A program made the position numbers and the translations under genes. From a virus (lineage: Duplodnaviria; Caudoviricetes): a stretch of 64,000 nucleotides of DNA. The stretch covers positions 67,841 to 131,840 of IMG/VR virus record IMGVR_UViG_3300032138_000524. The stretch is one strand, 5' to 3'. Shown here piece by piece: positions 1-64,000 of the stretch. Each line of letters begins with the position of its first letter. Positions within the stretch are counted from its first letter, which is position 1. The notes below the pieces were generated by a model. It saw nothing but the letters and a program-made list of their open reading frames with translations, made no database searches and was not told the DNA's origin.

Positions 1-58
1 TTATGAGAAAATAAAAATGGAAATGAAACAAACAATTAAACACGAGTTTTTTTAAAAG

Positions 59-568
59 ATGAGTAAAATATTTTTAATAGGTTTTATGGGAGTTGGTAAA
101 ACTACAGTTGGTAAAGTTTTAGCAAAAAAGTTAAATTATAATTTTATCGATACAGATGACGTAATAGTTAATAAATTTAATATTCATAATGGTGATATAT
201 TGGGATTTTTTGAAGATAGAAAAAAATATTTAGATGAAGAAACTATTATTATTGAAGATTTAATTAAACAAAAAGATATAGTAGTTGCTACTGGTGGTGG
301 TATTATTTTGAAGAATAAAAACATACAATTAATGATGGAAAATGGAATTGTAATATATTTGAAAATGTCCGTAGAAACTCAAATTGAAAGAATAGAAAGT
401 TTAGAAGAAAAATCTTTGAAAAAAAGATTTTTACCGACCATTAGAGATAGTGGTAAAAAGTTTATGGAAGGCAGAAATATACTTTATGAAAATAATGATT
501 TTACTGTTGATACAAATAATAAATCTGTTGAAGAAGTTTGTTCGGATATAATTAGTGAGGTTTTTTAA
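59..568 (+). CDS. aroK: Shikimate kinase-like P-loop kinase
   Basis: GFMGVGKTT P-loop, FIDTD and VATGGG motifs of the shikimate kinase family. Confidence 0.8.
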   Translation: MSKIFLIGFMGVGKTTVGKVLAKKLNYNFIDTDDVIVNKFNIHNGDILGFFEDRKKYLDEETIIIEDLIKQKDIVVATGGGIILKNKNIQLMMENGIVIYLKMSVETQIERIESLEEKSLKKRFLPTIRDSGKKFMEGRNILYENNDFTVDTNNKSVEEVCSDIISEVF

Positions 569-1590
569 TGAGTACAGAAACGGCCTTTTGTGATTTACCT
601 TGGACAAGACTTAAAGTTAGTCCTGGTGGAGAAATAACTAATTGTTGTTGGCAACAGATAGGTATTGGAAATGTGATACATAAATCATTTACAGATTTAT
701 GGACAAATAGTGATACTTTAAAAAGTATTAGAAAAGATATAAAAGATGGAGATTTTCATCCGTTATGTAGTGAATTTGGTTCTTGCCCATATATGAGTGA
801 TGCGAATCCTGCAGAATGGAGTTCTTGGTATTCTAACGAAGAAAGTACTTTTGAGTATGATAAGTATCCAACAATGTTAGAACTCGATTTACCAAACACT
901 CATTGTAATATTGGTCCTGGTATTCCAGATGATGATACGAATCCTGCTTGTATTATGTGTGCAAGACGACTTGATGGGTTTGTTAATGATACTACTCATC
1001 TTTTTAAAGGTATATGCGAAAAGATTCAATTTTTGATGCCTTATTTAGAGAGAATTCATATTCAAGGATATGCAGAACCACTTTATAAAGATATAGTTTT
1101 TGAAGTCTTAGATTGGTTAGATTTTAGTATTTTCAAAAAAAAAGTGTGGTTGAGTATGATTACTAACGGAATGTATGTTAATGAAAAGACTTCTAATAGA
1201 TGGATTGAATCTGCTGATAAAACTACAATAATGGTTTCGATAGATGCTGGAAGCAGAGAAACATATAAAAAAATTAGAATAGCAGATGCGTATGATTTAG
1301 TGATAAAGAATATGATTAAGTATAGTAAAAATAGAGATGGTGAACAACATAAACTTCATATTAATAATAACATTAACACAATTAATGTTCATGAGTGTGT
1401 AAAAATGATAGAAGATGCGGATAGGATTGGAGTAGATGTTATACAACTTGGTCCTACGGATCCTATGGAAATGACGCAAGATATATGTGTAAATGAATCT
1501 AATAGGGAAATATTTGAAGAAAACTTTGAACTTGCAAGATTAAGAGCAGAAGAATTAGGTGTTAACATTCAACTTTTAAAAGGATTTTAA
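568..1590 (+). CDS. Radical SAM protein with N-terminal SPASM/twitch domain
   Basis: N-terminal CDLPW...GEITNCC...IGN; CX14CX2C cluster motif (CNIGPGIPDDDTNPACIMC); GYAEP, TNG, SIDAG..ETYKKIR. Confidence 0.8.
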   Translation: MSTETAFCDLPWTRLKVSPGGEITNCCWQQIGIGNVIHKSFTDLWTNSDTLKSIRKDIKDGDFHPLCSEFGSCPYMSDANPAEWSSWYSNEESTFEYDKYPTMLELDLPNTHCNIGPGIPDDDTNPACIMCARRLDGFVNDTTHLFKGICEKIQFLMPYLERIHIQGYAEPLYKDIVFEVLDWLDFSIFKKKVWLSMITNGMYVNEKTSNRWIESADKTTIMVSIDAGSRETYKKIRIADAYDLVIKNMIKYSKNRDGEQHKLHINNNINTINVHECVKMIEDADRIGVDVIQLGPTDPMEMTQDICVNESNREIFEENFELARLRAEELGVNIQLLKGF

Positions 1591-2810
1591 TGTATATAGA
1601 TTACTTTGATAAATTTTACAATATGGAGCCCTATCTTAAAATAGATGAGAAAGATTGGGAATACATAAAAGAAACATTTGATAAAGAGGATGTAAAGGAA
1701 AGTCTTGCTACGGTAGCAATGACCTATCCACTTCCATATCCAAACTTAACTGAAAAGAAGGCGTGGAGAGATTTTCAGAAATTAAAGGGTATGAAATGGA
1801 ACGAAATTATGGTAGAGGGTGAGTGGTATGCAAGAGAGGGGACGAAGTATAGTTACAATTTGAATTATGATGGAAAACAACTTTATTTTCGTAGGTTGAA
1901 TGCAGGAAACGATTGTAGTAATTATTTTCAGATAGAAAATCGTTGGTCAGTAGATGGTTCAGTATCACCAGGTCCGAAACGGACTTGGGAAAACCACAAG
2001 TTTATGAAAACACTTATGGGAAGTGCATATTCACTTAAAATGCCTAAGATTACCAAGAATATACTGAGAACTATGATTGGACTTCGTAAATATATTTGTT
2101 CCCAATTTAAACCGAATGTGGCTAAGATAATTTATGATATGTTTGAGTCAGAGAATATTCTTGATTTCAGTGCAGGTTGGGGTGATAGACTTGCTGGATT
2201 CTATGCAAGTGAACACGGAAAACATTATGTAGGAATAGACCCACGAAAAGAGAATCATTCTTTATATGAAAAACAAGCTAATTTTTACGATAAACATTTA
2301 GGATTTTTTGAACACGAGAGAAAATCAGAATTTTATTGTTCACCTGCAGAAGATTTTGATTTTACTCAGTATGACGAACACTTCGATATGGTATTTACGA
2401 GTCCACCATACTTTAGCGTAGAGCGTTATAGTTATGACGATACACAAAGTTGGGTTAGATACAAAGATATAAACGATTGGAATAAAGATTTCTTACAGAC
2501 GACCTTGGGTAACTTATGGGGCAGTATTAAGAGTGGTGGATACTTATTAGTGAACATTAGTGATGTTTATACAAATTCAAAATGGTCAACCGAAAGGGGT
2601 TGGTTAGAGATTTGTAATCCAATGAATGACTATCTATCTAAATTAGGAGAGTATCAAGGTTGTATTGGAATGGAAATGGCAAAAAGACCGAATAGTGGTG
2701 GAGCAGGAACAGCAAAAACCTACGAAGGTTCAGTATGGACAGAAAAATCACTTGAAAATAAAGAAGATAAGAAATTCGGAGAACCTATTTGGGTATGGAA
2801 AAAGATTTAA
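1590..2810 (+). CDS. DNA amino-methyltransferase (N4C/N6A)
   Basis: ILDFSAGWGDRL SAM-binding motif; FTSPPYF catalytic motif. Confidence 0.85.
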   Translation: MYIDYFDKFYNMEPYLKIDEKDWEYIKETFDKEDVKESLATVAMTYPLPYPNLTEKKAWRDFQKLKGMKWNEIMVEGEWYAREGTKYSYNLNYDGKQLYFRRLNAGNDCSNYFQIENRWSVDGSVSPGPKRTWENHKFMKTLMGSAYSLKMPKITKNILRTMIGLRKYICSQFKPNVAKIIYDMFESENILDFSAGWGDRLAGFYASEHGKHYVGIDPRKENHSLYEKQANFYDKHLGFFEHERKSEFYCSPAEDFDFTQYDEHFDMVFTSPPYFSVERYSYDDTQSWVRYKDINDWNKDFLQTTLGNLWGSIKSGGYLLVNISDVYTNSKWSTERGWLEICNPMNDYLSKLGEYQGCIGMEMAKRPNSGGAGTAKTYEGSVWTEKSLENKEDKKFGEPIWVWKKI

Positions 2811-3463
2811 ATGTAGATATAAATAATTTTATTGTAAACTACGAAAGAGATTGGATTATAGAACTCAGAGATGATTATTTAAAACTCATATCAAAATACG
2901 ATGTTTACCATAAAAAATTTTTTGATGCACCAGGTAATTGGGGCCCAACACAACGGAATAACGACTTATACTTTGATTCTGAAATTTCTGATTATTTTAA
3001 AAGGTTACTATACTTACCAAATGTTGCAGTATTAGATTTTATTATTCGTAATAGAGAGGAATTCCAAGATTTAAAATTTTTAGATAATGGTTCAGGGTTT
3101 GGGTTGTTATCTATTTTTATGAAAAAATTAAATTTAGATTGTTATAATTTTGATAACTATGAACAGATGGGAAATATTAATCCGTCTGATGATTCATTTT
3201 TTAAAAAATATGATATAAATCCACCAAGTAAATTATTACCAAATGATATAAATATTATGATGAGTAATGGTATTTTTATTACAGAAGATGGACTAATAGA
3301 TTCTGAGTTTGATTACTTATTTATAGATAGTATGTATTTAACTGAAAATTCTGCATGGGATGTGAAATGGCCTAACCGAAAAAGGTTTTGGTCAAAGGTA
3401 GATGATAATTATAATTTAGAACATCAGTATGATGGTGTTCTTTCAATTTTTAGACACAAATGA
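2795..3463 (+). CDS. Class I SAM-dependent methyltransferase-like protein
   Basis: FLDNGSGFGLL motif I; start could be 2789. Confidence 0.65.
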   Translation: MEKDLNVDINNFIVNYERDWIIELRDDYLKLISKYDVYHKKFFDAPGNWGPTQRNNDLYFDSEISDYFKRLLYLPNVAVLDFIIRNREEFQDLKFLDNGSGFGLLSIFMKKLNLDCYNFDNYEQMGNINPSDDSFFKKYDINPPSKLLPNDINIMMSNGIFITEDGLIDSEFDYLFIDSMYLTENSAWDVKWPNRKRFWSKVDDNYNLEHQYDGVLSIFRHK

Positions 3464-4242
3464 AATACATTAAATTTATATATCCAAAATATCCACCAAC
3501 AGGATTATTACATCTTACAGTTAATTTAAAATATCTTTTAAAATATTCATACGATATAGGAAAGATTCCAATAATACCAAAGTTTACTCTTGGTGAGAGA
3601 GTAGGGTTAGGTTCAGAAAAGGTATTTGATTCAAATCTTAGTGAATATTACGATTATCCAAATGTAAAAATAAATGGTGAATCATATAAAGTATTAGTTG
3701 ATGATAATAATCTAAAAGAAGATGATGTTGAGATATTTAATTGTGAATGTAAAGAAAAACTACCTTCTTCTAATTATTTTCCCACGAATTCTAATTTTAA
3801 TAAATTAGTTGGTAAAAATATAGATATTGAATTACCGATTCAAAAATATTTAGTAGAAAGTGCCTCTAAGATAACAGAACTATTAAGAAAATATGTGTGT
3901 GTTCATGTAAGACGAGGAGACTTATTGAAATTAGAACCAGAATCGGTTAGGGCTACAGAATCAAAAAATATATTAAAAGTTTTAGATGAGGTAGTTGATG
4001 AGTCTTATTGTGTTTACATTATGACAAACGAAACGGATTTAAGTTTATTTGATGACATAACTGAAAAATATAATACTCATTTTTGGACAGAGTTTGATGA
4101 ATTAAAAAAATGGTATAGTAAAAGTAATTATCTATTATTTGCCATTGAGTTATTAATTTTAAAAAATGCAAATAAAAAGATTTCAACACAAGAGAAACCT
4201 TATGGGTTTGGTGTTGGTTATTGTGATAAGTGGTTATTTTGA
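3460..4242 (+). CDS. Fucosyltransferase-like GT-B protein
   Basis: CVHVRRGD and VYIMTNE motifs typical of O-FucT/GT11/GT23-like enzymes. Confidence 0.7.
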   Translation: MKYIKFIYPKYPPTGLLHLTVNLKYLLKYSYDIGKIPIIPKFTLGERVGLGSEKVFDSNLSEYYDYPNVKINGESYKVLVDDNNLKEDDVEIFNCECKEKLPSSNYFPTNSNFNKLVGKNIDIELPIQKYLVESASKITELLRKYVCVHVRRGDLLKLEPESVRATESKNILKVLDEVVDESYCVYIMTNETDLSLFDDITEKYNTHFWTEFDELKKWYSKSNYLLFAIELLILKNANKKISTQEKPYGFGVGYCDKWLF

Positions 4243-4243
4243 T

Positions 4244-5284
4244 ATGATAATATTACATAAAGATAACCCTATATATTCTTCACACGGAAAAGATAATTAT
4301 TTAGAAAGATTTATTGGAACGGATAGAGATAACAAATATAAATGGAGTCATATCGGTGGATTGTATCATGAAAAATTTGAAACCTTATTTAAGTCTTGTG
4401 GTTTAGATTATAAAATGTCTTATTATGAAGATTATCCTAATATAGAAGGTGAATATTTTTTTGGTAGATTTGCACATGCAAAATCCGATAAGGATATACA
4501 TAAAAATATTTATCCTAAATTGGAAAAGAGATTTGATAATATTTGGCCTAATAAAATAACATATGAATTATATGATGAAAAAATAAAACAATTTGAATGG
4601 TTGGAGTCGGTTGGATATTCTCACTTGGTAGATTATGAAGTTGTTAATTCACTCGAAGAACTTTATCAGAAAGTTAAAGTAGGTGATGTTGTTAAATCAA
4701 GTGTTGGTGCATCAAGTGGGAATTTATTTCTAATAACAGAACCTAAGTATTGTGAGTATGAAAATTTATATGAATTGATAAGGGAATGTGATGAGAATCG
4801 GTTGTGGAATTCAAATGATAATTTTTTTCCAGCAATGATACAACCAAAATATGAAGGATTGGTTCACAAGTTATTTATAACTAACAATTATGTTTATGAT
4901 AAGAAGTGGACACAATCATGTGATACTTCTGAACCATTAAATTTCGGTGTAGGTCATCCAGATAGGAAGTGGATAAATACAAATAAAACATTATCAAGTT
5001 ATGTGACATTAAAGGATGAGTTGAGTCAGATATCAATTTATAATGAGTGTTTGGACATTTGGGATAGATTAGATACACCAAATTTGTGTATCGATTATAT
5101 TGAAACAGATTTGGGTGGAAAGATAATAGAGTTTAGTTATTTATACACAGAACCTATTCCAGCATCAGATTTTTATGGTAGATATAATTTTGATAAAAAT
5201 AAATTTGAAAATACAGAAGAAAATATGAATGAAATATCATATAACCAAGTTAGTTCAGTATTAAAGGAGTTTAATTTAGTATGA
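4244..5284 (+). CDS. ATP-grasp fold protein
   Basis: DEKIKQF, VVKSSVGASSGN, MIQPKY, CIDY...IIEFS pattern; ATG 4244 just after the upstream stop. Confidence 0.6.
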   Translation: MIILHKDNPIYSSHGKDNYLERFIGTDRDNKYKWSHIGGLYHEKFETLFKSCGLDYKMSYYEDYPNIEGEYFFGRFAHAKSDKDIHKNIYPKLEKRFDNIWPNKITYELYDEKIKQFEWLESVGYSHLVDYEVVNSLEELYQKVKVGDVVKSSVGASSGNLFLITEPKYCEYENLYELIRECDENRLWNSNDNFFPAMIQPKYEGLVHKLFITNNYVYDKKWTQSCDTSEPLNFGVGHPDRKWINTNKTLSSYVTLKDELSQISIYNECLDIWDRLDTPNLCIDYIETDLGGKIIEFSYLYTEPIPASDFYGRYNFDKNKFENTEENMNEISYNQVSSVLKEFNLV

Positions 5285-5778
5285 TAAAAGTTAATTATGT
5301 AAATTATCAAACAATTGAGAAATATAAGGATAATCAATGGTTAGAAGTTTTTCCCGAAAGTGAAGATACACTTAAACATCACTATTTTGAATTCTATTCA
5401 GATGATGAGCCTATTGGATTTTGGAGATTAAGACATAAAGATGGAATAACTAATCATGGAAATAATTTTGTTTATTATGAACACCGCGGTAAAGGTTGGG
5501 GAAATAAAATTTTATTAATTAGTATGAATGTTATAAAAGAAATATTTCCTGATACTAAGATTTTTTATGTACAATGTATTTTTACTAACAACAGAAATTT
5601 ACATATAAGAGATAAACAATTTGGAATAGAAAATAGATATCTTGAAACAGCAGAACCAAATAGGTTTGGGTTTATGGAAAAGTGTGAAAAGGATTACATT
5701 TATTATGATTCATTTGAAAATGTGTGGAATCGAAACAAGAAAGATATTGATAAATTAAAGGTTGTTTATGAAGGTTAA
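5281..5778 (+). CDS. GNAT family N-acyltransferase
   Basis: FVYYEHRGKGWG acetyl-CoA binding motif A. Confidence 0.75.
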   Translation: MIKVNYVNYQTIEKYKDNQWLEVFPESEDTLKHHYFEFYSDDEPIGFWRLRHKDGITNHGNNFVYYEHRGKGWGNKILLISMNVIKEIFPDTKIFYVQCIFTNNRNLHIRDKQFGIENRYLETAEPNRFGFMEKCEKDYIYYDSFENVWNRNKKDIDKLKVVYEG

Positions 5779-6436
5779 TGGTTTTTGGTATGGTTCTGAA
5801 TTAGGTGAACTTGAAAAGTTATGTATTGAGTCTTGGATAAAGAATGGATATGAGTTTTATCTTTGGGTATATGATTTAGATATTGAAGTACCTGATAAGG
5901 TGGTTATAGCTAATGCAAATCATATAGTTCAGTTTAGTGAGTATTTCACTTACGATGAAGGACATTCAAAAGGAACACCTATAGCATTTTCGAATTTATT
6001 TAGGGCAGAATTATTATATCAACGAGGTGGATTGTATACAGATTTAGATGTGTTATGTTTGAAATCATATCATTTTAAAAAACGATTAGTTTTTTCAGAA
6101 CAAGTGGATAGTGGTCATGATTATCATGTTGCAACTTGTATATTATATAGTGAGAATGCAGGAGAAGAATTATTTAAAGATTGGATAGATTGGATTATAG
6201 CAAAAAGAAATAATTGGCGTCCAACTACACATGGTGATTTGGGGCCTAATTTAATTACACCATTGATTATATCAAGGGACTTGAAAGAATATGTTTTACC
6301 CAAAGAATATTTTTGTCCAGTAGATTGGCAATCTTATAAGGGTATATTTGATTATAAGGGAGATTCCTATGGAATTCATTTATTTGGTAGTATATGGAAT
6401 GATGAAGATTATAAAAATATAGATAAACTAAAATGA
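5768..6436 (+). CDS. DXD glycosyltransferase (GT32-like)
   Basis: FSNLFRAELLYQRGGLYTDLDV; GP.L motif. Confidence 0.85.
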   Translation: MKVNGFWYGSELGELEKLCIESWIKNGYEFYLWVYDLDIEVPDKVVIANANHIVQFSEYFTYDEGHSKGTPIAFSNLFRAELLYQRGGLYTDLDVLCLKSYHFKKRLVFSEQVDSGHDYHVATCILYSENAGEELFKDWIDWIIAKRNNWRPTTHGDLGPNLITPLIISRDLKEYVLPKEYFCPVDWQSYKGIFDYKGDSYGIHLFGSIWNDEDYKNIDKLK

Positions 6437-7230
6437 GAATAGAACAAGCATATATTTCACGAGCGTTATCACACTTTAAAGAAGAGTTTTTTGATCGTTG
6501 GAATTTAAAAGAGTATAGTAATTTTGAAGAACCTGCTCTATTTTGGGGTTTATATCCTGAGTGGGATGGTAAAACTAAATCAGAAAAAGATACATCATAT
6601 GATATAGATGTGTTTAATAAACATGAAGGGTTGAAAGTATTATTGTGTGGTGGTGTTGAATATAGGTTAAATGTTTTTGAAAAAATAAAAGATTATAAAC
6701 TTATATGTGTTGATAAATGGGAATCGTATAATGCATCTAAAATGGGATTGGAATATCTATCATTAAAAATACCATATTTTAATTTTGATAAATATCCAAC
6801 AACAAAATTTGGTGATAAAATATATTCACACATTCCATTAAGAGAAAGGGGTGGAGAATGGGGAAAACACTTTGAGAATATGTTTCAGTATGAAAAATTA
6901 ATGAATTTATTTGGTGAAGATATGTTCTGTTTTCCAAAAGAATGGATTGAACCCAATGAGTGTATTGGATATTTTAATCAGAGTTTTGTAAATATAAAAC
7001 CACATAAAATTAGAGGTGCAAATACAGCTTGGAAGTTAGGATGTATGGGTAGAAATACAATAACTACTAATAATGAACAAGTACCAAGTTATTTATATTA
7101 TGATTCTGATGATGAATTGAAAAGGTTAGTAGATGAAGAATCAAAAAAAATTGGAACTATACAAGAGAATAAATTGTGGGATTACTTTCATCAATCTGAT
7201 GATTGGTTACATGAGGATTATTGGAAATGA
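6433..7230 (+). CDS. Hypothetical protein, possibly GT-B-like
   Basis: Intact ORF coupled to its neighbours; weak GT-B-like C-terminal pattern. Confidence 0.45.
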   Translation: MRIEQAYISRALSHFKEEFFDRWNLKEYSNFEEPALFWGLYPEWDGKTKSEKDTSYDIDVFNKHEGLKVLLCGGVEYRLNVFEKIKDYKLICVDKWESYNASKMGLEYLSLKIPYFNFDKYPTTKFGDKIYSHIPLRERGGEWGKHFENMFQYEKLMNLFGEDMFCFPKEWIEPNECIGYFNQSFVNIKPHKIRGANTAWKLGCMGRNTITTNNEQVPSYLYYDSDDELKRLVDEESKKIGTIQENKLWDYFHQSDDWLHEDYWK

Positions 7231-8300
7231 AATTAACAAAAGTAAAAGAACCTTGGGAACACTTTTTATTTGAAGATGTTTTGGACAAGAATAACTTTAA
7301 TTCATTATTAGAGTATCCTGAATTAGATTCAGATTATAGTAATGTAGATGGATTAAAAAGAGAGAGTGTTGAGAATAGAGTTTTCATTAATGATAAGTTC
7401 GTAGATGATAATCCACAATTTAAAAATTTAATAGAGTTTCTAAATAATAAAAAAATGTGGGAAGATATATTTGATGTGGATTTATCAAATGCTTATTTAC
7501 GACCAGAACTTACAGACGATAGATATCCATTTGAACTTGAAGTACATTCAGACATAACTGAAAAGTTATTATCAATATTAATTCATATAGATAAAGATGA
7601 TGAACAAAATTTAACAACAGACTTATATAGTGATGAGACTACATTTCATACAAAGTTAGATTGGATACCTAATACTGGTGTAGGTTGGGTAAACTCTGAT
7701 AAAGAGAATAAATGGCATGCGTTTACACCAAAAGAATTTAAAGGGAAAAGACGAGTATTAATAGTTAATTGGTGTGATAAAGATACTTGGAATAATAAGT
7801 CACAATTATATATTGGATATAAATGGTATAGTGGTTCATATAGTATAAATTTTCATGATGTAGAAAATGATCCAATACTACAAGATAGATTTGCAAATGA
7901 TTTTGATTTCCATATAGGTGTTAAATATGATATACCTAAAGATGGTTTATTTCAAGCAAAGTGGCCAAATGGTAATTTAAGATATGAATGGAATTATAAA
8001 GATGGTAAAAGAGCAGATGGTAAATCCTACGGATGGTGGCCAAATGGTAAGATAAAAATAATACGAAATTGGAAAGATGGTAAACACTATGGATTACAAC
8101 GAGAGTTTTATACTGATGGTTCTATTTGGTTAGAAGAAACTATATCCACAGGAACATTTGTAGAGTATAGTAAAGATGGTAATGTTATGCAAACAGGAAG
8201 TTTTAATTTAGATTATATAGAGACTGGTGATTATGGTGCAAAACTAAGTCAACCGAAATGGGATGATAATTGGAATGAAGATAGCAATACTACAAAGTAA
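7227..8300 (+). CDS. 2OG-Fe(II) oxygenase domain fused to MORN-variant repeats
   Basis: VHSD...WHAF...RRVL facial triad; C-terminal WPNGNL/YKDGK/WWPNGK repeats. Confidence 0.7.
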   Translation: MKLTKVKEPWEHFLFEDVLDKNNFNSLLEYPELDSDYSNVDGLKRESVENRVFINDKFVDDNPQFKNLIEFLNNKKMWEDIFDVDLSNAYLRPELTDDRYPFELEVHSDITEKLLSILIHIDKDDEQNLTTDLYSDETTFHTKLDWIPNTGVGWVNSDKENKWHAFTPKEFKGKRRVLIVNWCDKDTWNNKSQLYIGYKWYSGSYSINFHDVENDPILQDRFANDFDFHIGVKYDIPKDGLFQAKWPNGNLRYEWNYKDGKRADGKSYGWWPNGKIKIIRNWKDGKHYGLQREFYTDGSIWLEETISTGTFVEYSKDGNVMQTGSFNLDYIETGDYGAKLSQPKWDDNWNEDSNTTK

Positions 8301-8889
8301 TTACTTACCTTGGACGGGTGTATTTGAATTAATAAATTCAGTTGATAAGTTTGTATTTTATGACAATGTACAATTTACAAAACAAGATTGGAGAACAAGA
8401 AATAAGATACAACCAAATAATTGGTTATCAGTTCCAATACAAAGACAAAAATTAAATACTAACATAATAGATATCAAAATATGTAATGATATTAATTGGA
8501 AGAAGAAACATTACAAAGGTATCTATCAGACATATTGTAAGACAAGATATTTTAATCAATATAAATATTTATTAGATTTTTATTTACGAGATTGGAAATA
8601 CCTATACGAGTTAAATCGTTACACTACAAAAAAGATTTGTAAAACCTTACATATAGATACTGAATTTTATCATTCAGAAGATTTTAATCTAAAAGGTAAT
8701 TCATCAGAACGATTGGTTCAATTAATAAAAGAACTTGGTGGTACACATTATATATCAGGACCAAAGGCAAAAAATTATATTGATGAAGAATTATTTGGTG
8801 ATATTGAATTAGAATATATGAAATATAAAACAAAAAACAATTTTACAATATTGGATAATATTTTTAATAATGGAATAGATATATTATGA
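8275..8889 (+). CDS. WbqC-family protein
   Basis: AILQSNYLPW, DNVQF..QDWRTRN, YISGP motifs. Confidence 0.85.
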   Translation: MKIAILQSNYLPWTGVFELINSVDKFVFYDNVQFTKQDWRTRNKIQPNNWLSVPIQRQKLNTNIIDIKICNDINWKKKHYKGIYQTYCKTRYFNQYKYLLDFYLRDWKYLYELNRYTTKKICKTLHIDTEFYHSEDFNLKGNSSERLVQLIKELGGTHYISGPKAKNYIDEELFGDIELEYMKYKTKNNFTILDNIFNNGIDIL

Positions 8890-9488
8890 ATCCATATATA
8901 GTTGTAAAAGAATTTGAAAAAGAATTAAGTAAATATACAGGAGCACCATATGTAGTATGTGTTGATAGTTTAACTAATGCATTATTTTTATGTTGTTATC
9001 GTTCAGAAGTAGATATGGTGACTATTCCTAAACATACCTATTTGTCTGTACCAATGTCAATTATACATTCGGGTGGTAAAGTAGAATTTGAAGATTTAGA
9101 GTGGAGTGGTATTTACCAACTTAAACCATATCCAATATGGGATTCTGCTAAAAGAATGAAAAAAGATATGTATATCAACGGAAGTTATATGACATTATCG
9201 TTTCATATGACTAAACACATTCCAATTGGTAAAGGTGGTGCAATACTTTGTGATAATAAAGAAGATTACGAATGGTTCAAGAAGGCAAGATACGAGGGTA
9301 GAAGTGAAGTATCATATCACGATGACGATATAGAATTTTGTGGTTGGAATATGTATATGACACCATCTCAGGCTATTAGAGGGTTAGAATTAATTCAGAA
9401 TTTACCAGATAATAACGAAGATTTAATTGAAGATCCACCATATAGAGATTTAACAACATTTAAGGTATTTAATGATGAAAATTTTTGA
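8886..9488 (+). CDS. Short DegT/DnrJ-type PLP aminotransferase
   Basis: FEKELSKYTGA, DSLTNAL, WDSA, SFHMTKHIPIGKGG. Confidence 0.8.
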   Translation: MNPYIVVKEFEKELSKYTGAPYVVCVDSLTNALFLCCYRSEVDMVTIPKHTYLSVPMSIIHSGGKVEFEDLEWSGIYQLKPYPIWDSAKRMKKDMYINGSYMTLSFHMTKHIPIGKGGAILCDNKEDYEWFKKARYEGRSEVSYHDDDIEFCGWNMYMTPSQAIRGLELIQNLPDNNEDLIEDPPYRDLTTFKVFNDENF

Positions 9489-10020
9489 AATAGGAGTAGC
9501 AAAAACAGGTACAGTTTCTCTTGGAATAGCATTTAAAATCTTAGGGTTTACTCATAAAGGGTTTAGTGAAGAATGTTATTTACCAGAACCATATCCAAAT
9601 TGGACAAAAGAAGATTCTTGGCCAGTTATGTGTGAGGTTGCTGATAAATACGAATCTTTTACAGATGGTCCTTGGCACGATGTTCCATTTGAATGGTGGG
9701 ATGAAAGGTATCCAAATAGTAAGTTTATTATTTTAGAAAGAGATGATGAAAGTTGGATTAAATCACAAGAGTTTTTTCAGACTAATGTTTTAGATTGGGA
9801 TAAACAATGGTTAAGCGATAGAGATGGTGCTATAAAAAATCATCTTGAGTTTAAAAAAACAAAATACAATAGGATAAAGAAACATTTTAAAGATAGACCA
9901 GATGATTTATTGGTAATGAACATATGTGATGGAGATGGATGGGAAGTATTGTGTCCATATTTAGAAAAAGATATACCTGATGTTCCTTTTCCACAAGAAA
10001 ATGTAACGGAGTTTAAGTGA
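9472..10020 (+). CDS. Sulfotransferase-family (P-loop) protein
   Basis: IGVAKTGTVSL, PNSKFIILER..ESWIKS, GWEVLCPYL; paralog of 29276. Confidence 0.8.
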   Translation: MMKIFEIGVAKTGTVSLGIAFKILGFTHKGFSEECYLPEPYPNWTKEDSWPVMCEVADKYESFTDGPWHDVPFEWWDERYPNSKFIILERDDESWIKSQEFFQTNVLDWDKQWLSDRDGAIKNHLEFKKTKYNRIKKHFKDRPDDLLVMNICDGDGWEVLCPYLEKDIPDVPFPQENVTEFK

Positions 10021-10742
10021 AATATTTATTTGTAATTTATACTGATAAAGAATATAAAAAACATTTAGAGAATTTTAAATGGAAAGATTTTTATATAAAG
10101 ATTTGTAATGACCCGAACATTGAGGTTATAGAATGGGGTGCAGACTATCATACAGATTACAAAGATTTACCAATTAAAACTCAACAGATGATGAAATGGT
10201 GTAGTGAAAATAAGGAATATGATTATTTGATAAAATGTGATGATACTATTTTTGATGATAAGTGGATTCATTATAGTGATAGGATAATATATGAAAATAT
10301 TTTTAAAAATGATGATATAGAATATAGTTGGGTGTGGGGAGATTATTTTGATTCTTCAAAATTTCCAAGAAGTGAGATAGATAAAAATGAAAAATTTTTT
10401 GAACCAAATAAACATTGGGAATGGGGGTTGTTTGGGGCGTGGATTAAAATAAATCAAATCAATAACGATTATCGTGGAATTAATTTGTTGGAATTAGAAG
10501 AAAAGGATTGGTTAGGATTTGAAAAAGACCATGATTCGGTAGATTCTATTAATATTAATTTTATACCAAATGATATTCCGTTTTTTGAAGGAAAATTTTA
10601 TATGGTTTCACGAGATTTTAGTATATTTATAGGTGAACAGGAAAAGTTAGCCAAAGACTTGTCTAATAATTTTCCTGTTGAAGATTTAATGGTAGGTTAT
10701 TTGTCAAATGAATTCAAAAGTATTCGTAGCATTAGCAAATAA
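10017..10742 (+). CDS. Galactosyltransferase-like (GT31-like) protein
   Basis: LPIKT, DYLIKCDDT, G.FYMVS, EDLMVG motifs. Confidence 0.65.
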   Translation: MKYLFVIYTDKEYKKHLENFKWKDFYIKICNDPNIEVIEWGADYHTDYKDLPIKTQQMMKWCSENKEYDYLIKCDDTIFDDKWIHYSDRIIYENIFKNDDIEYSWVWGDYFDSSKFPRSEIDKNEKFFEPNKHWEWGLFGAWIKINQINNDYRGINLLELEEKDWLGFEKDHDSVDSININFIPNDIPFFEGKFYMVSRDFSIFIGEQEKLAKDLSNNFPVEDLMVGYLSNEFKSIRSISK

Positions 10743-11556
10743 AAAATTTATAGAACATTCTAAAAGTCTATTTTATAGTGCTAAAGTAGATGGTAAATGG
10801 GATGGTGATTTTGTGCTTATTGTACCAGAAGAGGACAGGGATACATTTAATGAAAAGGAATTTACTGATAGAGGAGTTGAGATTTTCTTCGGTAAAACCT
10901 TACCTGGAAAACCAAAACCACATTATTACAAATATTATTTGTGGACAGAATACTTTAAGAAATGGGATTGGATTTTTTATTGTGATATGGATGTATTGTT
11001 TTTTAATAAAATAGAATTTGATTTAGAGAGCAGACAAAAAGATATTTTATATGCAAATGATTGTAATGGAACTTGTTTAAAATTTCAATTTGAATATCGA
11101 GATTTTGAAGTAAAAAGATTTAATGAAGAACAACAACAAAAGTATGAATGGATTCAAGAAAATTGGAGTTGGGATACACCATCATTTCAGAGTTGTTTTA
11201 TGTTATTTCATAAAGATTTAATACAAAATAATACATTTGATAATTTAATAAAATTACATAATGAATACTATGTTTATTATGATTTAGTATTGCATGGGTT
11301 GACAGAGGAACAATCTATTTTAAATGTAGAGTTTATAGATAAGTGGAAGAAACTTGGAGATAAATTTTTGAATGCATATTCAAGGGCCAATGAATTGAAT
11401 TGGGAATTTGATAAAATGGATGAGGATTACGAAGATAAAGAAGATTATAGAAGTGATGGTATTGTTGCATTACATTTCTATCAATTTTTTCAGCCTTGGT
11501 CAAAACATAATTTAAAATTTTATCCAATATGGAAAGAGTATAATGACAAATTTTGA
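10708..11556 (+). CDS. GT8-like glycosyltransferase
   Basis: IFYCDMDVL, EQSILN, LHF...QPW motifs. Confidence 0.75.
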   Translation: MNSKVFVALANKKFIEHSKSLFYSAKVDGKWDGDFVLIVPEEDRDTFNEKEFTDRGVEIFFGKTLPGKPKPHYYKYYLWTEYFKKWDWIFYCDMDVLFFNKIEFDLESRQKDILYANDCNGTCLKFQFEYRDFEVKRFNEEQQQKYEWIQENWSWDTPSFQSCFMLFHKDLIQNNTFDNLIKLHNEYYVYYDLVLHGLTEEQSILNVEFIDKWKKLGDKFLNAYSRANELNWEFDKMDEDYEDKEDYRSDGIVALHFYQFFQPWSKHNLKFYPIWKEYNDKF

Positions 11557-12802
11557 TGTAAAACACGGTGAGTATATATCTTATAATGATTATGGAAAAG
11601 TTACCAAAATAGAATGGTATACACATGGACATTTTGATTGTGAATTAGATGTTACAGATGGTGAACATTCTTATAATCACGGTGATGACCAACTTTGGCA
11701 AAAATATACTCTGATAAATGGTAAACCAGATGGTGATTGGGTTTTGTATCATTCTAATGGACAGATGAGTATTTATAGGAAATATAAAAATGGTTCAAGA
11801 GAAGGAACTTGGAAGTCTTGGCACGATGATGGAAAACAATGGGACGAACAAACTTATGTGGATAATAAAAAAGAGGGACAATCTAAAAGGTGGAGATATG
11901 ATGAAGTACCAGAATACTCAGGTCAATATAAAAATGATAAAAAAGAAGGAAAATGGACTGGATACTATGAAACTGGATTTAGAGAATATGTAGGAAAATA
12001 TAAAAGTGGTAAGAGAATTGGTAAATGGACTACATATCATAATAACAAGGATAGTAAAATATATTCAAAAGTTTTCTTTGTTAATGATAAACAGGAAGGA
12101 GAGTATTTAGAGTATGATATTCAAGGTAATATTAAAGTGGTTGGTAATTATGAAAACGATAAAAGAGAAGGTGACTGGAGATATAGAAGAGATGATGTAG
12201 ATGAATTAAATAATGATAATTTATGGAAACGAGAACAATATAAGAATGGATTATTAGATGGTTTATATAAAGAAAAACATCCTACAGGACAAATGTGGAA
12301 AAATTATAGATATAAAAACGGAAAATTACACGGTGAATGCACAGAATATAATATGTTAGGAAACCTATCGAGTGTTAAACATTGGCTGTTAGGGACTAAG
12401 AATAGAAAATGGTGGATTTATTATTCAAACGGATCAACTAAAGAAACTTTTATATATAAGATGGGAGTTTTGAATGGAAAGGCATTGAAATATTATCCAA
12501 ATGGTCAAATTTTATCAGATAAATCGTATAAGAGTGATAAATTGAGTGGAGAGTATATAGAATATTATATGCAAGGTAGATCACGATCACAGGGAGTCAT
12601 GGTAGAAGATGAGATGGACGGTAAATGGAAATTTTGGCATCATAATGGTCAAATGGAATGTGAACTTGAATGTCATCATGGAGAAATTATTGAGAGTAAA
12701 GTTTGGGATGATGAGGGCAATATAAAAGAGGAACTACAGAGAGTGAAATTGTCTGAAGATCCTAATTTTTCAGGAAGAAAAACTACCAGAAATTTAAAAT
12801 GA
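11543..12802 (+). CDS. MORN-variant repeat protein (YwqK-like)
   Basis: Many G.W..Y..NG / Y.NG...G repeats. Confidence 0.85.
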   Translation: MTNFDVKHGEYISYNDYGKVTKIEWYTHGHFDCELDVTDGEHSYNHGDDQLWQKYTLINGKPDGDWVLYHSNGQMSIYRKYKNGSREGTWKSWHDDGKQWDEQTYVDNKKEGQSKRWRYDEVPEYSGQYKNDKKEGKWTGYYETGFREYVGKYKSGKRIGKWTTYHNNKDSKIYSKVFFVNDKQEGEYLEYDIQGNIKVVGNYENDKREGDWRYRRDDVDELNNDNLWKREQYKNGLLDGLYKEKHPTGQMWKNYRYKNGKLHGECTEYNMLGNLSSVKHWLLGTKNRKWWIYYSNGSTKETFIYKMGVLNGKALKYYPNGQILSDKSYKSDKLSGEYIEYYMQGRSRSQGVMVEDEMDGKWKFWHHNGQMECELECHHGEIIESKVWDDEGNIKEELQRVKLSEDPNFSGRKTTRNLK

Positions 12803-13833
12803 AAATTAAATATAAAAAAGTTCTGAATAATGAAAGTGCAATAGAAATTGATGGAAAGGTAGTGTTGGCATTTGATCCACGATATAAAGAATATTTGAAA
12901 TGGAAAAATAATAATCCTGATTTAGAAGAACTTTTAGTAGATAATTTAAAACAAGAAACAAAGAATAAAGAATTATATAATAATGGCGCACCCCATGTTA
13001 ATAAAGATAAAAATGGAAAACCGATAGGTAAATGTATATTTTATTTTAAAAATGGACAGAAGAAATGGGAAGGTTATTATAAAGATTATGTTTTAGAAGG
13101 TGAAGTGATTCAGTATAGAGAAAATGGAATTTTAATATCAAAGGAGACTTTTGTAAACGGAGAAATGATAGGACCGTATGAATATTATTATAAAGATGGT
13201 AAATTAAGACAAACTGGACTTATTAAAAATCATATAAAAGAAGGAGAAATTAAATCGTATCGACAAGATGGTAATATAAAAGTAATAGAAAATTTTAAGA
13301 ATGGACTTAGAGTTGGTGATATAAAAAGATATATATCAGATGGTAAAGTGATTATGTCAGGACAATATAGTGATAATTATAAAATAGGAGAGTGGATATG
13401 GTATTATCCCAATGGACAAGCAAAGAATCGAGAAGTATATGAGATTAGAGTAGGTTTTCCTGTTCCTATATTAGTAAAGGTTACTAATTGGCTTGCAAAT
13501 GGTCAAAAGATTATAGAAGATGAAAGGGCTGTGTCAATGATGGGTTCTCTTCTTGATGTTTGGAAACATACTGGTAGATATTCGAGTGGAGTTAGGAAAT
13601 ATGATATAACTTATCTGGATGGAAAGTTACACGGTAAGTGGGTGGGGTGGTATAACAATGGTATAAAAAGATCAGAAGGTAATATGCAATATGGTGAGAT
13701 GAGCGGAAAATGGACATTTTGGTGGCCTAACGGACAAAAAGAATTAGAATGTGATTTTGATTTTGGAAATCCTGTTGGTAGTGTAAAAATATACCATGAT
13801 AGCGGTGTATTAAAGAAAAATATAAATTTTTGA
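12799..13833 (+). CDS. MORN-variant repeat protein with shared N-terminal domain
   Basis: MORN-variant repeats; N- and C-termini paralogous to the next gene. Confidence 0.85.
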   Translation: MKIKYKKVLNNESAIEIDGKVVLAFDPRYKEYLKWKNNNPDLEELLVDNLKQETKNKELYNNGAPHVNKDKNGKPIGKCIFYFKNGQKKWEGYYKDYVLEGEVIQYRENGILISKETFVNGEMIGPYEYYYKDGKLRQTGLIKNHIKEGEIKSYRQDGNIKVIENFKNGLRVGDIKRYISDGKVIMSGQYSDNYKIGEWIWYYPNGQAKNREVYEIRVGFPVPILVKVTNWLANGQKIIEDERAVSMMGSLLDVWKHTGRYSSGVRKYDITYLDGKLHGKWVGWYNNGIKRSEGNMQYGEMSGKWTFWWPNGQKELECDFDFGNPVGSVKIYHDSGVLKKNINF

Positions 13834-13835
13834 AG

Positions 13836-14468
13836 ATGAAGTATAGAAAAGTTCCAAACAATGAAAATGCAATAGAGATTGATGGAAAAATTATTTTATC
13901 ATTTGATTCACGGTACAAAGAGTATTTAAAATGGAGAGATGAAAATCCAGATTTAGAGCAACAATTGATAGTTGAGTTAAAACGAGAAATAGAAAATAAA
14001 AGATTATATAATAATGGTGCACCACACAAGGAAGATAATGTTTGGAAGTGGTTTCATGAGAATGGACAATTAAATTTGATTTGTGAAATGAAGAATGGTA
14101 AAAAAGATGGTGTAGAAAAGGGGTTTTATGATAATGGAGATAAGATGTCTATTGTTCACTATAAAAATGGCAAAAAACATGGAAAATTGAAATTTTATCA
14201 TCAATACCAAGATTTAGTAGTTAAGAATAACAGAGTTGAAACTTACAAAGATGGTAAACTTTATGGAGAATACATTGATTATCATTTAAATAGTAAAGAA
14301 AGAGCAAAAGGTAATATGTTATATGGTATGATGGAAGGTAAATGGACATTTTGGTATCACAATGGAAAAAAAGAATTAGAATGTAAATTTGATTTTGGAA
14401 ACCTTGTTGGTAGTGCAAAAATATATCATGATAATGGTGTGTTAAAAAAAGAAGTAAGTTTTGAGTAA
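13836..14468 (+). CDS. MORN-variant repeat protein with shared N-terminal domain
   Basis: Paralog of 12799; start could be TTG 13830. Confidence 0.85.
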   Translation: MKYRKVPNNENAIEIDGKIILSFDSRYKEYLKWRDENPDLEQQLIVELKREIENKRLYNNGAPHKEDNVWKWFHENGQLNLICEMKNGKKDGVEKGFYDNGDKMSIVHYKNGKKHGKLKFYHQYQDLVVKNNRVETYKDGKLYGEYIDYHLNSKERAKGNMLYGMMEGKWTFWYHNGKKELECKFDFGNLVGSAKIYHDNGVLKKEVSFE

Positions 14469-15654
14469 AAATAAATTATTGAAAATACTGAAATCAAATA
14501 ATATTGATATAGAAGTATTAAAAAATAATAATGTATGTTTAATGGGTGGATCTATTTTAAGGTTAGTTATGGGATTACCATTAGATACAGATTTGGATTT
14601 TTATTTTGTAGATTATGAAAGTTATAAAAAAGTAGATAGTTACTTTAAGAATAATTTTATGTGTATTGGAGAATCAAATTCGTGGAGAAATTATAAATGT
14701 AATGATCTAACTGTACAACTTATATGGAATAAAGACGCGGAGTGGGGAAAGGGAAGTTATGATGATGTAGTTTCAACTTTTGATTTTACTATAACTAATG
14801 GTGGTTTTGAGTTTAAAAATGAAATATTTAGATATTCAAAAACATATTTTGATGATATAGAAAATAAAAAATTGATTCCCAATTATTGGCCCTTTAGTGA
14901 TCACAATAATCATACTACTGAACAGCTACTTTTTAGAATACAAAAATTTAAGAAATTAGGATTTAAAATTGAAAGTGATTTATTGAATAAAATTAGAAAT
15001 AAACCTACAGTAACCGATGAGTTTAATCAGAGAGTAGTAAAAACAAGTTGGTTAAGGAATGAAGAAGTTTATCCTATTGTTCCTAATATTGATGTATTTG
15101 TTAATTGGTTAATGGATATAAAAGACCATCCGAGTTTAGGTAAGTTCAATGTTTATCTATGGGGTGGATTTATATTTCGACCATATGAAACTAAAGATAT
15201 TGATGTATTAATAACAAAAAGAGATGGTCAACATGCTACACTTAAAGAACTTGAAGAATTAATGGTAGATATGTTTAATTTAGCCTATGATACTCACGGA
15301 TTTTTTCTTGATACTCATTATATGAGAATACCACAATGGATTGGTGATTATCCACGAGTTAGAAAAGTTTTAAAGTTGGTAGAGAAAAAACAATTATTTA
15401 TAACGATTACAAAATATGAAGATAAAGAAATAGTTTGTAAATATAGAAGATATGGGTTATTAAATTGTTCTTATACAGGTAGTTTTACTTTACGTGGAGT
15501 AGAACCATCGAGTTTAATACATAGATGGGTAGATTTGAATGGGAATTATGCAAGAATGGTAGATTTAAGAAAGATTATAAAGTATTATGAAAATAATAGA
15601 GAAAGAAATATAGAAGATTTTTTGAATAAGTTCCAAGAATATTCAGGTTATTAG
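14461..15654 (+). CDS. Protein with two Pol-beta-type nucleotidyltransferase domains
   Basis: GGSILR...TDLDFYF and VYLWGG...KDIDVLI, two GG..DxD motifs; first domain also has FDFTI. Confidence 0.7.
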   Translation: MSKNKLLKILKSNNIDIEVLKNNNVCLMGGSILRLVMGLPLDTDLDFYFVDYESYKKVDSYFKNNFMCIGESNSWRNYKCNDLTVQLIWNKDAEWGKGSYDDVVSTFDFTITNGGFEFKNEIFRYSKTYFDDIENKKLIPNYWPFSDHNNHTTEQLLFRIQKFKKLGFKIESDLLNKIRNKPTVTDEFNQRVVKTSWLRNEEVYPIVPNIDVFVNWLMDIKDHPSLGKFNVYLWGGFIFRPYETKDIDVLITKRDGQHATLKELEELMVDMFNLAYDTHGFFLDTHYMRIPQWIGDYPRVRKVLKLVEKKQLFITITKYEDKEIVCKYRRYGLLNCSYTGSFTLRGVEPSSLIHRWVDLNGNYARMVDLRKIIKYYENNRERNIEDFLNKFQEYSGY

Positions 15655-15657
15655 AAA

Positions 15658-16083
15658 ATGAAAAAATACTTTGAATTAGCACAAAATATAGCAGATATTT
15701 TTTCTCATGATGAAAAAACAAAGGTTGGAGCAGTCATTTTAAGTAGAGAGAACCTTGACATATTATCTGTTGGGTATAATAGGTTTTCTGATGTTGATGA
15801 TGAAAAAACAATAACATTATTAAATAAATCACCGAGAAAATATAATTTAATTTTACATGCTGAACGTATGGCAATAGAAAGAGCGAAAAAATATGGTTTA
15901 CCAGTAGATAATAATATAATTATAACTACACTATTCCCTTGTTGGAACTGTGCAGAATTAATTGTTAAAAATAAATTATCAAAGGTTTTTACTTATAAAA
16001 GACCACTCAGGGGATCTTGGTGGGATGATGAGCCTGTTTTAAAGTTATTTAAAAATAATAAATTGGAGATATATTATGATTAG
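15658..16083 (+). CDS. dCMP deaminase-like Zn deaminase
   Basis: KVGAVI, GYN, HAE, PCWNC. Confidence 0.85.
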   Translation: MKKYFELAQNIADIFSHDEKTKVGAVILSRENLDILSVGYNRFSDVDDEKTITLLNKSPRKYNLILHAERMAIERAKKYGLPVDNNIIITTLFPCWNCAELIVKNKLSKVFTYKRPLRGSWWDDEPVLKLFKNNKLEIYYD

Positions 16084-16993
16084 TTTTATTATACCTTTTT
16101 CTACGATAGAAAAAGATAAATTTTTAAACTTAAATGAAAAAGATTCTATATGGGAAGAAAATGATTCTGCTAGTATAATTTTTTCTACAATAAAGACTAT
16201 TAAGAATATTAATACTCTTAAATGTGAAAAGGAAATTTTATTAGTAGATAATAGTCATACATTTCCCGATATAGACTTACCAAATGTGAGAGTAATTAAA
16301 GGATTACAAGCGCTTCCACTCAAAGAACTTGAGAAGATTCCACAATTTATGAACCATAGGGATATACAGTTAAGTTTGGATAATCTTGGTTGTTTGACTA
16401 TGTGGGTATCTATGGCTTTTCACTTGGGAATACAAAAGTCAAAGGGCGATTATATTGTTCTACAACATAATGATACTTTTTATCATCAAGATTGTATTGA
16501 TGAAATGATTGAACATATGGATAAAGAAGAACTCGAATATATTTCAGTCGATAATAAAAAAATATGGATTTCAACTTATCTTTTAAATAAAGAATTTTTG
16601 GATAAATATATTAAAGAGTATTCTTCACAGCCAGTAGTAATACGACCAGAAAATGGAGGATATATAGGAACTAAAAAAATTGGATTTGCAGATGCGTATT
16701 TTTTCTTGTGTAAGAGAAAGTTCTTTGATAATTATAATATAGACTGGTATTATGGAGATACCAATCATGGTGCAACTATTTATTGTCTTGATAATGATTT
16801 AAAATATCTTCATTTGGGTCCTTATTATGATAATCCAAATTGGGAAACAGAAGATACGTTACATACATATTTCTATAAGGATGAGCCATTTCTAACTCAT
16901 CTTAAAGGTGGATTTTCAGAACATAAGATGACATCACCTGATTTTGAAGAAGAATTTAATAAATATTTAAAGGAATTAAAAAGTGCAAATTGA
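16076..16993 (+). CDS. GT2/GT-A glycosyltransferase-like protein
   Basis: ISFIIP, EILLVDNS, GIQKSKGDYIVLQHND. Confidence 0.7.
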   Translation: MISFIIPFSTIEKDKFLNLNEKDSIWEENDSASIIFSTIKTIKNINTLKCEKEILLVDNSHTFPDIDLPNVRVIKGLQALPLKELEKIPQFMNHRDIQLSLDNLGCLTMWVSMAFHLGIQKSKGDYIVLQHNDTFYHQDCIDEMIEHMDKEELEYISVDNKKIWISTYLLNKEFLDKYIKEYSSQPVVIRPENGGYIGTKKIGFADAYFFLCKRKFFDNYNIDWYYGDTNHGATIYCLDNDLKYLHLGPYYDNPNWETEDTLHTYFYKDEPFLTHLKGGFSEHKMTSPDFEEEFNKYLKELKSAN

Positions 16994-17903
16994 ACATACC
17001 TTATGGGTAGAAAAATATAGGCCCATATCACTTGATACTTACATTGGAAATGAACATCTAAAAAGTAAGGTTAAAGTGTATTTGGAGAGTGGAGATTTAC
17101 CACACCTTTTACTTTTTGGGAAGGCTGGTACAGGTAAGACTACTCTCGCAAAATTACTTGTTAATAACATAGATTGTGATCACTTGTATATAAATGCATC
17201 AGATGAGAATAGTGTAGATACGGTTAGGGATAAGGTTAAGAGTTTTGCATCTACACTTGGTTTCAAGGATATGAAAATTGTTATATTGGATGAGTGTGAT
17301 TATATTACACCAAACGCTCAAGCTGCATTAAGAAACCTAATGGAAACATTCAGTAAACATTGTAGGTTTATATTGACTTGTAATTTTGTAGAAAGAATTA
17401 TTGACCCGATACAATCTCGATGTCAATCTTTTCAGGTTATTCCACCCGATAGGAAACAAGTTGCAATTCACCTTAGTAATATATTGACAAGTGAGAATGT
17501 AGAAAGTGAAGTTAGTGATATTGCACTTTTAGTGAATAGTGGATATCCCGATATAAGACGAGTTATCAATTCTGCACAACGACAATCTATTGATGGTAAA
17601 TTGACAATAGATAAACAGAGTATAGTAGAGAATGATTATAAATTAAAGTTATTAGAGATATTAAAGAAACAAGATAAAGCAAGTGCATTTAAAAATATCC
17701 GACAGTTATTGGCAGATAGTCAAGTTAAGGATTATGCAGACTTATTTAGACTACTATATGATGAAGTAGATAGTTATGGTAAGGGACATATAGCTGAATG
17801 TATCTTGGTTATAGCAAAGTATGAATTAAGTGATAGTCAGGTAGTTGATAAAGAAATCAATGCTATGGCTATGATAATAGAATTATTAGGAGTTATAAAA
17901 TGA
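16983..17903 (+). CDS. Clamp loader ATPase subunit (RFC small / T4 gp44-like)
   Basis: LWVEKYRP, GKAGTGKTT, NASD, DECD, SRC motifs; GTG start. Confidence 0.95.
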   Translation: MQIEHTLWVEKYRPISLDTYIGNEHLKSKVKVYLESGDLPHLLLFGKAGTGKTTLAKLLVNNIDCDHLYINASDENSVDTVRDKVKSFASTLGFKDMKIVILDECDYITPNAQAALRNLMETFSKHCRFILTCNFVERIIDPIQSRCQSFQVIPPDRKQVAIHLSNILTSENVESEVSDIALLVNSGYPDIRRVINSAQRQSIDGKLTIDKQSIVENDYKLKLLEILKKQDKASAFKNIRQLLADSQVKDYADLFRLLYDEVDSYGKGHIAECILVIAKYELSDSQVVDKEINAMAMIIELLGVIK

Positions 17904-18073
17904 GAAGATTTCCCCCAGAACCAAAGACAAGGGATGATCATATTTGGGAATTAGAAAATCAATTATTTGATTTATTTCCACTTTGTAAAGATAAAGATAA
18001 GGCAAGTAGATTGTTAAATGAGATTATTCAACATTTAGTTATTAGAACTGATAATATATTTAAGGGAGCGTAA
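17900..18073 (+). CDS. Small hypothetical protein, 57 aa (MRRFPPEPK...FKGA), not in ORF track
   Basis: ATGA overlap with upstream stop, AGGAG upstream, fills the gap to the next gene. Confidence 0.6.
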   Translation: MRRFPPEPKTRDDHIWELENQLFDLFPLCKDKDKASRLLNEIIQHLVIRTDNIFKGA

Positions 18074-18074
18074 A

Positions 18075-18692
18075 ATGATAGATGAAAAGCATTGGGGTGA
18101 AAAGAAACCACCTGCTAAAAAAGACGTACAGCCACCTAATAGTGGTAAGCCAGAAAAACATATAGCAGTTCATGAGAATAAGATTTATTATTATGCTGGT
18201 GTGAATAGGGAAAGTGCAGCAGAATTAAATAAAAAGATAGGTGAATTAGAAACTAAATGTTTAACACTATGTCATAATTTAGATTTGGAAAAACCACCAA
18301 CACTTAAAGTATTGATAAATTCAGGTGGTGGTTCAATCACCGCTGGTATTTCTTCAATGGATACTATATTAAGATGTAAAGTTCCAGTTGAAACATATGT
18401 AGATGGATTTTGTGCAAGTGCGGCAACATTTCTTTCAGTAGTTGCAAGTCATAGACTTATGAGTAGAAATTCTTATATGTTAATTCATCAATTATCTACA
18501 AATTTTTGGGGAAAGTATTCGGAGTTTGAAGATGAAAAACAGAATCTTGATTTAATGATGGAAACGATTAAAAGGGTGTATAAGGAATTTACAAAGGTTC
18601 CCGAAAAGAAACTTGATGAAATATTGAAACATGATTTGATGTGGGATGCAGAAACTTGTTTAAAATATGGATTAATTGATGAGGTAATTTAA
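18075..18692 (+). CDS. clpP: ClpP-like serine protease
   Basis: INSGGG, CASAA (Ser), LIHQ (His), YGLIDEV. Confidence 0.9.
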   Translation: MIDEKHWGEKKPPAKKDVQPPNSGKPEKHIAVHENKIYYYAGVNRESAAELNKKIGELETKCLTLCHNLDLEKPPTLKVLINSGGGSITAGISSMDTILRCKVPVETYVDGFCASAATFLSVVASHRLMSRNSYMLIHQLSTNFWGKYSEFEDEKQNLDLMMETIKRVYKEFTKVPEKKLDEILKHDLMWDAETCLKYGLIDEVI

Positions 18693-19495
18693 TGAATGTA
18701 TTAGTTATAGGGGATAGTTGTAAGGATGTTTTTATCTATGGAGATATAGAAAGAATAAGTCCTGAAGCACCAATACCAGTTTTTAAACCAACAAGTGAAG
18801 AATCAAATGGTGGTATGGCAAAAAATGTTGCAGATAATGTTGAATCATTAGATATGCACATTCATACTGTAACAAATAAAAATAGTATTACAAAGATAAG
18901 ATTTGTAGAAAATCGTTCCAGCCAAATGGTTTTAAGAGTTGATGAACATGATTATTGTGATAGAATTGATGAATCTTTGTTAGAAGGTCTTGTAAAAAAT
19001 AAATTTAAAAAACCACCATTTGGGTTTGATTCACGTAGAGAAGATTATTATGATGCAATTATTATTTCAGATTATTGTAAAGGGTTTTTAGAAGAATCTG
19101 ATATTCAACATATTTGTAAATATAATAAAAATGTATTCGTGGATACTAAAAAGAAACTTGGTGAATGGATTAACGATGCAGATTTTATTAAGATAAATGA
19201 GTTAGAATACCAGAAGAACCACGAACTGTTATCAGAAAATGGATTTGAAGAAAAACTTATTGTTACATTAGGCAGTAAAGGATGTAGATACAATGGAAAA
19301 GATTTTCCAGTAAAAGAAGTTCCTGTAAAGGATGTGAGTGGAGCAGGAGATACATTTATTGCAGGATTAGTTCGTGGTTATTTAGATACACAAGATATAG
19401 AAAGTGCAATAGAATTTGCACAAAAATGTACAACATTTGTTGTCCAACAACATGGTGTTGCAACAGTTACATTAAAGGAGATAGAAAATGGCTAA
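18692..19495 (+). CDS. rfaE: Heptose-7-phosphate kinase domain (RfaE/HldE domain I, PfkB family)
   Basis: RISPEAPIPV, GGMAKNVA, SDYCKG, DVSGAGDT. Confidence 0.85.
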   Translation: MNVLVIGDSCKDVFIYGDIERISPEAPIPVFKPTSEESNGGMAKNVADNVESLDMHIHTVTNKNSITKIRFVENRSSQMVLRVDEHDYCDRIDESLLEGLVKNKFKKPPFGFDSRREDYYDAIIISDYCKGFLEESDIQHICKYNKNVFVDTKKKLGEWINDADFIKINELEYQKNHELLSENGFEEKLIVTLGSKGCRYNGKDFPVKEVPVKDVSGAGDTFIAGLVRGYLDTQDIESAIEFAQKCTTFVVQQHGVATVTLKEIENG

Positions 19496-19808
19496 AAGAA
19501 AAGCACCACCCCAACCACAAACAGAAGTTCAAGTGGATTTACAAAAGGCGGATACTATAAAATGTGATGATTGTGGAAATTATCTTTTCATTACATCACA
19601 CGTAATTAAAAGGATTTCGCCAATTTTATCACCAACGGGTAAAGAAGCACTTGTACCAGTTCAAGTTTATAGTTGTGGTAATTGTGGTAAAGTTCCGAAG
19701 ATGTTTTTAGAAGGGAGTGGATTGGGTTTAGATGAAGAAATCAATAAACCAAAAGAAGATGCACTTTCACGACCAGATTTAGAATGGGCCGACAGTAAAG
19801 GAATTTAG
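19488..19808 (+). CDS. Zn-ribbon hypothetical protein
   Basis: CDDC and CGNC pairs. Confidence 0.65.
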   Translation: MAKRKAPPQPQTEVQVDLQKADTIKCDDCGNYLFITSHVIKRISPILSPTGKEALVPVQVYSCGNCGKVPKMFLEGSGLGLDEEINKPKEDALSRPDLEWADSKGI

Positions 19809-20536
19809 TGATTAAAAAACTCTATACCATTGGAGACAGTTGGACATATGGAGATGAATTAGAAAATCCTGAAACAGAATGTTATCCGTATTTGTTATCA
19901 CAGGAGTTTAATTGTGAACTTATAAATAAGGCAATATGTGGAGGCCCCAACGATTGGATGTTTAGAAAAACAATAGAATGGGTTTGTAGTCAAGAAAATC
20001 TTGATGATGTGATTGTGATTGTGGGTTGGAGTCCAGTAAATCGTAGAGAAGAAAATTATAAAACTTATCACGGAGCATATCAAGATGATGAAATAGATAA
20101 ATTTATTTTTAGTAAGTTATCAAATAATGAATTAGAACATTATAAGTCAATTTGTTATATGATTTCCTTACAGGAGTTTTTAAAATCTAAAAATGTGAAG
20201 TATTTATTTTATCAGTCGTGGTATGATATACTTGATTGTGAAGAAAAATTACTTAGGGGTAGACAACAACAAGAGAGAATGAAATGGTTATTTAAGAATG
20301 ATGTCAGAGATGATTATGATAAGAGTTGTTATACTAATGAATTAACAATTGGTAAAATTATAGATAAAGTTGATAAAAAATATGTAGTAGGTCCATCGGT
20401 AGATGATGTTAAACGAATAATGAGTGGTATTTATGGTAGAAATAAAGATGGTAAGAAAAAAATGCATCCTAATAAAAATGACCATAAAGTGATGTGTGAA
20501 TTTATTAAGGAAAAGTTAATGGAGTTATATTCATGA
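19808..20536 (+). CDS. SGNH-hydrolase-like protein
   Basis: GDSWTYG, N.A..G.PND, C-terminal HPN; paralog of 29850. Confidence 0.75.
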   Translation: MIKKLYTIGDSWTYGDELENPETECYPYLLSQEFNCELINKAICGGPNDWMFRKTIEWVCSQENLDDVIVIVGWSPVNRREENYKTYHGAYQDDEIDKFIFSKLSNNELEHYKSICYMISLQEFLKSKNVKYLFYQSWYDILDCEEKLLRGRQQQERMKWLFKNDVRDDYDKSCYTNELTIGKIIDKVDKKYVVGPSVDDVKRIMSGIYGRNKDGKKKMHPNKNDHKVMCEFIKEKLMELYS

Positions 20537-21132
20537 TTGATCTTGAAAATATATCGTTAGATATATCCAATTCTTGGGTAGCAAACAATATGTTAACTGA
20601 TGCGAATAGAGGAACTTTTGTTGCTTTTGATTGGAGAAAAGAAGAAGGAGAATATTATTTAACTGAAATTAATACTAATATCGATTTGGGTATATTTGAA
20701 TGTGAATATTTTAAATTTGATGTCTTTATAAAATTTTTAAAAGAGAACAATTTTAACTTCGTGTTGGGATTAAGAAACAATGATTTTTTTAATAATCCAT
20801 CAGAGGAATGGACAGATAAATTAAAGGAATCATTAGAATCTAATGAAATGGAGTATGATGAATATATAACAGATAAATGGCCAAGTCCTATTCCAGACTT
20901 TGATGTACCAGATAATGTTTTTGTTCTAAGATATGCATATGACGAATACTGTAAGGTAGATAAACTTGCATCATCATCATATTCATTTAAAAGTTGGATA
21001 GAAAAGAGTTATTGGAGTGGATACTATAAAAAAATTGAATCTGAAGAAGTAGTAAGAGTTACAGTTTTTTGTAGTATGATAGAAAATTTTATTTTAAAGG
21101 GAAGAACCTATAAGATGTTGTTTAAAAAATAA
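20533..21132 (+). CDS. Hypothetical protein with ATP-grasp-like D...ExN motif near N-terminus
   Basis: FVAFDW...YYLTEINTN. Confidence 0.45.
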   Translation: MIDLENISLDISNSWVANNMLTDANRGTFVAFDWRKEEGEYYLTEINTNIDLGIFECEYFKFDVFIKFLKENNFNFVLGLRNNDFFNNPSEEWTDKLKESLESNEMEYDEYITDKWPSPIPDFDVPDNVFVLRYAYDEYCKVDKLASSSYSFKSWIEKSYWSGYYKKIESEEVVRVTVFCSMIENFILKGRTYKMLFKK

Positions 21133-21141
21133 AAGGATACA

Positions 21142-22314
21142 ATGATAAAATTTTATTTTGATTTAAAGGGTTATATAGAATATAAAGTTTCAGATGAAAT
21201 TAAAAAAATAGAAGTTATTGATCAACAAAAACTTCAAGATGGAATAGAAACATTTCAGGGTGAATTAGATTGGAAAGAAATGTGGACGGTAGATGATTCA
21301 GAAAAACGATTGGAAGATGGTTGGTGGTTTTATGTCGTAGAAAAAGATGATAAATATATTGGTTGGGCGTGGTTTGATACTGAAACAAAAAGGTTTTGTA
21401 ATTTATATGTTCATAAAGATTATAGAGATAGTGGATATGGTAAAGAATTGGTATATGCACGATTGAATGAATGTAAGAAACAAAATATTGAAAAGGTTTG
21501 GATGGAAGTGGATTCTTGGAATATACCTATTCAAAAAATTGGTCAAGAACTTGGATGGACACCAAAGATACATTATACATTTTGGACAGGAGGATATGAT
21601 ACAACTTTTTATGTATGTAAACTTTTGACAGAGGGAGAATTAGTTCAACCTATTTATATTGATGATAGGATAGATCATGGCGGTTATCATGCTAACCCAC
21701 TTATAGTCCAAAGAGGAGAAACTGATAAATATCCAAGAAATTCATTTGATATAGAACAAGAAAGAATGGAGTGGTTACGAAAGAAAATTTATAAAACTAT
21801 TCCAAATTCTGAAGAAAATTTTTTGAAAATGATGTTTATTGATAAACCTATAAATGAATATCCAGAAATAAGTAAAACTGTTGAAAAATATAATGAATGG
21901 ATTCCAGAAACTATACATAAAACTAAAAATAATGAATCATCTTGGTTAGAGGTACAAGCAGATATTGTATTACGATTTCAAAAAGAATTTGGATTGGAAA
22001 TAGAATATCCGATAGAATATATAGAAGATGATTGGTATGAAATCATAGATTGTGCAATAGAAGATGGTAAATTTTATTCTGAAAGGTTACCAGAAAAATA
22101 TAAAGATTTAAAAGTGTTTGGGGGATTTTCTTATCCATCAAGACACTTGACACGAGAAGATATGTTAGAGGTGGCAGAAAAGATGGGGTTTGATGATTTG
22201 TTATATTATACTTGGACGTGTTGGTATCCAACAGATAAAGGTGAACCTTGTGGTAAATGTAAAATATGTAAGGAGAGAATAATAGAATGTCGGAGTATTG
22301 GGGACATCACTTAA
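21142..22314 (+). CDS. GNAT acyltransferase fused to QueC-like PP-loop ATPase
   Basis: LYVHKDYRDSGYG (GNAT); WTGGYDTT PP-loop; TWTCWYP...PCGKCKICKER Zn motif. Confidence 0.8.
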   Translation: MIKFYFDLKGYIEYKVSDEIKKIEVIDQQKLQDGIETFQGELDWKEMWTVDDSEKRLEDGWWFYVVEKDDKYIGWAWFDTETKRFCNLYVHKDYRDSGYGKELVYARLNECKKQNIEKVWMEVDSWNIPIQKIGQELGWTPKIHYTFWTGGYDTTFYVCKLLTEGELVQPIYIDDRIDHGGYHANPLIVQRGETDKYPRNSFDIEQERMEWLRKKIYKTIPNSEENFLKMMFIDKPINEYPEISKTVEKYNEWIPETIHKTKNNESSWLEVQADIVLRFQKEFGLEIEYPIEYIEDDWYEIIDCAIEDGKFYSERLPEKYKDLKVFGGFSYPSRHLTREDMLEVAEKMGFDDLLYYTWTCWYPTDKGEPCGKCKICKERIIECRSIGDIT

Positions 22315-22646
22315 TACTTGATTGTAAATCAGGTAGTAAGAAGTTAATTAGTGATAAACAAAATCTAAAAAATTTTGTTGATGAACTTGTGAATAGAATA
22401 GATATGGTCGCTGTCGGTGAACCAATTATAAAATATCTGGCTTCTAATGCCGTGGATAAGGCGGGATATAGTCTTGTTCAATTAATAGAGACAAGTTCTA
22501 TTGTTGGACATTTTATAAACAGTAGTGGTGATTTTTATTTAGATGTATTTAGTTGTAAAGAATTTGAAATAGAGAAGGTTACAGAGTGTGTGGATCAATT
22601 TTTTTCACCGCTTGAAACAAAAAGTAGATACTTATTAAGAGAATAA
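22287..22646 (+). CDS. speD: S-adenosylmethionine decarboxylase proenzyme
   Basis: GHHLILDC, GYSLVQLIETSSI.GH, YLDVFSCK. Confidence 0.85.
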   Translation: MSEYWGHHLILDCKSGSKKLISDKQNLKNFVDELVNRIDMVAVGEPIIKYLASNAVDKAGYSLVQLIETSSIVGHFINSSGDFYLDVFSCKEFEIEKVTECVDQFFSPLETKSRYLLRE

Positions 22647-22663
22647 AATAAGGAGAAGTTACA

Positions 22664-23485
22664 ATGAATAAAATAATAAGGTTATTGTTGATAGGAATGG
22701 TTTCAATACTATCAGCCCAAACCGCAACAATCAAAAATAGTATAGTAGGATATTCTACATTAGGAGATACAGTTTCTTTTGATAAACCATATCTTTGGTC
22801 ATTCATTAAAAGTGATGATTCAAAATGGATGGCATCAATATTTGTAGAAGCACCTTGGAGTGACGAGTCAGTATATGTTGAGGAGTTGTTCTATAAACCG
22901 TATAGTGATAAATTTACTATTGGTTTAGGACGACAGGCAATTCCATTTGGTTCTAATGTTCCATATCTTGATTTAACAAGAGGAGATAAGTTTACTTATC
23001 AGACACCAACAGAACACGATGTTGGTTTGTTATATTTTGGTGATGGAGTTAGTGCATATGGTGGAATTGGAGATTTCTTTATTGAAACATATTATGGTTC
23101 AGATATTGAAAATGGTTGGGAATCACTTTCAACTGCCCGATTAAGTTATGAATGGAAAGACCACTTTGTAGGATTTTCATATGATAATCAAGAACGGGCG
23201 GTAATTGATGTAAGTGGATATACTAAATATGTTGATTATGTTAGTGAAGTTAGTTTAGTTAATGACTATCAATGGATTAGAGCAATAGTGAAACCTGGTT
23301 TGTATGGTGTTTCTTTATTGACGGGATATGAAATAACTAATGGTGAAAGTCAGGCACTTTATGGTCTTGTGTGGCAATATGGAGAACCTAATCGTTTCCT
23401 TTCCGCTGAATTAAGTGGTGAAGGTGATGTAAGGGTTAAATTGTATTATGGTTTTAACTTAAATATAGGAAAAGAAAATGAATAA
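22664..23485 (+). CDS. Secreted beta-barrel/porin-like protein
   Basis: Signal peptide, GRQAIPFG motif, amphipathic aromatic-rich beta strands. Confidence 0.6.
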   Translation: MNKIIRLLLIGMVSILSAQTATIKNSIVGYSTLGDTVSFDKPYLWSFIKSDDSKWMASIFVEAPWSDESVYVEELFYKPYSDKFTIGLGRQAIPFGSNVPYLDLTRGDKFTYQTPTEHDVGLLYFGDGVSAYGGIGDFFIETYYGSDIENGWESLSTARLSYEWKDHFVGFSYDNQERAVIDVSGYTKYVDYVSEVSLVNDYQWIRAIVKPGLYGVSLLTGYEITNGESQALYGLVWQYGEPNRFLSAELSGEGDVRVKLYYGFNLNIGKENE

Positions 23486-24386
23486 GTTTTTAAAAGGATT
23501 TTTAGCAATAACAGCTGCAGTATTCGCTTGGTCAACCCTTGAGGTTACTGGTAGTTTTATATTCGCTGAAGGAGCAGGACCCGTATCGGTATTGTCGGTT
23601 AGATTTCTAATCGCCACACTATTGTTTGCTGGGGTAATGTTATGGAAGAAACAAACAACAGGTGAAAATCTATTCGCCGTGGAAAAGGAAGATAGGAAGA
23701 AATTTCTATTAAATGGTGTAATATTGGCAGCACACTTGTTAGTGTATTGGTTCGCTTGGGAATTACTCGACCCGAACCTACCTGTTATTTACGCACTATT
23801 CTATATATATCCATTTATATTGTGTTTGATTTCCATATTTTACTATGGAGAGAAGTTCAGTAAAAATAGAAAACTCGCATTAGGATTGGGAACTCTTGGT
23901 TGTGCGTTCGCTATTGAATTGATACCAGCATTCTCACTTGAAGCCCTAAACACCAAAGGTGTATTATTGGGTGTGGCAGCTGGATTATCTTGGGTAGCAT
24001 ACTTGTTAGTAGGACAAGACATAATGAGAAAATATAAACCACTTACGATTGTATTTTATGACTTTCTACAAGTGTTTGTTTATGTTTCATTATTCCAATC
24101 CCCCATGACAACACTTTCAGAGGTAACATTTAACGGATTACTGGCAATCACTTACATTTCAGTAGTGGCAAGTTTTATTGCTTATCTATGTTATTGGATA
24201 GCAGTTAAGAATATTGGAGCAACCAACACAGGAATTGCTGAATTGGGAACACCGATATTTGGAGTAACACTCGGTTACTTTTTCTTAGCTATGTCACCAT
24301 CATTGTGGCAGATAGCTGGACTTGTGATGATTTCAAGTGGATTGTACTTAATCTACAATGAAAAACAAGTCGTATATGACCAATGA
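23478..24386 (+). CDS. EamA/DMT family transporter
   Basis: About 10 hydrophobic helices, two EamA repeats, RFLIA and PIFGVTLGYFFL. Confidence 0.9.
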   Translation: MNKFLKGFLAITAAVFAWSTLEVTGSFIFAEGAGPVSVLSVRFLIATLLFAGVMLWKKQTTGENLFAVEKEDRKKFLLNGVILAAHLLVYWFAWELLDPNLPVIYALFYIYPFILCLISIFYYGEKFSKNRKLALGLGTLGCAFAIELIPAFSLEALNTKGVLLGVAAGLSWVAYLLVGQDIMRKYKPLTIVFYDFLQVFVYVSLFQSPMTTLSEVTFNGLLAITYISVVASFIAYLCYWIAVKNIGATNTGIAELGTPIFGVTLGYFFLAMSPSLWQIAGLVMISSGLYLIYNEKQVVYDQ

Positions 24387-25098
24387 TCCTCAAATCTATG
24401 ATCCCCTTATAATTGAATTAGATGAATATTTAGATTTATCTAATTTTAATTTATGTGTTCAAGAGTTTAAAGATACATTTGATAAAATACCGAATGATTA
24501 TATAACTATTGGCCAATTTACTCCAGATGCATCAGTTGAAGATCCAGTTGATGCTAAAACAATTAATTTAAGAGTACTTAAAAATTATGAAGATAGGAAT
24601 GATTGGTCTTTAATTGATAAAGAGGAAAGGTTTAAAGATGGATTTACTTATAACTTATTTCCAAACATTAGAGAATTTGTTTCCCAGTTACCATTTAAAA
24701 GTATAGGTAGAATCTTTATCAGTTTTACAGAAAATGGAACAGACATAACACCACACGCTGGATTTACTCCAGAAGTTCAAAAGACTTGGAGACAAGAATT
24801 CTTGTGGTTTAGTTTGATTGGTAATAAAAGAATGTGGGCTACTAACTATGACAATACTTTGGAATTCTATAAAAATGGTTTTGTATTAGAGGATAGATTT
24901 GAAAAAGTATATTCTAAGGGAATATCTTGTAGATTTAATCCAGTTATGTTACATGGCGTAAAATGTGGAGATGATTTTTCTGCAAGTTTAAGAGTAGATG
25001 GAGAATATACAAGAGAGTTTAGGAAAAAGATATTTGGTGACGGTGAGTGGAGAACAGAATTTACTCATGTAGATGAAAAACATTTACGGAGTAATTAG
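24376..25098 (+). CDS. Asp/Asn beta-hydroxylase-like double-stranded beta-helix oxygenase
   Basis: LPFKSIGRI, ITPH, LHGV, SLRVDG; paralog of 30515, but the HxD Asp is replaced (PHAG). Confidence 0.55.
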   Translation: MTNDPQIYDPLIIELDEYLDLSNFNLCVQEFKDTFDKIPNDYITIGQFTPDASVEDPVDAKTINLRVLKNYEDRNDWSLIDKEERFKDGFTYNLFPNIREFVSQLPFKSIGRIFISFTENGTDITPHAGFTPEVQKTWRQEFLWFSLIGNKRMWATNYDNTLEFYKNGFVLEDRFEKVYSKGISCRFNPVMLHGVKCGDDFSASLRVDGEYTREFRKKIFGDGEWRTEFTHVDEKHLRSN

Positions 25099-25100
25099 GT

Positions 25101-25601
25101 ATGACCAATGATGAAAAATATATATTAGAATGGTATAGAAATAAAATATGGGCAAAACCATTTCTATCTAAAATATGTAATGGAATTGGAATGATTGCCA
25201 TTCGTGATATACCTAAAGGAACGAGTATATTTGATTTAGCAGAAAAGAGTGTATACGGTTGGATTCCTTGGGGCAAGGCAAGGTCAATACCAAGAGAAGT
25301 TTTAGAATGGGTATTGGAGTGTCAACCACAACTTGGTGATAAAGTGGTGGATGTTGAAACACTACATAATGAATTTTTCAATGATGAACATGAATCTATG
25401 TTTGGATATACACAACAAGGAATGAATTGGCAAACAACTTGGTATTACGTTAACCATTCATCAGACAATTCTAATGTAGCTGCACATTCAACTGGTCATC
25501 CAAGAGTTCAAAAGTATATCACTCTTAAAGATATTTATAAGGGAGAAGAAATATTAGAGGATTATAATGGATATACAAAAGAATGGAAATTAGATATTTA
25601 G
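25101..25601 (+). CDS. SET-domain protein-lysine methyltransferase
   Basis: GIGMIAIRDIPKG, YVNHS, KDIYKGEEILEDY. Confidence 0.85.
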   Translation: MTNDEKYILEWYRNKIWAKPFLSKICNGIGMIAIRDIPKGTSIFDLAEKSVYGWIPWGKARSIPREVLEWVLECQPQLGDKVVDVETLHNEFFNDEHESMFGYTQQGMNWQTTWYYVNHSSDNSNVAAHSTGHPRVQKYITLKDIYKGEEILEDYNGYTKEWKLDI

Positions 25602-26425
25602 ATTTAAAAGAAATTTCACCTGAGGTTTATACATCACTTTGGGAATACGATAGAGTTATTCAACTTGAAGAACCAACTTTTATAAAATTTTCCCCAAAAG
25701 ATACAATTATTCAGTTTTGGCAAGGCCCATATTGGGATAGTGGTAGTGAATCTTGGAAAGAAGATTATACCAATATGGAAGTGTTTTATAATTCAGATAT
25801 TATCCGTGATGAGATTAAAACAAGGTGTTATATTCCGATTGAAATTCCATATAGTGCAGATGTATCATATTATATAGCATCCAAATATGGAACAGATTTT
25901 ATTGTATTTGTGCCCAATTCAAATATACAGAAGAGGTCTGAATTAGATTCTGTTTTTAGACATTTACTTTCTGATTTAATAACCAATAGAAATATTAAAA
26001 GTAAAGTAGAAGGTAATGATGTTTTTTATGAAAAAGATGGTATGTTTAAAAAGTTTTCAGGATCTATATATAGACCAGCAAGTAATGAATATGGATATGT
26101 TGATAATGGGATAACCTATAAATTTAATTCTGAGTTGGCTAATAGATTAAGAAGAGTAAAAACTGATGGCATTAATATTAAAAAATTTGAAGTAGATGAT
26201 ATATCAGATGCGGTAGGTGGGCTATGGGAAGTAGATCCTACTATAGATAGAGATAAATTAGATTTTGAAGTAGTTCAAGAAATGTCAAATCATTTAGGAT
26301 ATACGATAAGACATGATATTTTGACAAATAAAGAAGAAGATTTATTATTTGAGAGAGGACATAGGAGAATGACAGAAAAAGAATGGTATTTATATGGGAA
26401 TAATGACATATTTGATATTTATTAG
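25583..26425 (+). CDS. Lipoate-protein ligase (BPL/LplA/LipB) homologue
   Basis: GNDV...KKFSGS motif and C-terminal EWYLY; RR.SGGG motif absent. Confidence 0.6.
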   Translation: MEIRYLDLKEISPEVYTSLWEYDRVIQLEEPTFIKFSPKDTIIQFWQGPYWDSGSESWKEDYTNMEVFYNSDIIRDEIKTRCYIPIEIPYSADVSYYIASKYGTDFIVFVPNSNIQKRSELDSVFRHLLSDLITNRNIKSKVEGNDVFYEKDGMFKKFSGSIYRPASNEYGYVDNGITYKFNSELANRLRRVKTDGINIKKFEVDDISDAVGGLWEVDPTIDRDKLDFEVVQEMSNHLGYTIRHDILTNKEEDLLFERGHRRMTEKEWYLYGNNDIFDIY

Positions 26426-26446
26426 TGAAATAAATTGGGAAAATAA

Positions 26447-26851
26447 ATGGATTTTAAAATAAATAATACATTTCGATACATATCAAGCAGTTCACTGGAT
26501 GATGTTATATATTCTGTTAGGTATTCTTTTGAAGAAAGTGGTTCTTCAGAACACACCACACTTTTGAATTATGAAACTCGTAGATTTTTTCATAATTGTG
26601 ATCCAGTTACTTATGAAAATTTTGTAGCATTTAATACTGCTACTTCATCATTGAAGGACTGGGTTCAGAGTTCACACGGAGAAAATTGGGGTTCATTTAC
26701 TGCGAGTGTTCAAACTTCGATGACTAACGCATTAAATTCCAGAACTTCTTCACCACCTACCGATGTAATGACTTGGAATTCTGGATCATTGGTATTGGAT
26801 GTTAAAGAAATAACAAGTGGGAGCCAACGCTCGGGCGAAGAATCGGAATAA
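26447..26851 (+). CDS. Ser/Thr-rich small protein, possibly virion/tail-associated
   Basis: LDDVIYSV and NFVAF...LKDWV pattern reminiscent of small phage tail-fibre-associated proteins; about 29% Ser+Thr. Confidence 0.55.
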   Translation: MDFKINNTFRYISSSSLDDVIYSVRYSFEESGSSEHTTLLNYETRRFFHNCDPVTYENFVAFNTATSSLKDWVQSSHGENWGSFTASVQTSMTNALNSRTSSPPTDVMTWNSGSLVLDVKEITSGSQRSGEESE

Positions 26852-26863
26852 CAGACCTTAATA

Positions 26864-28051
26864 ATGAGTAATTTACCAAAAGGTCAATGTTATACAGGTT
26901 ATTTGTTTGCTAGATTAGACGCGGGCGGTAACTATCATATTTGTTGTGGATCTATACCAGAAGGTGGTTCATATAAAGAAGATGGAAGATTTTTAAAGTA
27001 TTGGAAATCTGATAAACTTAAAAAGTTATTACATGGATTAAAAACAAATTTATTAAAATATAATTCTATGTGGGATAATGCATGTGATGATTGTCCTCAT
27101 GTTGTAAGTAATAATGAGATATATGACCACTTAGATGGTGTAAGAGAGTTGCCTAAAGAGTATGCAATGGATACTTATCTCGAATCATTTAAATCTGATG
27201 ATTTTACATTAGCTCCTGTATCTTTTTCTTTTGAGATTATAAATTCTTGTGACCATAGATGTAATTTTTGTTGGAATTGGTCATATGATATGTTAGATAA
27301 TAACGCACAATGGCCCGAGTGGAAATCTTGGACAAAAGAAAAAATATCATTTAAGATATTCAAAGAAACGATAGATGATTTAATAGAACTTGGTAGTCCA
27401 GCACCATTTGGTAGTGGACAGGGTGGATGTGAAGATATATTGATTTGTGGTGGTGGAGAACCATTTTTACATCCACAAATTATGGATATGGTATCTCATG
27501 TTAAGAATAATAATTTTTATTGTCAAGTTACAACAAATTTTAGTAATAGTATTACAGATGAAATAATAGACGAATTGATAGAATTACAGGCAAATCAATT
27601 AATAATCAATACTTCAGCAGGGACAGAAGAAACTTATTGTAAAACGAGAAAAGTTAAAAAATCAGCATGGGATAAGTTATTACATAATTTAAATTATATT
27701 AGTAATAGAAAGAAAGAAGTTGATTCGGTGAATCCAGAAGTTATAACTAAGTTTATTTTGACAAGAACAAATGTTCATGAGATAAGTGAAATGATAGATT
27801 TGGCAATTAAAACAAAAGCGGATACAATTACATTTAAAAGGTTTTTAGTAAATGATGTTTATAGTGGAAAAAATTTGACAGTAACAGATGAACAATATAA
27901 TAAATTTCGTCCAATTTTAGAGGATAAAATGGAACAATATGAATTTGAAAAAATAATAGACTATAATGGAATGTATAATTTTAATTATGTATCAAAAAAA
28001 TATAATGTTACTTTAAGAAGTGATATAACTGGATTTTTTAGTAATTCATGA
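26864..28051 (+). CDS. Radical SAM protein with N-terminal SPASM domain
   Basis: CYTG...ICC...CDDC, then CDHRCNFC, GGGEPFL, TTN. Confidence 0.85.
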   Translation: MSNLPKGQCYTGYLFARLDAGGNYHICCGSIPEGGSYKEDGRFLKYWKSDKLKKLLHGLKTNLLKYNSMWDNACDDCPHVVSNNEIYDHLDGVRELPKEYAMDTYLESFKSDDFTLAPVSFSFEIINSCDHRCNFCWNWSYDMLDNNAQWPEWKSWTKEKISFKIFKETIDDLIELGSPAPFGSGQGGCEDILICGGGEPFLHPQIMDMVSHVKNNNFYCQVTTNFSNSITDEIIDELIELQANQLIINTSAGTEETYCKTRKVKKSAWDKLLHNLNYISNRKKEVDSVNPEVITKFILTRTNVHEISEMIDLAIKTKADTITFKRFLVNDVYSGKNLTVTDEQYNKFRPILEDKMEQYEFEKIIDYNGMYNFNYVSKKYNVTLRSDITGFFSNS

Positions 28052-29262
28052 AAGAACAACGAAATATTTGGACAGATGTAAATGGTGAAAAGTTATCCAT
28101 GTGGACTGGTGAAGAATTGCCAATGTCAGAAGATAGCAAAGCTTATTGGGGATATAAACGAGAATATGGGTTTGGTCTTATGAATGTAGGAACACCATGT
28201 AATACTAAATGTTTTTATTGTTCTCAATATTGGAATCCACCTGATTTATTGGTGACTTATGGTAGTTGGCTCAGTATGGATCAGATAAAACATTTTCTTT
28301 CCTTTGTGCCATCAGATAAAGTAATTCATGCAATTGGATATGGACACCATGTAAATAATGGAGAGTTTTTTGCACATCCTAAGTCACTTGAGATAATGGA
28401 ATATTTACGAGATAATTATTATATTGTTAAGAACTTTGATACTAATGGGCATGATATAACTGAGGATCATGTAAAGGTATTAGCAGAATTAAAAAATAGT
28501 GCTTGGGGTGAAGATAGACATACAAGTTACTTATTCGGTGGCACAATATTCTGGGGTATTTATTTACATCTTACTAATTGGAAAAGAACAGAACCCACCT
28601 TAAAATTGTTAAATGAATATGATATACCCTTTCAGTGCACTATTGTACCATCACGAAAAGAAATTGAGATAGGTAGGATGGAAACTTGGATATCAAATTT
28701 ACAAAAATATAAACCAGAAGATATAGAAATTTCAATGCCGGCCTATACTAAATATACACCAGATAATATAGCGTATTTGATGGATTTGTCTTTTGATGAG
28801 ATGTGGCCAATCATTGATGGTTGGAGAGAAAAATACCCAGATGTAAAGATAACTTCTGAATCAACTATAAATATTGAACATATTCATAACGCATTGACTT
28901 GGTTAGAGTCTACCTATGCTGGAACAAAATCTAAACCACTTTTTTTGACATCAGAAGCAGTAGAGGGTGTTTTTGAAACAGAAGTCAAAAAACTTCAACG
29001 TGTTAGACACACATATAAGAGATTTGATGAGTATAGAGTTGTTACAACAAAAAATCATACATTCGGGGGTAATATTAAAGTAGGTGGTTTATTGTTGGTA
29101 GAAGATTATGATATAGCAATTGAGGAAACTTTATCAACTGGATATAAACCAGATTTAATTGTTATGCCAAAAACAAGTTATTGTTTTGATGATTTAGATT
29201 TAAGAGGAATTTCAGCACATAGTTTAGAAAAGAAATATGGGATTGAAGTTATATGGTGTTAG
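28048..29262 (+). CDS. Radical SAM protein with DUF512-like C-terminus
   Basis: CNTKCFYC; NHTFGGNIKVGGLLL..D C-terminal motif. Confidence 0.75.
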   Translation: MKEQRNIWTDVNGEKLSMWTGEELPMSEDSKAYWGYKREYGFGLMNVGTPCNTKCFYCSQYWNPPDLLVTYGSWLSMDQIKHFLSFVPSDKVIHAIGYGHHVNNGEFFAHPKSLEIMEYLRDNYYIVKNFDTNGHDITEDHVKVLAELKNSAWGEDRHTSYLFGGTIFWGIYLHLTNWKRTEPTLKLLNEYDIPFQCTIVPSRKEIEIGRMETWISNLQKYKPEDIEISMPAYTKYTPDNIAYLMDLSFDEMWPIIDGWREKYPDVKITSESTINIEHIHNALTWLESTYAGTKSKPLFLTSEAVEGVFETEVKKLQRVRHTYKRFDEYRVVTTKNHTFGGNIKVGGLLLVEDYDIAIEETLSTGYKPDLIVMPKTSYCFDDLDLRGISAHSLEKKYGIEVIWC

Positions 29263-29275
29263 GAAAAATTAAATA

Positions 29276-29857
29276 ATGAAGGTTTTTGAAATTGGAAAGA
29301 TGAAAACAGGTACTACGTCACTTGGTCGGGCTTTTGAAATTTTAGGATATAAACATAAAGGGTGGTCTTTAAAAATTTATAATCAATTTCTTGAATCAGA
29401 TAAAAAAGATTATAAAATTTTATATGAGGTTATTGATAATTATGATACATTTGTAGATGCCCCATGGCGTAGTTGTGATTATAAAATATTAGATAAGAAA
29501 TATCCCAATAGTAAATTTATTTTATTAGAAAGGGATGGTGAAAGTTGGATTAGAAGCATGGAACATTGGAGTTCACCAGAGTTAAATAAAGATTGGGAAA
29601 CGTGGCCAACTGAATTTGATAGAAGTGGAATAGATAAAAGATGGGTAACAGATAGAGATAATTTAATTAAAGAAAAGTTAGATAGTAAAAAATTACATTA
29701 TAGTGAAAGAAAAAAATATTTTAAAGATAGACCAAATGATTTATTGGTAATGAATATTTGTGATGATGAAGGGTGGGGAGTATTGTGTCCATTTTTAAAT
29801 AAACCAATTCCAAATGTTACATTTCCCAAAGAAAATATTAGTGAAAATTATGAGTAA
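29276..29857 (+). CDS. Sulfotransferase-family protein
   Basis: IGKMKTGTTSL, GWGVLCPFL; paralog of 9472. Confidence 0.8.
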   Translation: MKVFEIGKMKTGTTSLGRAFEILGYKHKGWSLKIYNQFLESDKKDYKILYEVIDNYDTFVDAPWRSCDYKILDKKYPNSKFILLERDGESWIRSMEHWSSPELNKDWETWPTEFDRSGIDKRWVTDRDNLIKEKLDSKKLHYSERKKYFKDRPNDLLVMNICDDEGWGVLCPFLNKPIPNVTFPKENISENYE

Positions 29858-30518
29858 AATTTTATATACGATTGGAGATAGCTTTACATATGGAGATGAA
29901 TTAGAAAATCCCGAAACAGAATGTTATCCATATCTTTTATCTAAAAAACTTGGGTGTGAGTTGGTAAATGAAGCATTGCCAGGAGCATCTAATGATTGGA
30001 TGTTTAGAAAAACTGTTCAATGGATTTCTAATAAAAATTTGGATGATATTTTTATGGTTATAGTTGGGTGGAGTAATCCACATAGAAGAGAAGAAAATTT
30101 TGAATTTTATTGGGGTGGCTCTGATAAGTATTTTGATAGATGGAATTGGTGGAATCAAGGAGAACATAAAACAATATCTAAATTTATTAGTAAATATTTG
30201 TGGAATACACGATTATCATGTTTTAAATCATTTACTTATATGTTAACCTTACAAGAGTTTTTAAAATCTAAAAATATAAAATATTTGTTTTATGATCCAT
30301 ATGCAAATATATTGATAAAAGATGATTGGTATTACGAAAATGTGGCAGATATGAAAAACGTTGTTGATAATATAGATAAAAGATTTTATGTTGGTCCTGA
30401 GATTGATGGTAGATGTATCGTTGAAGGTCAGACAAAAGAAAATAATGTTACTGGTAGACATCCAAATGTGGATGAACACAAATGGTTATCAGAAAAATTA
30501 TATGAAATTATATCATGA
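29850..30518 (+). CDS. SGNH-hydrolase-like protein
   Basis: GDSFTYG, GASND, HPN; paralog of 19808. Confidence 0.75.
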   Translation: MSKILYTIGDSFTYGDELENPETECYPYLLSKKLGCELVNEALPGASNDWMFRKTVQWISNKNLDDIFMVIVGWSNPHRREENFEFYWGGSDKYFDRWNWWNQGEHKTISKFISKYLWNTRLSCFKSFTYMLTLQEFLKSKNIKYLFYDPYANILIKDDWYYENVADMKNVVDNIDKRFYVGPEIDGRCIVEGQTKENNVTGRHPNVDEHKWLSEKLYEIIS

Positions 30519-31162
30519 ATAAAAGTTTGATTGAATTAGATGAGTATTTAGATTTATCTAAATTGGAGTTGATTAATAAAGAATTTATAGATTCTATTCA
30601 TAAAATACCAAAAAAATATATTGAAGATTTTACAGCAAATAAAAGTCATTTGAGATATAAAAATACTAAACAAGAAGGTGAAACACAAACAGTAATTTTA
30701 AGAGATGTTATTCCTGAATATTATAAAATATTCAATTATTCTATGATAGATAAGTCTGATTATTGGATGGACGATTTAATATATGATTATTTTCCACTTT
30801 TAAAACAGTTTGTATCAAATTTACCATTTAAGAATATTGGAAGATTTTTTTTCATTTTCAATGAGAATACAGCAGAACCAATACTTCATGTAGATCACGG
30901 AAAAAAAGAATGGCGACAAGAAATGATATGGATATCTCTGAGTAACAGCAGAAAATTGTTCGTTATGGAAAATAATAAACCTATTTATATGAAAGGATAT
31001 TCGTGTTGGTTCGATAGTACTAAAGTACATGGTTGTAAAACAAATGGGTATGGTGTTAGTATAAGAATTGATGGGGAATTTAAATCTGATTTTAGAAGAA
31101 AACTATTTGGTAAAAATTCAAAATGGAAAACTATACCGATAATGGATAAATATGAAGAATAA
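30515..31162 (+). CDS. Asp/Asn beta-hydroxylase-like 2OG-Fe(II) oxygenase
   Basis: LHVD, VHG, SIRIDG; paralog of 24376. Confidence 0.6.
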   Translation: MNKSLIELDEYLDLSKLELINKEFIDSIHKIPKKYIEDFTANKSHLRYKNTKQEGETQTVILRDVIPEYYKIFNYSMIDKSDYWMDDLIYDYFPLLKQFVSNLPFKNIGRFFFIFNENTAEPILHVDHGKKEWRQEMIWISLSNSRKLFVMENNKPIYMKGYSCWFDSTKVHGCKTNGYGVSIRIDGEFKSDFRRKLFGKNSKWKTIPIMDKYEE

Positions 31163-31595
31163 AGGTCTATTCGACCACGTTACACACATTACACAAAAAC
31201 AGACCAAAGGTTATTGGGATTCTCTAAACGAAACAGAGAAGAAGCAGTGGTCTAACTATATGATACATAGATTTCTATCTATGAAGATGGAATATGTTGA
31301 TGTGGTAAATGAAATTCAGAGATACAATCTTAAACCAAAAGATTTGTATAAATTATATACCAATGTTCTTCCAAAGAAGAAAGAATGGTTAAAATATGTT
31401 AAAGGAAAGAAGAATATGAAACACCCAAAATGGTTATTAGAAATAGTATCAAAATACTATGAATCAAGTCTTACAGAGGCACAAGAATATGCAGAAGTAT
31501 TTTATTCAACAGAACAAGGTAAGGCAAATCTAAAAACAATACTCCAAAAATATGGAGTAGATCCAAAGGAAATCAAGAAACTAAATCTACCCTAA
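31152..31595 (+). CDS. Clamp loader small subunit (T4 gp62-like)
   Basis: LFDH, YMIHRFLS, VNEIQ, LPKKK.W.KY, A.EY pattern. Confidence 0.7.
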   Translation: MKNKGLFDHVTHITQKQTKGYWDSLNETEKKQWSNYMIHRFLSMKMEYVDVVNEIQRYNLKPKDLYKLYTNVLPKKKEWLKYVKGKKNMKHPKWLLEIVSKYYESSLTEAQEYAEVFYSTEQGKANLKTILQKYGVDPKEIKKLNLP

Positions 31596-32680
31596 TGGCA
31601 AGAGTAAACTATGAAACTCTTGGTAAGTTCATTGATGTAGATGAAAGAGACTTAGAGTTTGAAAGGGTTACAAATTCAATAGATGTAGTAGATAGAGAAT
31701 ATGGTGTAGATGTCATATTCGATTATTACAGGCGTCATGGATTCCCACACTATACAATTCGTGAAGATGAAAAACACGAACATATGAGGAAACTCAAAAA
31801 GTTTGATGTTGATACAATATTCATTGACAATCAGATAGTCCAAACTATGCATTGTTTGAGATTGGCTTGGTCATACTTTCCACACTTTTGGTCAGTTCAA
31901 TGTGGACATTCAAGAACATCACCGATGCAGGCATTCAATGATGATAAGATATTCAAGTCAGTTATTACAAAGTGTTGGAATTGGGAACAGAAACATTATA
32001 AGGGTGAGGATCCAGAAGGAGAAAGAAACAAGTTCCATGAAAATAGATTACGACAATCTTTGAAGTTATATTCAGGTGTTCAATCAGTATCTAACTTCCG
32101 TCCTACAGCAGCAAAACTAATCTATGAGAAGTTTGGTGGTGATGGAACTATTTGGGATATGAGTTGTGGTTGGGGTGGACGATTACTTGGATTCCTTTCA
32201 TCATCTAATACCAAACATTACATAGGAACTGAACCATCTTCAAAGACCTACGAGGGTTTATTACAGATGAGCAAGGAATTCAGTTATATTAGTAAAAAAG
32301 TTGATATATATAAACAAGGGAGTGAAGAATATCTTCCAAACAAATCATCTCTCGATTTGTGTTTTACTTCACCACCTTATTTCGACACGGAAAAGTATTC
32401 CGATGAGTCCACACAAAGTTATATAAAGTATCCTACTCAAGATGAGTGGGTAAATGGTTTTTTAAAAAAGACAATAGAAAATTGTTATTACGGGTTAAAA
32501 GAAGGTGGTTATATGTTATATAATATCGCAAACACACCAAAGTATAAATTTATAGAAGAACAAACAGTAAAGATTTCAAAAGAGTTGGGTTTTGCCCAAG
32601 AAGATACATTACAGTTAACATTATCAAGTGTGATGGGTGCAGGTTATAAATATGAACCAGTATTCGTCTTTAAAAAATAG
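31595..32680 (+). CDS. DNA amino-methyltransferase (N4C/N6A)
   Basis: NFRPTAAK, WDMSCGWGGRL, FTSPPYF. Confidence 0.85.
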   Translation: MARVNYETLGKFIDVDERDLEFERVTNSIDVVDREYGVDVIFDYYRRHGFPHYTIREDEKHEHMRKLKKFDVDTIFIDNQIVQTMHCLRLAWSYFPHFWSVQCGHSRTSPMQAFNDDKIFKSVITKCWNWEQKHYKGEDPEGERNKFHENRLRQSLKLYSGVQSVSNFRPTAAKLIYEKFGGDGTIWDMSCGWGGRLLGFLSSSNTKHYIGTEPSSKTYEGLLQMSKEFSYISKKVDIYKQGSEEYLPNKSSLDLCFTSPPYFDTEKYSDESTQSYIKYPTQDEWVNGFLKKTIENCYYGLKEGGYMLYNIANTPKYKFIEEQTVKISKELGFAQEDTLQLTLSSVMGAGYKYEPVFVFKK

Positions 32681-32688
32681 GAGAAAGT

Positions 32689-33300
32689 ATGTCAGAACAA
32701 CGGGACCTTGAACGGTTATTGAAAGTACATTATGCAGATATGCCAGGATTGGATACAGAAACACAAATATTATTCAAACAGTTAGAATGGGGTATTAATT
32801 TAGGTACGAGCACTATGTATTTAACTTATGAGATTGATACAGACCAATTATATTCTGTTATGACAAGGTTTGATAACTTTATTCAATATACTAAGGGAAA
32901 GAACGATGTAAATTTAGTCATTTCGTCTTATGGTGGTGATGTTTACGCCATGTTAGGAACGATTGATTATTTTAATTCGTTACCAGTTAAAGTGAACACT
33001 CGTTGTATTGGAGCCTGTATGTCTGCAGCCGCCGTGATATTAGCGTGTGGAACTGGTGAAAGAACAATGACAGAAAATTCAACGGTTATGGTTCATGAAG
33101 GTTCAGCATTTGAAGTTGGTAAAACTTCTGATGTATTAAAAGGAGCAGACCACTTGAAAAAATTACAAACAAACATAAATCGTATTTTAGGTAAAGTTAC
33201 AAAGAAAACCCAAGAGTTTTGGGAAGAAGTTTCAAAACAAGATACATATCTAACTTCAGAACAATGTTTAGAATACGGAATAGTTGATAAAATTACTTGA
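32689..33300 (+). CDS. clpP: Second ClpP-like serine protease
   Basis: ISSYGGD, CMSAA, MVHE, YGIVDKI. Confidence 0.85.
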   Translation: MSEQRDLERLLKVHYADMPGLDTETQILFKQLEWGINLGTSTMYLTYEIDTDQLYSVMTRFDNFIQYTKGKNDVNLVISSYGGDVYAMLGTIDYFNSLPVKVNTRCIGACMSAAAVILACGTGERTMTENSTVMVHEGSAFEVGKTSDVLKGADHLKKLQTNINRILGKVTKKTQEFWEEVSKQDTYLTSEQCLEYGIVDKIT

Positions 33301-33325
33301 CTTTTACATTAATTATTCGTAAGAT
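33297..33325 (+). promoter_or_regulatory. Sigma70-like promoter TTGACT-N17-TAAGAT
   Basis: TTGACT 33297-33302, TAAGAT 33320-33325; same hexamers and spacing at 58706-58734. Confidence 0.7.
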
Positions 33326-33348
33326 CAAGTATGAAATAAGGAGATAAT

Positions 33349-33753
33349 ATGCCAAAGGCAATTAAAGAATCAAGTACAAAAAAAGAAGTAAATTCTTATT
33401 TGACAGGCGACCATGGCGATATTGTAACAATGATGGAACAAGAGTGGCCACAGATGACCGCAGAGTTTCGTAGATTACAACGAGAACAATATGAATTGTT
33501 CTTACATAAACAACACGATTACGGTCCAGGTAACATAAGTGTTGGTTCACAATTAATAACACCCGAAGAAGTGAAGTTATCACTTACGGGTTTATGGTTC
33601 AGAATGAACGATAAGATACAACGACTAAAAACTCTATTGATGAGTGGTCGTGAAAATGCAGTAGAAGGTGAACCAATGGAAGATGCATTTCTTGATGTAT
33701 CCAACTATGGTATTATGGCCACAATCGTAAAAAATGGAAAGTGGGGTAAATAA
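33349..33753 (+). CDS. Nucleotide-modification-associated domain (DUF1599/Nmad1-like, MazG-like helical fold)
   Basis: KQHDYG, RMNDKIQRL, EDAFLDVSNY. Confidence 0.75.
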   Translation: MPKAIKESSTKKEVNSYLTGDHGDIVTMMEQEWPQMTAEFRRLQREQYELFLHKQHDYGPGNISVGSQLITPEEVKLSLTGLWFRMNDKIQRLKTLLMSGRENAVEGEPMEDAFLDVSNYGIMATIVKNGKWGK

Positions 33754-33872
33754 TGTATAGGTATGATTGTGAAGTAGGATTCTACGAATCAGAATCATAT
33801 GTAGGATTGATGTGGGAAATATTGAAACATCGAACTTGGCATTTATTTACACACGGAAAATGGATGGATTAG
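33753..33872 (+). CDS. Small hypothetical protein, 39 aa (MYRYDCEVG...GKWMD), not in ORF track
   Basis: TAATG coupling to upstream stop; ends at the RBS of thioredoxin. Confidence 0.55.
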   Translation: MYRYDCEVGFYESESYVGLMWEILKHRTWHLFTHGKWMD

Positions 33873-33881
33873 GAGATTAAA

Positions 33882-34130
33882 ATGAGAACAGCAAAATATT
33901 TCACGGCCACGTGGTGTGGTCCGTGTAAAGCATTTAAACCAGTTATGAACGAAGTAGCAGGAGAAGGTCATTCAATTCAGTTTGTTGATGTAGATGAGAA
34001 CCAAACTTTAGCTTCTCAATATGGAGTTCGTTCAGTTCCGACAACGGTGATTGAAGAAAACGGAGTTGAAGTAGATAGATTTGTAGGGGCACTACCCAAA
34101 CAATCGGTAATACAAAAACTTAATGGCTAA
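33882..34130 (+). CDS. trxA: Thioredoxin
   Basis: WCGPC active site; SVPT cis-Pro motif. Confidence 0.92.
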   Translation: MRTAKYFTATWCGPCKAFKPVMNEVAGEGHSIQFVDVDENQTLASQYGVRSVPTTVIEENGVEVDRFVGALPKQSVIQKLNG

Positions 34131-35007
34131 AAGAAAATCAATATCATATAGTCAGTTTTCACAATGGGATAAATGTCCTTATATGTGGAAACTTAATTAT
34201 GTAGATAGACTATCAGTATTTACTGATAATATACATACTTTATTTGGAACGAGTATGCACGAGGTGTTACAAGAATATCTAAAAGTGATGTATACTCAAA
34301 GTATTAAAGAGGCAGACCAACTTTATTTGGATGAACAACTTGAAGATAGACTGAAGAAGAACTTCTTAGAAATTGTTAAAAAGAATGGTGGGGATGAGTT
34401 TTGTACAAAAGACCAAATGGTAGAGTTTTACGAAGATGGGTTAAAGATTCTTGATTATTTCAAGAAGAAACGAAATATGTATTTCAGTAAAAGAGGATAT
34501 GAGTTAATTGGTATTGAAACTGCCCTTGATTATGGATTACCTAAGAATATCAAATTTCGTGGTTATATTGATTTGATTATTAAAGATACGGTTAGAAACA
34601 GAATCAAGATTATTGACATTAAAACATCTACTATGGGATGGAATAAGTATCAAAAGGCTGATAAGAACAAAACAGACCAATTGTTATTGTATAAACAATT
34701 TTATTCTAAACAACATGATGTTCCGATGGATAGAATTGAAGTAGAGTATTTCATAGTAAAGAGAAAATTATATGAAAATATGGATTTTCCACAAAAACGA
34801 ATACAAACATTTACACCAGCAAATGGTAAACCATCAATTAATAAAGTAATTAGAAGGTTAGAATTATTTATGGACGACTGTTTCACCGATGACGGAGAAT
34901 ATAGAGATGACCATACTTATAATAAACTACCTTCAAAGAAAAATTGTAGGTGGTGTGATTTCAGAGATAAACCAGAGTTATGTGATAAGAATGGAGTAAA
35001 AGTATGA
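34123..35007 (+). CDS. PD-(D/E)XK (Cas4/RecB-like) exonuclease
   Basis: SYSQ..CP, GYIDL, IIDIKT, QLLLY, CRWC...C. Confidence 0.88.
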   Translation: MAKRKSISYSQFSQWDKCPYMWKLNYVDRLSVFTDNIHTLFGTSMHEVLQEYLKVMYTQSIKEADQLYLDEQLEDRLKKNFLEIVKKNGGDEFCTKDQMVEFYEDGLKILDYFKKKRNMYFSKRGYELIGIETALDYGLPKNIKFRGYIDLIIKDTVRNRIKIIDIKTSTMGWNKYQKADKNKTDQLLLYKQFYSKQHDVPMDRIEVEYFIVKRKLYENMDFPQKRIQTFTPANGKPSINKVIRRLELFMDDCFTDDGEYRDDHTYNKLPSKKNCRWCDFRDKPELCDKNGVKV

Positions 35008-35456
35008 ATGGAGCAATTTACGCGTTAAGAATAAAACTTTCAGATTTTATGAATGATCCTTTGGAATCGTCTGTAGTAGATAAAATTCATGAGATTTACA
35101 AGATACATACCTTTAAACTTCAGTTGTGGTATGATGATGGCGAAATAACGGCAAAAGATTTAAAATCATTTATAGAAAAGTATGAACGTATACTTCACTA
35201 TAAAACTACAATACGACCAAATAGAGAGTCAGACCATGCTCAATATACTTGGTATAATATTATACATAATGATGATAAGGACGAGAAGTATCCTTGTAGA
35301 TTTCAATATGTACATGATACTCGGTGGAAACTTAGTGGAGTATTAAAAGGATTAGACGAATTTAGTGGTTGTCTAAAGTTTGTTACTTCACCGAAACCAT
35401 CGAGAGATGATAGACCACCTAAGAGAAAACAAAAAAGAAATGACTACGAGGATTAG
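35004..35456 (+). CDS. Hypothetical protein
   Basis: Coupled ORF, no recognisable motif. Confidence 0.6.
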   Translation: MNGAIYALRIKLSDFMNDPLESSVVDKIHEIYKIHTFKLQLWYDDGEITAKDLKSFIEKYERILHYKTTIRPNRESDHAQYTWYNIIHNDDKDEKYPCRFQYVHDTRWKLSGVLKGLDEFSGCLKFVTSPKPSRDDRPPKRKQKRNDYED

Positions 35457-35460
35457 ATAA

Positions 35461-35865
35461 ATGAAAAAAGTTGGTATAGTAGGGGCACGAAAATATACTA
35501 ATAAAAGAAAAATTAAAGAGTTTGTATATAAACTCAAAGAACAATTTGGAGAAGATGTTGAAGTAGTAAGTGGTGGACAACCAAAGGGTGCAGATGGTTA
35601 CGCAAAGAAATTTGCATTAGAATTTGATATGAATTATGTAGAATTTCCACCTGCACACTATCAATATAATCAACATTGTATCTTAGATAGGGATAATTAC
35701 GGAAAAAGATACCATGTGGTCAATTTTTTTGACCGAAATAAACAAATCGCTGAATATAGTGATTATATAGTTGCATTCATACCAGAGGGATACAATTCAA
35801 ACGGCACATTAGATACAATAGGTCATGCTGAAAAACTAAATAAAAAAGTTGTTATTTTGGATTAG
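35461..35865 (+). CDS. SLOG-family (YspA/DUF2493-like) protein
   Basis: GIVGAR, VSGG..GAD, RN.QI, SNGT. Confidence 0.8.
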   Translation: MKKVGIVGARKYTNKRKIKEFVYKLKEQFGEDVEVVSGGQPKGADGYAKKFALEFDMNYVEFPPAHYQYNQHCILDRDNYGKRYHVVNFFDRNKQIAEYSDYIVAFIPEGYNSNGTLDTIGHAEKLNKKVVILD

Positions 35866-35901
35866 ACTTATACTTATATATATGTATATATGGAGATTAA
35901 T

Positions 35902-36099
35902 ATGAAAAGTAATACAAAGCTTACATCCGTTAAAATCATAAGTGATTTATATAAGAGATTTAGGGGTGTTGCTTTAAGTGAAGAATTCACATTACAAAAG
36001 TTAGTAAATAGGTCAATGGACAAATATTTAAAGAGTGAAGAATATAAAAAGTCTATTGTGGAGTATGATGAACTGCAGATTAGTGGTAGTAATTTTTAA
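35902..36099 (+). CDS. Small ribbon-helix-helix-like protein
   Basis: LTSVKI strand followed by two helices; GGAG upstream of ATG 35902. Confidence 0.55.
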   Translation: MKSNTKLTSVKIISDLYKRFRGVALSEEFTLQKLVNRSMDKYLKSEEYKKSIVEYDELQISGSNF

Positions 36100-36122
36100 A
36101 AAGTTATAACAAAGAGGGTTAT

Positions 36123-37517
36123 ATGTCCAAAAAGAAAATTTTGTTACTTTCAGATGATTTAAGAATGTCAAGTGGAGTTGGTACAGTTTCAAAGAACTTT
36201 GTGCTGGGAACAATAGATAAGTATGATTGGGTTCAGGCAGGTGGTGCTATAAAACACCCCGAAGAAGGTAAAGTGGTAGATATGCAGGATTCAATTCGTG
36301 AAGAAACTGGAATAGAAGATGCATATCTTAAAATATATCCAATAAGTGGTTATGGAAACCAAGAACTTCTTCGACAGATAATGAATATAGAAAAACCAGA
36401 TGCAATATTACATTATACAGACCCAAGATTTTGGGTTTGGTTGTATCAGATGGAACATGAACTTAGACAACACATTCCTATATTCTATTATAATATATGG
36501 GATGATTTACCTTATCCAAGATATAATGAGTTTTTCTATGAATCATCAGATTTGATTATGAATATATCTAAACAGACTGTAAATATTGTAAATAATGTAG
36601 CAGAAACGAAACCAAGAACAGATTGGGATTGTACATATATTCCACATGGTATTCCTGAAGATAAGTTTTATCCTATTGGAGAATTAGAGGTACAAGAATA
36701 TCAAGAATTAGAACTATATAAAAGAAAAATATTAAATAATAAAGAAAAAGATTTTGTAGTATTTTGGAACAATAGAAATATTCGTAGAAAACTACCTGCT
36801 GATGTTATCTTAGCATATAAAACATTTTGTGATATGTTACCTAAAGAACAATCTGAGAAATGTGTATTGATAATGCATACACAACCAGTAGATAATAATG
36901 GAACTGATTTACCAGAAGTGGTTAGAAATATTTGTTCTGATTATGATGTTGTTTTTTCACACGAAAAATTAGATGATAAACAATTAAATTTTATTTATAA
37001 TATAGCAGATGTTCAACTTAATATAGCTTCTAATGAAGGATTTGGATTAGGAACTGCAGAGGCAGTAATGGCAGGAACTCCAATTATTGTAAATGTCACA
37101 GGTGGGTTACAGGATCAATGTGGGTTTAAGTTAAAGGGGAAACACGTCACACACGAAGATTATTCAGAAATACATTCATTTCATGATGATAAAAAGTGGA
37201 AAGACAATAAAGATTTAACTTGGGGTGAATGGGTAAAACCAGTTTGGCCATCAAATCGTTCATTACAAGGTTCAATCCCAACACCATATATTTTTGACGA
37301 TAGGTGTAGGTGGGATGATGTATCGGAGAGACTTAAAGAGTGGTATGATACACCATTAGAAGAACGAAAAGAGGCTGGACAAAAAGGTAGAGAGTGGATG
37401 TTAAAAGAAGAAATTGGAATGTCTGCTAAACATATGTGTGAACGATTTGTTCATGATATGGATACAGCATTTGAAAAATGGACACCAAGAAAAAGATTTA
37501 CGTTATATAAAGCATAG
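36123..37517 (+). CDS. GT4 glycosyltransferase
   Basis: NNRNIRRK, EGFGLGTAEA, GTPII. Confidence 0.88.
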   Translation: MSKKKILLLSDDLRMSSGVGTVSKNFVLGTIDKYDWVQAGGAIKHPEEGKVVDMQDSIREETGIEDAYLKIYPISGYGNQELLRQIMNIEKPDAILHYTDPRFWVWLYQMEHELRQHIPIFYYNIWDDLPYPRYNEFFYESSDLIMNISKQTVNIVNNVAETKPRTDWDCTYIPHGIPEDKFYPIGELEVQEYQELELYKRKILNNKEKDFVVFWNNRNIRRKLPADVILAYKTFCDMLPKEQSEKCVLIMHTQPVDNNGTDLPEVVRNICSDYDVVFSHEKLDDKQLNFIYNIADVQLNIASNEGFGLGTAEAVMAGTPIIVNVTGGLQDQCGFKLKGKHVTHEDYSEIHSFHDDKKWKDNKDLTWGEWVKPVWPSNRSLQGSIPTPYIFDDRCRWDDVSERLKEWYDTPLEERKEAGQKGREWMLKEEIGMSAKHMCERFVHDMDTAFEKWTPRKRFTLYKA

Positions 37518-37526
37518 GAGAATAAA

Positions 37527-37703
37527 ATGCCAAGAGCAAAGAAGAAAACGACAACGACAAAGAAAACAACGACTAAGAAACGTGCACCAAGAAAATCTTC
37601 AAGACGGAAAACAAAAGATCGTAGACGGAGTAATCCTGGTGATGTTTTTTGGACAAAAGTTATAAACGGTTTTAAAAAAGTTTTCGAATCACCATTTAAA
37701 TAA
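37527..37703 (+). CDS. Small highly basic protein, 58 aa (MPRAKKKTTTTKK...VFESPFK), not in ORF track
   Basis: AGGAG upstream of ATG 37527; fills the gap between two GT genes. Confidence 0.7.
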   Translation: MPRAKKKTTTTKKTTTKKRAPRKSSRRKTKDRRRSNPGDVFWTKVINGFKKVFESPFK

Positions 37704-37712
37704 GAGGGATAG

Positions 37713-39050
37713 ATGAGTAAACCATTAGTATTAGTTACAGCACCCGTAGGCACGAGAAGTGGTTATGGTTCTCACAGTAGAGATATAGTTAGGTCATTAA
37801 TTGCAATGGACAAATTTGATATTAAAATTTGGCCAGTTCGTTGGGGGGCAACACCACAGAATGCACTTGATGAGAAAAATCCATATGATAAACCTATTAT
37901 AGAGAGATTACTGCCGAACCCAAATATGGATAGACAACCAGATATTCATTTTCATATTGTAGTTCCAAATGAATTCCAGACAATGGGAAAATATAATATT
38001 GGTATTACAGCGGGATTAGAAACTACAGTTATGCCACCTGAATGGTTAGAGGGATTAAATAGAATGAATTTGAATATAGTTCCTGCTAATTTTATTAAAG
38101 AAAGTTTATCAAAAACAGTATTTGATAAACATGATCAAAATACGAAAGAAAAAATTGGTGAAATTAGATGTAATTCGCCAGTAGAGGTTTTATTTGAAGG
38201 TGCAGATACGGAAGTTTATAAAACAACTAAAGAGTTTTCCAAAGACCTTGTAGATACTCTCGAAGAAATAAAAGAAAATTTCTGTTTTCTATTTGTGGGA
38301 CATTGGTTACAAGGTGGTCTTGGAAACGATAGAAAAGATTTAGGTATGTTAATAAAAACATTTTTGGAAACATTTAAGAATCAAAAGAAACAACCAGGTC
38401 TCATTATTAAAACATCAGGAGCAACACCTTGTATTTTAGACAGAGAAGATATACTTTCTAAAATTAAACAAATTAAATCTACGGTGAAAGGTAGACTTCC
38501 AAATATTTATGTATTACATGGTGATTTAGAAGATGATGAAATGAATGGATTATACAATCATCCAAAAGTAAAAGCTCATGTTTCATTTACTCACGGAGAA
38601 GGATTTGGTCGTCCATTACTTGAAGCATCATTATCAGAGAAACCTGTAATTGCACCAAATTGGGGTGGACAAGTAGATTTTCTTAATAAGGACGCTATAT
38701 TATTACCAGGAAGTCTTAACGATGTTAAAAAAGAATCTTTACAAAAGGGAATGCATATAAAGGGAACACAATGGTTTACAGTAAATTATAATTACGCTTC
38801 TAAGATTTTAAAAGAAGTATTTGATAATTATAGTAAATATACTATTAAGGCAAAAAAACTTGCAATAATGAATCAAACTAAATTTTCACTTGATGCAATG
38901 ACTAAGAAATTTGAAGGAATACTTGATAAATATTTACCAAAATTTGAAGAACAACCTATACCAGTTGATTTGAAATTACCAAAATTAAAGAAAATTGGTG
39001 AGGTAAAAGAGAAACCAAAGGTAGAATTACCAAAATTAAAAAAGATATGA
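37713..39050 (+). CDS. GT4 glycosyltransferase
   Basis: SGYG, DRKD, GEGFGRPLLEA. Confidence 0.88.
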   Translation: MSKPLVLVTAPVGTRSGYGSHSRDIVRSLIAMDKFDIKIWPVRWGATPQNALDEKNPYDKPIIERLLPNPNMDRQPDIHFHIVVPNEFQTMGKYNIGITAGLETTVMPPEWLEGLNRMNLNIVPANFIKESLSKTVFDKHDQNTKEKIGEIRCNSPVEVLFEGADTEVYKTTKEFSKDLVDTLEEIKENFCFLFVGHWLQGGLGNDRKDLGMLIKTFLETFKNQKKQPGLIIKTSGATPCILDREDILSKIKQIKSTVKGRLPNIYVLHGDLEDDEMNGLYNHPKVKAHVSFTHGEGFGRPLLEASLSEKPVIAPNWGGQVDFLNKDAILLPGSLNDVKKESLQKGMHIKGTQWFTVNYNYASKILKEVFDNYSKYTIKAKKLAIMNQTKFSLDAMTKKFEGILDKYLPKFEEQPIPVDLKLPKLKKIGEVKEKPKVELPKLKKI

Positions 39051-39051
39051 T

Positions 39052-39510
39052 ATGGAAAGAGTAATAGATTGTCCAATATGTTATGATTCTGATACTTGTT
39101 TTGAGGATATTCAAGAGAAGTTTAAGTCTTATATGTGCTTTAATTGTGGATTTATGAGTAACACCGCGTATACCGAAGAGAATTCAGATAAAGTTGAAAA
39201 TACATCTCAACTTGTAGAAGAATTGAAATTTTTTGATGAAGAACGAAAAATTTACTGGTTTCCATCAGTAGTTAATATGGGACCTAAAGGTATAATATAT
39301 CCAGAGGGAAAAGTTGAATCTTGGGTTTGGAAGTATGCAGAAGTTGTTCCAATTAAAGAAGAAGAACAATTAGATTATCCAATTCCAGGTGAAGATGATA
39401 AATATTATACAGAAAAACTTGATGTTGAAGGTGCAAAAAGTTATGGTCAATATGAATTTCTTGATGCCTGTAAAGAAATGGGAATAACAATGGAAGTTCC
39501 TAATGCCTAA
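39052..39510 (+). CDS. Zn-ribbon hypothetical protein
   Basis: CPIC and CFNC. Confidence 0.6.
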   Translation: MERVIDCPICYDSDTCFEDIQEKFKSYMCFNCGFMSNTAYTEENSDKVENTSQLVEELKFFDEERKIYWFPSVVNMGPKGIIYPEGKVESWVWKYAEVVPIKEEEQLDYPIPGEDDKYYTEKLDVEGAKSYGQYEFLDACKEMGITMEVPNA

Positions 39511-39994
39511 AATTGGAACAAATTGGTCACAAGTTGAACCAGGTGATATTGTTTCTTTCAAATATCAATCGGTAGTAGATAAAAGTAAACAGGCAAAAAC
39601 TTCTACTATCTTGGTATTGAATACGAGATTTCAAAAAAAATTAAAAAGTGGTGATACTGGATACTATTTGAATGGAATGAAATTAGAAGGTTCTAATATA
39701 TCAGTATTCGGTAATAAAGACGAGGCTTGGGCTTTATTAAATGAAATAGGTGAGTTGGTAATTGTAGATTTAGACAATGAGATATATAAGACGAACATTG
39801 AGAGGAGATATATTGGAACTTGGGGGGCAAATGAAAAGTTATATGAAGCGATACAGAAAACACCACAAGGAAGAAAGGCACAATTTAGAACATATGATTG
39901 GGATCAAGTTAGAAAAAGTGCTGTATTTCTTGAACCAATAAAACTACCTAAGAAGAAGGTGTTATTGCTAGCTGAACAGCAAGGTATAAAATGA
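39503..39994 (+). CDS. Hypothetical protein
   Basis: Coupled ORF. Confidence 0.55.
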   Translation: MPKIGTNWSQVEPGDIVSFKYQSVVDKSKQAKTSTILVLNTRFQKKLKSGDTGYYLNGMKLEGSNISVFGNKDEAWALLNEIGELVIVDLDNEIYKTNIERRYIGTWGANEKLYEAIQKTPQGRKAQFRTYDWDQVRKSAVFLEPIKLPKKKVLLLAEQQGIK

Positions 39995-40635
39995 AAATAA
40001 GTTATGGAATTACAGTTCATAATGAAGCAGATGAATTAAATAAGTTATTAGAATTTCTCATCCATAAAACACGACCAGAAGATGAGATAGTTATATGTGA
40101 TGATTATTCAAATGATGAAACACAATTTGTAATTCAATCATGGGTTCAGCAATATGGACACGATGATATGAAAGTTATAAAAGTTTATCAGAGAAAACTT
40201 GATGGTGATTTCGCATCACAAAAGAATTCAGTAATAGAAAATTGTGATGGAGATTATATTTTTCATATAGATGCAGACGAGATTCCACATGAGAATCTCG
40301 TTGATATTTTACCAGAAATGTTAGAAACAAATGATGTAGATTTGGTGTGGGTGCCACGAGTAAATACAGTAAAAGGATTTACTGAAGAACATCGTATGAA
40401 GTGGGGATGGAGAGTAACAGAAAAAGGTTGGGTAAATTATCCAGATTACCAGGCACGAGTATTTCGTAATGATGAAAAGATAAGATGGGTAAGACCAGTT
40501 CATGAATATATTAATGGTTGTAAAACATATGCACATTTACCACCACAAGAAGAATTAAGTTTGTATCATCATAAAACAATAGAAAAACAAGAACAACAAA
40601 ATGAGTTATACTCGAAAATACTTACCAACAATTAG
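39991..40635 (+). CDS. GT2 glycosyltransferase
   Basis: ITVHNE, DDYS, IFHIDADE, YPDYQAR, VHE. Confidence 0.88.
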   Translation: MKISYGITVHNEADELNKLLEFLIHKTRPEDEIVICDDYSNDETQFVIQSWVQQYGHDDMKVIKVYQRKLDGDFASQKNSVIENCDGDYIFHIDADEIPHENLVDILPEMLETNDVDLVWVPRVNTVKGFTEEHRMKWGWRVTEKGWVNYPDYQARVFRNDEKIRWVRPVHEYINGCKTYAHLPPQEELSLYHHKTIEKQEQQNELYSKILTNN

Positions 40636-41005
40636 TGAATTAATAGATAGACTTTCTATAGTTCAGTTAAAGGAAGTCTTTATACCAGAACATAAAGAAG
40701 AATATGCTAAAGAAATAAAAGAGATAGTAGAAGATTTAGATGAATTGATATACTGGGAGAAACCAACTGGTGAAATGATTAGAGCTATTGTAGTGTTAGC
40801 TCAAATGAACTTACATATTTGGCATAATGAAACCAAATATAGGGCAGGTGAAGGTGATGGTAATCTTGGATTAACTCACGGATTAAATGGTATCAGAAAT
40901 ACTGCAAAGAATAAGATACAAGAAAATCTTGTAGAAGGTGGAAGAAAAGATTATAAAGTAGATTGTATAGCCGAAGAATTTGATGATTGGGAAGTGAGTT
41001 GGTAG
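40601..41005 (+). CDS. Helical hypothetical protein (DUF6165-like)
   Basis: ISELIDRLSI..LK, N..IW..E, LN..R...KNKI pattern. Confidence 0.55.
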   Translation: MSYTRKYLPTISELIDRLSIVQLKEVFIPEHKEEYAKEIKEIVEDLDELIYWEKPTGEMIRAIVVLAQMNLHIWHNETKYRAGEGDGNLGLTHGLNGIRNTAKNKIQENLVEGGRKDYKVDCIAEEFDDWEVSW

Positions 41006-41212
41006 ATGTTTAAAGAAACTCGTGAAAGGTCAATAAGAAAGTCCGTTGGTTGGAGAGTTGTAGCATTTAGTAATTCTTGGATGGTGTTGGCATTGGGATT
41101 AACTGATATACCACTTTATAATGCAGTAATTATGAATGTAACAGGTATAGTATATTTTTATTTATATGAACGATTGTGGAATAAATCTCAAAAAGGTAGG
41201 TATTCGGAGTGA
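41006..41212 (+). CDS. DUF2061-family small membrane protein
   Basis: RSIRKSVGWRV...YLYERLW. Confidence 0.75.
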   Translation: MFKETRERSIRKSVGWRVVAFSNSWMVLALGLTDIPLYNAVIMNVTGIVYFYLYERLWNKSQKGRYSE

Positions 41213-42078
41213 TATTTTGGAGAATTGTAGATAATAAAGTTCATCCAATTCAAGAAACAGATAATCTTGGGTTTGATAAATCAGAGGGATATAGAATACC
41301 CGATGAATATTTAGATAAACAAGAGTTTATGGTTATGAGAACTGCTCACGGAATAGGTGATTGGGGAATTATATCAGCGATGCCTCGTTTATTGAAAGAG
41401 AAGTATCCAAATTCCAAGGTAGTTGTTCCATCTAAAAAACTTCTAAAAAAATTATATGGTCAAGACCACAATAATGTTCATGTGATATTTGATAATAATC
41501 CATATGTAGATGAGTTTGTTGATGAGATAGATGGTGAGGTATTCCATGACCACTATAGAGTATATGATGAATTTAAGATATCTATACCTTTAATTAAACA
41601 AATGTTAGAGTTTTGGCAGTTCACAGAAGAAGAAATGAGTGATTCACAACCAGAAATGTATTGGACAGACGAAGAGAAGGAGTTAGGAGATTCCATCATC
41701 CACGAGGTCGCCGATGATAGTGAATTTGGTTGTCTATTAATGTCTGATAGATTTGGAACACAAATGGGAAAACACCATCAAGAGAGTTATGATAAAGATA
41801 CAAAAGTAATGTCTGAGGTTTTAAATGATTATGTATTACCATATTTTTATTATACATCAAAACCTATTTCAGAAACACCTTTTGATTTTATAGACAAGGC
41901 ATTGGATATGAGATATATTGATTTAAGGATTCAATTATATATTAAATCAAAGGCAAAAGTAAATGTTAGTAATCAATGTGGAACTAATCATTTAATGGTA
42001 AGGTATTCTACTTGTTATGAATCACAAAGACAATATCCAATAGCACATAATTTTGTAGAAGGGGAAAATTATTTATAA
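41209..42078 (+). CDS. GT9 (heptosyltransferase)-like protein
   Basis: HGIGDW, LKEKYP, IFDNNPYVD. Confidence 0.65.
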   Translation: MIFWRIVDNKVHPIQETDNLGFDKSEGYRIPDEYLDKQEFMVMRTAHGIGDWGIISAMPRLLKEKYPNSKVVVPSKKLLKKLYGQDHNNVHVIFDNNPYVDEFVDEIDGEVFHDHYRVYDEFKISIPLIKQMLEFWQFTEEEMSDSQPEMYWTDEEKELGDSIIHEVADDSEFGCLLMSDRFGTQMGKHHQESYDKDTKVMSEVLNDYVLPYFYYTSKPISETPFDFIDKALDMRYIDLRIQLYIKSKAKVNVSNQCGTNHLMVRYSTCYESQRQYPIAHNFVEGENYL

Positions 42079-42509
42079 TGAAGTTAATATATTCAAAGGT
42101 AGAACCAGATAAGTTGTTACATATCATACATAAAGTAGATGAGTTTTATACTATAGAAGAAGGACATAGACGAGATGTAGTAGGAGAAAAGGAATTCATT
42201 CAGTTGTCAGCACTAAATATGAATGAAGGACATACTTTTAAACCACACCAACATATTTGGAAACCTGGTGAAGAATCGTGTATAGCACAAGAATCTTGGG
42301 TAGTAATAAAAGGTAGTGTTGAATGTAATCTTATGGATACGGATGGAGTTACATTATCCAAACCAATATTAGAAGTTGGCGATTGTTCTGTAACTTTGGG
42401 TGGTGGTCATACCTATTTAATATTAGAAGATGATACATTAGTTTACGAATATAAAACAGGCCCTTATAAAGGACAAAAGAATGATAAGGTTTTTTTAGAT
42501 GAAACTTAA
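42078..42509 (+). CDS. Cupin (WbuC-like)
   Basis: PHQH, QESWVVIKG, GGH, YEYKTGPY. Confidence 0.75.
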   Translation: MKLIYSKVEPDKLLHIIHKVDEFYTIEEGHRRDVVGEKEFIQLSALNMNEGHTFKPHQHIWKPGEESCIAQESWVVIKGSVECNLMDTDGVTLSKPILEVGDCSVTLGGGHTYLILEDDTLVYEYKTGPYKGQKNDKVFLDET

Positions 42510-43041
42510 TATAGGTTGCGGTTGGAGAGATTTCGGTAAAGATTGGATTCATATAGATGGTGGTAATTATGACCATCTTGATTCTGATGATATTTTCGTT
42601 ACGGAATATAAAAATAATTCTGTGGATTTAATTTATGCTTCTCATTTTATTGAATATTTTGATAGGGAAGAAGTTGTTCCTTTATTGGAAAGGTGGAGAG
42701 AGGTTTTAAAACCGAGTGGAGTTATGAGATTGGCAGTTCCTAATTTTTCAAAAATAGCATCTTTATATATTAAAGGTTATGAACCATATGGTATGGATGA
42801 TTTTGTTGGTTTATTGTATGGTAAGATGCCAATGGGTGGTGAAACGATATACCACAAAACAGTATATGACTTTCGCAGTTTAAAAAGTCTGTTGGAAGGT
42901 ATAGGTATGAGAGAAGTAAAACATTATGATTGGAAAAAAACAGAACATTCAGAATTTGATGACCACTCACAGGCATATCTGCCACATATGGATAAAGAGA
43001 AAGGAACTTCAATGAGTTTAAATATGGAGTGTATAAAATGA
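42499..43041 (+). CDS. SAM-dependent methyltransferase (type 11-like)
   Basis: LNIGCG, IYASHFIEY, VLKPSG. Confidence 0.85.
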   Translation: MKLNIGCGWRDFGKDWIHIDGGNYDHLDSDDIFVTEYKNNSVDLIYASHFIEYFDREEVVPLLERWREVLKPSGVMRLAVPNFSKIASLYIKGYEPYGMDDFVGLLYGKMPMGGETIYHKTVYDFRSLKSLLEGIGMREVKHYDWKKTEHSEFDDHSQAYLPHMDKEKGTSMSLNMECIK

Positions 43042-43628
43042 GTTTTGATAAGATAAGAGAACTTGAGAATAAGATAGCAAAATTTTATGGTGCACCACAT
43101 GCAGTAGCGATAGATTGTTGTACTCATGCAATAGAATTATGTTTGAGATATAAAAAGGTAGAGAAGTTTACAGTTCCACCAAATACTTATCCTTCAATTC
43201 CAAATCTGGCAAAAAAGATAGGGATTGAATTTGAATGGGAAGAGAAAGATTGGGAAGATTACTATTATTTAGGGGGAACAAATATAATAGATGCGGCAGT
43301 ATTATGGAAAGAGAATAGTTATATTCCAAATAGTCTTATGTGTTTGAGTTTTCAATATCAGAAACATTTGAGTCTCGGTAGGGGCGGAATGATTTTAACA
43401 GACGATGAAGAAGCAAAGGACGAGTTAAAGAAAATGTCCTATGATGGTAGGTTACCTGATATACCTTGGAGGGATCAAAATATTAGTAGTATGGGATATC
43501 ATTATTATATGACACCAGAAACAGCTAGTTTAGGATTAGAGAAATTACCAAAGGCAATAGAAACTAAACCGAGAGATTGGGAATTAGAAGATTGGCCAGA
43601 TTTAAGAGATATGGAGCTATATAAGTGA
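43038..43628 (+). CDS. Short DegT/DnrJ-type PLP aminotransferase
   Basis: DCCTHAI, DAA, SFQYQKHLSLGRGG; paralog of 8886. Confidence 0.8.
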   Translation: MSFDKIRELENKIAKFYGAPHAVAIDCCTHAIELCLRYKKVEKFTVPPNTYPSIPNLAKKIGIEFEWEEKDWEDYYYLGGTNIIDAAVLWKENSYIPNSLMCLSFQYQKHLSLGRGGMILTDDEEAKDELKKMSYDGRLPDIPWRDQNISSMGYHYYMTPETASLGLEKLPKAIETKPRDWELEDWPDLRDMELYK

Positions 43629-44374
43629 GAAGTATTGTTTTGAGTTGTGATAAATACCATCCTTTATCTGAACATATGGTAGTTAGTTATAGAGATAAAT
43701 GGCCATCACATAATTTTAAGTTCAATATACCTTGGAATGATTCTAAACCTATACATTTATTAGAAAAATATTCTAATGAAGTAGAATTAATACAGACACC
43801 GATAGAATTTAAAAAAACTATAGGTTCGCTGTTAGATAAAGTAGATGATGATGAATGGATTTTTTGGTCAACTGATGATACATATTTAATTTCTGTTGAT
43901 GAAGAGGAAGTAAATATTACTCAAAAATTTGTAGAACAATGTGATGAAGATGTATTTGGTGTTACATTTGGATATATAAGACACGTTCCACATAGTATAG
44001 ATGAGAAAGATACAGTTGAATATGAAGGATTAAGGTTTGTTAGGAGAACACGATTAACTAATCCTTGGGCTCCACAATATTGGAGAGCCAAGGTATTGAA
44101 ATTTATGTTTGAGTCTATGGAAGAAGCACCAAAGTATAAAGCAAAACAGATGGATTATATGTTAGGAGATTGGAATAATCACACATCCAATGCATTTTGG
44201 GATATAATAAATCAGGGTAAATTTTATACTCTTGATCACAATGTAGGAATTTGGGGTGAAAGTACAAAGAGGGGATTAATTACTATAAATTGTGCTGATA
44301 GTTTTAATAATTACGGATTAGAAATTCCAACTACCTTTGAAGTTTCTGATTCTTCAATTTTTTTTGATGATTAA
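43625..44374 (+). CDS. Hypothetical GT-A-like protein
   Basis: VLSCDKY, FWSTDDTY (DD motif); GTG start. Confidence 0.5.
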   Translation: MRSIVLSCDKYHPLSEHMVVSYRDKWPSHNFKFNIPWNDSKPIHLLEKYSNEVELIQTPIEFKKTIGSLLDKVDDDEWIFWSTDDTYLISVDEEEVNITQKFVEQCDEDVFGVTFGYIRHVPHSIDEKDTVEYEGLRFVRRTRLTNPWAPQYWRAKVLKFMFESMEEAPKYKAKQMDYMLGDWNNHTSNAFWDIINQGKFYTLDHNVGIWGESTKRGLITINCADSFNNYGLEIPTTFEVSDSSIFFDD

Positions 44375-44385
44375 AAGGATATAAA

Positions 44386-45360
44386 ATGAAAAAGAAGGCG
44401 TTTATAACAGGAATTAATGGACAAGATGGTAGTTATCTTGCAGAGTTGTTGTTAGAAAAAGATTATGATGTATATGGAATAGTAAGAAGAAATTCTATAG
44501 CAGAACATCAAGAAAGTAGAATTGACCATTTGGTAGGTAATGGAGTTGAAACAGAGTATGGTGATTTACTTGATGTAAGTTCATTAGAAAGAATGATACG
44601 GACTATTCAACCCGATGAAATATACAATATAGCAGCACAAAGTCATGTGAGAATTAGTATGGATATTCCACAATTTACAGTACAAACTAATGCACTCGGA
44701 TTGTTAAATGTATTAGAGGCCTATAAAAATAATTGTCCAAGTGCAAGATTCTATCAGGCATCATCTTCAGAGATGTTTGGTCGTTCCGTAGATGAAGATG
44801 GTTATCAAAGAGAAACCACACCGATGCACCCAACAAGTCCTTATGGATGTACAAAGGTATTTGGATTTAATATGGTTCAACATTACAGAAACGCTTATAA
44901 GTTATTTGCAAGTAATGGAATATTATTTAATCACGAATCACCAAGACGAGGTTCTAATTTTGTAACTAATAAAGTTGTAAAGGCAGCAGTTGAGATTTCA
45001 GTTGGTAAACGAGATAAACTTCCACTCGGTAATTTAGATTCTTATCGTGATTGGGGACATTCAAAAGATTATGTTCGGGCAATGCACATGATATTAAATC
45101 ATACAGAACCAGATGATTTTGTATGTGCTACTGGAGTAACTAATTCAGTTGGTGATATGTGTGATTATGTATTTAATAAGTTAGATTTAAATTATAAAGA
45201 TTATGTTACAGTAGATGAAAGGTTTATGAGGGCCGAAGAATTGAAATATTTAAAAGGAGATGCCACTAAGTTGAGAATGGCATTTGGTTGGGCACCTGAA
45301 TATACATTTGAGTCTTTAATGGATGAAATGATTGAACATTGGTTAGATATTTATAAATGA
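44386..45360 (+). CDS. gmd: GDP-mannose 4,6-dehydratase
   Basis: ITGINGQDGSYL, AQSHV, QASSSE, SPYG..K, FNHESPRRG, RDWG. Confidence 0.95.
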   Translation: MKKKAFITGINGQDGSYLAELLLEKDYDVYGIVRRNSIAEHQESRIDHLVGNGVETEYGDLLDVSSLERMIRTIQPDEIYNIAAQSHVRISMDIPQFTVQTNALGLLNVLEAYKNNCPSARFYQASSSEMFGRSVDEDGYQRETTPMHPTSPYGCTKVFGFNMVQHYRNAYKLFASNGILFNHESPRRGSNFVTNKVVKAAVEISVGKRDKLPLGNLDSYRDWGHSKDYVRAMHMILNHTEPDDFVCATGVTNSVGDMCDYVFNKLDLNYKDYVTVDERFMRAEELKYLKGDATKLRMAFGWAPEYTFESLMDEMIEHWLDIYK

Positions 45361-46382
45361 GGTTACTTTTAATTTTATCACAATACAGAATTAGTGAAAA
45401 GATTTTACCAGTTATTCCAGAACTTAAAAAAGAATTTGATTTAGATTGTTTGTTAGTTTATCAAATGAAATCAAATCATAAATGGCCAGGAGATAGAGAT
45501 TTAAGAAAAGAGTTTTATAAAAATTATAAAGATTACTTCAATATAATTACAGAAAATAGGAATCATTTTGATTATGGTAGTTATGATTTAATTATATCAG
45601 ATGATAATAGAAATACACCTAAAACAGGGTTGAATGAAATATATGAAAAGAAAAGTTGTTTGATGATTGGTTGTTATCATGGAGCTGGAGAGAAATGGAA
45701 TAATGTTAAATTTATTAAAAGGTCAACTGGGACAGTTTTAGATTATTGTTTTGTGATGGGAAAGTCAGATGTAACTACTGATGTGAGTATACCAGTTGGT
45801 ATTCCATCAAATGATTACTTACATTTGTATCAAAATATGGATAAGAAACATATTCTCGTAATTGTAAATTTTCTTGGTAATAGGATCTGTCCGTTTGAAA
45901 TACAATTAGATGAAAATTTTGTGAAAGAGGTGGATTTTATTTCCTTACAGAATAGATTTAAACTACCAATTATTTTTAAATTAAAGAGTAGACAAGACGA
46001 AGGTATTGGTGGGTATAAGAGAAATGAAAATTATTTAAATTTTATTTTACCAGATAAGCTTGATTATAAAATTTTATGTGATTATGAAGATATAGATACA
46101 TTAGTATCTGAAAGTAAAATTGTTATATCGGCACCATCAACATTGGCATATAAACCAATTCAACTTGGTATTCCAACAATATTAATTAAGAATAGTGGTC
46201 AGTTGGGTAATTTTGGAGAATTTAGGGGACTTGTAGAATTGGATAAAGAAAAAGTTAAAAATAAAATAGATGAGATGATAGAGAACCCAAAAGATGTAGA
46301 TTTTATAGAAAATACAGTTGAAGGTGGGTTAGATTTTAAATCTACAGAAGTTTTTATAAAAGAAGTTAGGAGATATATATGA
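45357..46382 (+). CDS. GT-B fold protein (sialyltransferase/epimerase-like)
   Basis: YHG, VGIP.ND, SAPSTLA...GIPT; sits in the nonulosonate cluster. Confidence 0.5.
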   Translation: MRLLLILSQYRISEKILPVIPELKKEFDLDCLLVYQMKSNHKWPGDRDLRKEFYKNYKDYFNIITENRNHFDYGSYDLIISDDNRNTPKTGLNEIYEKKSCLMIGCYHGAGEKWNNVKFIKRSTGTVLDYCFVMGKSDVTTDVSIPVGIPSNDYLHLYQNMDKKHILVIVNFLGNRICPFEIQLDENFVKEVDFISLQNRFKLPIIFKLKSRQDEGIGGYKRNENYLNFILPDKLDYKILCDYEDIDTLVSESKIVISAPSTLAYKPIQLGIPTILIKNSGQLGNFGEFRGLVELDKEKVKNKIDEMIENPKDVDFIENTVEGGLDFKSTEVFIKEVRRYI

Positions 46383-47284
46383 AAGCATTAGTTACGGGAG
46401 GTGCTGGTTTTGTTGGCACGAACTTAATAAAGAGATTATTAAAAGATGGACACGAAGTAGTATCAGTAGATAATTATTCTACTGGTGATAAGAAAAATCA
46501 CCAATTAGGTTGTCGGTATCATGATTTTGATTTATCAAGTTCACATACACTTGGAATTTATGTAGACCATGGTAGTTATCCACAATGGAGAGATGATGAG
46601 TATGATGTTATATTTCATTTAGCGGCCTTGGCAAGAATACAACCATCATTAAAAAATCCACATGAAGCACTTTTTAATAATTTTGTAAGTACTCTCAATA
46701 TATTAGAATATGCAAAACGAAATAATATAAAAGTAGTATATGCAGGTTCAAGTTCAGTTCATCATGGATTATATGGCAGTCCTTATGCCTGGTCAAAGTT
46801 TAGTGGAGAAGATTTATGTAAATTATATAATAATGTATATAAGTTGGATACTACAATATGTAGATTTTATAATGTATATGGACCTCACCAAGTAGAAGAT
46901 GGAGTATATTCTACATTGATGGGTATATTTCAAAAACAATATAGAGAAGGAAAATCACTAACGATAGTAGGAACAGGAAAACAAAGACGAGATTTTACTC
47001 ACATTGATGATATTGTAAGTGGTTTAGTAAAAAGTGCAGAAGAGTATTTTAAAGAGTGTGAAATATTTGAGTTAGGTAGTGGAGTAAATTATTCTATAAA
47101 TGAAATAGCTGATATGTTTGGTAAAGACTATCCAAAGGAATATATTGAACAACGACCTGGTGAGTATGATGTTACTTTAGCTGATTATTCTCATGCTCGT
47201 GATTTACTTGGGTGGAATCCAACAAGAACACTACAAAAATATGTTGAAGATTTTGTAGAAACAGAAAAGTTTTTTAATGAATAA
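46379..47284 (+). CDS. NAD-dependent epimerase/dehydratase
   Basis: TGGAGFVG, SPYAWSK, RFYNVYG, RDFTH. Confidence 0.92.
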   Translation: MKALVTGGAGFVGTNLIKRLLKDGHEVVSVDNYSTGDKKNHQLGCRYHDFDLSSSHTLGIYVDHGSYPQWRDDEYDVIFHLAALARIQPSLKNPHEALFNNFVSTLNILEYAKRNNIKVVYAGSSSVHHGLYGSPYAWSKFSGEDLCKLYNNVYKLDTTICRFYNVYGPHQVEDGVYSTLMGIFQKQYREGKSLTIVGTGKQRRDFTHIDDIVSGLVKSAEEYFKECEIFELGSGVNYSINEIADMFGKDYPKEYIEQRPGEYDVTLADYSHARDLLGWNPTRTLQKYVEDFVETEKFFNE

Positions 47285-47302
47285 AGTTTATAAGGTAAAA
47301 TA

Positions 47303-48082
47303 ATGATAAAGGTAAAAATTAAAGAGACTAATAGTAATCCGAGTATACTTCATGGAAATGGAAAGGCAAGTAGATTACCAAACGGAGTATATAATAATTT
47401 AAAGTCTAAGTTTTTAAATACACAAACACCAATTCAAGATAAAAATGATAATGTTACTATTGTCACTTGGAAAGGTGGGAAGTATGCTAATCAAGAAACT
47501 ATATTAGAAACTTGTATGAGATATTATGATCATCCGATTGTTATATTAGATTGGCCCGAGAATAAACATTTTTGGGAAGGTTCAAAATTCAAAGTTACTG
47601 GTACATTAGATGCCATTAAGCAAGGATTAGTAACAACTGAATATGTGATGTGGTTTGACTGTAGTGATGTTATTTTGTTAGAATCTCCATCAGATATATT
47701 AACTAATTATCAGAAACATTTTGAGGATTATGATTTGGTATTTTGTGCAGAGAGAAATCACTATCCAAAATCTGATAGAATGACTGCAGTTAGCACAGAT
47801 ATAATCTCACAATATGATAAAATTTATGAGTATGATAATAAATCGTCCCCTTCAACTTTTAAATATTTGAACTCTGGATGTCTTGTTGGAAAAACTTCTA
47901 AATTGCAAGAATTTCTTAAAGAGGCTACAATAGGATTGGATGAAGATATAAATGATACTGTTATGTGTAGAATTGCACAATATAATATGAGAGATTCAGT
48001 TACAGTTGATAAAGAATGTAAATTATTTGCATGTTTATATGATGTAGGTCCAGAAGATGTGGAAATAGAAAGTCATGAGTAA
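47303..48082 (+). CDS. PLOD-type (procollagen) glycosyltransferase domain, apparently circularly permuted
   Basis: VMWFDCSDV, VFCAERN, KYLNSGCLVG; HGNG motif at the N-terminus. Confidence 0.7.
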   Translation: MIKVKIKETNSNPSILHGNGKASRLPNGVYNNLKSKFLNTQTPIQDKNDNVTIVTWKGGKYANQETILETCMRYYDHPIVILDWPENKHFWEGSKFKVTGTLDAIKQGLVTTEYVMWFDCSDVILLESPSDILTNYQKHFEDYDLVFCAERNHYPKSDRMTAVSTDIISQYDKIYEYDNKSSPSTFKYLNSGCLVGKTSKLQEFLKEATIGLDEDINDTVMCRIAQYNMRDSVTVDKECKLFACLYDVGPEDVEIESHE

Positions 48083-48998
48083 AACTGCAATTTTTATATC
48101 TTCGAGAAATAATTATTCTTTATTAGAATCATTTTTAGAAAGAAATCCAGATTTATTAGAATTAGATTTTTTTAATGTAGATGATAACTCAGATGAAGAA
48201 GAACAATCTTTAGGTAAAGAAATTTGTTTAAAATATAAAATTCCATATATACAAAATAGTGGACGGGGTTTACAATGGTCAGCTCAAACTATCATTGATT
48301 GTTTAGATGATGATTATGATTTTTTAATTTGGACAACCCATGATTCATTTACGATATCTGAAAATTTTTATCAAATATTTAATACAATTAAAAGTACATT
48401 AGGAGACTTTGGTGTAGTTGGGTTTAATATTTTGGGACCACAATGTGGTATATCACACCCAAGTCAAATTACAAAGACAACACTTGGTATGTTAGGAAGG
48501 GCACCATTGGCAAATCTTCCTGGACGAGGTGGTTGGTATAGAACACCAGATATGTTATTGGATTGGGATACTTGGGGTGGTCTTAATCCTATTGCTATAG
48601 AATCACCTGTTGATATGACATTGGCAATAAATGTAAATTTGTTTAAAGAATATATTAAGGTAACTGATAATTATCATCTCTTTTGTGCTTGGGATGACAT
48701 TTGTATGCAATTTTTAGAAAGTGGTGTTTATAATGTAACACTACCTTACTTACAAGTTTATCACGACCAGATGTTTAAGGAAGGTAAAGTACCTGTTAAA
48801 TCTGCCGGTGCTGCTAAAAAGGGAGATGTTAAACATTTTGGTCATTATGGTCCACATTTTGAGTATTGGACAGCAAGATGGGGATGGGACAGGGATGATG
48901 TTAGAAATACATTTCCATTAGAAAAATATAAAGGAACTTTGATAGGTGATTTTTTTGAAATGAACTATAAAGATGGACCATTAAAGGTATTTAAATGA
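48075..48998 (+). CDS. GT2-like glycosyltransferase
   Basis: SRNNY, NVDDNS, THD, WDDIC. Confidence 0.65.
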   Translation: MSKTAIFISSRNNYSLLESFLERNPDLLELDFFNVDDNSDEEEQSLGKEICLKYKIPYIQNSGRGLQWSAQTIIDCLDDDYDFLIWTTHDSFTISENFYQIFNTIKSTLGDFGVVGFNILGPQCGISHPSQITKTTLGMLGRAPLANLPGRGGWYRTPDMLLDWDTWGGLNPIAIESPVDMTLAINVNLFKEYIKVTDNYHLFCAWDDICMQFLESGVYNVTLPYLQVYHDQMFKEGKVPVKSAGAAKKGDVKHFGHYGPHFEYWTARWGWDRDDVRNTFPLEKYKGTLIGDFFEMNYKDGPLKVFK

Positions 48999-49939
48999 AT
49001 ATACTTTGTATAACACCAATAAAACATCTTGAGGGAGTTTATGAAAAGTTATTAGGTTGCGGTGAGGTTATTTACGAACCAGATATAGATAGAGATACGC
49101 TAAAAATAATGTTAGATGTGTTTAAACCTGAATACTTATTTACGAATCCAAATAAACAGAATTTTTTATTAGATGGTGATATATTAAAAAATGGAAAACT
49201 AAAAGTAATTAATACAGTTTCAACAGGACTTAACCATATAGATATAGATTATTGTAAAGAACATAACATAGAAGTTTGGTCATTAAAAGATGATTATGAA
49301 TTAATAAATGACCTACCATCAACATCAGAATTAGCATTTGGTTTGATGATGTCATTATTGAGAAACATACCAAAGTCATTTCATTCAGTAAGAGATGGTA
49401 ATTGGGATTATGAACCATACGTTGGTCATCAAATCAAAGGTAAGACTATTGGTGTGATTGGTTATGGTAGACTTGGTAAAATTATGTGTCGGTTATTTGA
49501 TGGTTGGGGAGTTGATACATTTGTTTACGACCCGTATACAGATGTTGATGTTGAAAAAGATTTCGAAGTTGATTTAACAACTTTGTTAGAATATTCAGAT
49601 GTAGTTTTTTTACATACTCACGTCACAGATGAAACTCGTGGTATAGTAGATGATGAGTTTTTATCTCAAATGAAACAAGGAAGTTATTTAGTGAATACGG
49701 CACGAGGTGAATTAGTTGATGAAGATGCAATAATTAAATCTATTAAACAAGGACATTTAAAAGGTTACGGAACGGATGTAATCAAAGATGAGTTCGGTGA
49801 TATACAGAATAGTAAGTTAGTAGAGTTCTCAATCAACCCAAATAATAATGTAGTTATAACACCACATATTGGTGGGATGACTATTGAAGGACAAACAAAG
49901 GCCTATACTTGGGCAGTTAGGAAGTTTAAGAATATATGA
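48995..49939 (+). CDS. D-isomer 2-hydroxyacid dehydrogenase
   Basis: STGLNHID, GYGRLG, NTARG, TPHIGG. Confidence 0.92.
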   Translation: MNILCITPIKHLEGVYEKLLGCGEVIYEPDIDRDTLKIMLDVFKPEYLFTNPNKQNFLLDGDILKNGKLKVINTVSTGLNHIDIDYCKEHNIEVWSLKDDYELINDLPSTSELAFGLMMSLLRNIPKSFHSVRDGNWDYEPYVGHQIKGKTIGVIGYGRLGKIMCRLFDGWGVDTFVYDPYTDVDVEKDFEVDLTTLLEYSDVVFLHTHVTDETRGIVDDEFLSQMKQGSYLVNTARGELVDEDAIIKSIKQGHLKGYGTDVIKDEFGDIQNSKLVEFSINPNNNVVITPHIGGMTIEGQTKAYTWAVRKFKNI

Positions 49940-50466
49940 AGTTATTAACAATAATACCAGCAAAACTTGATTCAAAGAGATTAACAAGAAAGAATATCAG
50001 AGATTTAAATGGGAAACCATTATTTTTACATTCGATAGATTATGCAAAAAATACGATACATGAAAATAGAATAATAGTTTCATCGGAGAGTAAAGAAGTA
50101 GAGGATTTGGTACCTGAAGATATATTTTTTCATCAAAGAAGTAAAGATTTGTGTGGGGATGTGGAAGTAGTAGATGTATATTTGGATATAATAAAAGGTA
50201 TTAAACACAAGTTTGATTATGTTGTATGTTTACAGCCAGATAATCCTAAGCGTAGTAATTCTTTAGATGATTGTTTGGATTATATGATTGATAATAACTA
50301 TGATGATTTAATCACCGTAAATAACGAATATAAAAGAAGTGGTTCAGTTAGAATTTTTAAGTATGGGTATTTAAAAGAAGGACTTGTTAGTAAAAGAATG
50401 GGTTGTATTAGAGATAGTGCAACAGATATTCATTATAAAGAAGATTTAGAGGCATTATATGACTAA
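49936..50466 (+). CDS. neuA: Acylneuraminate cytidylyltransferase
   Basis: IIPAKLDSKRL.RKN, LNGKPL, LQP, DIH...D. Confidence 0.82.
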   Translation: MKLLTIIPAKLDSKRLTRKNIRDLNGKPLFLHSIDYAKNTIHENRIIVSSESKEVEDLVPEDIFFHQRSKDLCGDVEVVDVYLDIIKGIKHKFDYVVCLQPDNPKRSNSLDDCLDYMIDNNYDDLITVNNEYKRSGSVRIFKYGYLKEGLVSKRMGCIRDSATDIHYKEDLEALYD

Positions 50467-51259
50467 AATAATATCAGAAATAGGTTGGAATCATATGGGG
50501 GATATGGAATTAGCAAAAGATATGATTGCAGCAAGCGTAAACAATGGGGCAGATATGGTCAAGTTTCAAACTTGGTCAGTAAAGAGATTAAAACACGGGC
50601 CATGGGACGAAGATGGTAGGTTAGAAATTTATAAACAGGCAGAATTATCTAAAGATCAACATTTAGAATTATATGAATATTCTGATAAGTTATGTATACC
50701 ATTTTTCTCATCAGTATTTTCAGTAGAAGATGCAGAATTATTATCAGAGGTTCAAACGGATAGAGTAAAGATTGCAAGTTTTGAGTCAAGGAATCCAACT
50801 TTGTTATCTTATTGTGATTCTCGTTTTGATACGGTTTATATATCTACGGGAACTTCATCAGTAGGGGAGATAGAAGAACATCTTGATTATCTTCCAACGA
50901 GTAATGTTGTTTTGTTACATTGTGTATCTTCTTATCCATTAGAATCAAAAAATACAAATTTACCAAGAATTAATTCACTCAAAAAATTATGTGATAGAGT
51001 TGGTTATAGTGACCATACATTTGGAGTGGAAGGAAGTAAGGCCGCGTTGGAATATGATATAGAAGTTATAGAGAAACATTTCACATTAGACCATGATTTA
51101 CCTGGTCGTGATAATAAATTTGCTATATTACCAGAAGAACTTAAAGAGTTATCTGATTATATTAAAAGACGTGAAGAAATGAATATAAGTCATGGTGATG
51201 GTTATTTAGAATGTGAACAAGAAGCAAGAGATATAATGACGGGAAGATTCGATGGTTAG
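50459..51259 (+). CDS. neuB: N-acetylneuraminate (nonulosonate) synthase lacking the SAF domain
   Basis: SEIGWNHMG, VKFQ, KIAS, LHCVSSYP, GYSDHT, IEKHFTLD. Confidence 0.92.
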   Translation: MTKIISEIGWNHMGDMELAKDMIAASVNNGADMVKFQTWSVKRLKHGPWDEDGRLEIYKQAELSKDQHLELYEYSDKLCIPFFSSVFSVEDAELLSEVQTDRVKIASFESRNPTLLSYCDSRFDTVYISTGTSSVGEIEEHLDYLPTSNVVLLHCVSSYPLESKNTNLPRINSLKKLCDRVGYSDHTFGVEGSKAALEYDIEVIEKHFTLDHDLPGRDNKFAILPEELKELSDYIKRREEMNISHGDGYLECEQEARDIMTGRFDG

Positions 51260-51896
51260 TGTTATAGTTAGAACAAAGAATGAAGAAAAACATATTGGAT
51301 ATTGTATTCAATCTATTACTGATTTCATTGGTAAACCAGAAATTATAATTGTAGATAATGATTCTACTGATAATACTATACCGATTGTAAATAGATTTGA
51401 ATATCATGATTTATCTATATTTGAAATATCTAAAAATGATTATACTCCAGGTAGGGCATTAAATTTTGGTATTAAAGAATGTACTGAAGATTATGTTATA
51501 ATACTTTCTGCTCATTGTGAAGTTGTAAAATTTGATTTTGATTTATTAAAAAATAAATTAGATGATGATAAAGTTGTTGGGGTATGGGGAAAACAGACAC
51601 CAATATGGGATGGTAAGAAGATATCGAGACGATATATGTGGTCTAATTTTGGTGAAGAATCACAGACAAATTATTGGTGTGAGTCGGAAGATAGATATTT
51701 CTTTCATAATGCATTCTCTGTATTTAAGAGAGAACATTTAGTTAAGTATCCATTTGATGAACATTATAGTGGTAAAGAAGATAGATATTGGGCAAACGAC
51801 CAGATAAAAAATGGATTTGATATATTTTATGATTCAAATCAAGAAGTTAAACACCATTATACATCAGGTGGTGCAACTTGGATGGGTACGGGATAA
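51252..51896 (+). CDS. GT2 glycosyltransferase (rhamnosyltransferase-like)
   Basis: SVIVRTKNEE, VDNDSTD, GRALN, SAH, ED. Confidence 0.88.
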   Translation: MVSVIVRTKNEEKHIGYCIQSITDFIGKPEIIIVDNDSTDNTIPIVNRFEYHDLSIFEISKNDYTPGRALNFGIKECTEDYVIILSAHCEVVKFDFDLLKNKLDDDKVVGVWGKQTPIWDGKKISRRYMWSNFGEESQTNYWCESEDRYFFHNAFSVFKREHLVKYPFDEHYSGKEDRYWANDQIKNGFDIFYDSNQEVKHHYTSGGATWMGTG

Positions 51897-52612
51897 TGAC
51901 TACAAAAGTTATCTATACTGCAATAATTGGTGGTTACGATACATTAGTAGAACCAGATTACAAACCCGAAGGTTGGGATTTTGTTTGTTTTACAGATAGA
52001 GATTTAGAGTCAGATACTTGGGAGATTAGAAAAACACTTCCACTTTATACAGACAATACGAGAACAGCTCGTAAACATAAGTTATTAACACATAGATTAT
52101 TTCCAGATTATGAATATAGTTTATGGATAGATGGTAATATAAAAGTAAGAAATGATGTGAATGAATTGTTAGGTCATCTTGATGGTTCTAATTATGCAAC
52201 CTACGACCATTCTCAGAATCGATTAGATCCAAGAGATTGTATTTATGATGAAGCATCTGCAATACTTCAATTTGGTGAAATTAATATGAAAAGAAATCCT
52301 GAAAAAGGTATAAAATGTTTTAAGGATAATCCTAAACTAATACAAAAACAGATGGGGAAATATATGGATATGCACTATCCAAGAAATAATGGATTAGTAG
52401 TTCAGATGGAAGTTTTAAGACGACATAATGAACAGGATGTAGTTGATTCTATGGAGGATCAGTGGGTTGAGTTAAAGTATAATAGTAAGAGAGAACAGTT
52501 GAGTTTTAATTATATAGCATGGAAAAATAAATTGAAGTTTAGTTATATTCAAGGTGATTCAAGAGATAATAAATATTTTTTGAATATGGGAAAACATAGG
52601 GGTAAGAAATGA
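51896..52612 (+). CDS. DUF616 (TOD1/MUCI70-like) glycosyltransferase
   Basis: YTAIIGGYD, CFTD, SLWIDGN, REQLSF. Confidence 0.82.
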   Translation: MTTKVIYTAIIGGYDTLVEPDYKPEGWDFVCFTDRDLESDTWEIRKTLPLYTDNTRTARKHKLLTHRLFPDYEYSLWIDGNIKVRNDVNELLGHLDGSNYATYDHSQNRLDPRDCIYDEASAILQFGEINMKRNPEKGIKCFKDNPKLIQKQMGKYMDMHYPRNNGLVVQMEVLRRHNEQDVVDSMEDQWVELKYNSKREQLSFNYIAWKNKLKFSYIQGDSRDNKYFLNMGKHRGKK

Positions 52613-53166
52613 AACCAATTTTATTTGTTCATGTTCCAAAAGCAGCAGGAAGTACTATCTACAAGAGTTTTAATTTAGAGAGAGTAACAAAACATGCAAC
52701 ATTAAATTACTTACAGATAAAAGATGAAATTGATGTAGATGGTTGTTGGATTATTGGAACGGTTAGAAATCCGTGGCAAAGAATTTTTAGTTTGTGGAAT
52801 TGGACTTGTAGTCTTGCAAATCCAAAACATGGATTAGATTGGAAAGAGTGGTTATATGATTCACCTTTAGTTGGATATCATTATAGAGATGAATTAAATA
52901 ATAATCCACTAAAACAGGTAAATTATTTTATTGATATGAACGGTAAAATTAAATATGATGAGATAATTAGAGCAGAACACCTTGAAAAAGATGTGTGGAA
53001 ATCCACTCGTTTAAATGGTGTTTCTACTAATCATTATGCGGGTGGAATAAGTGGAACTTCGATAGGATGGAGAGATCATTACGATGAAGAAGATGTAGAA
53101 TATGTAAGGGAACAATCAAAGTGGGAGATAGATACATTTGGTTATAAGTTTGAGGAAACTGAATGA
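52609..53166 (+). CDS. Sulfotransferase family 2 protein
   Basis: FVHVPKAAGST, VRNPWQRIFS. Confidence 0.85.
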   Translation: MKPILFVHVPKAAGSTIYKSFNLERVTKHATLNYLQIKDEIDVDGCWIIGTVRNPWQRIFSLWNWTCSLANPKHGLDWKEWLYDSPLVGYHYRDELNNNPLKQVNYFIDMNGKIKYDEIIRAEHLEKDVWKSTRLNGVSTNHYAGGISGTSIGWRDHYDEEDVEYVREQSKWEIDTFGYKFEETE

Positions 53167-53933
53167 GTAATGTAGTTTTTATACCCAACATTGATTTAGG
53201 TAATGGTAGAAATAAGTCATATAGTTATTCTATCAATAGTTGGAAACAATTTTGTGATAAATACGATTGTGAATTATTGGTATGGGAAGATTTACTCTTA
53301 CCAATAGAACAAATGAAAATAACTTGGCAACGATATTATATGTTTGATATATTGGAGGCAAATAATATAGATTACGACCAAATATTGATAGTAGATGCAG
53401 ATACAATAGTTCACCCTGATTGTCCTAACTTTTTTAATGAAACAGATGGTAAGTATAGTGTGGTTAGAAACAATGGTAGTTTTGAGTGGGTTAGAAGGTC
53501 AATGGATGGATTTTCTAAATTATTGTTTAATGGAGAAGTTCCGTTTAAGGTATGGGATTATATAAATTGTGGATTTCAGATTGTTAATAAAGACCATAAA
53601 GAATTTTTTGAATATGTAAGAAATTATTATTTAGAAAATCGCCAAAGTATACAGAACGCAATAGACCAAGTTAGGGCTGGAACAGACCAAACAATAATTA
53701 ATTTTTTATTGAGACAACAAAATGTAGAATTAAATTATTTACCTATTTGTTATAATATACAAGATTTACACTCTAAACAGTTATTGTTTATTCATCCACA
53801 AATGTGGTTTGAAGATAAATTAATATTTGAGAATTGTGGTTATGTATTTCATTTTAATGCAATACCACCAAATGAAATGAGCAGAGATGCCAATTATTGG
53901 ATAAAGAGAACTTACGAGGAGTTTTATAAATGA
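53163..53933 (+). CDS. GT-A glycosyltransferase (GT8/GT34-like)
   Basis: VDADT, INCGF, TDQT..N, HFN. Confidence 0.75.
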   Translation: MSNVVFIPNIDLGNGRNKSYSYSINSWKQFCDKYDCELLVWEDLLLPIEQMKITWQRYYMFDILEANNIDYDQILIVDADTIVHPDCPNFFNETDGKYSVVRNNGSFEWVRRSMDGFSKLLFNGEVPFKVWDYINCGFQIVNKDHKEFFEYVRNYYLENRQSIQNAIDQVRAGTDQTIINFLLRQQNVELNYLPICYNIQDLHSKQLLFIHPQMWFEDKLIFENCGYVFHFNAIPPNEMSRDANYWIKRTYEEFYK

Positions 53934-54859
53934 AAGTAGCATTCTTTTCAGAAACAGGTAATAACCAAAGATATCCAAGAGATTTTCCAAATGCTCGTAC
54001 AGAGGTAGCGTGGTGTTTGGCATTAGATGCTCCAATGTGTAGTTTGAATCCATCTACAAAAGAGAGATTAGATAATGATTATGATTTGGGTATCGTGATA
54101 ATTCCTAAAAATAATCCTGAAAAGATTGATTGGACTTGGATAAGGAGTAAATGTAAAAATGTTGCAGTAATGCAAGAAGGCCCACATTGGTATTTCCAAG
54201 ACTATCAGATAGATAAACAGTTTCATTACTATAATGCTTTAATGGAATCAGATTGGGTGTATTGTCATAATAAATCTGATGTAAATTATTATAAAGGATT
54301 AGGATGTAAAGATGTAAGAGTAATGAGAAGCTTGATGATAACAGAAGATTTAATACCAAGAAATGAGTGGGGAGATGTAACAATCATTGGTGGTAATATG
54401 GTTAGTTGGTATGGTGGATTTGATTCTTTTATTATAGCCAGAGAAATTGGAGATCCAATAGTTGCACCATCAATGGGAAGAAAACAATCACAAGAAGATG
54501 CGATAGAAGATATTCAGTATCTTCCATATTATACTTGGAGAGAATGGATAAATGTTTTATCACAATTTAATATAGGTGTTCATTTAATGAGAACACATGC
54601 CGCTGGAACATTTGCTATGAATTGTGCATTTCACGGAATACCTTGTATTGGTTATGAAGGATTAGATACACAAGAAACTTTACATCAACATTTATCAGTA
54701 AAAGTTGGTGATTTAGATAAGGCTAAACATTTAGCTATACAATTAAAAAATGATGACGGTTTTTATCAAATGTGTAGTAACAGTTCACAAGAAATGTTTA
54801 AGAAGTTTTATACAGAAGAAAAATGGTTAGAAAATTGGAATAAACAATGGATAAAGTAA
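53930..54859 (+). CDS. GT-B-like hypothetical protein
   Basis: AAGTF..NCA..GIPCIG pattern. Confidence 0.55.
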   Translation: MKVAFFSETGNNQRYPRDFPNARTEVAWCLALDAPMCSLNPSTKERLDNDYDLGIVIIPKNNPEKIDWTWIRSKCKNVAVMQEGPHWYFQDYQIDKQFHYYNALMESDWVYCHNKSDVNYYKGLGCKDVRVMRSLMITEDLIPRNEWGDVTIIGGNMVSWYGGFDSFIIAREIGDPIVAPSMGRKQSQEDAIEDIQYLPYYTWREWINVLSQFNIGVHLMRTHAAGTFAMNCAFHGIPCIGYEGLDTQETLHQHLSVKVGDLDKAKHLAIQLKNDDGFYQMCSNSSQEMFKKFYTEEKWLENWNKQWIK

Positions 54860-56055
54860 TAAGTTTTATACAACCGAGTAGAAGTAACCTAAAATATCTA
54901 AAGTGGTCTTACAATAGTATCCGTAAGAACTTAGGATACAGACATGAGATATGTTGGGCAGATGACTTTTCTGATGACGGAACATGGGAATGGATGAAAG
55001 AGATAGCGGATAAAGATATCAATGTAAAAATCCATAGAAACGAAGGACCCACAAGATTAGGACATACAATTCTATATGATACATTAGTGGATATGGCGTC
55101 AAATGATATTGTGATGATATACCACGCTGATATGTACGCTTGTCCTAACTTAGATACAGAGATGATTAAACATTTAGAACGAGGTAAGGTAGTAAGTGCA
55201 ACGAGAATAGAACCACCATTACATCCAGATGGACCTGAAAAAATACTTAAAGATTTTGGAATAGAACCAGAAGAATTTGATGAACAAGGATTGTTAGAAT
55301 TTGTATCAGACCATGTTGGAACACGAGAAGATGAAACGACTCGTGGTATATTCGCACCGTGGGCAATTTACAAAGATGACTTCTTAGCAATCGGCGGACA
55401 CGACCCATTATACGCCCCACAAAGTAAAGAAGATAGTGATATATTCAATCGGTTTGTATTGGCAGGATATGATTTAGTTCAGACTTGGAAAGGATTAGTA
55501 TATCATATGACAAGTCGTGGTTCAAGATTCAAAGATGGAGCAATGAGAAATCCAGCGGGACAAGTGTTTATGAAAGGTAGGGAAAGTAGTGAGTGGTTGC
55601 AGCAAAACCTCCGTAGCACTCGTAATTTCATCCGCAAATGGGGACATATGGTTAAACATGATGAATTGATGTATCCCATCATTCCACCCAAATATGATGT
55701 AGGATTTATAGTTGAAAATTGTGATGAGAATTTATTGAAAGAATTAGAGCCGTGGTGTTCTAATATTCATGTTACATTAAATCCCGAACAAATAAGAAAT
55801 TACATAGATAAGGAACAACCAGATACTCAGTTCAATCTTACTGAAAAAATATTATATCATTCTCAACCAGTAACAAATAATGTAATTGTTAGGTTTGATA
55901 TACGACTTTTAACGCCCCAGAATTTTCAGATATTAGTGAACTTATCTCAGATACTTAAAGAAAGTGGTGAAGTTGGTGAGATGGAACTGGAAATATTTAA
56001 GTTTAACATAAAATCACTTGATAGTTATGAAGGAGAGTTAATAAATGTCATATAA
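54847..56055 (+). CDS. GT2 glycosyltransferase
   Basis: DDFSDDGT, HADM, GGHD, EDSD. Confidence 0.85.
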   Translation: MDKVISFIQPSRSNLKYLKWSYNSIRKNLGYRHEICWADDFSDDGTWEWMKEIADKDINVKIHRNEGPTRLGHTILYDTLVDMASNDIVMIYHADMYACPNLDTEMIKHLERGKVVSATRIEPPLHPDGPEKILKDFGIEPEEFDEQGLLEFVSDHVGTREDETTRGIFAPWAIYKDDFLAIGGHDPLYAPQSKEDSDIFNRFVLAGYDLVQTWKGLVYHMTSRGSRFKDGAMRNPAGQVFMKGRESSEWLQQNLRSTRNFIRKWGHMVKHDELMYPIIPPKYDVGFIVENCDENLLKELEPWCSNIHVTLNPEQIRNYIDKEQPDTQFNLTEKILYHSQPVTNNVIVRFDIRLLTPQNFQILVNLSQILKESGEVGEMELEIFKFNIKSLDSYEGELINVI

Positions 56056-56501
56056 AAAAATTATTATTTTAGGTCCACCATGTGTGGGTAAGACTACTTT
56101 AGCATATACGGCTTTAAAAAACAAAATACCTTCATTTACCACTCATGGCCTTCGGGGACACCAACTTTCATCCATGGCTAAAGCTGTAATTAATTTAGAT
56201 ATGTCGTTATTTTTTGATGCAGGTGGATTGATGATTGGTAATTTAAATCATAAATACAAAAATAACGGGTTCGGTATGAGAACTGTATTGTTATTACCAC
56301 CAAGAGATGTTTATTTAGAACGAGAGAGAATAGAAATTGAAAGGTCTGAAAATAGGAATCAAGATGGTTCAAGTTATTATGATCAACATAGGGATAAAGA
56401 ATCAGGAACATTTGATTTAGTTATTAAAGATGTTTTATCTCCACAAGAAATTTTAGATTATATTATTGAAAAAACAGGATTTAAAAATGTCATATAAAAA
56501 A
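56043..56501 (+). repeat. 17-nt direct repeat AAATGTCATATAAAAAA flanking the kinase gene
   Basis: Exact copies at 56043-56059 and 56485-56501. Confidence 0.85.
56045..56497 (+). CDS. Small P-loop (NMP-kinase-like) protein
   Basis: ILGPPCVGKTT. Confidence 0.7.
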   Translation: MSYKKIIILGPPCVGKTTLAYTALKNKIPSFTTHGLRGHQLSSMAKAVINLDMSLFFDAGGLMIGNLNHKYKNNGFGMRTVLLLPPRDVYLERERIEIERSENRNQDGSSYYDQHRDKESGTFDLVIKDVLSPQEILDYIIEKTGFKNVI

Positions 56502-56984
56502 TACATTACAGAAGTTCCAGATTTTCCAGAAGAAGGTGTGAATTTTAAAGATATATCACCCTTATTGGCAAACGAAGAAGTATTTGGTGATACAATAGTA
56601 GAGATGAGGAATTTGACTCATAGAGTACCAGATTATTGGATTGGAATAGAAGCTCGTGGATTCATATTTGCATCAGCACTGTCCGCATATTGTGGTGGTG
56701 GACTTGTGATGTGTAGAAAGGCTGGTAAACTACCACCTCCTGTTACACGAAAAAGATATCAATTAGAATATGGAACGGAGTGGATAGAAATGAAAAAGGG
56801 TAGTGGAACAGCAGTTATAGTAGATGATGTATTCGCTACAGGTGGAACATTACAGGCAACTAATAATTTGGCTAAAATGGTAGGTTATGATGTTATAGAT
56901 AATTTGGTATTAATAGATTTGTTATATGTTCCAACAGTAGAAGGTTTTAATTTTAAAGTAAGGAGTTTAATTCAATATGAATAA
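56487..56984 (+). CDS. apt: Adenine phosphoribosyltransferase
   Basis: PDFP..GV.FKDISPLL, EARGF, RKAGKLP, LEYG, VDDVFATGGT. Confidence 0.95.
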   Translation: MSYKKYITEVPDFPEEGVNFKDISPLLANEEVFGDTIVEMRNLTHRVPDYWIGIEARGFIFASALSAYCGGGLVMCRKAGKLPPPVTRKRYQLEYGTEWIEMKKGSGTAVIVDDVFATGGTLQATNNLAKMVGYDVIDNLVLIDLLYVPTVEGFNFKVRSLIQYE

Positions 56985-57462
56985 AAGAAATATAACAATA
57001 TTGTCAATGATAATATTGGCAGTAATAACAAGATTGTTACCACATCCACCAAACATGGCACCAATAACAGCAATAGCATTATTTGGTGGTTGTAATATTA
57101 AGGATAAGAATTTGGCTTTAGCATTACCATTAGTGTGTATGTTTATAACTGATTTATTCTTGGGATTTCATATGATAATGCCGTTTGTGTATATGTCATT
57201 TATGATGATTTCATATATTGGTATAAATTCTAAAAAGATTGGTAACGGAACAATATTTGGTAGTTCACTATTATTCTTTTTGGTTACAAACTTGGGAGTT
57301 TGGTATTTAGGATATCCAAATACATTGGCGGGGTTGGTAAGTTGTTATACATTAGCATTACCATTTTTTGTAAATACGATTATAGGTGATTTATTTTTCA
57401 CCCATAGTTTAAGTTATAGTTTTAGTAAGTTAGAAGAAAGGTATCCAGTTTTATCAATATGA
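56977..57462 (+). CDS. DUF6580-like membrane protein (ECF S-component-like)
   Basis: RLLPHPPN.API.AIALFGG, FFLVTN, CY..ALPFF. Confidence 0.75.
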   Translation: MNKRNITILSMIILAVITRLLPHPPNMAPITAIALFGGCNIKDKNLALALPLVCMFITDLFLGFHMIMPFVYMSFMMISYIGINSKKIGNGTIFGSSLLFFLVTNLGVWYLGYPNTLAGLVSCYTLALPFFVNTIIGDLFFTHSLSYSFSKLEERYPVLSI

Positions 57463-57674
57463 ATAAACAAGATGTTTTAAATTTTATAGCAGGAGTTGTT
57501 GTAGGTTTTATATTGTTCATGATTACAATAGAAACAGAGATGACTAAGTTAAGAGTTCAATATAATAGAATTTATAAACTTACTGTAGAAATGGAAGAAC
57601 AACTTATAGAATTGAGAGAGAAACAAAATAGTAATAAGGTTTTTGATAAAGAAAAAAAAGGAATAGAAATATGA
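57459..57674 (+). CDS. Small membrane-anchored coiled-coil protein
   Basis: N-terminal TM helix then heptads. Confidence 0.55.
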   Translation: MNKQDVLNFIAGVVVGFILFMITIETEMTKLRVQYNRIYKLTVEMEEQLIELREKQNSNKVFDKEKKGIEI

Positions 57675-57883
57675 GTGAATATTCAGGATGTGATGATTTC
57701 AAACCATTAATGGTATCACATAAAAGAGCGTGGTTTGGTGAAAAGTTATTTGTGGATACATATGGTAGACCACCTAACTTATCAGACGTTCCAATGACTT
57801 ATATGACACGAAGTGAAGCGTTTAAGAAACGAGGTTATACTCGAAAACAAATCAATGAACTTTGGGAACAGAGTCATAAATAA
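57671..57883 (+). CDS. Hypothetical protein
   Basis: Coupled ORF. Confidence 0.55.
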   Translation: MSEYSGCDDFKPLMVSHKRAWFGEKLFVDTYGRPPNLSDVPMTYMTRSEAFKKRGYTRKQINELWEQSHK

Positions 57884-58470
57884 TGAATAGAGAAGATGTA
57901 TTAATTGTATGTGCACTTGAAATAGAAACACAAGGTGAAATGGATGATTATAGTGTGTTGTATACAGGGGTAGGTAAAGTTAATGCCACATTTAAATTAA
58001 CAGAACGATTGTGTGATTCTAATTATTATAGTCTTAAACCAAAACTTGTAATTAATTATGGAACCGCTGGTTCACGAAAGATTAAGAAGAAACAATTAGT
58101 AGATTGTACAAAGTTTGTTCAGAGAGATATGGATGTTACTGGTCTTGGATTTATGAAAGGACAGACACCATTTGAGAATCTCGTTCCAATTATATTAGAT
58201 TATGACCATGTAAAATTTAATCCTATTGGTAGAAAGGCAAGTTGTGGTAGTGGAGATAACTTTGTAGAAGATAGAACAAACTATTATGGTGAAGTAGTAG
58301 ATATGGAAGCTTACGCGTTAGCCAAAGTATGTCATCATTATGATATCAATTTTATATCATTTAAATATATTACTGATGGAGCAGACGAACAGTCCCACGA
58401 AGATTGGGAAAAGAATTTATCTGATGGAATTAAAGAATTTAAGGAAAGAGTATTAAATAAAATTCGATGA
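57883..58470 (+). CDS. mtnN: 5'-methylthioadenosine/S-adenosylhomocysteine nucleosidase
   Basis: GVGKVNA, INYGTAG, SGDNF, VDME, KYITD. Confidence 0.88.
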   Translation: MNREDVLIVCALEIETQGEMDDYSVLYTGVGKVNATFKLTERLCDSNYYSLKPKLVINYGTAGSRKIKKKQLVDCTKFVQRDMDVTGLGFMKGQTPFENLVPIILDYDHVKFNPIGRKASCGSGDNFVEDRTNYYGEVVDMEAYALAKVCHHYDINFISFKYITDGADEQSHEDWEKNLSDGIKEFKERVLNKIR

Positions 58471-58709
58471 CTTACTATTTATTACTGGAAGGTGATTCCG
58501 AAAAAGATGTTTATTTTGACTCAAATGTTTTAGGAGAAGAAAGTTTTGGAACGTTTTATACAGGTCAAGGTATGGTAGCCTTAACCAACATTGTAGAAAA
58601 GAAACCTGAATTACTCGAAGTCATCAAGATTCTTGATGAAACTAAGAAATCGTACACCCTTACAAAATTCTTTGACATTTTATCTAAATTAAAGATAAAA
58701 AGTACTTGA
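58467..58709 (+). CDS. Hypothetical protein
   Basis: Coupled ORF. Confidence 0.55.
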   Translation: MTYYLLLEGDSEKDVYFDSNVLGEESFGTFYTGQGMVALTNIVEKKPELLEVIKILDETKKSYTLTKFFDILSKLKIKST

Positions 58710-58734
58710 CTTTTATGTGCTTATTTTGTAAGAT
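58706..58734 (+). promoter_or_regulatory. Sigma70-like promoter TTGACT-N17-TAAGAT
   Basis: Same hexamers and spacing as 33297-33325. Confidence 0.7.
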
Positions 58735-58755
58735 CGTATATAATGGAGAAGTATA

Positions 58756-58947
58756 ATGACTGATTGGAAACATTATGAAGAATATGAAGAAGAAATTCAT
58801 AACGAGATTAATAAGAAATTTGTTAATAAAATCAAGAAAAAGAAAACTTGGAAACAAATTACCGAAGTCAAGAATGATAGAGAACACTCCAAAAAACAAT
58901 GGCAAAAGAAAAGGAGAAAGTCAAAGAATGAAAGTAATAACGAGTAG
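58756..58947 (+). CDS. Small charged hypothetical protein
   Basis: GGAG RBS downstream of the promoter. Confidence 0.55.
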   Translation: MTDWKHYEEYEEEIHNEINKKFVNKIKKKKTWKQITEVKNDREHSKKQWQKKRRKSKNESNNE

Positions 58948-59449
58948 TCTTTTATTTCTATTACTCTTTGGATGTTCTGATTCAACATCGTTTGAACCAG
59001 TAGAACCAGATGTAATAAGAGTAGAACTTAATCAGGGGTTAAATGAAGATAGTAATGGATATTATCACTTAGAATTAGGTGATACGTGGCAAACCTTACA
59101 TAGACTTAGTGGAACAGCATATATAAATGATGAACCACTCGAAGTATTAAAAGTATATTGGGAATCATCTCATTATTGGTATCTTGGAGATACTCTTGGT
59201 TACATTGTTAATAGATACTTAACGAATGATGGAATTTATGTATCAGTAGATACTTCATATGTAACAGGGTTTAATGGAATGGAAGTTCCTACAATCAATC
59301 CAGCAAGTTATAGTAACGCTGAAGGTGAAGTAAATACAATGTTTGCACCAGTTCAAAGTATGGAAGATGATACGGTTACAGTTAGAATGTATTTTTGGAA
59401 CAACGAATATGAAATGATAGATGAGGTATTTTATATTGTATTAAATTAG
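58928..59449 (+). CDS. Lipoprotein
   Basis: MKVITSSLLFLLLFG-C lipobox; real start ATG 58928 rather than 58775. Confidence 0.75.
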   Translation: MKVITSSLLFLLLFGCSDSTSFEPVEPDVIRVELNQGLNEDSNGYYHLELGDTWQTLHRLSGTAYINDEPLEVLKVYWESSHYWYLGDTLGYIVNRYLTNDGIYVSVDTSYVTGFNGMEVPTINPASYSNAEGEVNTMFAPVQSMEDDTVTVRMYFWNNEYEMIDEVFYIVLN

Positions 59450-59459
59450 GAGAACGGAT

Positions 59460-59720
59460 GTGAAATATGTGTTGGTGGATAATACGGATAGTATTAACAC
59501 TTCAGTTGATCTTGCTAGTAATGTAGGTTTAACTGGTGCTAAAACTTATTTTTTAGGAATTAAAAAATTAGACCCAAAAGAGTTTAATAAGTTATGGAAA
59601 GTAATGACAAGAGATGAATATGATAGACAATTTCATTCTTCAAACAGACCCCCATCACATCAAGGAATTAGATGGTGGGAAGAAGATAAGGAAATCACGG
59701 ATAGTGAATTGAAGTATTAA
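59460..59720 (+). CDS. Hypothetical protein
   Basis: AGGAG RBS, GTG start. Confidence 0.55.
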   Translation: MKYVLVDNTDSINTSVDLASNVGLTGAKTYFLGIKKLDPKEFNKLWKVMTRDEYDRQFHSSNRPPSHQGIRWWEEDKEITDSELKY

Positions 59721-59733
59721 CAAGGAAAAGGTT

Positions 59734-59997
59734 ATGAGTAAAGAAGATAAACTAACTCCCGAACAAGAGAAGGAGTTAATCATGTTATCGGCTGAAATCG
59801 AGGCCGAGGCAATCAAAATGAGAATGGATTATGAAACTAATCCATCAGAAGAAAGTGGCAGTGTAGTTCACATACACCAAGAAAGTTCACTATTAAAAGA
59901 TGAAGATGAGAAGTTAGATGATGTGGCTTTAGTTAGTAGTAGTAAATTACTTGCCAAAGAATTAAAAAAACAGAAGAAAAAAGGAGATAAAAAATGA
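59734..59997 (+). CDS. Hypothetical protein
   Basis: Intact ORF coupled to the next gene. Confidence 0.55.
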   Translation: MSKEDKLTPEQEKELIMLSAEIEAEAIKMRMDYETNPSEESGSVVHIHQESSLLKDEDEKLDDVALVSSSKLLAKELKKQKKKGDKK

Positions 59998-60245
59998 CGG
60001 ATGTATTATGGGTTATAGTTGGAATCGTTATTGGTTCTATAGGTGGAATACTTACTATTTCACTTCTTACAGCAGGTAAGACCGAAGATTTGTATACAGA
60101 AATTTCTAATTTGAACAATGAAGTTCAAGATTTAAGAGTTCAACGAGAATTACTTAAAGAAGAAATTGAAAGGTTAAATAAACCAAGACGGAAACCAACA
60201 CCGAGAAAGAAAAGAAATTATAGACCACGAAATCGTAAAAAATAA
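59994..60245 (+). CDS. TM + coiled-coil + basic-tail protein
   Basis: N-terminal hydrophobic helix, heptads, Arg/Lys-rich tail. Confidence 0.6.
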   Translation: MTDVLWVIVGIVIGSIGGILTISLLTAGKTEDLYTEISNLNNEVQDLRVQRELLKEEIERLNKPRRKPTPRKKRNYRPRNRKK

Positions 60246-60280
60246 GAAGTTTATAATTATAATAGAAATGGAGAGTTATT

Positions 60281-60538
60281 GTGGCTAGTTTACCAACAGG
60301 ACCAGATGAAATACATGGTGGAGATGGATTGCCCGATTGGATGCAATTTACCATTACAGTTGCCATGTTTGGAGTTTTTGGTTGGATAATATGGTTATTA
60401 TTTTCACCAACAATGACTTTAGATGAGAAGTTTAGAGATTTACTTAATATTATAGTTGGTGGATTTTTAGCATCATTTGGTAAAGTTGTGGATTTTTGGT
60501 TTAAACACGATAAGACTACTAAAAGGAAAACTCAATGA
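60281..60538 (+). CDS. Holin-like two-TM protein
   Basis: Two TM helices, basic C-terminus, VVDFWF; directly upstream of the endolysin. Confidence 0.6.
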   Translation: MASLPTGPDEIHGGDGLPDWMQFTITVAMFGVFGWIIWLLFSPTMTLDEKFRDLLNIIVGGFLASFGKVVDFWFKHDKTTKRKTQ

Positions 60539-61140
60539 TAGAAGTTATAATAAACTTTATTAAAAGTCTATTTATTAAAGATAAAGAAGAGCCCACGATG
60601 GAGGCACTTCATAATATTAGTATTCCAATGGATACAATTACTAAAGTGGAGAAAGAAGAAATGTCAAAATTCGATGAAATTATAGAAGGTGTATTAAAAC
60701 ACGAAGGTGGATATGTAAATGATCCGACAGATTTAGGCGGTGAGACTAATTTCGGCATAACTAAACGATTCTATCCCGATGTAGACATAAAGAATCTTAC
60801 AGAAGAAGGTGCAAAGGAAATCTACAAGAAAGATTATTGGGATAAGAACAAAGTAGATGATTTACCAGATGATTTAAAACATATCTATTTTGATATGTGT
60901 GTGAATCAAGGTAGGGGAACTGCCGTCAGAGTATTACAACGGGCAATAAATGGTAAAGGTGGTAAAATAGCAGTAGATGGTGGATTTGGTCCAGGTACTA
61001 AGGGTGCATTAGCAAAATATAAACCATCCGTAGAGAGAGTTCGTTGTTATAGATTAAAACATTATTATGATTTAGTTAATAAGAAACCAGAACAAGAAAA
61101 ATTCTTATTCGGTTGGTATAGAAGAGCATTAGAAGTATAA
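60535..61140 (+). CDS. Endolysin, glycoside hydrolase family 108 with peptidoglycan-binding domain
   Basis: HEGGYVNDPTDLGGETNFGI, LQRA, DGGFGPGT, FLFGW. Confidence 0.92.
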   Translation: MIEVIINFIKSLFIKDKEEPTMEALHNISIPMDTITKVEKEEMSKFDEIIEGVLKHEGGYVNDPTDLGGETNFGITKRFYPDVDIKNLTEEGAKEIYKKDYWDKNKVDDLPDDLKHIYFDMCVNQGRGTAVRVLQRAINGKGGKIAVDGGFGPGTKGALAKYKPSVERVRCYRLKHYYDLVNKKPEQEKFLFGWYRRALEV

Positions 61141-61170
61141 CTTTTTTATATATACTATATTTATTATCGA

Positions 61171-61188
61171 ATGTGAAAGATTTCACAT
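61171..61188. promoter_or_regulatory. Palindrome ATGTGAAA-GA-TTTCACAT (TGTGA-N6-TCACA, CRP-family-like box)
   Basis: Perfect 8-bp inverted repeat. Confidence 0.45.
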
Positions 61189-61307
61189 CACCTGAAGGAT
61201 GGGGAGCATAGTTACTTGACAGGAAATACTCTTGAACACTCATTCGCGATAAAAGTGTAAAGTTTTTTCAAAACAATTACACCCGCTCTACTTCAGACCT
61301 GATGTGA
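61183..61307 (+). ncRNA. Putative structured non-coding RNA or leader
   Basis: Nested complementary pairs TCACATCA/TGATGTGA, CTGAAG/CTTCAG, GGAGC/GCTCT, GTGTAA/TTACAC in the largest intergenic gap. Confidence 0.55.
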
Positions 61308-61344
61308 CCACTAACAAATAAAAAATAATAAATGGAGATTGACC

Positions 61345-61638
61345 GTGAGTGATTCACCCAAATGGTATAATAACATGGAGAAGTTTACCTTGAACGGACA
61401 AGACAAAAAAGATTTAAATGTGATATTAGAAAGAATGGAACAGGCTGATAAAGACCGTGACCAGATGCATACTGATATCAAATTCATTAAAGAAAATTTA
61501 TTCAATCCCCATGAAGGATTATGGCAAGAGTCTAAACAGAATACTCAGTTTAGAAAAGATACTACGAAATGGCGTGGTATAATTGGGGCAGGTTTCGTAG
61601 GGTTATTTTTTAAACAAATGTATGATTTATTTGTATAA
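61345..61638 (+). CDS. Coiled-coil protein with C-terminal TM helix (XhlA/holin-like)
   Basis: Heptads, then WRGIIGAGFVGLFF; GGAG before GTG 61345; alternative ATG 61375. Confidence 0.55.
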   Translation: MSDSPKWYNNMEKFTLNGQDKKDLNVILERMEQADKDRDQMHTDIKFIKENLFNPHEGLWQESKQNTQFRKDTTKWRGIIGAGFVGLFFKQMYDLFV

Positions 61639-61700
61639 GCCGTAACATCTCGAGCTCTGTTCGGCAAGATTTTTATTAACGCGTGTTATAGGAGAGTAAT

Positions 61701-61901
61701 ATGAAGAACATATTAAAACTCATCCTTTCGGTATTTATCTTCTTTGGAGCAGTACCTACAGTATCATCGATGGACTATAGTGAAAAAGCCAGTATGTCGG
61801 AAGAAGTAAAGAAAAAGAAGAAGAAAAAAGGTAAGAAGATACAAAAAGGAACAAAGAAAAAGAAGAAGGGATTCTTCAGTAAAGTATTTGGTTCTAAGTA
61901 A
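61701..61901 (+). CDS. Signal-peptide-bearing poly-Lys peptide with C-terminal amphipathic helix
   Basis: AGGAG RBS; hydrophobic N-terminus; 17 Lys in the last 30 aa; ends GFFSKVFGSK. Confidence 0.75.
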   Translation: MKNILKLILSVFIFFGAVPTVSSMDYSEKASMSEEVKKKKKKKGKKIQKGTKKKKKGFFSKVFGSK

Positions 61902-61915
61902 CCAATTCCAAGAGA

Positions 61916-61946
61916 GCCTCATTAGATAATATAGTGAGGTTTTTTT
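61916..61946 (+). terminator. Rho-independent terminator
   Basis: GCCTCATTA/TAGTGAGGT stem followed by a T run. Confidence 0.75.
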
Positions 61947-61971
61947 GTGCGTTATATATATTATAGTAGTT

Positions 61972-62241
61972 ATGTGTGAGTTATGTGAATTAAAAATAAA
62001 AACAAATATTTATCTTGAAAATGAGTATTTTATAATACTTGATTGTATAGATTGTCATGTTCCTATGATAGTTTGGAAGGAACATACAATGTTAGTGCCA
62101 GAACCAGATGAACAGGTAATGGAAGGATTTTTAATTGAATGTGGTAGACAATTTTATGGTTATAATAGTTCATTCTTTATAGATAAAAATCAACGGAAGA
62201 TATTTGACCATTTACATTGGCATGTTAGATTAAATTCATAG
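61972..62241 (+). CDS. HIT-like Zn protein
   Basis: CELC, CIDC, HLHWH. Confidence 0.65.
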   Translation: MCELCELKIKTNIYLENEYFIILDCIDCHVPMIVWKEHTMLVPEPDEQVMEGFLIECGRQFYGYNSSFFIDKNQRKIFDHLHWHVRLNS

Positions 62242-62274
62242 ATATATATTTATGGTTATGAAGGAGAAAAAATA

Positions 62275-63066
62275 ATGTTATTTGCAACTATAGGATGTTC
62301 TTTTACTCGTGGTGAAAGACTTTTTTATCACAGGTATGTAGAAGATGATGAACTATCAACTATTAATGAGAGACATAACGGCAAGGGAACGACACCTATT
62401 CCCATTTTTGGGCAAATATCTGATAAGGATGGAAATCATATGAAACATGCAACTGAACAAGATAAACGATTTCAGTTAGATATTTCATATACAGGACTAT
62501 TATCAAAAAGGTTGAATTGTGATTATATTACTAAGTCTGGTGATAATTTAGGTCATTTAGATTGGGTCATACCAGAATGGGTGAAAATGTCAAGGACTAT
62601 TCCTGGACGGAAGTTAGATTTTATTGTTTTACAATTAACTGAACCACAAAGAGATCTTAAAGAGTTTTATGGTGGTCATGATGGTCAAGAGTTTTGGGAT
62701 AAACTGGGGTCTATTTCTACACCACCCGAAGAAAAAGAGAAATTAGAGCATCATTTAGAAGTGGAAATACCAGAACTAACAGTTAAGAAAGTTTTAGAGG
62801 CAAATAAATTATGTAAGGATAATGATATTGATTTACTTGTTTGGAGTTGGACAACTCCCATAGCAGAAATGTTAAAGGACGAAGATTTCTTTGTTAAGAT
62901 AGAATATGAAGGTAAAGAACACATTTCATATAACCATATGAGTGCATATGCTTCGGTGTCAATTAATCAAGTTTTTGATAGTAACGATACTCATCCAAAT
63001 AAACTCTTTAACAGAGTATTATATGATTCTATTATAAGAAAGTTAAAAGAAAAGGGGATTATTTAA
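62275..63066 (+). CDS. SGNH-hydrolase-like protein
   Basis: GCSFTRG, DTHPN. Confidence 0.65.
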   Translation: MLFATIGCSFTRGERLFYHRYVEDDELSTINERHNGKGTTPIPIFGQISDKDGNHMKHATEQDKRFQLDISYTGLLSKRLNCDYITKSGDNLGHLDWVIPEWVKMSRTIPGRKLDFIVLQLTEPQRDLKEFYGGHDGQEFWDKLGSISTPPEEKEKLEHHLEVEIPELTVKKVLEANKLCKDNDIDLLVWSWTTPIAEMLKDEDFFVKIEYEGKEHISYNHMSAYASVSINQVFDSNDTHPNKLFNRVLYDSIIRKLKEKGII

Positions 63067-63783
63067 ATGAATAATTTATTTATATATGGGTGTTCTCATT
63101 CTGTCGGACATAATATTCCTAATGAAAAGTTTTGGGGATATTTGTTATCTCAAAGATTAAATTTAAATCTGGTGGGAACTCTATGTTCTGGTAAAGGACT
63201 TGGACATATCATATCTTCTTTGTTTAGAGATATTTATAATAAGAGTATTAAAGAAGGTGATGTTGTGATTTGGAATACTTCATACCCGTCAAGATTTACT
63301 TCACCAAAGATCAACTCGGATATTTACCACTTCATCCATGGACAAGATTCACTACAGAGAGAAGAATATAAAATAGTTGATAATGGTAAAAAGAAACGAT
63401 TATGGGCAAGTGATATGGATATGGTTAATTACTGGTTTCAAGAAACCGTAGTTGGATATGATATATTAAAAAGTATGGGTATTGAAACTTATCAATGGAC
63501 TTTACTTGGAATAGAAGAATTGAGTGGTTTATTAAAAATGGCACATAAGTGGAGGCCGTCAGAAATGGAATTAGATAGACCTATAAGTTCGTGGGAAAAT
63601 TTAATACCATCACCAAGTGGATATCAAGACTGGTCATGGTTTATAGAATCAAATGAGTATATGATTGGAGAATTCCAAGGGGGTATAGATGCACATATGA
63701 ATGTAAAAGGTCATGAAGTATTTTATAATCATTTTTATAATAGGATAAAAGAGATAAGAGATAATGGTAGAAATAAGACATAA
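63067..63783 (+). CDS. SGNH-hydrolase-like protein
   Basis: GCSHSVG, DAHMN..GH. Confidence 0.65.
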   Translation: MNNLFIYGCSHSVGHNIPNEKFWGYLLSQRLNLNLVGTLCSGKGLGHIISSLFRDIYNKSIKEGDVVIWNTSYPSRFTSPKINSDIYHFIHGQDSLQREEYKIVDNGKKKRLWASDMDMVNYWFQETVVGYDILKSMGIETYQWTLLGIEELSGLLKMAHKWRPSEMELDRPISSWENLIPSPSGYQDWSWFIESNEYMIGEFQGGIDAHMNVKGHEVFYNHFYNRIKEIRDNGRNKT

Positions 63784-64000
63784 AGAAACCAATGAACAAT
63801 ACACGTATATTACTCTTGATTCAATTTTAGATACAAGTTGTTTGAAAGATACTGATGGAAAGATGAGGAAAAGTTTAGAGACTATATATAATAAGTCTAA
63901 TGATATATTTCATTGGCAAGACGATGAACGGGGAACAAGGAGTTGTAACTCTTTATCGGGTTCACTTGAATACCATAAATCACATGGAAGGAAGCTTACT
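63764..64000 (+). CDS. Partial ORF running off the window; possible third paralog of the 24376/30515 oxygenases
   Basis: Open from ATG 63764 to the window end; YITLDSILDTS resembles IIELDEYLDLS. Confidence 0.5.
   Translation, partial: MVEIRHKETNEQYTYITLDSILDTSCLKDTDGKMRKSLETIYNKSNDIFHWQDDERGTRSCNSLSGSLEYHKSHGRKLT

Follow-up and report, generated by a model that had tools for sequence, protein, structure and literature searches.

The AMG islands of marine T4-like myophages such as cyanomyophages and pelagimyophages consist of a core frame around a non-syntenic insert that varies cassette by cassette, with gradual gain and loss of genes for radical SAM enzymes, oxygenases, sulfo- or glycosyltransferases, and transport, and for the islands of pelagimyophages, a role of glycosyltransferases in surface modification has been proposed (PMC7029224). 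The locus described here shares this architecture and this kind of cargo, but it is found between gp44 and gp62 instead of the tail-fiber "host recognition cluster," belongs to a different lineage, and contains a constant unit of porin-like, EamA, and LplA-like genes that is not described in the papers on such islands consulted here (PMC7029224).

Single genes of the locus have relatives in other described systems. Its LplA-like protein has the same fold as the enzymes of E. coli and Thermoplasma LplA salvage with the G-N-D and K-x-x-G motifs kept, and the externally acquired carboxylic acid of that pathway would fit the transport genes linked to it here. Unlike LplA, with which it shares 12% to 14% identity, it has no Pfam match and lacks the RRxxGGG loop that binds lipoate, and it comes without a phage lipoyl-domain acceptor but paired with porin-like and EamA proteins and often SET. 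Another protein, X199, finds its best structural matches over nearly its whole length in glutathionylspermidine, trypanothione, and eukaryote-type glutathione synthetases; it keeps their E-x-N metal motif, and its gene neighbors (GNAT, SpeD family) recall polyamine metabolism, yet it has 199 instead of 370 to 600 residues, ca. 9% identity, and neither lid nor substrate domains. The defense proteins Cap9 (type IV CBASS) and QatC (QatABCD) are, like the QueC-like protein of the locus, QueC-family PP-loop ATPases with a canonical-type zinc motif that occur without a preQ0 pathway, and they act on protein N-termini (PMC13279940, 10.1101/2025.04.06.647259). In contrast to them, the protein studied here is phage-encoded, fused to a GNAT domain, found without Cap10/TGT or QatA/B/D, and swapped for non-homologous adenylating enzymes in related phages; given the absence of a preQ0 pathway, its function should therefore be other than queuosine synthesis. 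Finally, in radical SAM/SPASM RiPP cassettes, too, a radical SAM gene is directly preceded by the gene of a small protein and the enzyme has an auxiliary Cys-rich region, though in the radical SAM enzyme of our locus (rSAM1) this region is N-terminal (twitch-like) and not accompanied by an RRE, and the small protein (p134) has no leader/core pattern and no conserved adjacency.

An accessory island between clamp-loader genes

The window (the whole stretch of 64,000 nucleotides analyzed here) is part of a 132-kb record that is 63% complete and was searched for missing pathway genes. The phages that host its cargo are T4-like, marine, uncultured, and low in GC, and they form a lineage for which we found no DNA match among 50,697 phage records. 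The exact island variant is stable and widespread, with 97% to 99% of sampled words of the window variant recovered in 14 marine DNA runs from ca. 10 studies.

All genes of the locus from gp44 to gp62 are encoded on the + strand. The left backbone starts with a gp44-like clamp-loader large subunit (16983..17903; Pfam AAA, DNA_pol3_delta2, and Gp44_lid) that is conserved in all related loci and shares 40% to 48% identity with its counterparts in T4-like and jumbo phages, the closest among deposited phages. It is followed by a ClpP-like protease (18075..18692; Pfam CLP_protease, 92 bits; NCBIfam match to ClpP / head-maturation-protease-related) present in nearly all of them, by a PfkB-family sugar kinase (18692..19495; Pfam PfkB, 74.6 bits) that comes closest to the heptose-7-phosphate kinase domain of HldE (NCBIfam rfaE_dom_I, E 2.6e-38, below the curated cut-off), and by a Zn-ribbon protein with two CxxC pairs (19488..19808; 71% to 95% conserved, all related loci) that forms the left edge of the variable cargo. 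The conserved backbone order runs from ClpP over the PfkB/HldE-like kinase and the Zn ribbon to X199. At the right edge lies a gp62-like clamp-loader small subunit (31152..31595; phrog_225, E 4e-16), which is 50% to 97% conserved across all related loci.

Between these edges, 15 co-directional and tightly packed ORFs span 19808-31162 with overlaps or gaps of at most 21 nt, and their coordinates coincide exactly with those given in an earlier note made from the sequence alone. The same flanks recur with differing cargo in our comparison set of 17 dereplicated IMG/VR islands and 61 metagenome loci, all islands of which come from one phage lineage so that counts of co-occurrence are not phylogenetically independent. 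The cargo is thus an insert in a recombination hot spot that separates gp44 from gp62 of the clamp loader, as the earlier description of an inserted accessory island had it. Its arrangement is no product of chance: Dozens of independent metagenome contigs show this locus again, with gene sets that overlap.

Its location between clamp-loader genes and the N6_N4_Mtase-like genes at 1590 and 31595 might suggest that the island serves hypermodification of phage DNA with a deazaguanine-type or an aminoacyl/polyamine-type base, and QueC fusions, radical SAM enzymes, GNATs, and decarboxylases do occur in known phage DNA hypermodification pathways. We consider this extremely improbable: The methylase matches fall below Pfam thresholds, the model has no place for the membrane proteins, SET, or LplA, and the 132-kb record (63% complete) contains no TGT/DpdA, QueD, or thymidylate-synthase-type hydroxymethylase.

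A mosaic of exchangeable cassettes

Two island types have recombined in the window, as judged from its nucleotide sequence: Its arms are 85% to 91% identical to islands L001 and L002, and its center (21.1-26.4 kb) shows 78% to 80% identity to L008 and L027 but only 65% to 68% to L001. Similarly, its EamA protein is 99% identical to that of L027, where the neighbors of EamA reach only 59% to 86%. Across the islands, SpeD, p134, both radical SAM genes, the sulfotransferase, DUF6071, the hydroxylases, and even SET are gained and lost. The cargo is therefore a mosaic of cassettes exchanged among relatives rather than one fixed pathway, and p134, the two radical SAM enzymes, and the trio of sulfotransferase, DUF6071, and oxygenase are optional extras.

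This observation bears directly on the proposal of the earlier note that all 15 genes form a single RiPP-like or virion-protein hypermodification pathway with p134 as substrate of the radical SAM and tailoring enzymes. The SET, LplA, GNAT, and SPASM/twitch radical SAM families indeed include protein modifiers, and the intact SET motifs, the LplA fold with its K-x-x-G, and the similarity of the GNAT domain to a protein acetyltransferase bear out this part of the proposal, though not their assembly into one pathway. The small Ser/Gly-rich p134 (26447..26851; phrog_7802), an accessory protein with 28 clusters among 1.84 billion representatives, lies directly upstream of radical SAM enzyme 1 (rSAM1; 26864..28051; Pfam Radical_SAM, 45.4 bits) in the window and the loci most closely related to it. 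Exact matches to the window also occur among contigs from RNA libraries of two studies, which include SpeD and extend across the junction of p134 and rSAM1; they are compatible with transcription but may also stem from DNA carry-over. The best + strand sigma-70-like match of the region (11/12, 26321-26348) falls just upstream of p134, but such promoter-like matches are no more frequent in the region than in shuffled sequence.

The adjacency of p134 to a radical SAM gene is, however, limited to one clade. In seven islands (L008, L015, L027, L061, L065, L076, and L081), p134 is instead located between DUF6071 and GNAT-QueC, and four of these (L015, L061, L065, and L081) have no rSAM1. The p134 family is conserved over its full length down to a ...PW terminus in shorter relatives, without a pattern of leader and variable core, and 134 residues are far more than in typical precursors; in another phage lineage, members of phrog_7802 follow tail-fiber genes. 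The candidate maturase rSAM1 has an N-terminal Cys-rich (twitch/SPASM-like) region with sub-threshold NCBIfam matches to SPASM/twitch maturases, and we found no RRE/PqqD domain in it. Its paralog at 568-1590 is an N_Twi_rSAM with N-terminal SPASM, and other phages carry another type of radical SAM copy between ClpP and PfkB. The accessory radical SAM-like enzyme 2 (rSAM2; 28048..29262), recognized by a sub-threshold Radical_SAM match, a CxxxCxxC motif at residues 51-58, and a DUF512-like C-terminus, is carried by a minority of islands. With a mosaic cargo, only the core constant, and p134 adjacency restricted to one clade, a single RiPP-like pathway is very unlikely; most genes assort independently among related phages, which had been named beforehand as the outcome speaking against it, and neither the pathway nor p134 as its substrate is upheld.

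X199, its neighbors, and the glycan-type genes

X199 (20533..21132) is a minimal permuted ATP-grasp-like protein by its fold and a backbone gene of the lineage that is present in 16 of 17 islands. It has no sequence-level match to any family searched, and its 344 homologs are all unannotated and marine. The AF2 model (pLDDT 84) matches eukaryote-type glutathione synthetase (VIA; Z 10.2, 184 to 188 of 199 residues aligned) ahead of YgiC, GspS, and trypanothione synthetase (Z 7.7 to 8.8), with the next unrelated chain at Z 4.7, and E45-x-N47 is invariant. X199 may not be catalytic on its own, as every characterised ATP-grasp ligase is more than twice as large; related islands encode longer paralogs (f90, 450 to 900 aa, some with inteins).

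Next to X199, 13 of 17 islands carry a unit of an adenylate-forming enzyme and a GNAT that comes in three unrelated types, i.e., GNAT-QueC, class II aaRS-like plus GNAT, and AMP-binding plus GNAT. The window has the first type as a fusion of GNAT with a QueC-family PP-loop ATPase (21142..22314; Pfam 46 and 24 bits; phrog_1550), whose closest PDB profiles are the protein acetyltransferase Pat for the GNAT domain and QueC for the C-terminus. This protein has a TGGYDTT loop and a C-x9-C-x2-C-x2-C zinc motif, the Pfam match of its QueC part spans only the last ca. 50 residues, and in L009 the two parts are separate genes. In most islands, it is followed by a SpeD-family pyruvoyl decarboxylase homolog (22287..22646; Pfam AdoMet_dc, 60.7 bits), which is missing in some. 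Its S70/H75/C90 spacing equals that of S63/H68/C83 in Thermotoga maritima SpeD (PMC10407285), with Thr instead of Glu before the serine.

The window and L002 have the genes for X199, the GNAT enzyme, and SpeD in direct succession, and most other islands keep the three near one another. They could thus belong to a small-molecule factory in which a SpeD-derived amine (dcSAM, agmatine, or putrescine) is N-acylated by X199 and the QueC-like, GNAT, and LplA-like enzymes, tailored by SET, oxygenases, sulfotransferase, and radical SAM enzymes, and exported via EamA and the outer-membrane protein as a conjugate of a polyamine or amino acid, to act outside the cell or to detoxify it. The nearest folds of X199 would agree with this, as would EamA (see below), and phage polyamine genes are documented in form of SpeD homologs, spermidine N-acetyltransferases, and GspS-containing clusters (PMC9992855). 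We nevertheless regard this explanation as rather unlikely, given the small size of X199 and the lack of SpeD in L006, L015, and L011, which keep all other parts. To our knowledge, all characterised LplA/LipB/BPL enzymes and all characterised SET domains act on proteins. The 132-kb record also contains no aminopropyltransferase, and phage SpeD homologs have turned into arginine or ornithine decarboxylases (PMC9992855, PMC10407285), which leaves the earlier idea that the island is fed by dcSAM unproven.

Other parts of the cargo are shared with a glycan-type island upstream that encodes WbqC, DegT, GT families, a GNAT, an N-terminal-twitch radical SAM paralog, and a Sulfotransfer_4 paralog (9472-10020) with 51% identity to the accessory sulfotransferase of our island (29276..29857; Pfam Sulfotransfer_4, 107.6 bits). 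Of its two accessory DUF6071 proteins (19808..20536 and 29814..30518; Pfam DUF6071, 47 and 54.7 bits), the first occurs in 10 of 17 islands at variable position, and both have GDS / GxND / D-x-H motifs compatible with SGNH. Together with the HldE-like kinase, the paralogy of sulfotransferase, radical SAM, and DUF6071 with the upstream island points towards carbohydrate substrates for part of the cargo.

One might extend this view to the entire island and see it, jointly with the upstream GT-rich region, as a toolkit for remodeling LPS, capsule, or virion glycans, e.g., for superinfection exclusion, with tailoring by the sulfotransferase, SGNH-like esterases, oxygenases, a QueC-family amidoligase, and the HldE-like kinase. 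Related islands also carry Sulfotransfer_2, Asp_Arg_Hydrox, and 2OG oxygenases, and the O-antigen amidotransferase WbpG is a member of QueC-family cluster 5 (PMC13329287). Yet the zinc motif of our QueC-like protein is of the canonical/protein-modifying and not the WbpG type, and the island lacks any flippase, polymerase, or, as the earlier note had correctly stated, glycosyltransferase among its 15 ORFs. We further know of no role in glycan synthesis for the transport pair with its LplA-like ligase or for SET, and such a toolkit is distinctly unlikely as an account of the island.

The constant core of porin-like, EamA, and LplA-like genes

Strict linkage within the island is confined to the porin-like, EamA, and LplA-like genes, which all 24 testable LplA clusters, at 30% to 100% identity, have together and in unchanged order; the transport pair of the earlier note is thereby genuinely linked to one of the candidate protein modifiers. 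Starts and stops of core genes overlap, and the porin-like gene is always immediately upstream of and overlapping with EamA. The putative outer-membrane-like protein (22664..23485) has a signal peptide without further hydrophobic segment, and its mature form is rich in G (10.3%), S (9.5%), Y (9.1%), and aromatic residues (17%). EamA/DMT (23478..24386; Pfam EamA, 99.7 bits, two repeats) is an inner-membrane permease with NCBIfam 2A78, a carboxylate/amino acid/amine transporter, as its best curated relative (sub-threshold). Most characterised bacterial EamA/DMT proteins are exporters, so that transport could also be directed outward, as the export of an N-acylated amine would have it.

The LplA-like protein (25583..26425) finds neither a Pfam match nor a PDB sequence match. 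Its AF2 model (pLDDT 91.6) retrieves LplA as best PDB match in Foldseek (1x2g, E 3.7e-15, TM 0.60) with LipB and BPL scoring lower, and its alignment has the G-N-D motif and the lysine motif (K157-x-x-G160) invariant. The family comprises 41 clusters, and every gene found sits in this locus. A search of the 132-kb record for acceptor domains of the lipoyl/biotinyl or GcvH type found none.

A SET-domain methyltransferase with intact NHS and EExxxDY motifs (25101..25601; Pfam SET, 36.4 bits) overlaps the LplA-like gene and is a frequent yet dispensable companion, present in 17 and missing from 8 of 25 LplA clusters. The slot after EamA is variable and holds, depending on the island, a DUF1989 protein, nothing, or, as in the window, a putative 2-His (HxG...H) oxygenase-like protein (24358..25098) with invariant H133, H199, and R212. 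A second accessory and putative oxygenase-like protein (HxD...H; 30515..31162) fills the last slot before gp62, where other islands encode a bona fide Asp_Arg_Hydrox protein (26.5 bits) to which hhalign found no link from its family. The earlier family calls hold for the GNAT-QueC-like and SpeD-like proteins, EamA, SET, both radical SAM enzymes, the sulfotransferase, the LplA fold, and ATP-grasp, but the porin has no family or PDB match, and both hydroxylases, each with two invariant His (HxD/HxG ... H), match Asp_Arg_Hydrox only below threshold (E ca. 0.01). The porin-like and oxygenase-like identities are thus unproven.

We predict that the core most likely links the import or export of a carboxylate with an ATP-dependent ligation of this acid, and we give the overall reading, i.e., mosaic hot-spot cargo around a core that handles a carboxylate, about an even chance of being right. 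During infection, a small carboxylate would pass through both host membranes by way of the two membrane proteins, and the LplA-like enzyme would adenylate this molecule, probably not lipoate, with ATP and then attach it to an amine, which by analogy with the characterised relatives of the enzyme would most likely be that of a lysine in a protein. Where present, SET and the oxygenase-like protein may act on the same or a neighboring target, and the unit of X199, adenylase-GNAT, and SpeD-like protein may produce or attach an amine that is N-acylated, with an acyl group that would vary between phages.

Genomic setting and gene content of the island

In phage T4, the genes for the clamp-loader large (gp44) and small (gp62) subunits adjoin. 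Here, the stretch between gp44 (16983-17903) and gp62 (31152) holds genes for ClpP, a kinase of the PfkB type whose nearest relative is the heptose-7-phosphate kinase domain of HldE, a Zn ribbon (19488), the mini ATP-grasp-like protein X199 (20533), and a run of cargo. Two ClpP-like paralogues of ca. 30% identity (18075-18692 and 32689-33300) flank this hot spot on either side of the clamp-loader small subunit. The window has a G+C content of ca. 30%, carries nearly every gene on the + strand, and makes up the latter half of an IMG/VR record of 131,840 bp whose completeness is estimated at 63% by CheckV. Its gp44 reaches no more than 48% identity to that of any deposited phage, and no near-identical DNA turned up among 50,697 phage records, which places the phage in an undescribed marine T4-like lineage.

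The upstream 16 kb (1-16993) constitute a glycan-type island that encodes a shikimate-kinase-like P-loop kinase (59), an N-terminal-twitch radical SAM protein (568) paralogous to rSAM1 described below, a methylase-like protein (1590), a GNAT protein (5281), three GT families (5762, 10017, and 16076), MORN-repeat proteins (7221, 11543, and 12799), WbqC (8263), and a Sulfotransfer_4 protein (9472) that is a 51% identical paralogue of the sulfotransferase in the cargo island. A DegT-family ORF of 200 aa in the same stretch (8886-9488) matches only positions 163-241 of the 360 in its model and is possibly a truncated or split gene.

The cargo island itself (19808-31162) comprises 15 same-direction ORFs, each overlapping the next or leaving a gap of no more than 21 nt. 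Most domain calls of an earlier note on this DNA were borne out by Pfam, PHROGs, and NCBIfam, including those of the GNAT-QueC-like protein (21142; GNAT with a fused C-terminus of the QueC family), AdoMet_dc, EamA (23478), SET, Radical_SAM, and Sulfotransfer_4. The island's two DUF6071 proteins display the SGNH-type motifs GDS, GxND, and D-x-H, the SET protein belongs to its family with a Pfam score of 36.4 bits (cut-off 22.4) and VNHSS and EEILEDY motifs, and rSAM2 (28048) is a weaker radical SAM match with a DUF512-like end. No family match was obtained for X199, the "porin" (22664), the two "hydroxylases" hyd1 (24358) and hyd2 (30515), the "lipoate ligase" (25583; LplA-like from here on), or the 134-aa protein p134 (26447). 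Matches in a promoter scan did not rise above shuffled sequence, and a scan of the region for internal terminators found none that was convincing. The best sigma-70-like match on the + strand (TTGACA-16-TATTAT, 11/12; 26321-26348) lies within the LplA-like gene, ca. 100 nt upstream of p134.

Cassette assortment among related loci

Related loci (designated by L numbers) were collected with rSAM1 (26864; 9 IMG/VR loci), an X199 alignment (22 loci), and an LplA alignment (61 metagenome loci), and all share a common frame of gp44, ClpP, PfkB, and Zn ribbon on one side and gp62 with a methylase-like gene on the other. Among 17 dereplicated IMG/VR islands, X199 is present in 16, GNAT-QueC in 11, DUF6071 in 10, the sulfotransferase in 7, p134 in 6, rSAM1 and SpeD in 5 each, and rSAM2 in 3, while the genes for the porin-like, EamA, SET, and LplA-like proteins occur in an identical set of 8 islands with their order kept. 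Islands without this block carry other cargo such as a TonB-dependent receptor, B12-binding radical SAM enzymes, Sulfotransfer_2, up to three 2OG-Fe(II) oxygenases, one bona fide Asp_Arg_Hydrox protein, and a family of 450-900 aa with an X199-like domain and, in some members, inteins. Intein/HINT domains in these large X199-like proteins were seen at L014:11075-12946 and L021:5284-7056. With the TonB-dependent receptor (Plug and beta-barrel; L020:12450-14819, also in L004), the locus has outer-membrane transport cargo of a second type.

The window's own island is a product of recombination. The arms match L001/L002 at 85-91% nucleotide identity, and the centre from GNAT-QueC to LplA (ca. 21.1-26.4 kb; 21142-26406) is 78-80% identical to L008/L027 and 65-68% identical to L001; the EamA protein shares 99% of its amino acids with that of L027, and neighbouring genes are at 59-86%. 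The earlier note had read all 15 genes as a single, RiPP-like or virion-protein modification pathway, and this became improbable once gene neighbourhoods were compared among related phages, a check that the note itself had suggested, and the cargo was found to assort as mosaic cassettes. The island thus stands as an observation and has unusual contents, but as a cassette mosaic in a hot spot it is a known kind of phage genome feature.

In 14 marine DNA runs from ca. 10 studies, 97-99% of sampled words of 21142-27000 were present, showing that the window's mosaic persists and occurs widely. In RNA libraries from two studies, exact-match contigs cover SpeD and span the junction of p134 and rSAM1, and close-variant contigs cover EamA. 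Such contigs reach only scattered stretches of the island, and the gaps between them carry no information; they are compatible with transcription but may also stem from DNA carry-over. One RNA-library contig (X15; depth 2.5, with 34 letters on its shorter side) joins 19696 to 31248 and skips 11,551 bases or nearly the whole island; as weak evidence, it might point to a relative whose site is empty.

p134, the radical SAM enzymes, and the SpeD homologue

As candidate substrate of the proposed pathway, the earlier note had put forward p134, which lies directly before rSAM1 in the window. Only 28 clusters of this family, which corresponds to phrog_7802, came out of a full HMM search across 1.84 billion representatives. 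Its members are conserved over their full length from the first residue on, and many of the shorter ones end in a conserved ...PW. The protein thus presents neither the leader/core organisation of a RiPP precursor nor a steady link to a maturase: it stands upstream of rSAM1 in one clade only and elsewhere between DUF6071 and GNAT-QueC, and four islands of the lineage have it without rSAM1. No RRE or PqqD-like domain was matched by Pfam or NCBIfam in or beside the maturase, though divergent RREs can escape such searches. The attractive pairing of a precursor with a radical SAM enzyme is probably no more than a chance neighbourhood of genes at this locus.

A different association emerged from a second T4-like lineage (L034:4060-11283 and the syntenic L035-L048), where a p134 relative directly follows three tail-fibre-type genes. 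Downstream of this relative lie phrog_2954, a 2OG-Fe(II) oxygenase, and endonuclease V; 7 of the 15 contigs also have a QueC-like PP-loop gene there. When the latter was compared to the QueC-like domain of the window with hhalign, the PP-loop alone aligned (probability 48%), indicating only distant kinship. Across lineages, p134 thus keeps company with QueC-family genes and oxygenases rather than with radical SAM genes. For its role, an association with tail fibres is no less likely than service as a substrate. A complex prediction for GNAT-QueC with p134 scored 0.00, a value that bears neither for nor against binding. The phage record contains one copy of p134; in one relative (L076:1-9900), GNAT-QueC is preceded by DUF6071 in five copies and p134 in two tandem ones, which shows that both families were amplified locally together. 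In tblastn searches of the 50,697 phage records, neither rSAM2, p134, nor the p134 relative had any match and rSAM1 had two weak ones, and a scan of IMG/VR with rSAM2 found nothing.

The SpeD homologue (Pfam AdoMet_dc, 60.7 bits) spaces S70, H75, and C90 like S63, H68, and C83 of Thermotoga maritima SpeD and is a class 1b family member with the Ser/His/Cys triad. Phage homologues of SpeD have repeatedly turned into arginine or ornithine decarboxylases (PMC9992855, PMC10407285), so SAM is one candidate substrate of this protein among others, and the supply of decarboxylated SAM that the earlier note had proposed is a mere possibility. Neither a spermidine synthase nor another aminopropyltransferase was found in the record (63% complete). 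A seemingly perfect co-occurrence of SpeD and rSAM1 across the initial 17 islands (5/5) dissolved when added loci turned out to carry SpeD without rSAM1, marking the link as a sampling artefact.

A candidate transport-ligase core and a putative variable acylation unit

An HMM census that included the metagenome loci gathered 66 full-length LplA-like genes, 30-100% identical to that of the window, in 41 clusters at 95% identity. The porin-like and EamA genes precede LplA in all 24 clusters with enough upstream sequence, and SET is found in 17 of 25. Next to EamA on its downstream side, the position is taken by an oxygenase-like gene (9 cases), DUF1989 (7), or a sulfotransferase (1), or is empty. 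Folded by AF2 with an alignment of 24 homologues (pLDDT 91.6), the LplA-like protein is predicted to adopt the LplA/LipB/BPL catalytic-domain fold, with LplA as first Foldseek match (1x2g, E 3.7e-15, TM 0.60) followed by LipB and then biotin ligases. All 24 sequences share an invariant K157-K-F-S-G160-S and also keep a G-N-D motif; judged from this motif rather than from a residue-level superposition, K157 would be the equivalent of E. coli K133, the lysine to which the acyl-adenylate binds. Unlike lipoate-protein ligase A proper, the protein and its family consensus have no RRxxGGG lipoate-binding loop or indeed any GGG, and the 132-kb record (63% complete) gave no match to a Biotin_lipoyl or GCV_H acceptor. 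Similar viral structure models number only four, and the ESM Atlas returned a single LplA lead for this 280-aa protein with a score below 0.9. Family profiles of the LplA-like protein, X199, the hydroxylases, and the porin had no credible match among PDB sequences.

Porin and hydroxylase are putative calls. The porin-like protein has a signal-peptide-like N-terminus and an outer membrane protein-like composition, lacks a C-terminal aromatic residue, and matched nothing in Pfam, NCBIfam, PHROG, or the PDB. Scanning genome contigs with the porin and EamA alignments did not find a bacterial relative and thus gave no clue to host or donor. In the oxygenase-like hyd family, H133 and H199 are invariant, and the motif reads HxD in hyd2-type members but HxG in those of the hyd1 type, a pattern that is non-diagnostic by itself. 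An Asp_Arg_Hydrox match was obtained for 1 of 28 members (E 0.013) and at 12 bits in a scan of the phage's own genome, both below threshold, and hhalign comparisons with bona fide 2OG and AspH neighbours, phrog_2954, a 193-aa family, and Asp_Arg_Hydrox were not significant (probability at most 6%). A PF13640 oxygenase was not found in the phage record (63% complete).

The call of X199 as permuted ATP-grasp-like proved correct at the level of the fold, though at less than half the usual size of such proteins. In its AF2 model (pLDDT 84), 184-188 of 199 residues align to eukaryote-type glutathione synthetases (VIA; Z 10.2, with 184 residues at rmsd 3.7), with YgiC, GspS, and trypanothione synthetase next (Z 8.8-7.7); all six chains with Z of at least 8 are of the permuted GS/GspS class, and the next unrelated chain has a Z of 4.7. 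Of an ATP-binding site with lid and substrate domains, the one element recognised is an invariant E45-x-N47 near the N-terminus. Foldseek by itself was weak (E 3e-3) and the ESM Atlas returned only noise (DDE transposases).

In a pattern absent from the earlier note, 13 of 17 islands encode an adenylate-forming enzyme and a GNAT after X199, and three unrelated adenylases supply that position: a QueC-family PP-loop ATPase (21142-22314 in the window; GNAT-fused in 8 islands and split in L009), a class II aaRS-like core fused to GNAT (L012:9760-11172 and L022:10558-12003), or an ANL AMP-binding enzyme followed by GNAT (L020:10582-12071, also L004). That unrelated enzymes replace one another in this one place speaks for a conserved task, which would be the activation of a carboxylate and acyl transfer to an amine, with an acyl group that varies between phages. 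The QueC-like protein of the window differs from QueC proper in both its PP-loop (TGGYDTT instead of SGGxDS) and its zinc motif (C-x9-C-x2-C-x2-C instead of C-x8-C-x2-C-x2-C); the Pfam QueC match (23.9 bits) covers only about the last 50 residues, and the NCBIfam score is 19.7 bits against a cut-off of 150. As partners of a preQ0 or DpdA pathway, TGT/DpdA and QueD are absent from the record (63% complete), as is a thymidylate-synthase-type hydroxymethylase.

We infer the chemistry, targets, and direction of transport of both units from these features. One tentative and on balance unlikely proposal is that the porin-like, EamA, and LplA-like proteins, with or without SET, an oxygenase, or DUF1989, form an undescribed phage acylation system that would import a non-lipoate carboxylic acid for ligation to lysine residues in proteins of the host or the phage, and that the neighbouring mini ATP-grasp with its interchangeable adenylase and GNAT would diversify a second N-acyl modification between phages in an arms-race-like manner. 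Marine T4-like phages are already known to have hypervariable islands, the function of whose cargo mostly is not. What is new and testable are the invariant porin-like/EamA/LplA-like unit and the unit of X199 with interchangeable adenylase and GNAT, which reduce an 11-kb puzzle of 15 genes to two experimentally tractable parts: a three-gene core in which an LplA-fold ligase without lipoate loop is linked to a transport pair, and a mini ATP-grasp partnered by three non-homologous adenylase and GNAT solutions. Either could bring to light a novel modification of proteins or metabolites in widespread ocean phages.

Follow-up and report, generated by a model that had tools for sequence, protein, structure and literature searches.

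A structured RNA family of marine phages, absent from Rfam 15, as a candidate cis-acting leader of a lysis-associated gene

The intergenic locus and the anatomy of the element

The DNA analysed here, called the window throughout, corresponds to the final 64 kb of an IMG/VR virus record of 131.8 kb, in which 148 of the 149 ORF-defined genes lie on the + strand and non-coding sequence makes up 4.2% of the DNA of the whole record. The gap that hosts the element (61141-61344) is bordered on its 5′ side by a gene (60535-61140, + strand) for a GH108 endolysin with a PG_binding_3 domain (PF05838, E 1.2e-26; PF09374, E 4e-12; PHROG 315 endolysin, E 1e-51), which is also the usual upstream neighbour in other carriers, and on its 3′ side by the gene dn (61345-61638, + strand), which encodes 97 aa with a C-terminal transmembrane segment. 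The dn product is weakly XhlA-like, with a weak match to PHROG 1193 'hemolysin' (E 9e-4) as its sole family match and none in a Pfam search; 94 relatives of it occur in IMG/VR, and no homologue was found among 50,697 cultured-phage records. A terminator-like hairpin with a T-run (61650-61674, + strand), identified by consensus match only, closes the cassette. An initial annotation of the sequence had placed a structured element in this gap, directly upstream of a gene for a lysis-associated membrane protein, a position borne out by dn, and had taken the gap for the longest intergenic one, which it is neither in the genome nor in the window.

Several further features of the region were observed. 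The stretch 61150-61374 is the sole one with negative GC skew within 58-64 kb of the window, and, unusually for sequence between genes in a phage of 32% G+C, the gap is no poorer in G+C than the coding DNA. Behind dn, window 61701-61901 encodes a conserved small protein whose N-terminus resembles a signal peptide and which has a long poly-lysine tail (…KKKKKKKGKK…GFFSK), and a homologue of it is encoded at L467:2389-2658(-), in the record with a diverged element. When 10 long ORFs were sampled from the first 56 kb of the window, 5 fell into accessory-type families, namely two glycosyltransferases (36123-39050), a radical-SAM-like protein (26864-28051), an acetyltransferase/QueC-like fusion (21142-22314) and one family of unknown function, and 5 were without a PHROG match.

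The element itself spans 61183-61308 on the + strand, from the 5′ to the 3′ strand of its closing helix P1, and is matched by the covariance model R1 with 81.2 bits (E 1.7e-16) as the one copy in this genome; it measures ~125 nt in the window and ~100-130 nt across the family. In P1, UCACAUCA (61183-61190) pairs with UGAUGUGA (61300-61307) over 8 bp; in P2, CUGAAG (61192-61197) pairs with CUUCAG (61291-61296), and in P3, GGAGC (61203-61207) with GCUCU (61285-61289), a 3-nt bulge separating the 3′ strands of P2 and P1 (61291-61307, + strand). The 5′ strand of P3 is part of an invariant 5′ core defined by invariant alignment columns, AUGGGGAGCAUA followed by NNUA (61199-61214, + strand), and its 3′ strand is part of an invariant 3′ core, ACCCGCUCUAC (61281-61291, + strand). 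Between the cores lies a variable hairpin domain (61222-61269, + strand) that comprises P5, placed by homology (GGAAA, 61222-61226; UUUUC, 61265-61269), and an inner hairpin (ACACU, 61236-61240; AGUGU, 61254-61258; + strand), and an A-rich linker, AAAACAAUUAC (61270-61280, + strand), which is AAARCAA-like in most subtypes, leads from P5 to the 3′ core. The A-rich, unstructured trailer (61309-61344, + strand) carries the Shine-Dalgarno sequence GGAG (61334-61337), in a layout that is the same in 43 distinct dn-type trailers. Together P1, P2 and P3 amount to a near-coaxial helix of ~19 bp with internal loops, and the comparison of homologues shows the predicted fold to be a rod of these three stacked helices closed around the variable hairpin domain.

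All pairings that the initial annotation had listed, P1, P2 and P3 among them, are in the sequence. The inner hairpin it had drawn, GUGUAA (61255-61260) with UUACAC (61277-61282), is likewise there but is lost in close relatives, since L003 and similar relatives have an ACACU/AGUGU-type pairing in its place, and the centre, which had been described as weakly paired, is a set of variable hairpins. The folding energy of the 154-nt stretch first delimited was weak (z of -1.41 on the + strand and -1.14 on the - strand), but the element of the window reached -2.52 once trimmed to P1; trimmed elements of 18 other canonical members ranged from -2.2 to -5.1, and the diverged L467 gave -1.37. Folding energy alone is weak evidence for structure, and the comparative evidence is decisive.

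Covarying helices around two invariant strands

The homologue search started from dn and endolysin relatives in IMG/VR, against which the gap was compared by BLAST, and this yielded close copies (L002, L003, L004) and distant ones with a different upstream gene (L021-L027). The dn loci L005 and L007-L010 keep the promoter-like box and the gene without the ~135 nt in between, and the element is therefore a discrete module. Pattern scans anchored on two conserved strands retrieved ~20 viral contigs and at least 120 metagenome stretches, and a degenerate pattern scan with 8+8 specified bases was swamped by chance matches. After duplicates and GC-rich chance matches had been dropped, 95 distinct members remained among the matches listed, all of them from marine virome or metagenome samples. 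The covariance model R1 was built from 23 representatives, and the 95 members were aligned to it over 100 model positions.

A scan of 95 related viral records with the model was positive for the 8 known carriers and for L467 alone. One other record holds two copies, one before dn and one before hsp20, and at L185:1362-3923 hsp20, GroES-like and GroEL-like genes stand in a row right after the carrier's second copy; a complete 216-kb relative was without the element by the same kind of scan. Candidate carriers outside this set did not hold up: the element is absent from the Pelagibacter phages Mosig, which gave no more than a 14-bit match (E 2), and HTVC008M, which gave a 19-bit match inside a head-tail adaptor CDS, and the BLAST match in Synechococcus phage S-CAM3 comprised 36 nt inside a CDS, had no model support and was judged to be chance. 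The same applies to 17 exact-pattern matches in 596 Gb of cellular genomes, none supported by the model and mostly in high-GC phyla (Streptomyces, Geodermatophilus, Planctomycetota), and a 23-bit match, L468, was spurious, as the sequence there codes for a lysine-rich stretch and lacks a promoter box.

Across the 95-member alignment, standard pairs occupy 97.2% of cells, versus 32-50% when the partners are slid by 1-3 columns, and changes on both sides occur in 8/18 pairs (158 cells); the observed covariation score was reached by 0/500 shuffles. Double changes affect 4/7 modelled pairs in P1, for example C-G/U-A/U-G at one and U-A/U-G/C-G at another, and 4/6 pairs in P2, one of which is UA in 41 members, CG in 30, AU in 5 and GC in 5. 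Moreover, G-U outnumbers A-C by 44 to 5 in P1/P2, and therefore it is the + strand RNA that folds, not duplex DNA or the antisense strand. P3 (GGAGC/GCUCU) is without variation in the 95 aligned members, an invariance that is partly due to how the members were found. Evidence for P3 came from L467:1501-1601(-), a diverged homologue in a related record (30 bits) whose promoter box, P1 and P2 are as in the family and whose P3 reads GGAAU/AUUCC, that is, two double compensations and one change of G-U to G-C. The comparison thus establishes the existence of the family, P1 and P2, P3 by way of one homologue, the strand specificity and the gene context, and the genuine + strand structured non-coding element that the initial annotation had claimed is borne out by compensatory changes that keep P1 and P2 in the 95 homologues.

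Invariant or near-invariant positions form two strands, RAUGGGGAGCAYANNUA on the 5′ side (core AUGGGGAGCAYA) and ACCCGCUCUAC on the 3′ side; the search patterns fixed 10+10 core bases, by which the invariance of those bases is partly built in, and when one core only was searched for, the other was still intact in all true members. The interior recurs as a purine-rich/pyrimidine-rich hairpin, P5, followed by an A-rich AAARCAA-like linker. By subtype the P5 site reads AGAAC/GUUCU, AAAAC/GUUUU, GGAGA/UCUC or GAAAC/GUUUC; its columns are 71% paired (86-90% in the outer three pairs), a support that is modest because the alignment there is not structure-aware. A GGG:CCC pairing of the cores, mutually exclusive with P3, can be drawn on paper. 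The idea that the AUG of the 5′ core opens a leader peptide was rejected, as the ORF ranges from 6 to more than 40 codons and has no conservation past the fourth codon; in this putative ORF the third positions of codons 1-3 are invariant and codon 4 varies only between U and C at its second base, and the invariant third positions point to a constraint at the RNA level.

Judged by these comparisons, the element is a structured phage RNA family absent from Rfam 15. Nothing reached the gathering score in the 64-kb window, nothing fell on the element at E<=10 in 60900-61700 or at E<=5 in 14 diverse members, and ARAGORN found no tRNA or tmRNA gene in the window, in line with the earlier statement that no known family was recognised. 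A previous screen of IMG/VR reported 10,006 unnamed structured RNA candidates (Fremin, Bhatt and Kyrpides 2023, PMC10690425). The present element resembles those candidates in its IMG/VR source and as a covarying intergenic RNA upstream of phage genes; the text of that article names no hsp20, lysis or endolysin context (Fremin et al. 2023, PMC10690425).

A promoter-like box, diverse downstream genes and competing pairings

The motif noted earlier just upstream of the element is ATATTTAT (61157-61164, + strand), with the extended lead-in TATATATACT from 61145. In the whole record, 18 of the 32 sense-strand copies of ATATTTAT fall in the 4.2% of DNA that is non-coding, as do 10 of the 11 copies of TATATTTAT, and the boxes lie 2-107 nt, mostly 16-71 nt, upstream of genes that include sheath-/tube-like ORFs. 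In 91 of the 92 members with enough upstream sequence, all but L330, ATATTTAT or the variant CTATTTAT occurs <=30 nt upstream of P1, and no -35-like signal was found upstream of the element in these 92. ATATTTAT is thus a genome-wide promoter-like motif of this phage that presumably acts as a promoter, which probably places the element at the 5′ end of a cassette that would consist of promoter, element, XhlA-like gene dn and terminator-like hairpin. By analogy with T4-type promoters, the transcript would start at P1 or a few bases before it.

As a side observation, (T/G)ATATTTAT(A/T) precedes structural and replication genes, for example at window 26415, 45347, 61157 and 62246, and ATATTTAT is the reverse complement of a T4-late-like ATAAATAT. 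The T4 late box, TATAAATA, has the sense opposite to the box here, and from the reverse-complement relation this phage group seems to use a late-type box opposite to the T4 sense.

The orientation of the element is always that of the next gene, which in 75 distinct trailers is dn (43), hsp20 (14, assigned by PF00011), a gene X (11) or another small gene (7), gene X being followed by dn in both records checked (L065, L131); small membrane proteins and an IscA-like protein are also among the downstream products. From the end of P1 to the start codon there are 12-52 nt for dn and gene X, and ~100-160 nt, with extra hairpins, for hsp20. Neither a terminator nor a second promoter separates element and gene in ~90% of distinct trailers. 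A second exact promoter box occurs there in 8/75, and a U-tract right after P1 in 4 hsp20-type variants (4/75) as well as in L467, outside the 75, whose element ends in U9; at such loci the gene can be expressed from a message that lacks the leader. At hsp20-type loci, for instance L262:622-730, three more conserved hairpins, such as GAAUAUCAA…UUGAUAUUC, were observed in the ~100 nt before the hsp20 start, and a second leader, similar to an RNA thermometer and distinct from the element, could be formed by them.

The 5′ strand of P1 has a competitor. In the window, AUGUGAAA (61171-61178) and UUUCACAU (61181-61188) form a 5′ hairpin, P0 (61171-61188, + strand), in which GUGAA of the leader pairs with UUCAC of P1. 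The initial annotation had read this as a built-in alternative fold, and a P0-type hairpin of at least 5 bp is indeed present in 32 of 59 distinct leaders, 14 of the 59 beating shuffles at p<=0.05, but it is absent or broken in many members. P0 is enriched in CACAUC-type members without being universal; some CAUAUC-type members regain it with other sequence (AUGAA/UUCAU, AUGAG/CUUCAU), types whose promoter abuts P1 (L065, L262 and L283) lack it, and it is broken without compensation in L339, L351, L389 and L406. The L065 subtype, represented by nine sequences (L065, L131, L322, L340, L364, L382, L402, L407, L416), has a conserved GGGUAGAG(A)CUC insert or bulge whose GUAGAGC is complementary to the 3′ core; in its GACUC variants, L322 and L402, the complementary stretch is GUAGAG. 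An outer helix between leader and trailer was rejected, as the mean best pairing was 4.06 bp versus 4.45 in shuffles, with 0/68 at p<=0.05, and in the A-rich, open trailers no conserved pairing to the Shine-Dalgarno sequence was found. Switching between alternative pairings is therefore a plausible prediction from the leaders in which the competitors occur.

The element as a cis-acting leader, and its alternatives

We propose, as the best reading and with a probability of about 0.4, that the element may be a cis-acting regulatory leader, and as far as the gene order tells, it most likely controls the lysis-associated gene behind it. A ATATTTAT-type promoter of the phage itself, a few bases upstream, would drive its transcription, and so the element would make up the first ~125 nt of the XhlA-like mRNA. 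The two invariant strands build P3 and the adjoining loops, and a protein or a small ligand may bind to this invariant core (AUGGGGAGCAYA and ACCCGCUCUAC). Whether the core is occupied would decide between the closing helix P1 and a competing pairing, which would be P0 in this phage and the GUAGAGC insert matching the 3′ core in the L065 subtype, and this choice would set the translation or the stability of the attached late or lysis message. A switch controlling the downstream gene, one of the two functions first suggested for the element, is accordingly a plausible description.

This reading is favoured by the anatomy, since a closing P1, invariant junction strands and peripheral hairpins of variable length are also the hallmarks of riboswitch aptamers, which the element further resembles in its 5′-UTR position and in the alternative pairings of its P1 and core strands. 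It is also favoured by the position, promoter-proximal, in the gene's orientation, near the start codon and usually without a terminator, and supported by the competing pairings, P0 and the L065-type insert, and by the terminator-like site after dn, which makes the window's cassette a closed one. Against it, unlike in riboswitches, no conserved expression platform was found and the Shine-Dalgarno sequence does not pair with any conserved strand, P0 is missing or broken in many members, and the downstream genes are unrelated, so that no common ligand suggests itself; the second boxes in 8/75 trailers and the U-tracts of the 4 hsp20-type variants and L467, by which the leader is bypassed in some members, argue against a purely cis role. 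With regard to the riboswitch class in particular, the family has a conserved aptamer-like fold with covarying helices in a presumptive 5′ UTR, while for the expression platform there is the P0-versus-P1 alternative in part of the family and the U-tract after P1 in few lineages. It is rather doubtful that the element represents a new riboswitch class in abundant uncultured marine myoviruses, one that would sense a host-state signal and time the lysis-associated membrane protein and hsp20-type chaperones.

In the main alternative, the element could instead be the gene of a stand-alone small non-coding RNA, acting in trans through its invariant loops, for instance as a sponge or decoy that takes up a conserved protein or RNA of the host or the phage, and mostly read through into the next gene for want of a terminator of its own. 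Its own promoter box directly upstream of P1 (91/92 members) agrees with this, as do an element that stays intact whatever gene comes next, two copies in one record and a core that is invariant across very different stems; in addition, the L283 type and L357 have a U-tract or weak A/U hairpin and then a second promoter before hsp20, the L330/L338/L376 type has a second promoter box before dn, and L467 has its U9 end. However, in the ~90% of distinct trailers that have neither terminator nor second promoter the element is tightly spaced to the start codon, and no target or partner was identified, which leaves this explanation somewhat unlikely. The initial annotation had loosely likened such an RNA to 6S RNA, a non-coding RNA of ~180 nt with a large central bubble that mimics an open promoter. 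The element is similar in that its ends pair into a long closing stem, and it too is non-coding and could act as a decoy, but it has 100-130 nt and a hairpin-filled centre instead of an open-promoter-like bubble, and 6S RNA (RF00013) gave no match in the window, the element region or the 14 members, so the 6S-like rod with a bubble is not upheld.

The sole candidate likeness to a target is that UGGGGAGCA (window 61200-61208, in the 5′ core) is identical over 9 nt to E. coli 16S rRNA 772-780 (helix 24), a universally conserved strand. For 16S alone, a 9-mer match of this kind has a chance of 0.02-0.035 and is not significant after multiple testing, and the covariance model does not align to helix 24. 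The core may copy this strand as a decoy for a ribosome-platform factor, a weak lead given that the 9-mer match may be coincidence; the phage also encodes ribosomal protein bS21 (G000:C1:1153-1293, outside the window; PF01165, 49 bits).

Less probable still is a constitutive 5′ module without sensing, which would shield the 5′ end of the mRNA or be the place where an RNase, double-strand-specific or 5′-end-dependent, processes it, on the model of the T7 RNase III sites. Sites of the T7 type are single hairpins with little strict sequence conservation, and those of T7 lie just after promoters. The element is like them, and like 5′ stabiliser hairpins, in being promoter-proximal, with P1 starting at or a few bases past the presumed transcript start, in preceding genes, and in its irregular helix of ~20 bp with internal loops formed near-coaxially by P1-P2-P3 (~19 bp); it precedes unrelated genes and is dispensable in close relatives. 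In contrast to them, its distal domain is branched and it keeps more than 20 loop nucleotides invariant over wholly different stems, which simple stabilisers or RNase III sites do not need, and its competing pairings would have no purpose, so that such a module is improbable.

A ribozyme of a new class, trimming the message at its 5′ end by self-cleavage, would suit the multi-stem fold, the small, strictly conserved core and the phage intergenic region, the usual habitat of small ribozymes, but the ribozyme families in Rfam 15 gave no match and no recognisable catalytic motif was seen, which makes it very improbable. A feature of the DNA, either terminal inverted repeats of a small mobile element or a protein operator of the CRP type, is hardly credible: a perfect TGTGA-N6-TCACA palindrome (61172-61187) does coincide with P0, and the module, which some relatives have and others lack, is flanked by inverted repeats, but the strand-specific excess of G-U over A-C in P1/P2 fits RNA and largely refutes it, no target-site duplication was seen, and a CRP/FNR-type operator was rejected because the palindrome, though perfect in the window, is unconserved in the family (its left arm differs in L004, L023 and L021) and unenriched, with 2 matches (<=1 mismatch) in the window versus 3.2 expected.

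Returning to the cis-acting leader as the preferred reading, the marine phages in whose lysis/chaperone region the element sits are large, uncultured and related to pelagimyophages, and to our knowledge very few regulatory elements have been described for this group. Structured RNAs that covary to this extent around a strictly invariant core nearly always have a function, and many orphan motifs with such traits later proved to be riboswitches or ribozymes. If the element is a sensor, marine phages would couple the expression of lysis genes or heat-shock genes to a signal, be it a chemical or a protein; should it be a decoy RNA, phages would have a takeover tool of a new kind. In either case the RNA, at ~100 nt, is small enough to be tested readily, the outcome of mutations in P1, P2, P3 and the core is clearly predicted, and the covariance model can be used to annotate viromes.

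Among known motifs, the manA RNA (RF01745) and the wcaG RNA are orphan cis-regulatory motifs of marine T4-like phages (Weinberg et al. 2010, PMC2864571). Like them, the element occurs in viromes and in the genomes of marine myoviruses, lies upstream of genes whose orientation it shares, has a multi-helix architecture with conserved junction nucleotides and is an orphan as to ligand or function, but it differs in having no sequence or structure match to them, another core and other genes (XhlA-like, hsp20). In one marine metagenome contig, L385, a manA-like RNA (129-331; 46.3 bits, E 4e-9, below the gathering score of 55.2) was observed; the element is not itself a manA RNA, since this match is separate from the element at 440-538. 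The manA-like RNA lies ~110 nt upstream of the element and hsp20, so that the two structured RNAs stand there in tandem.
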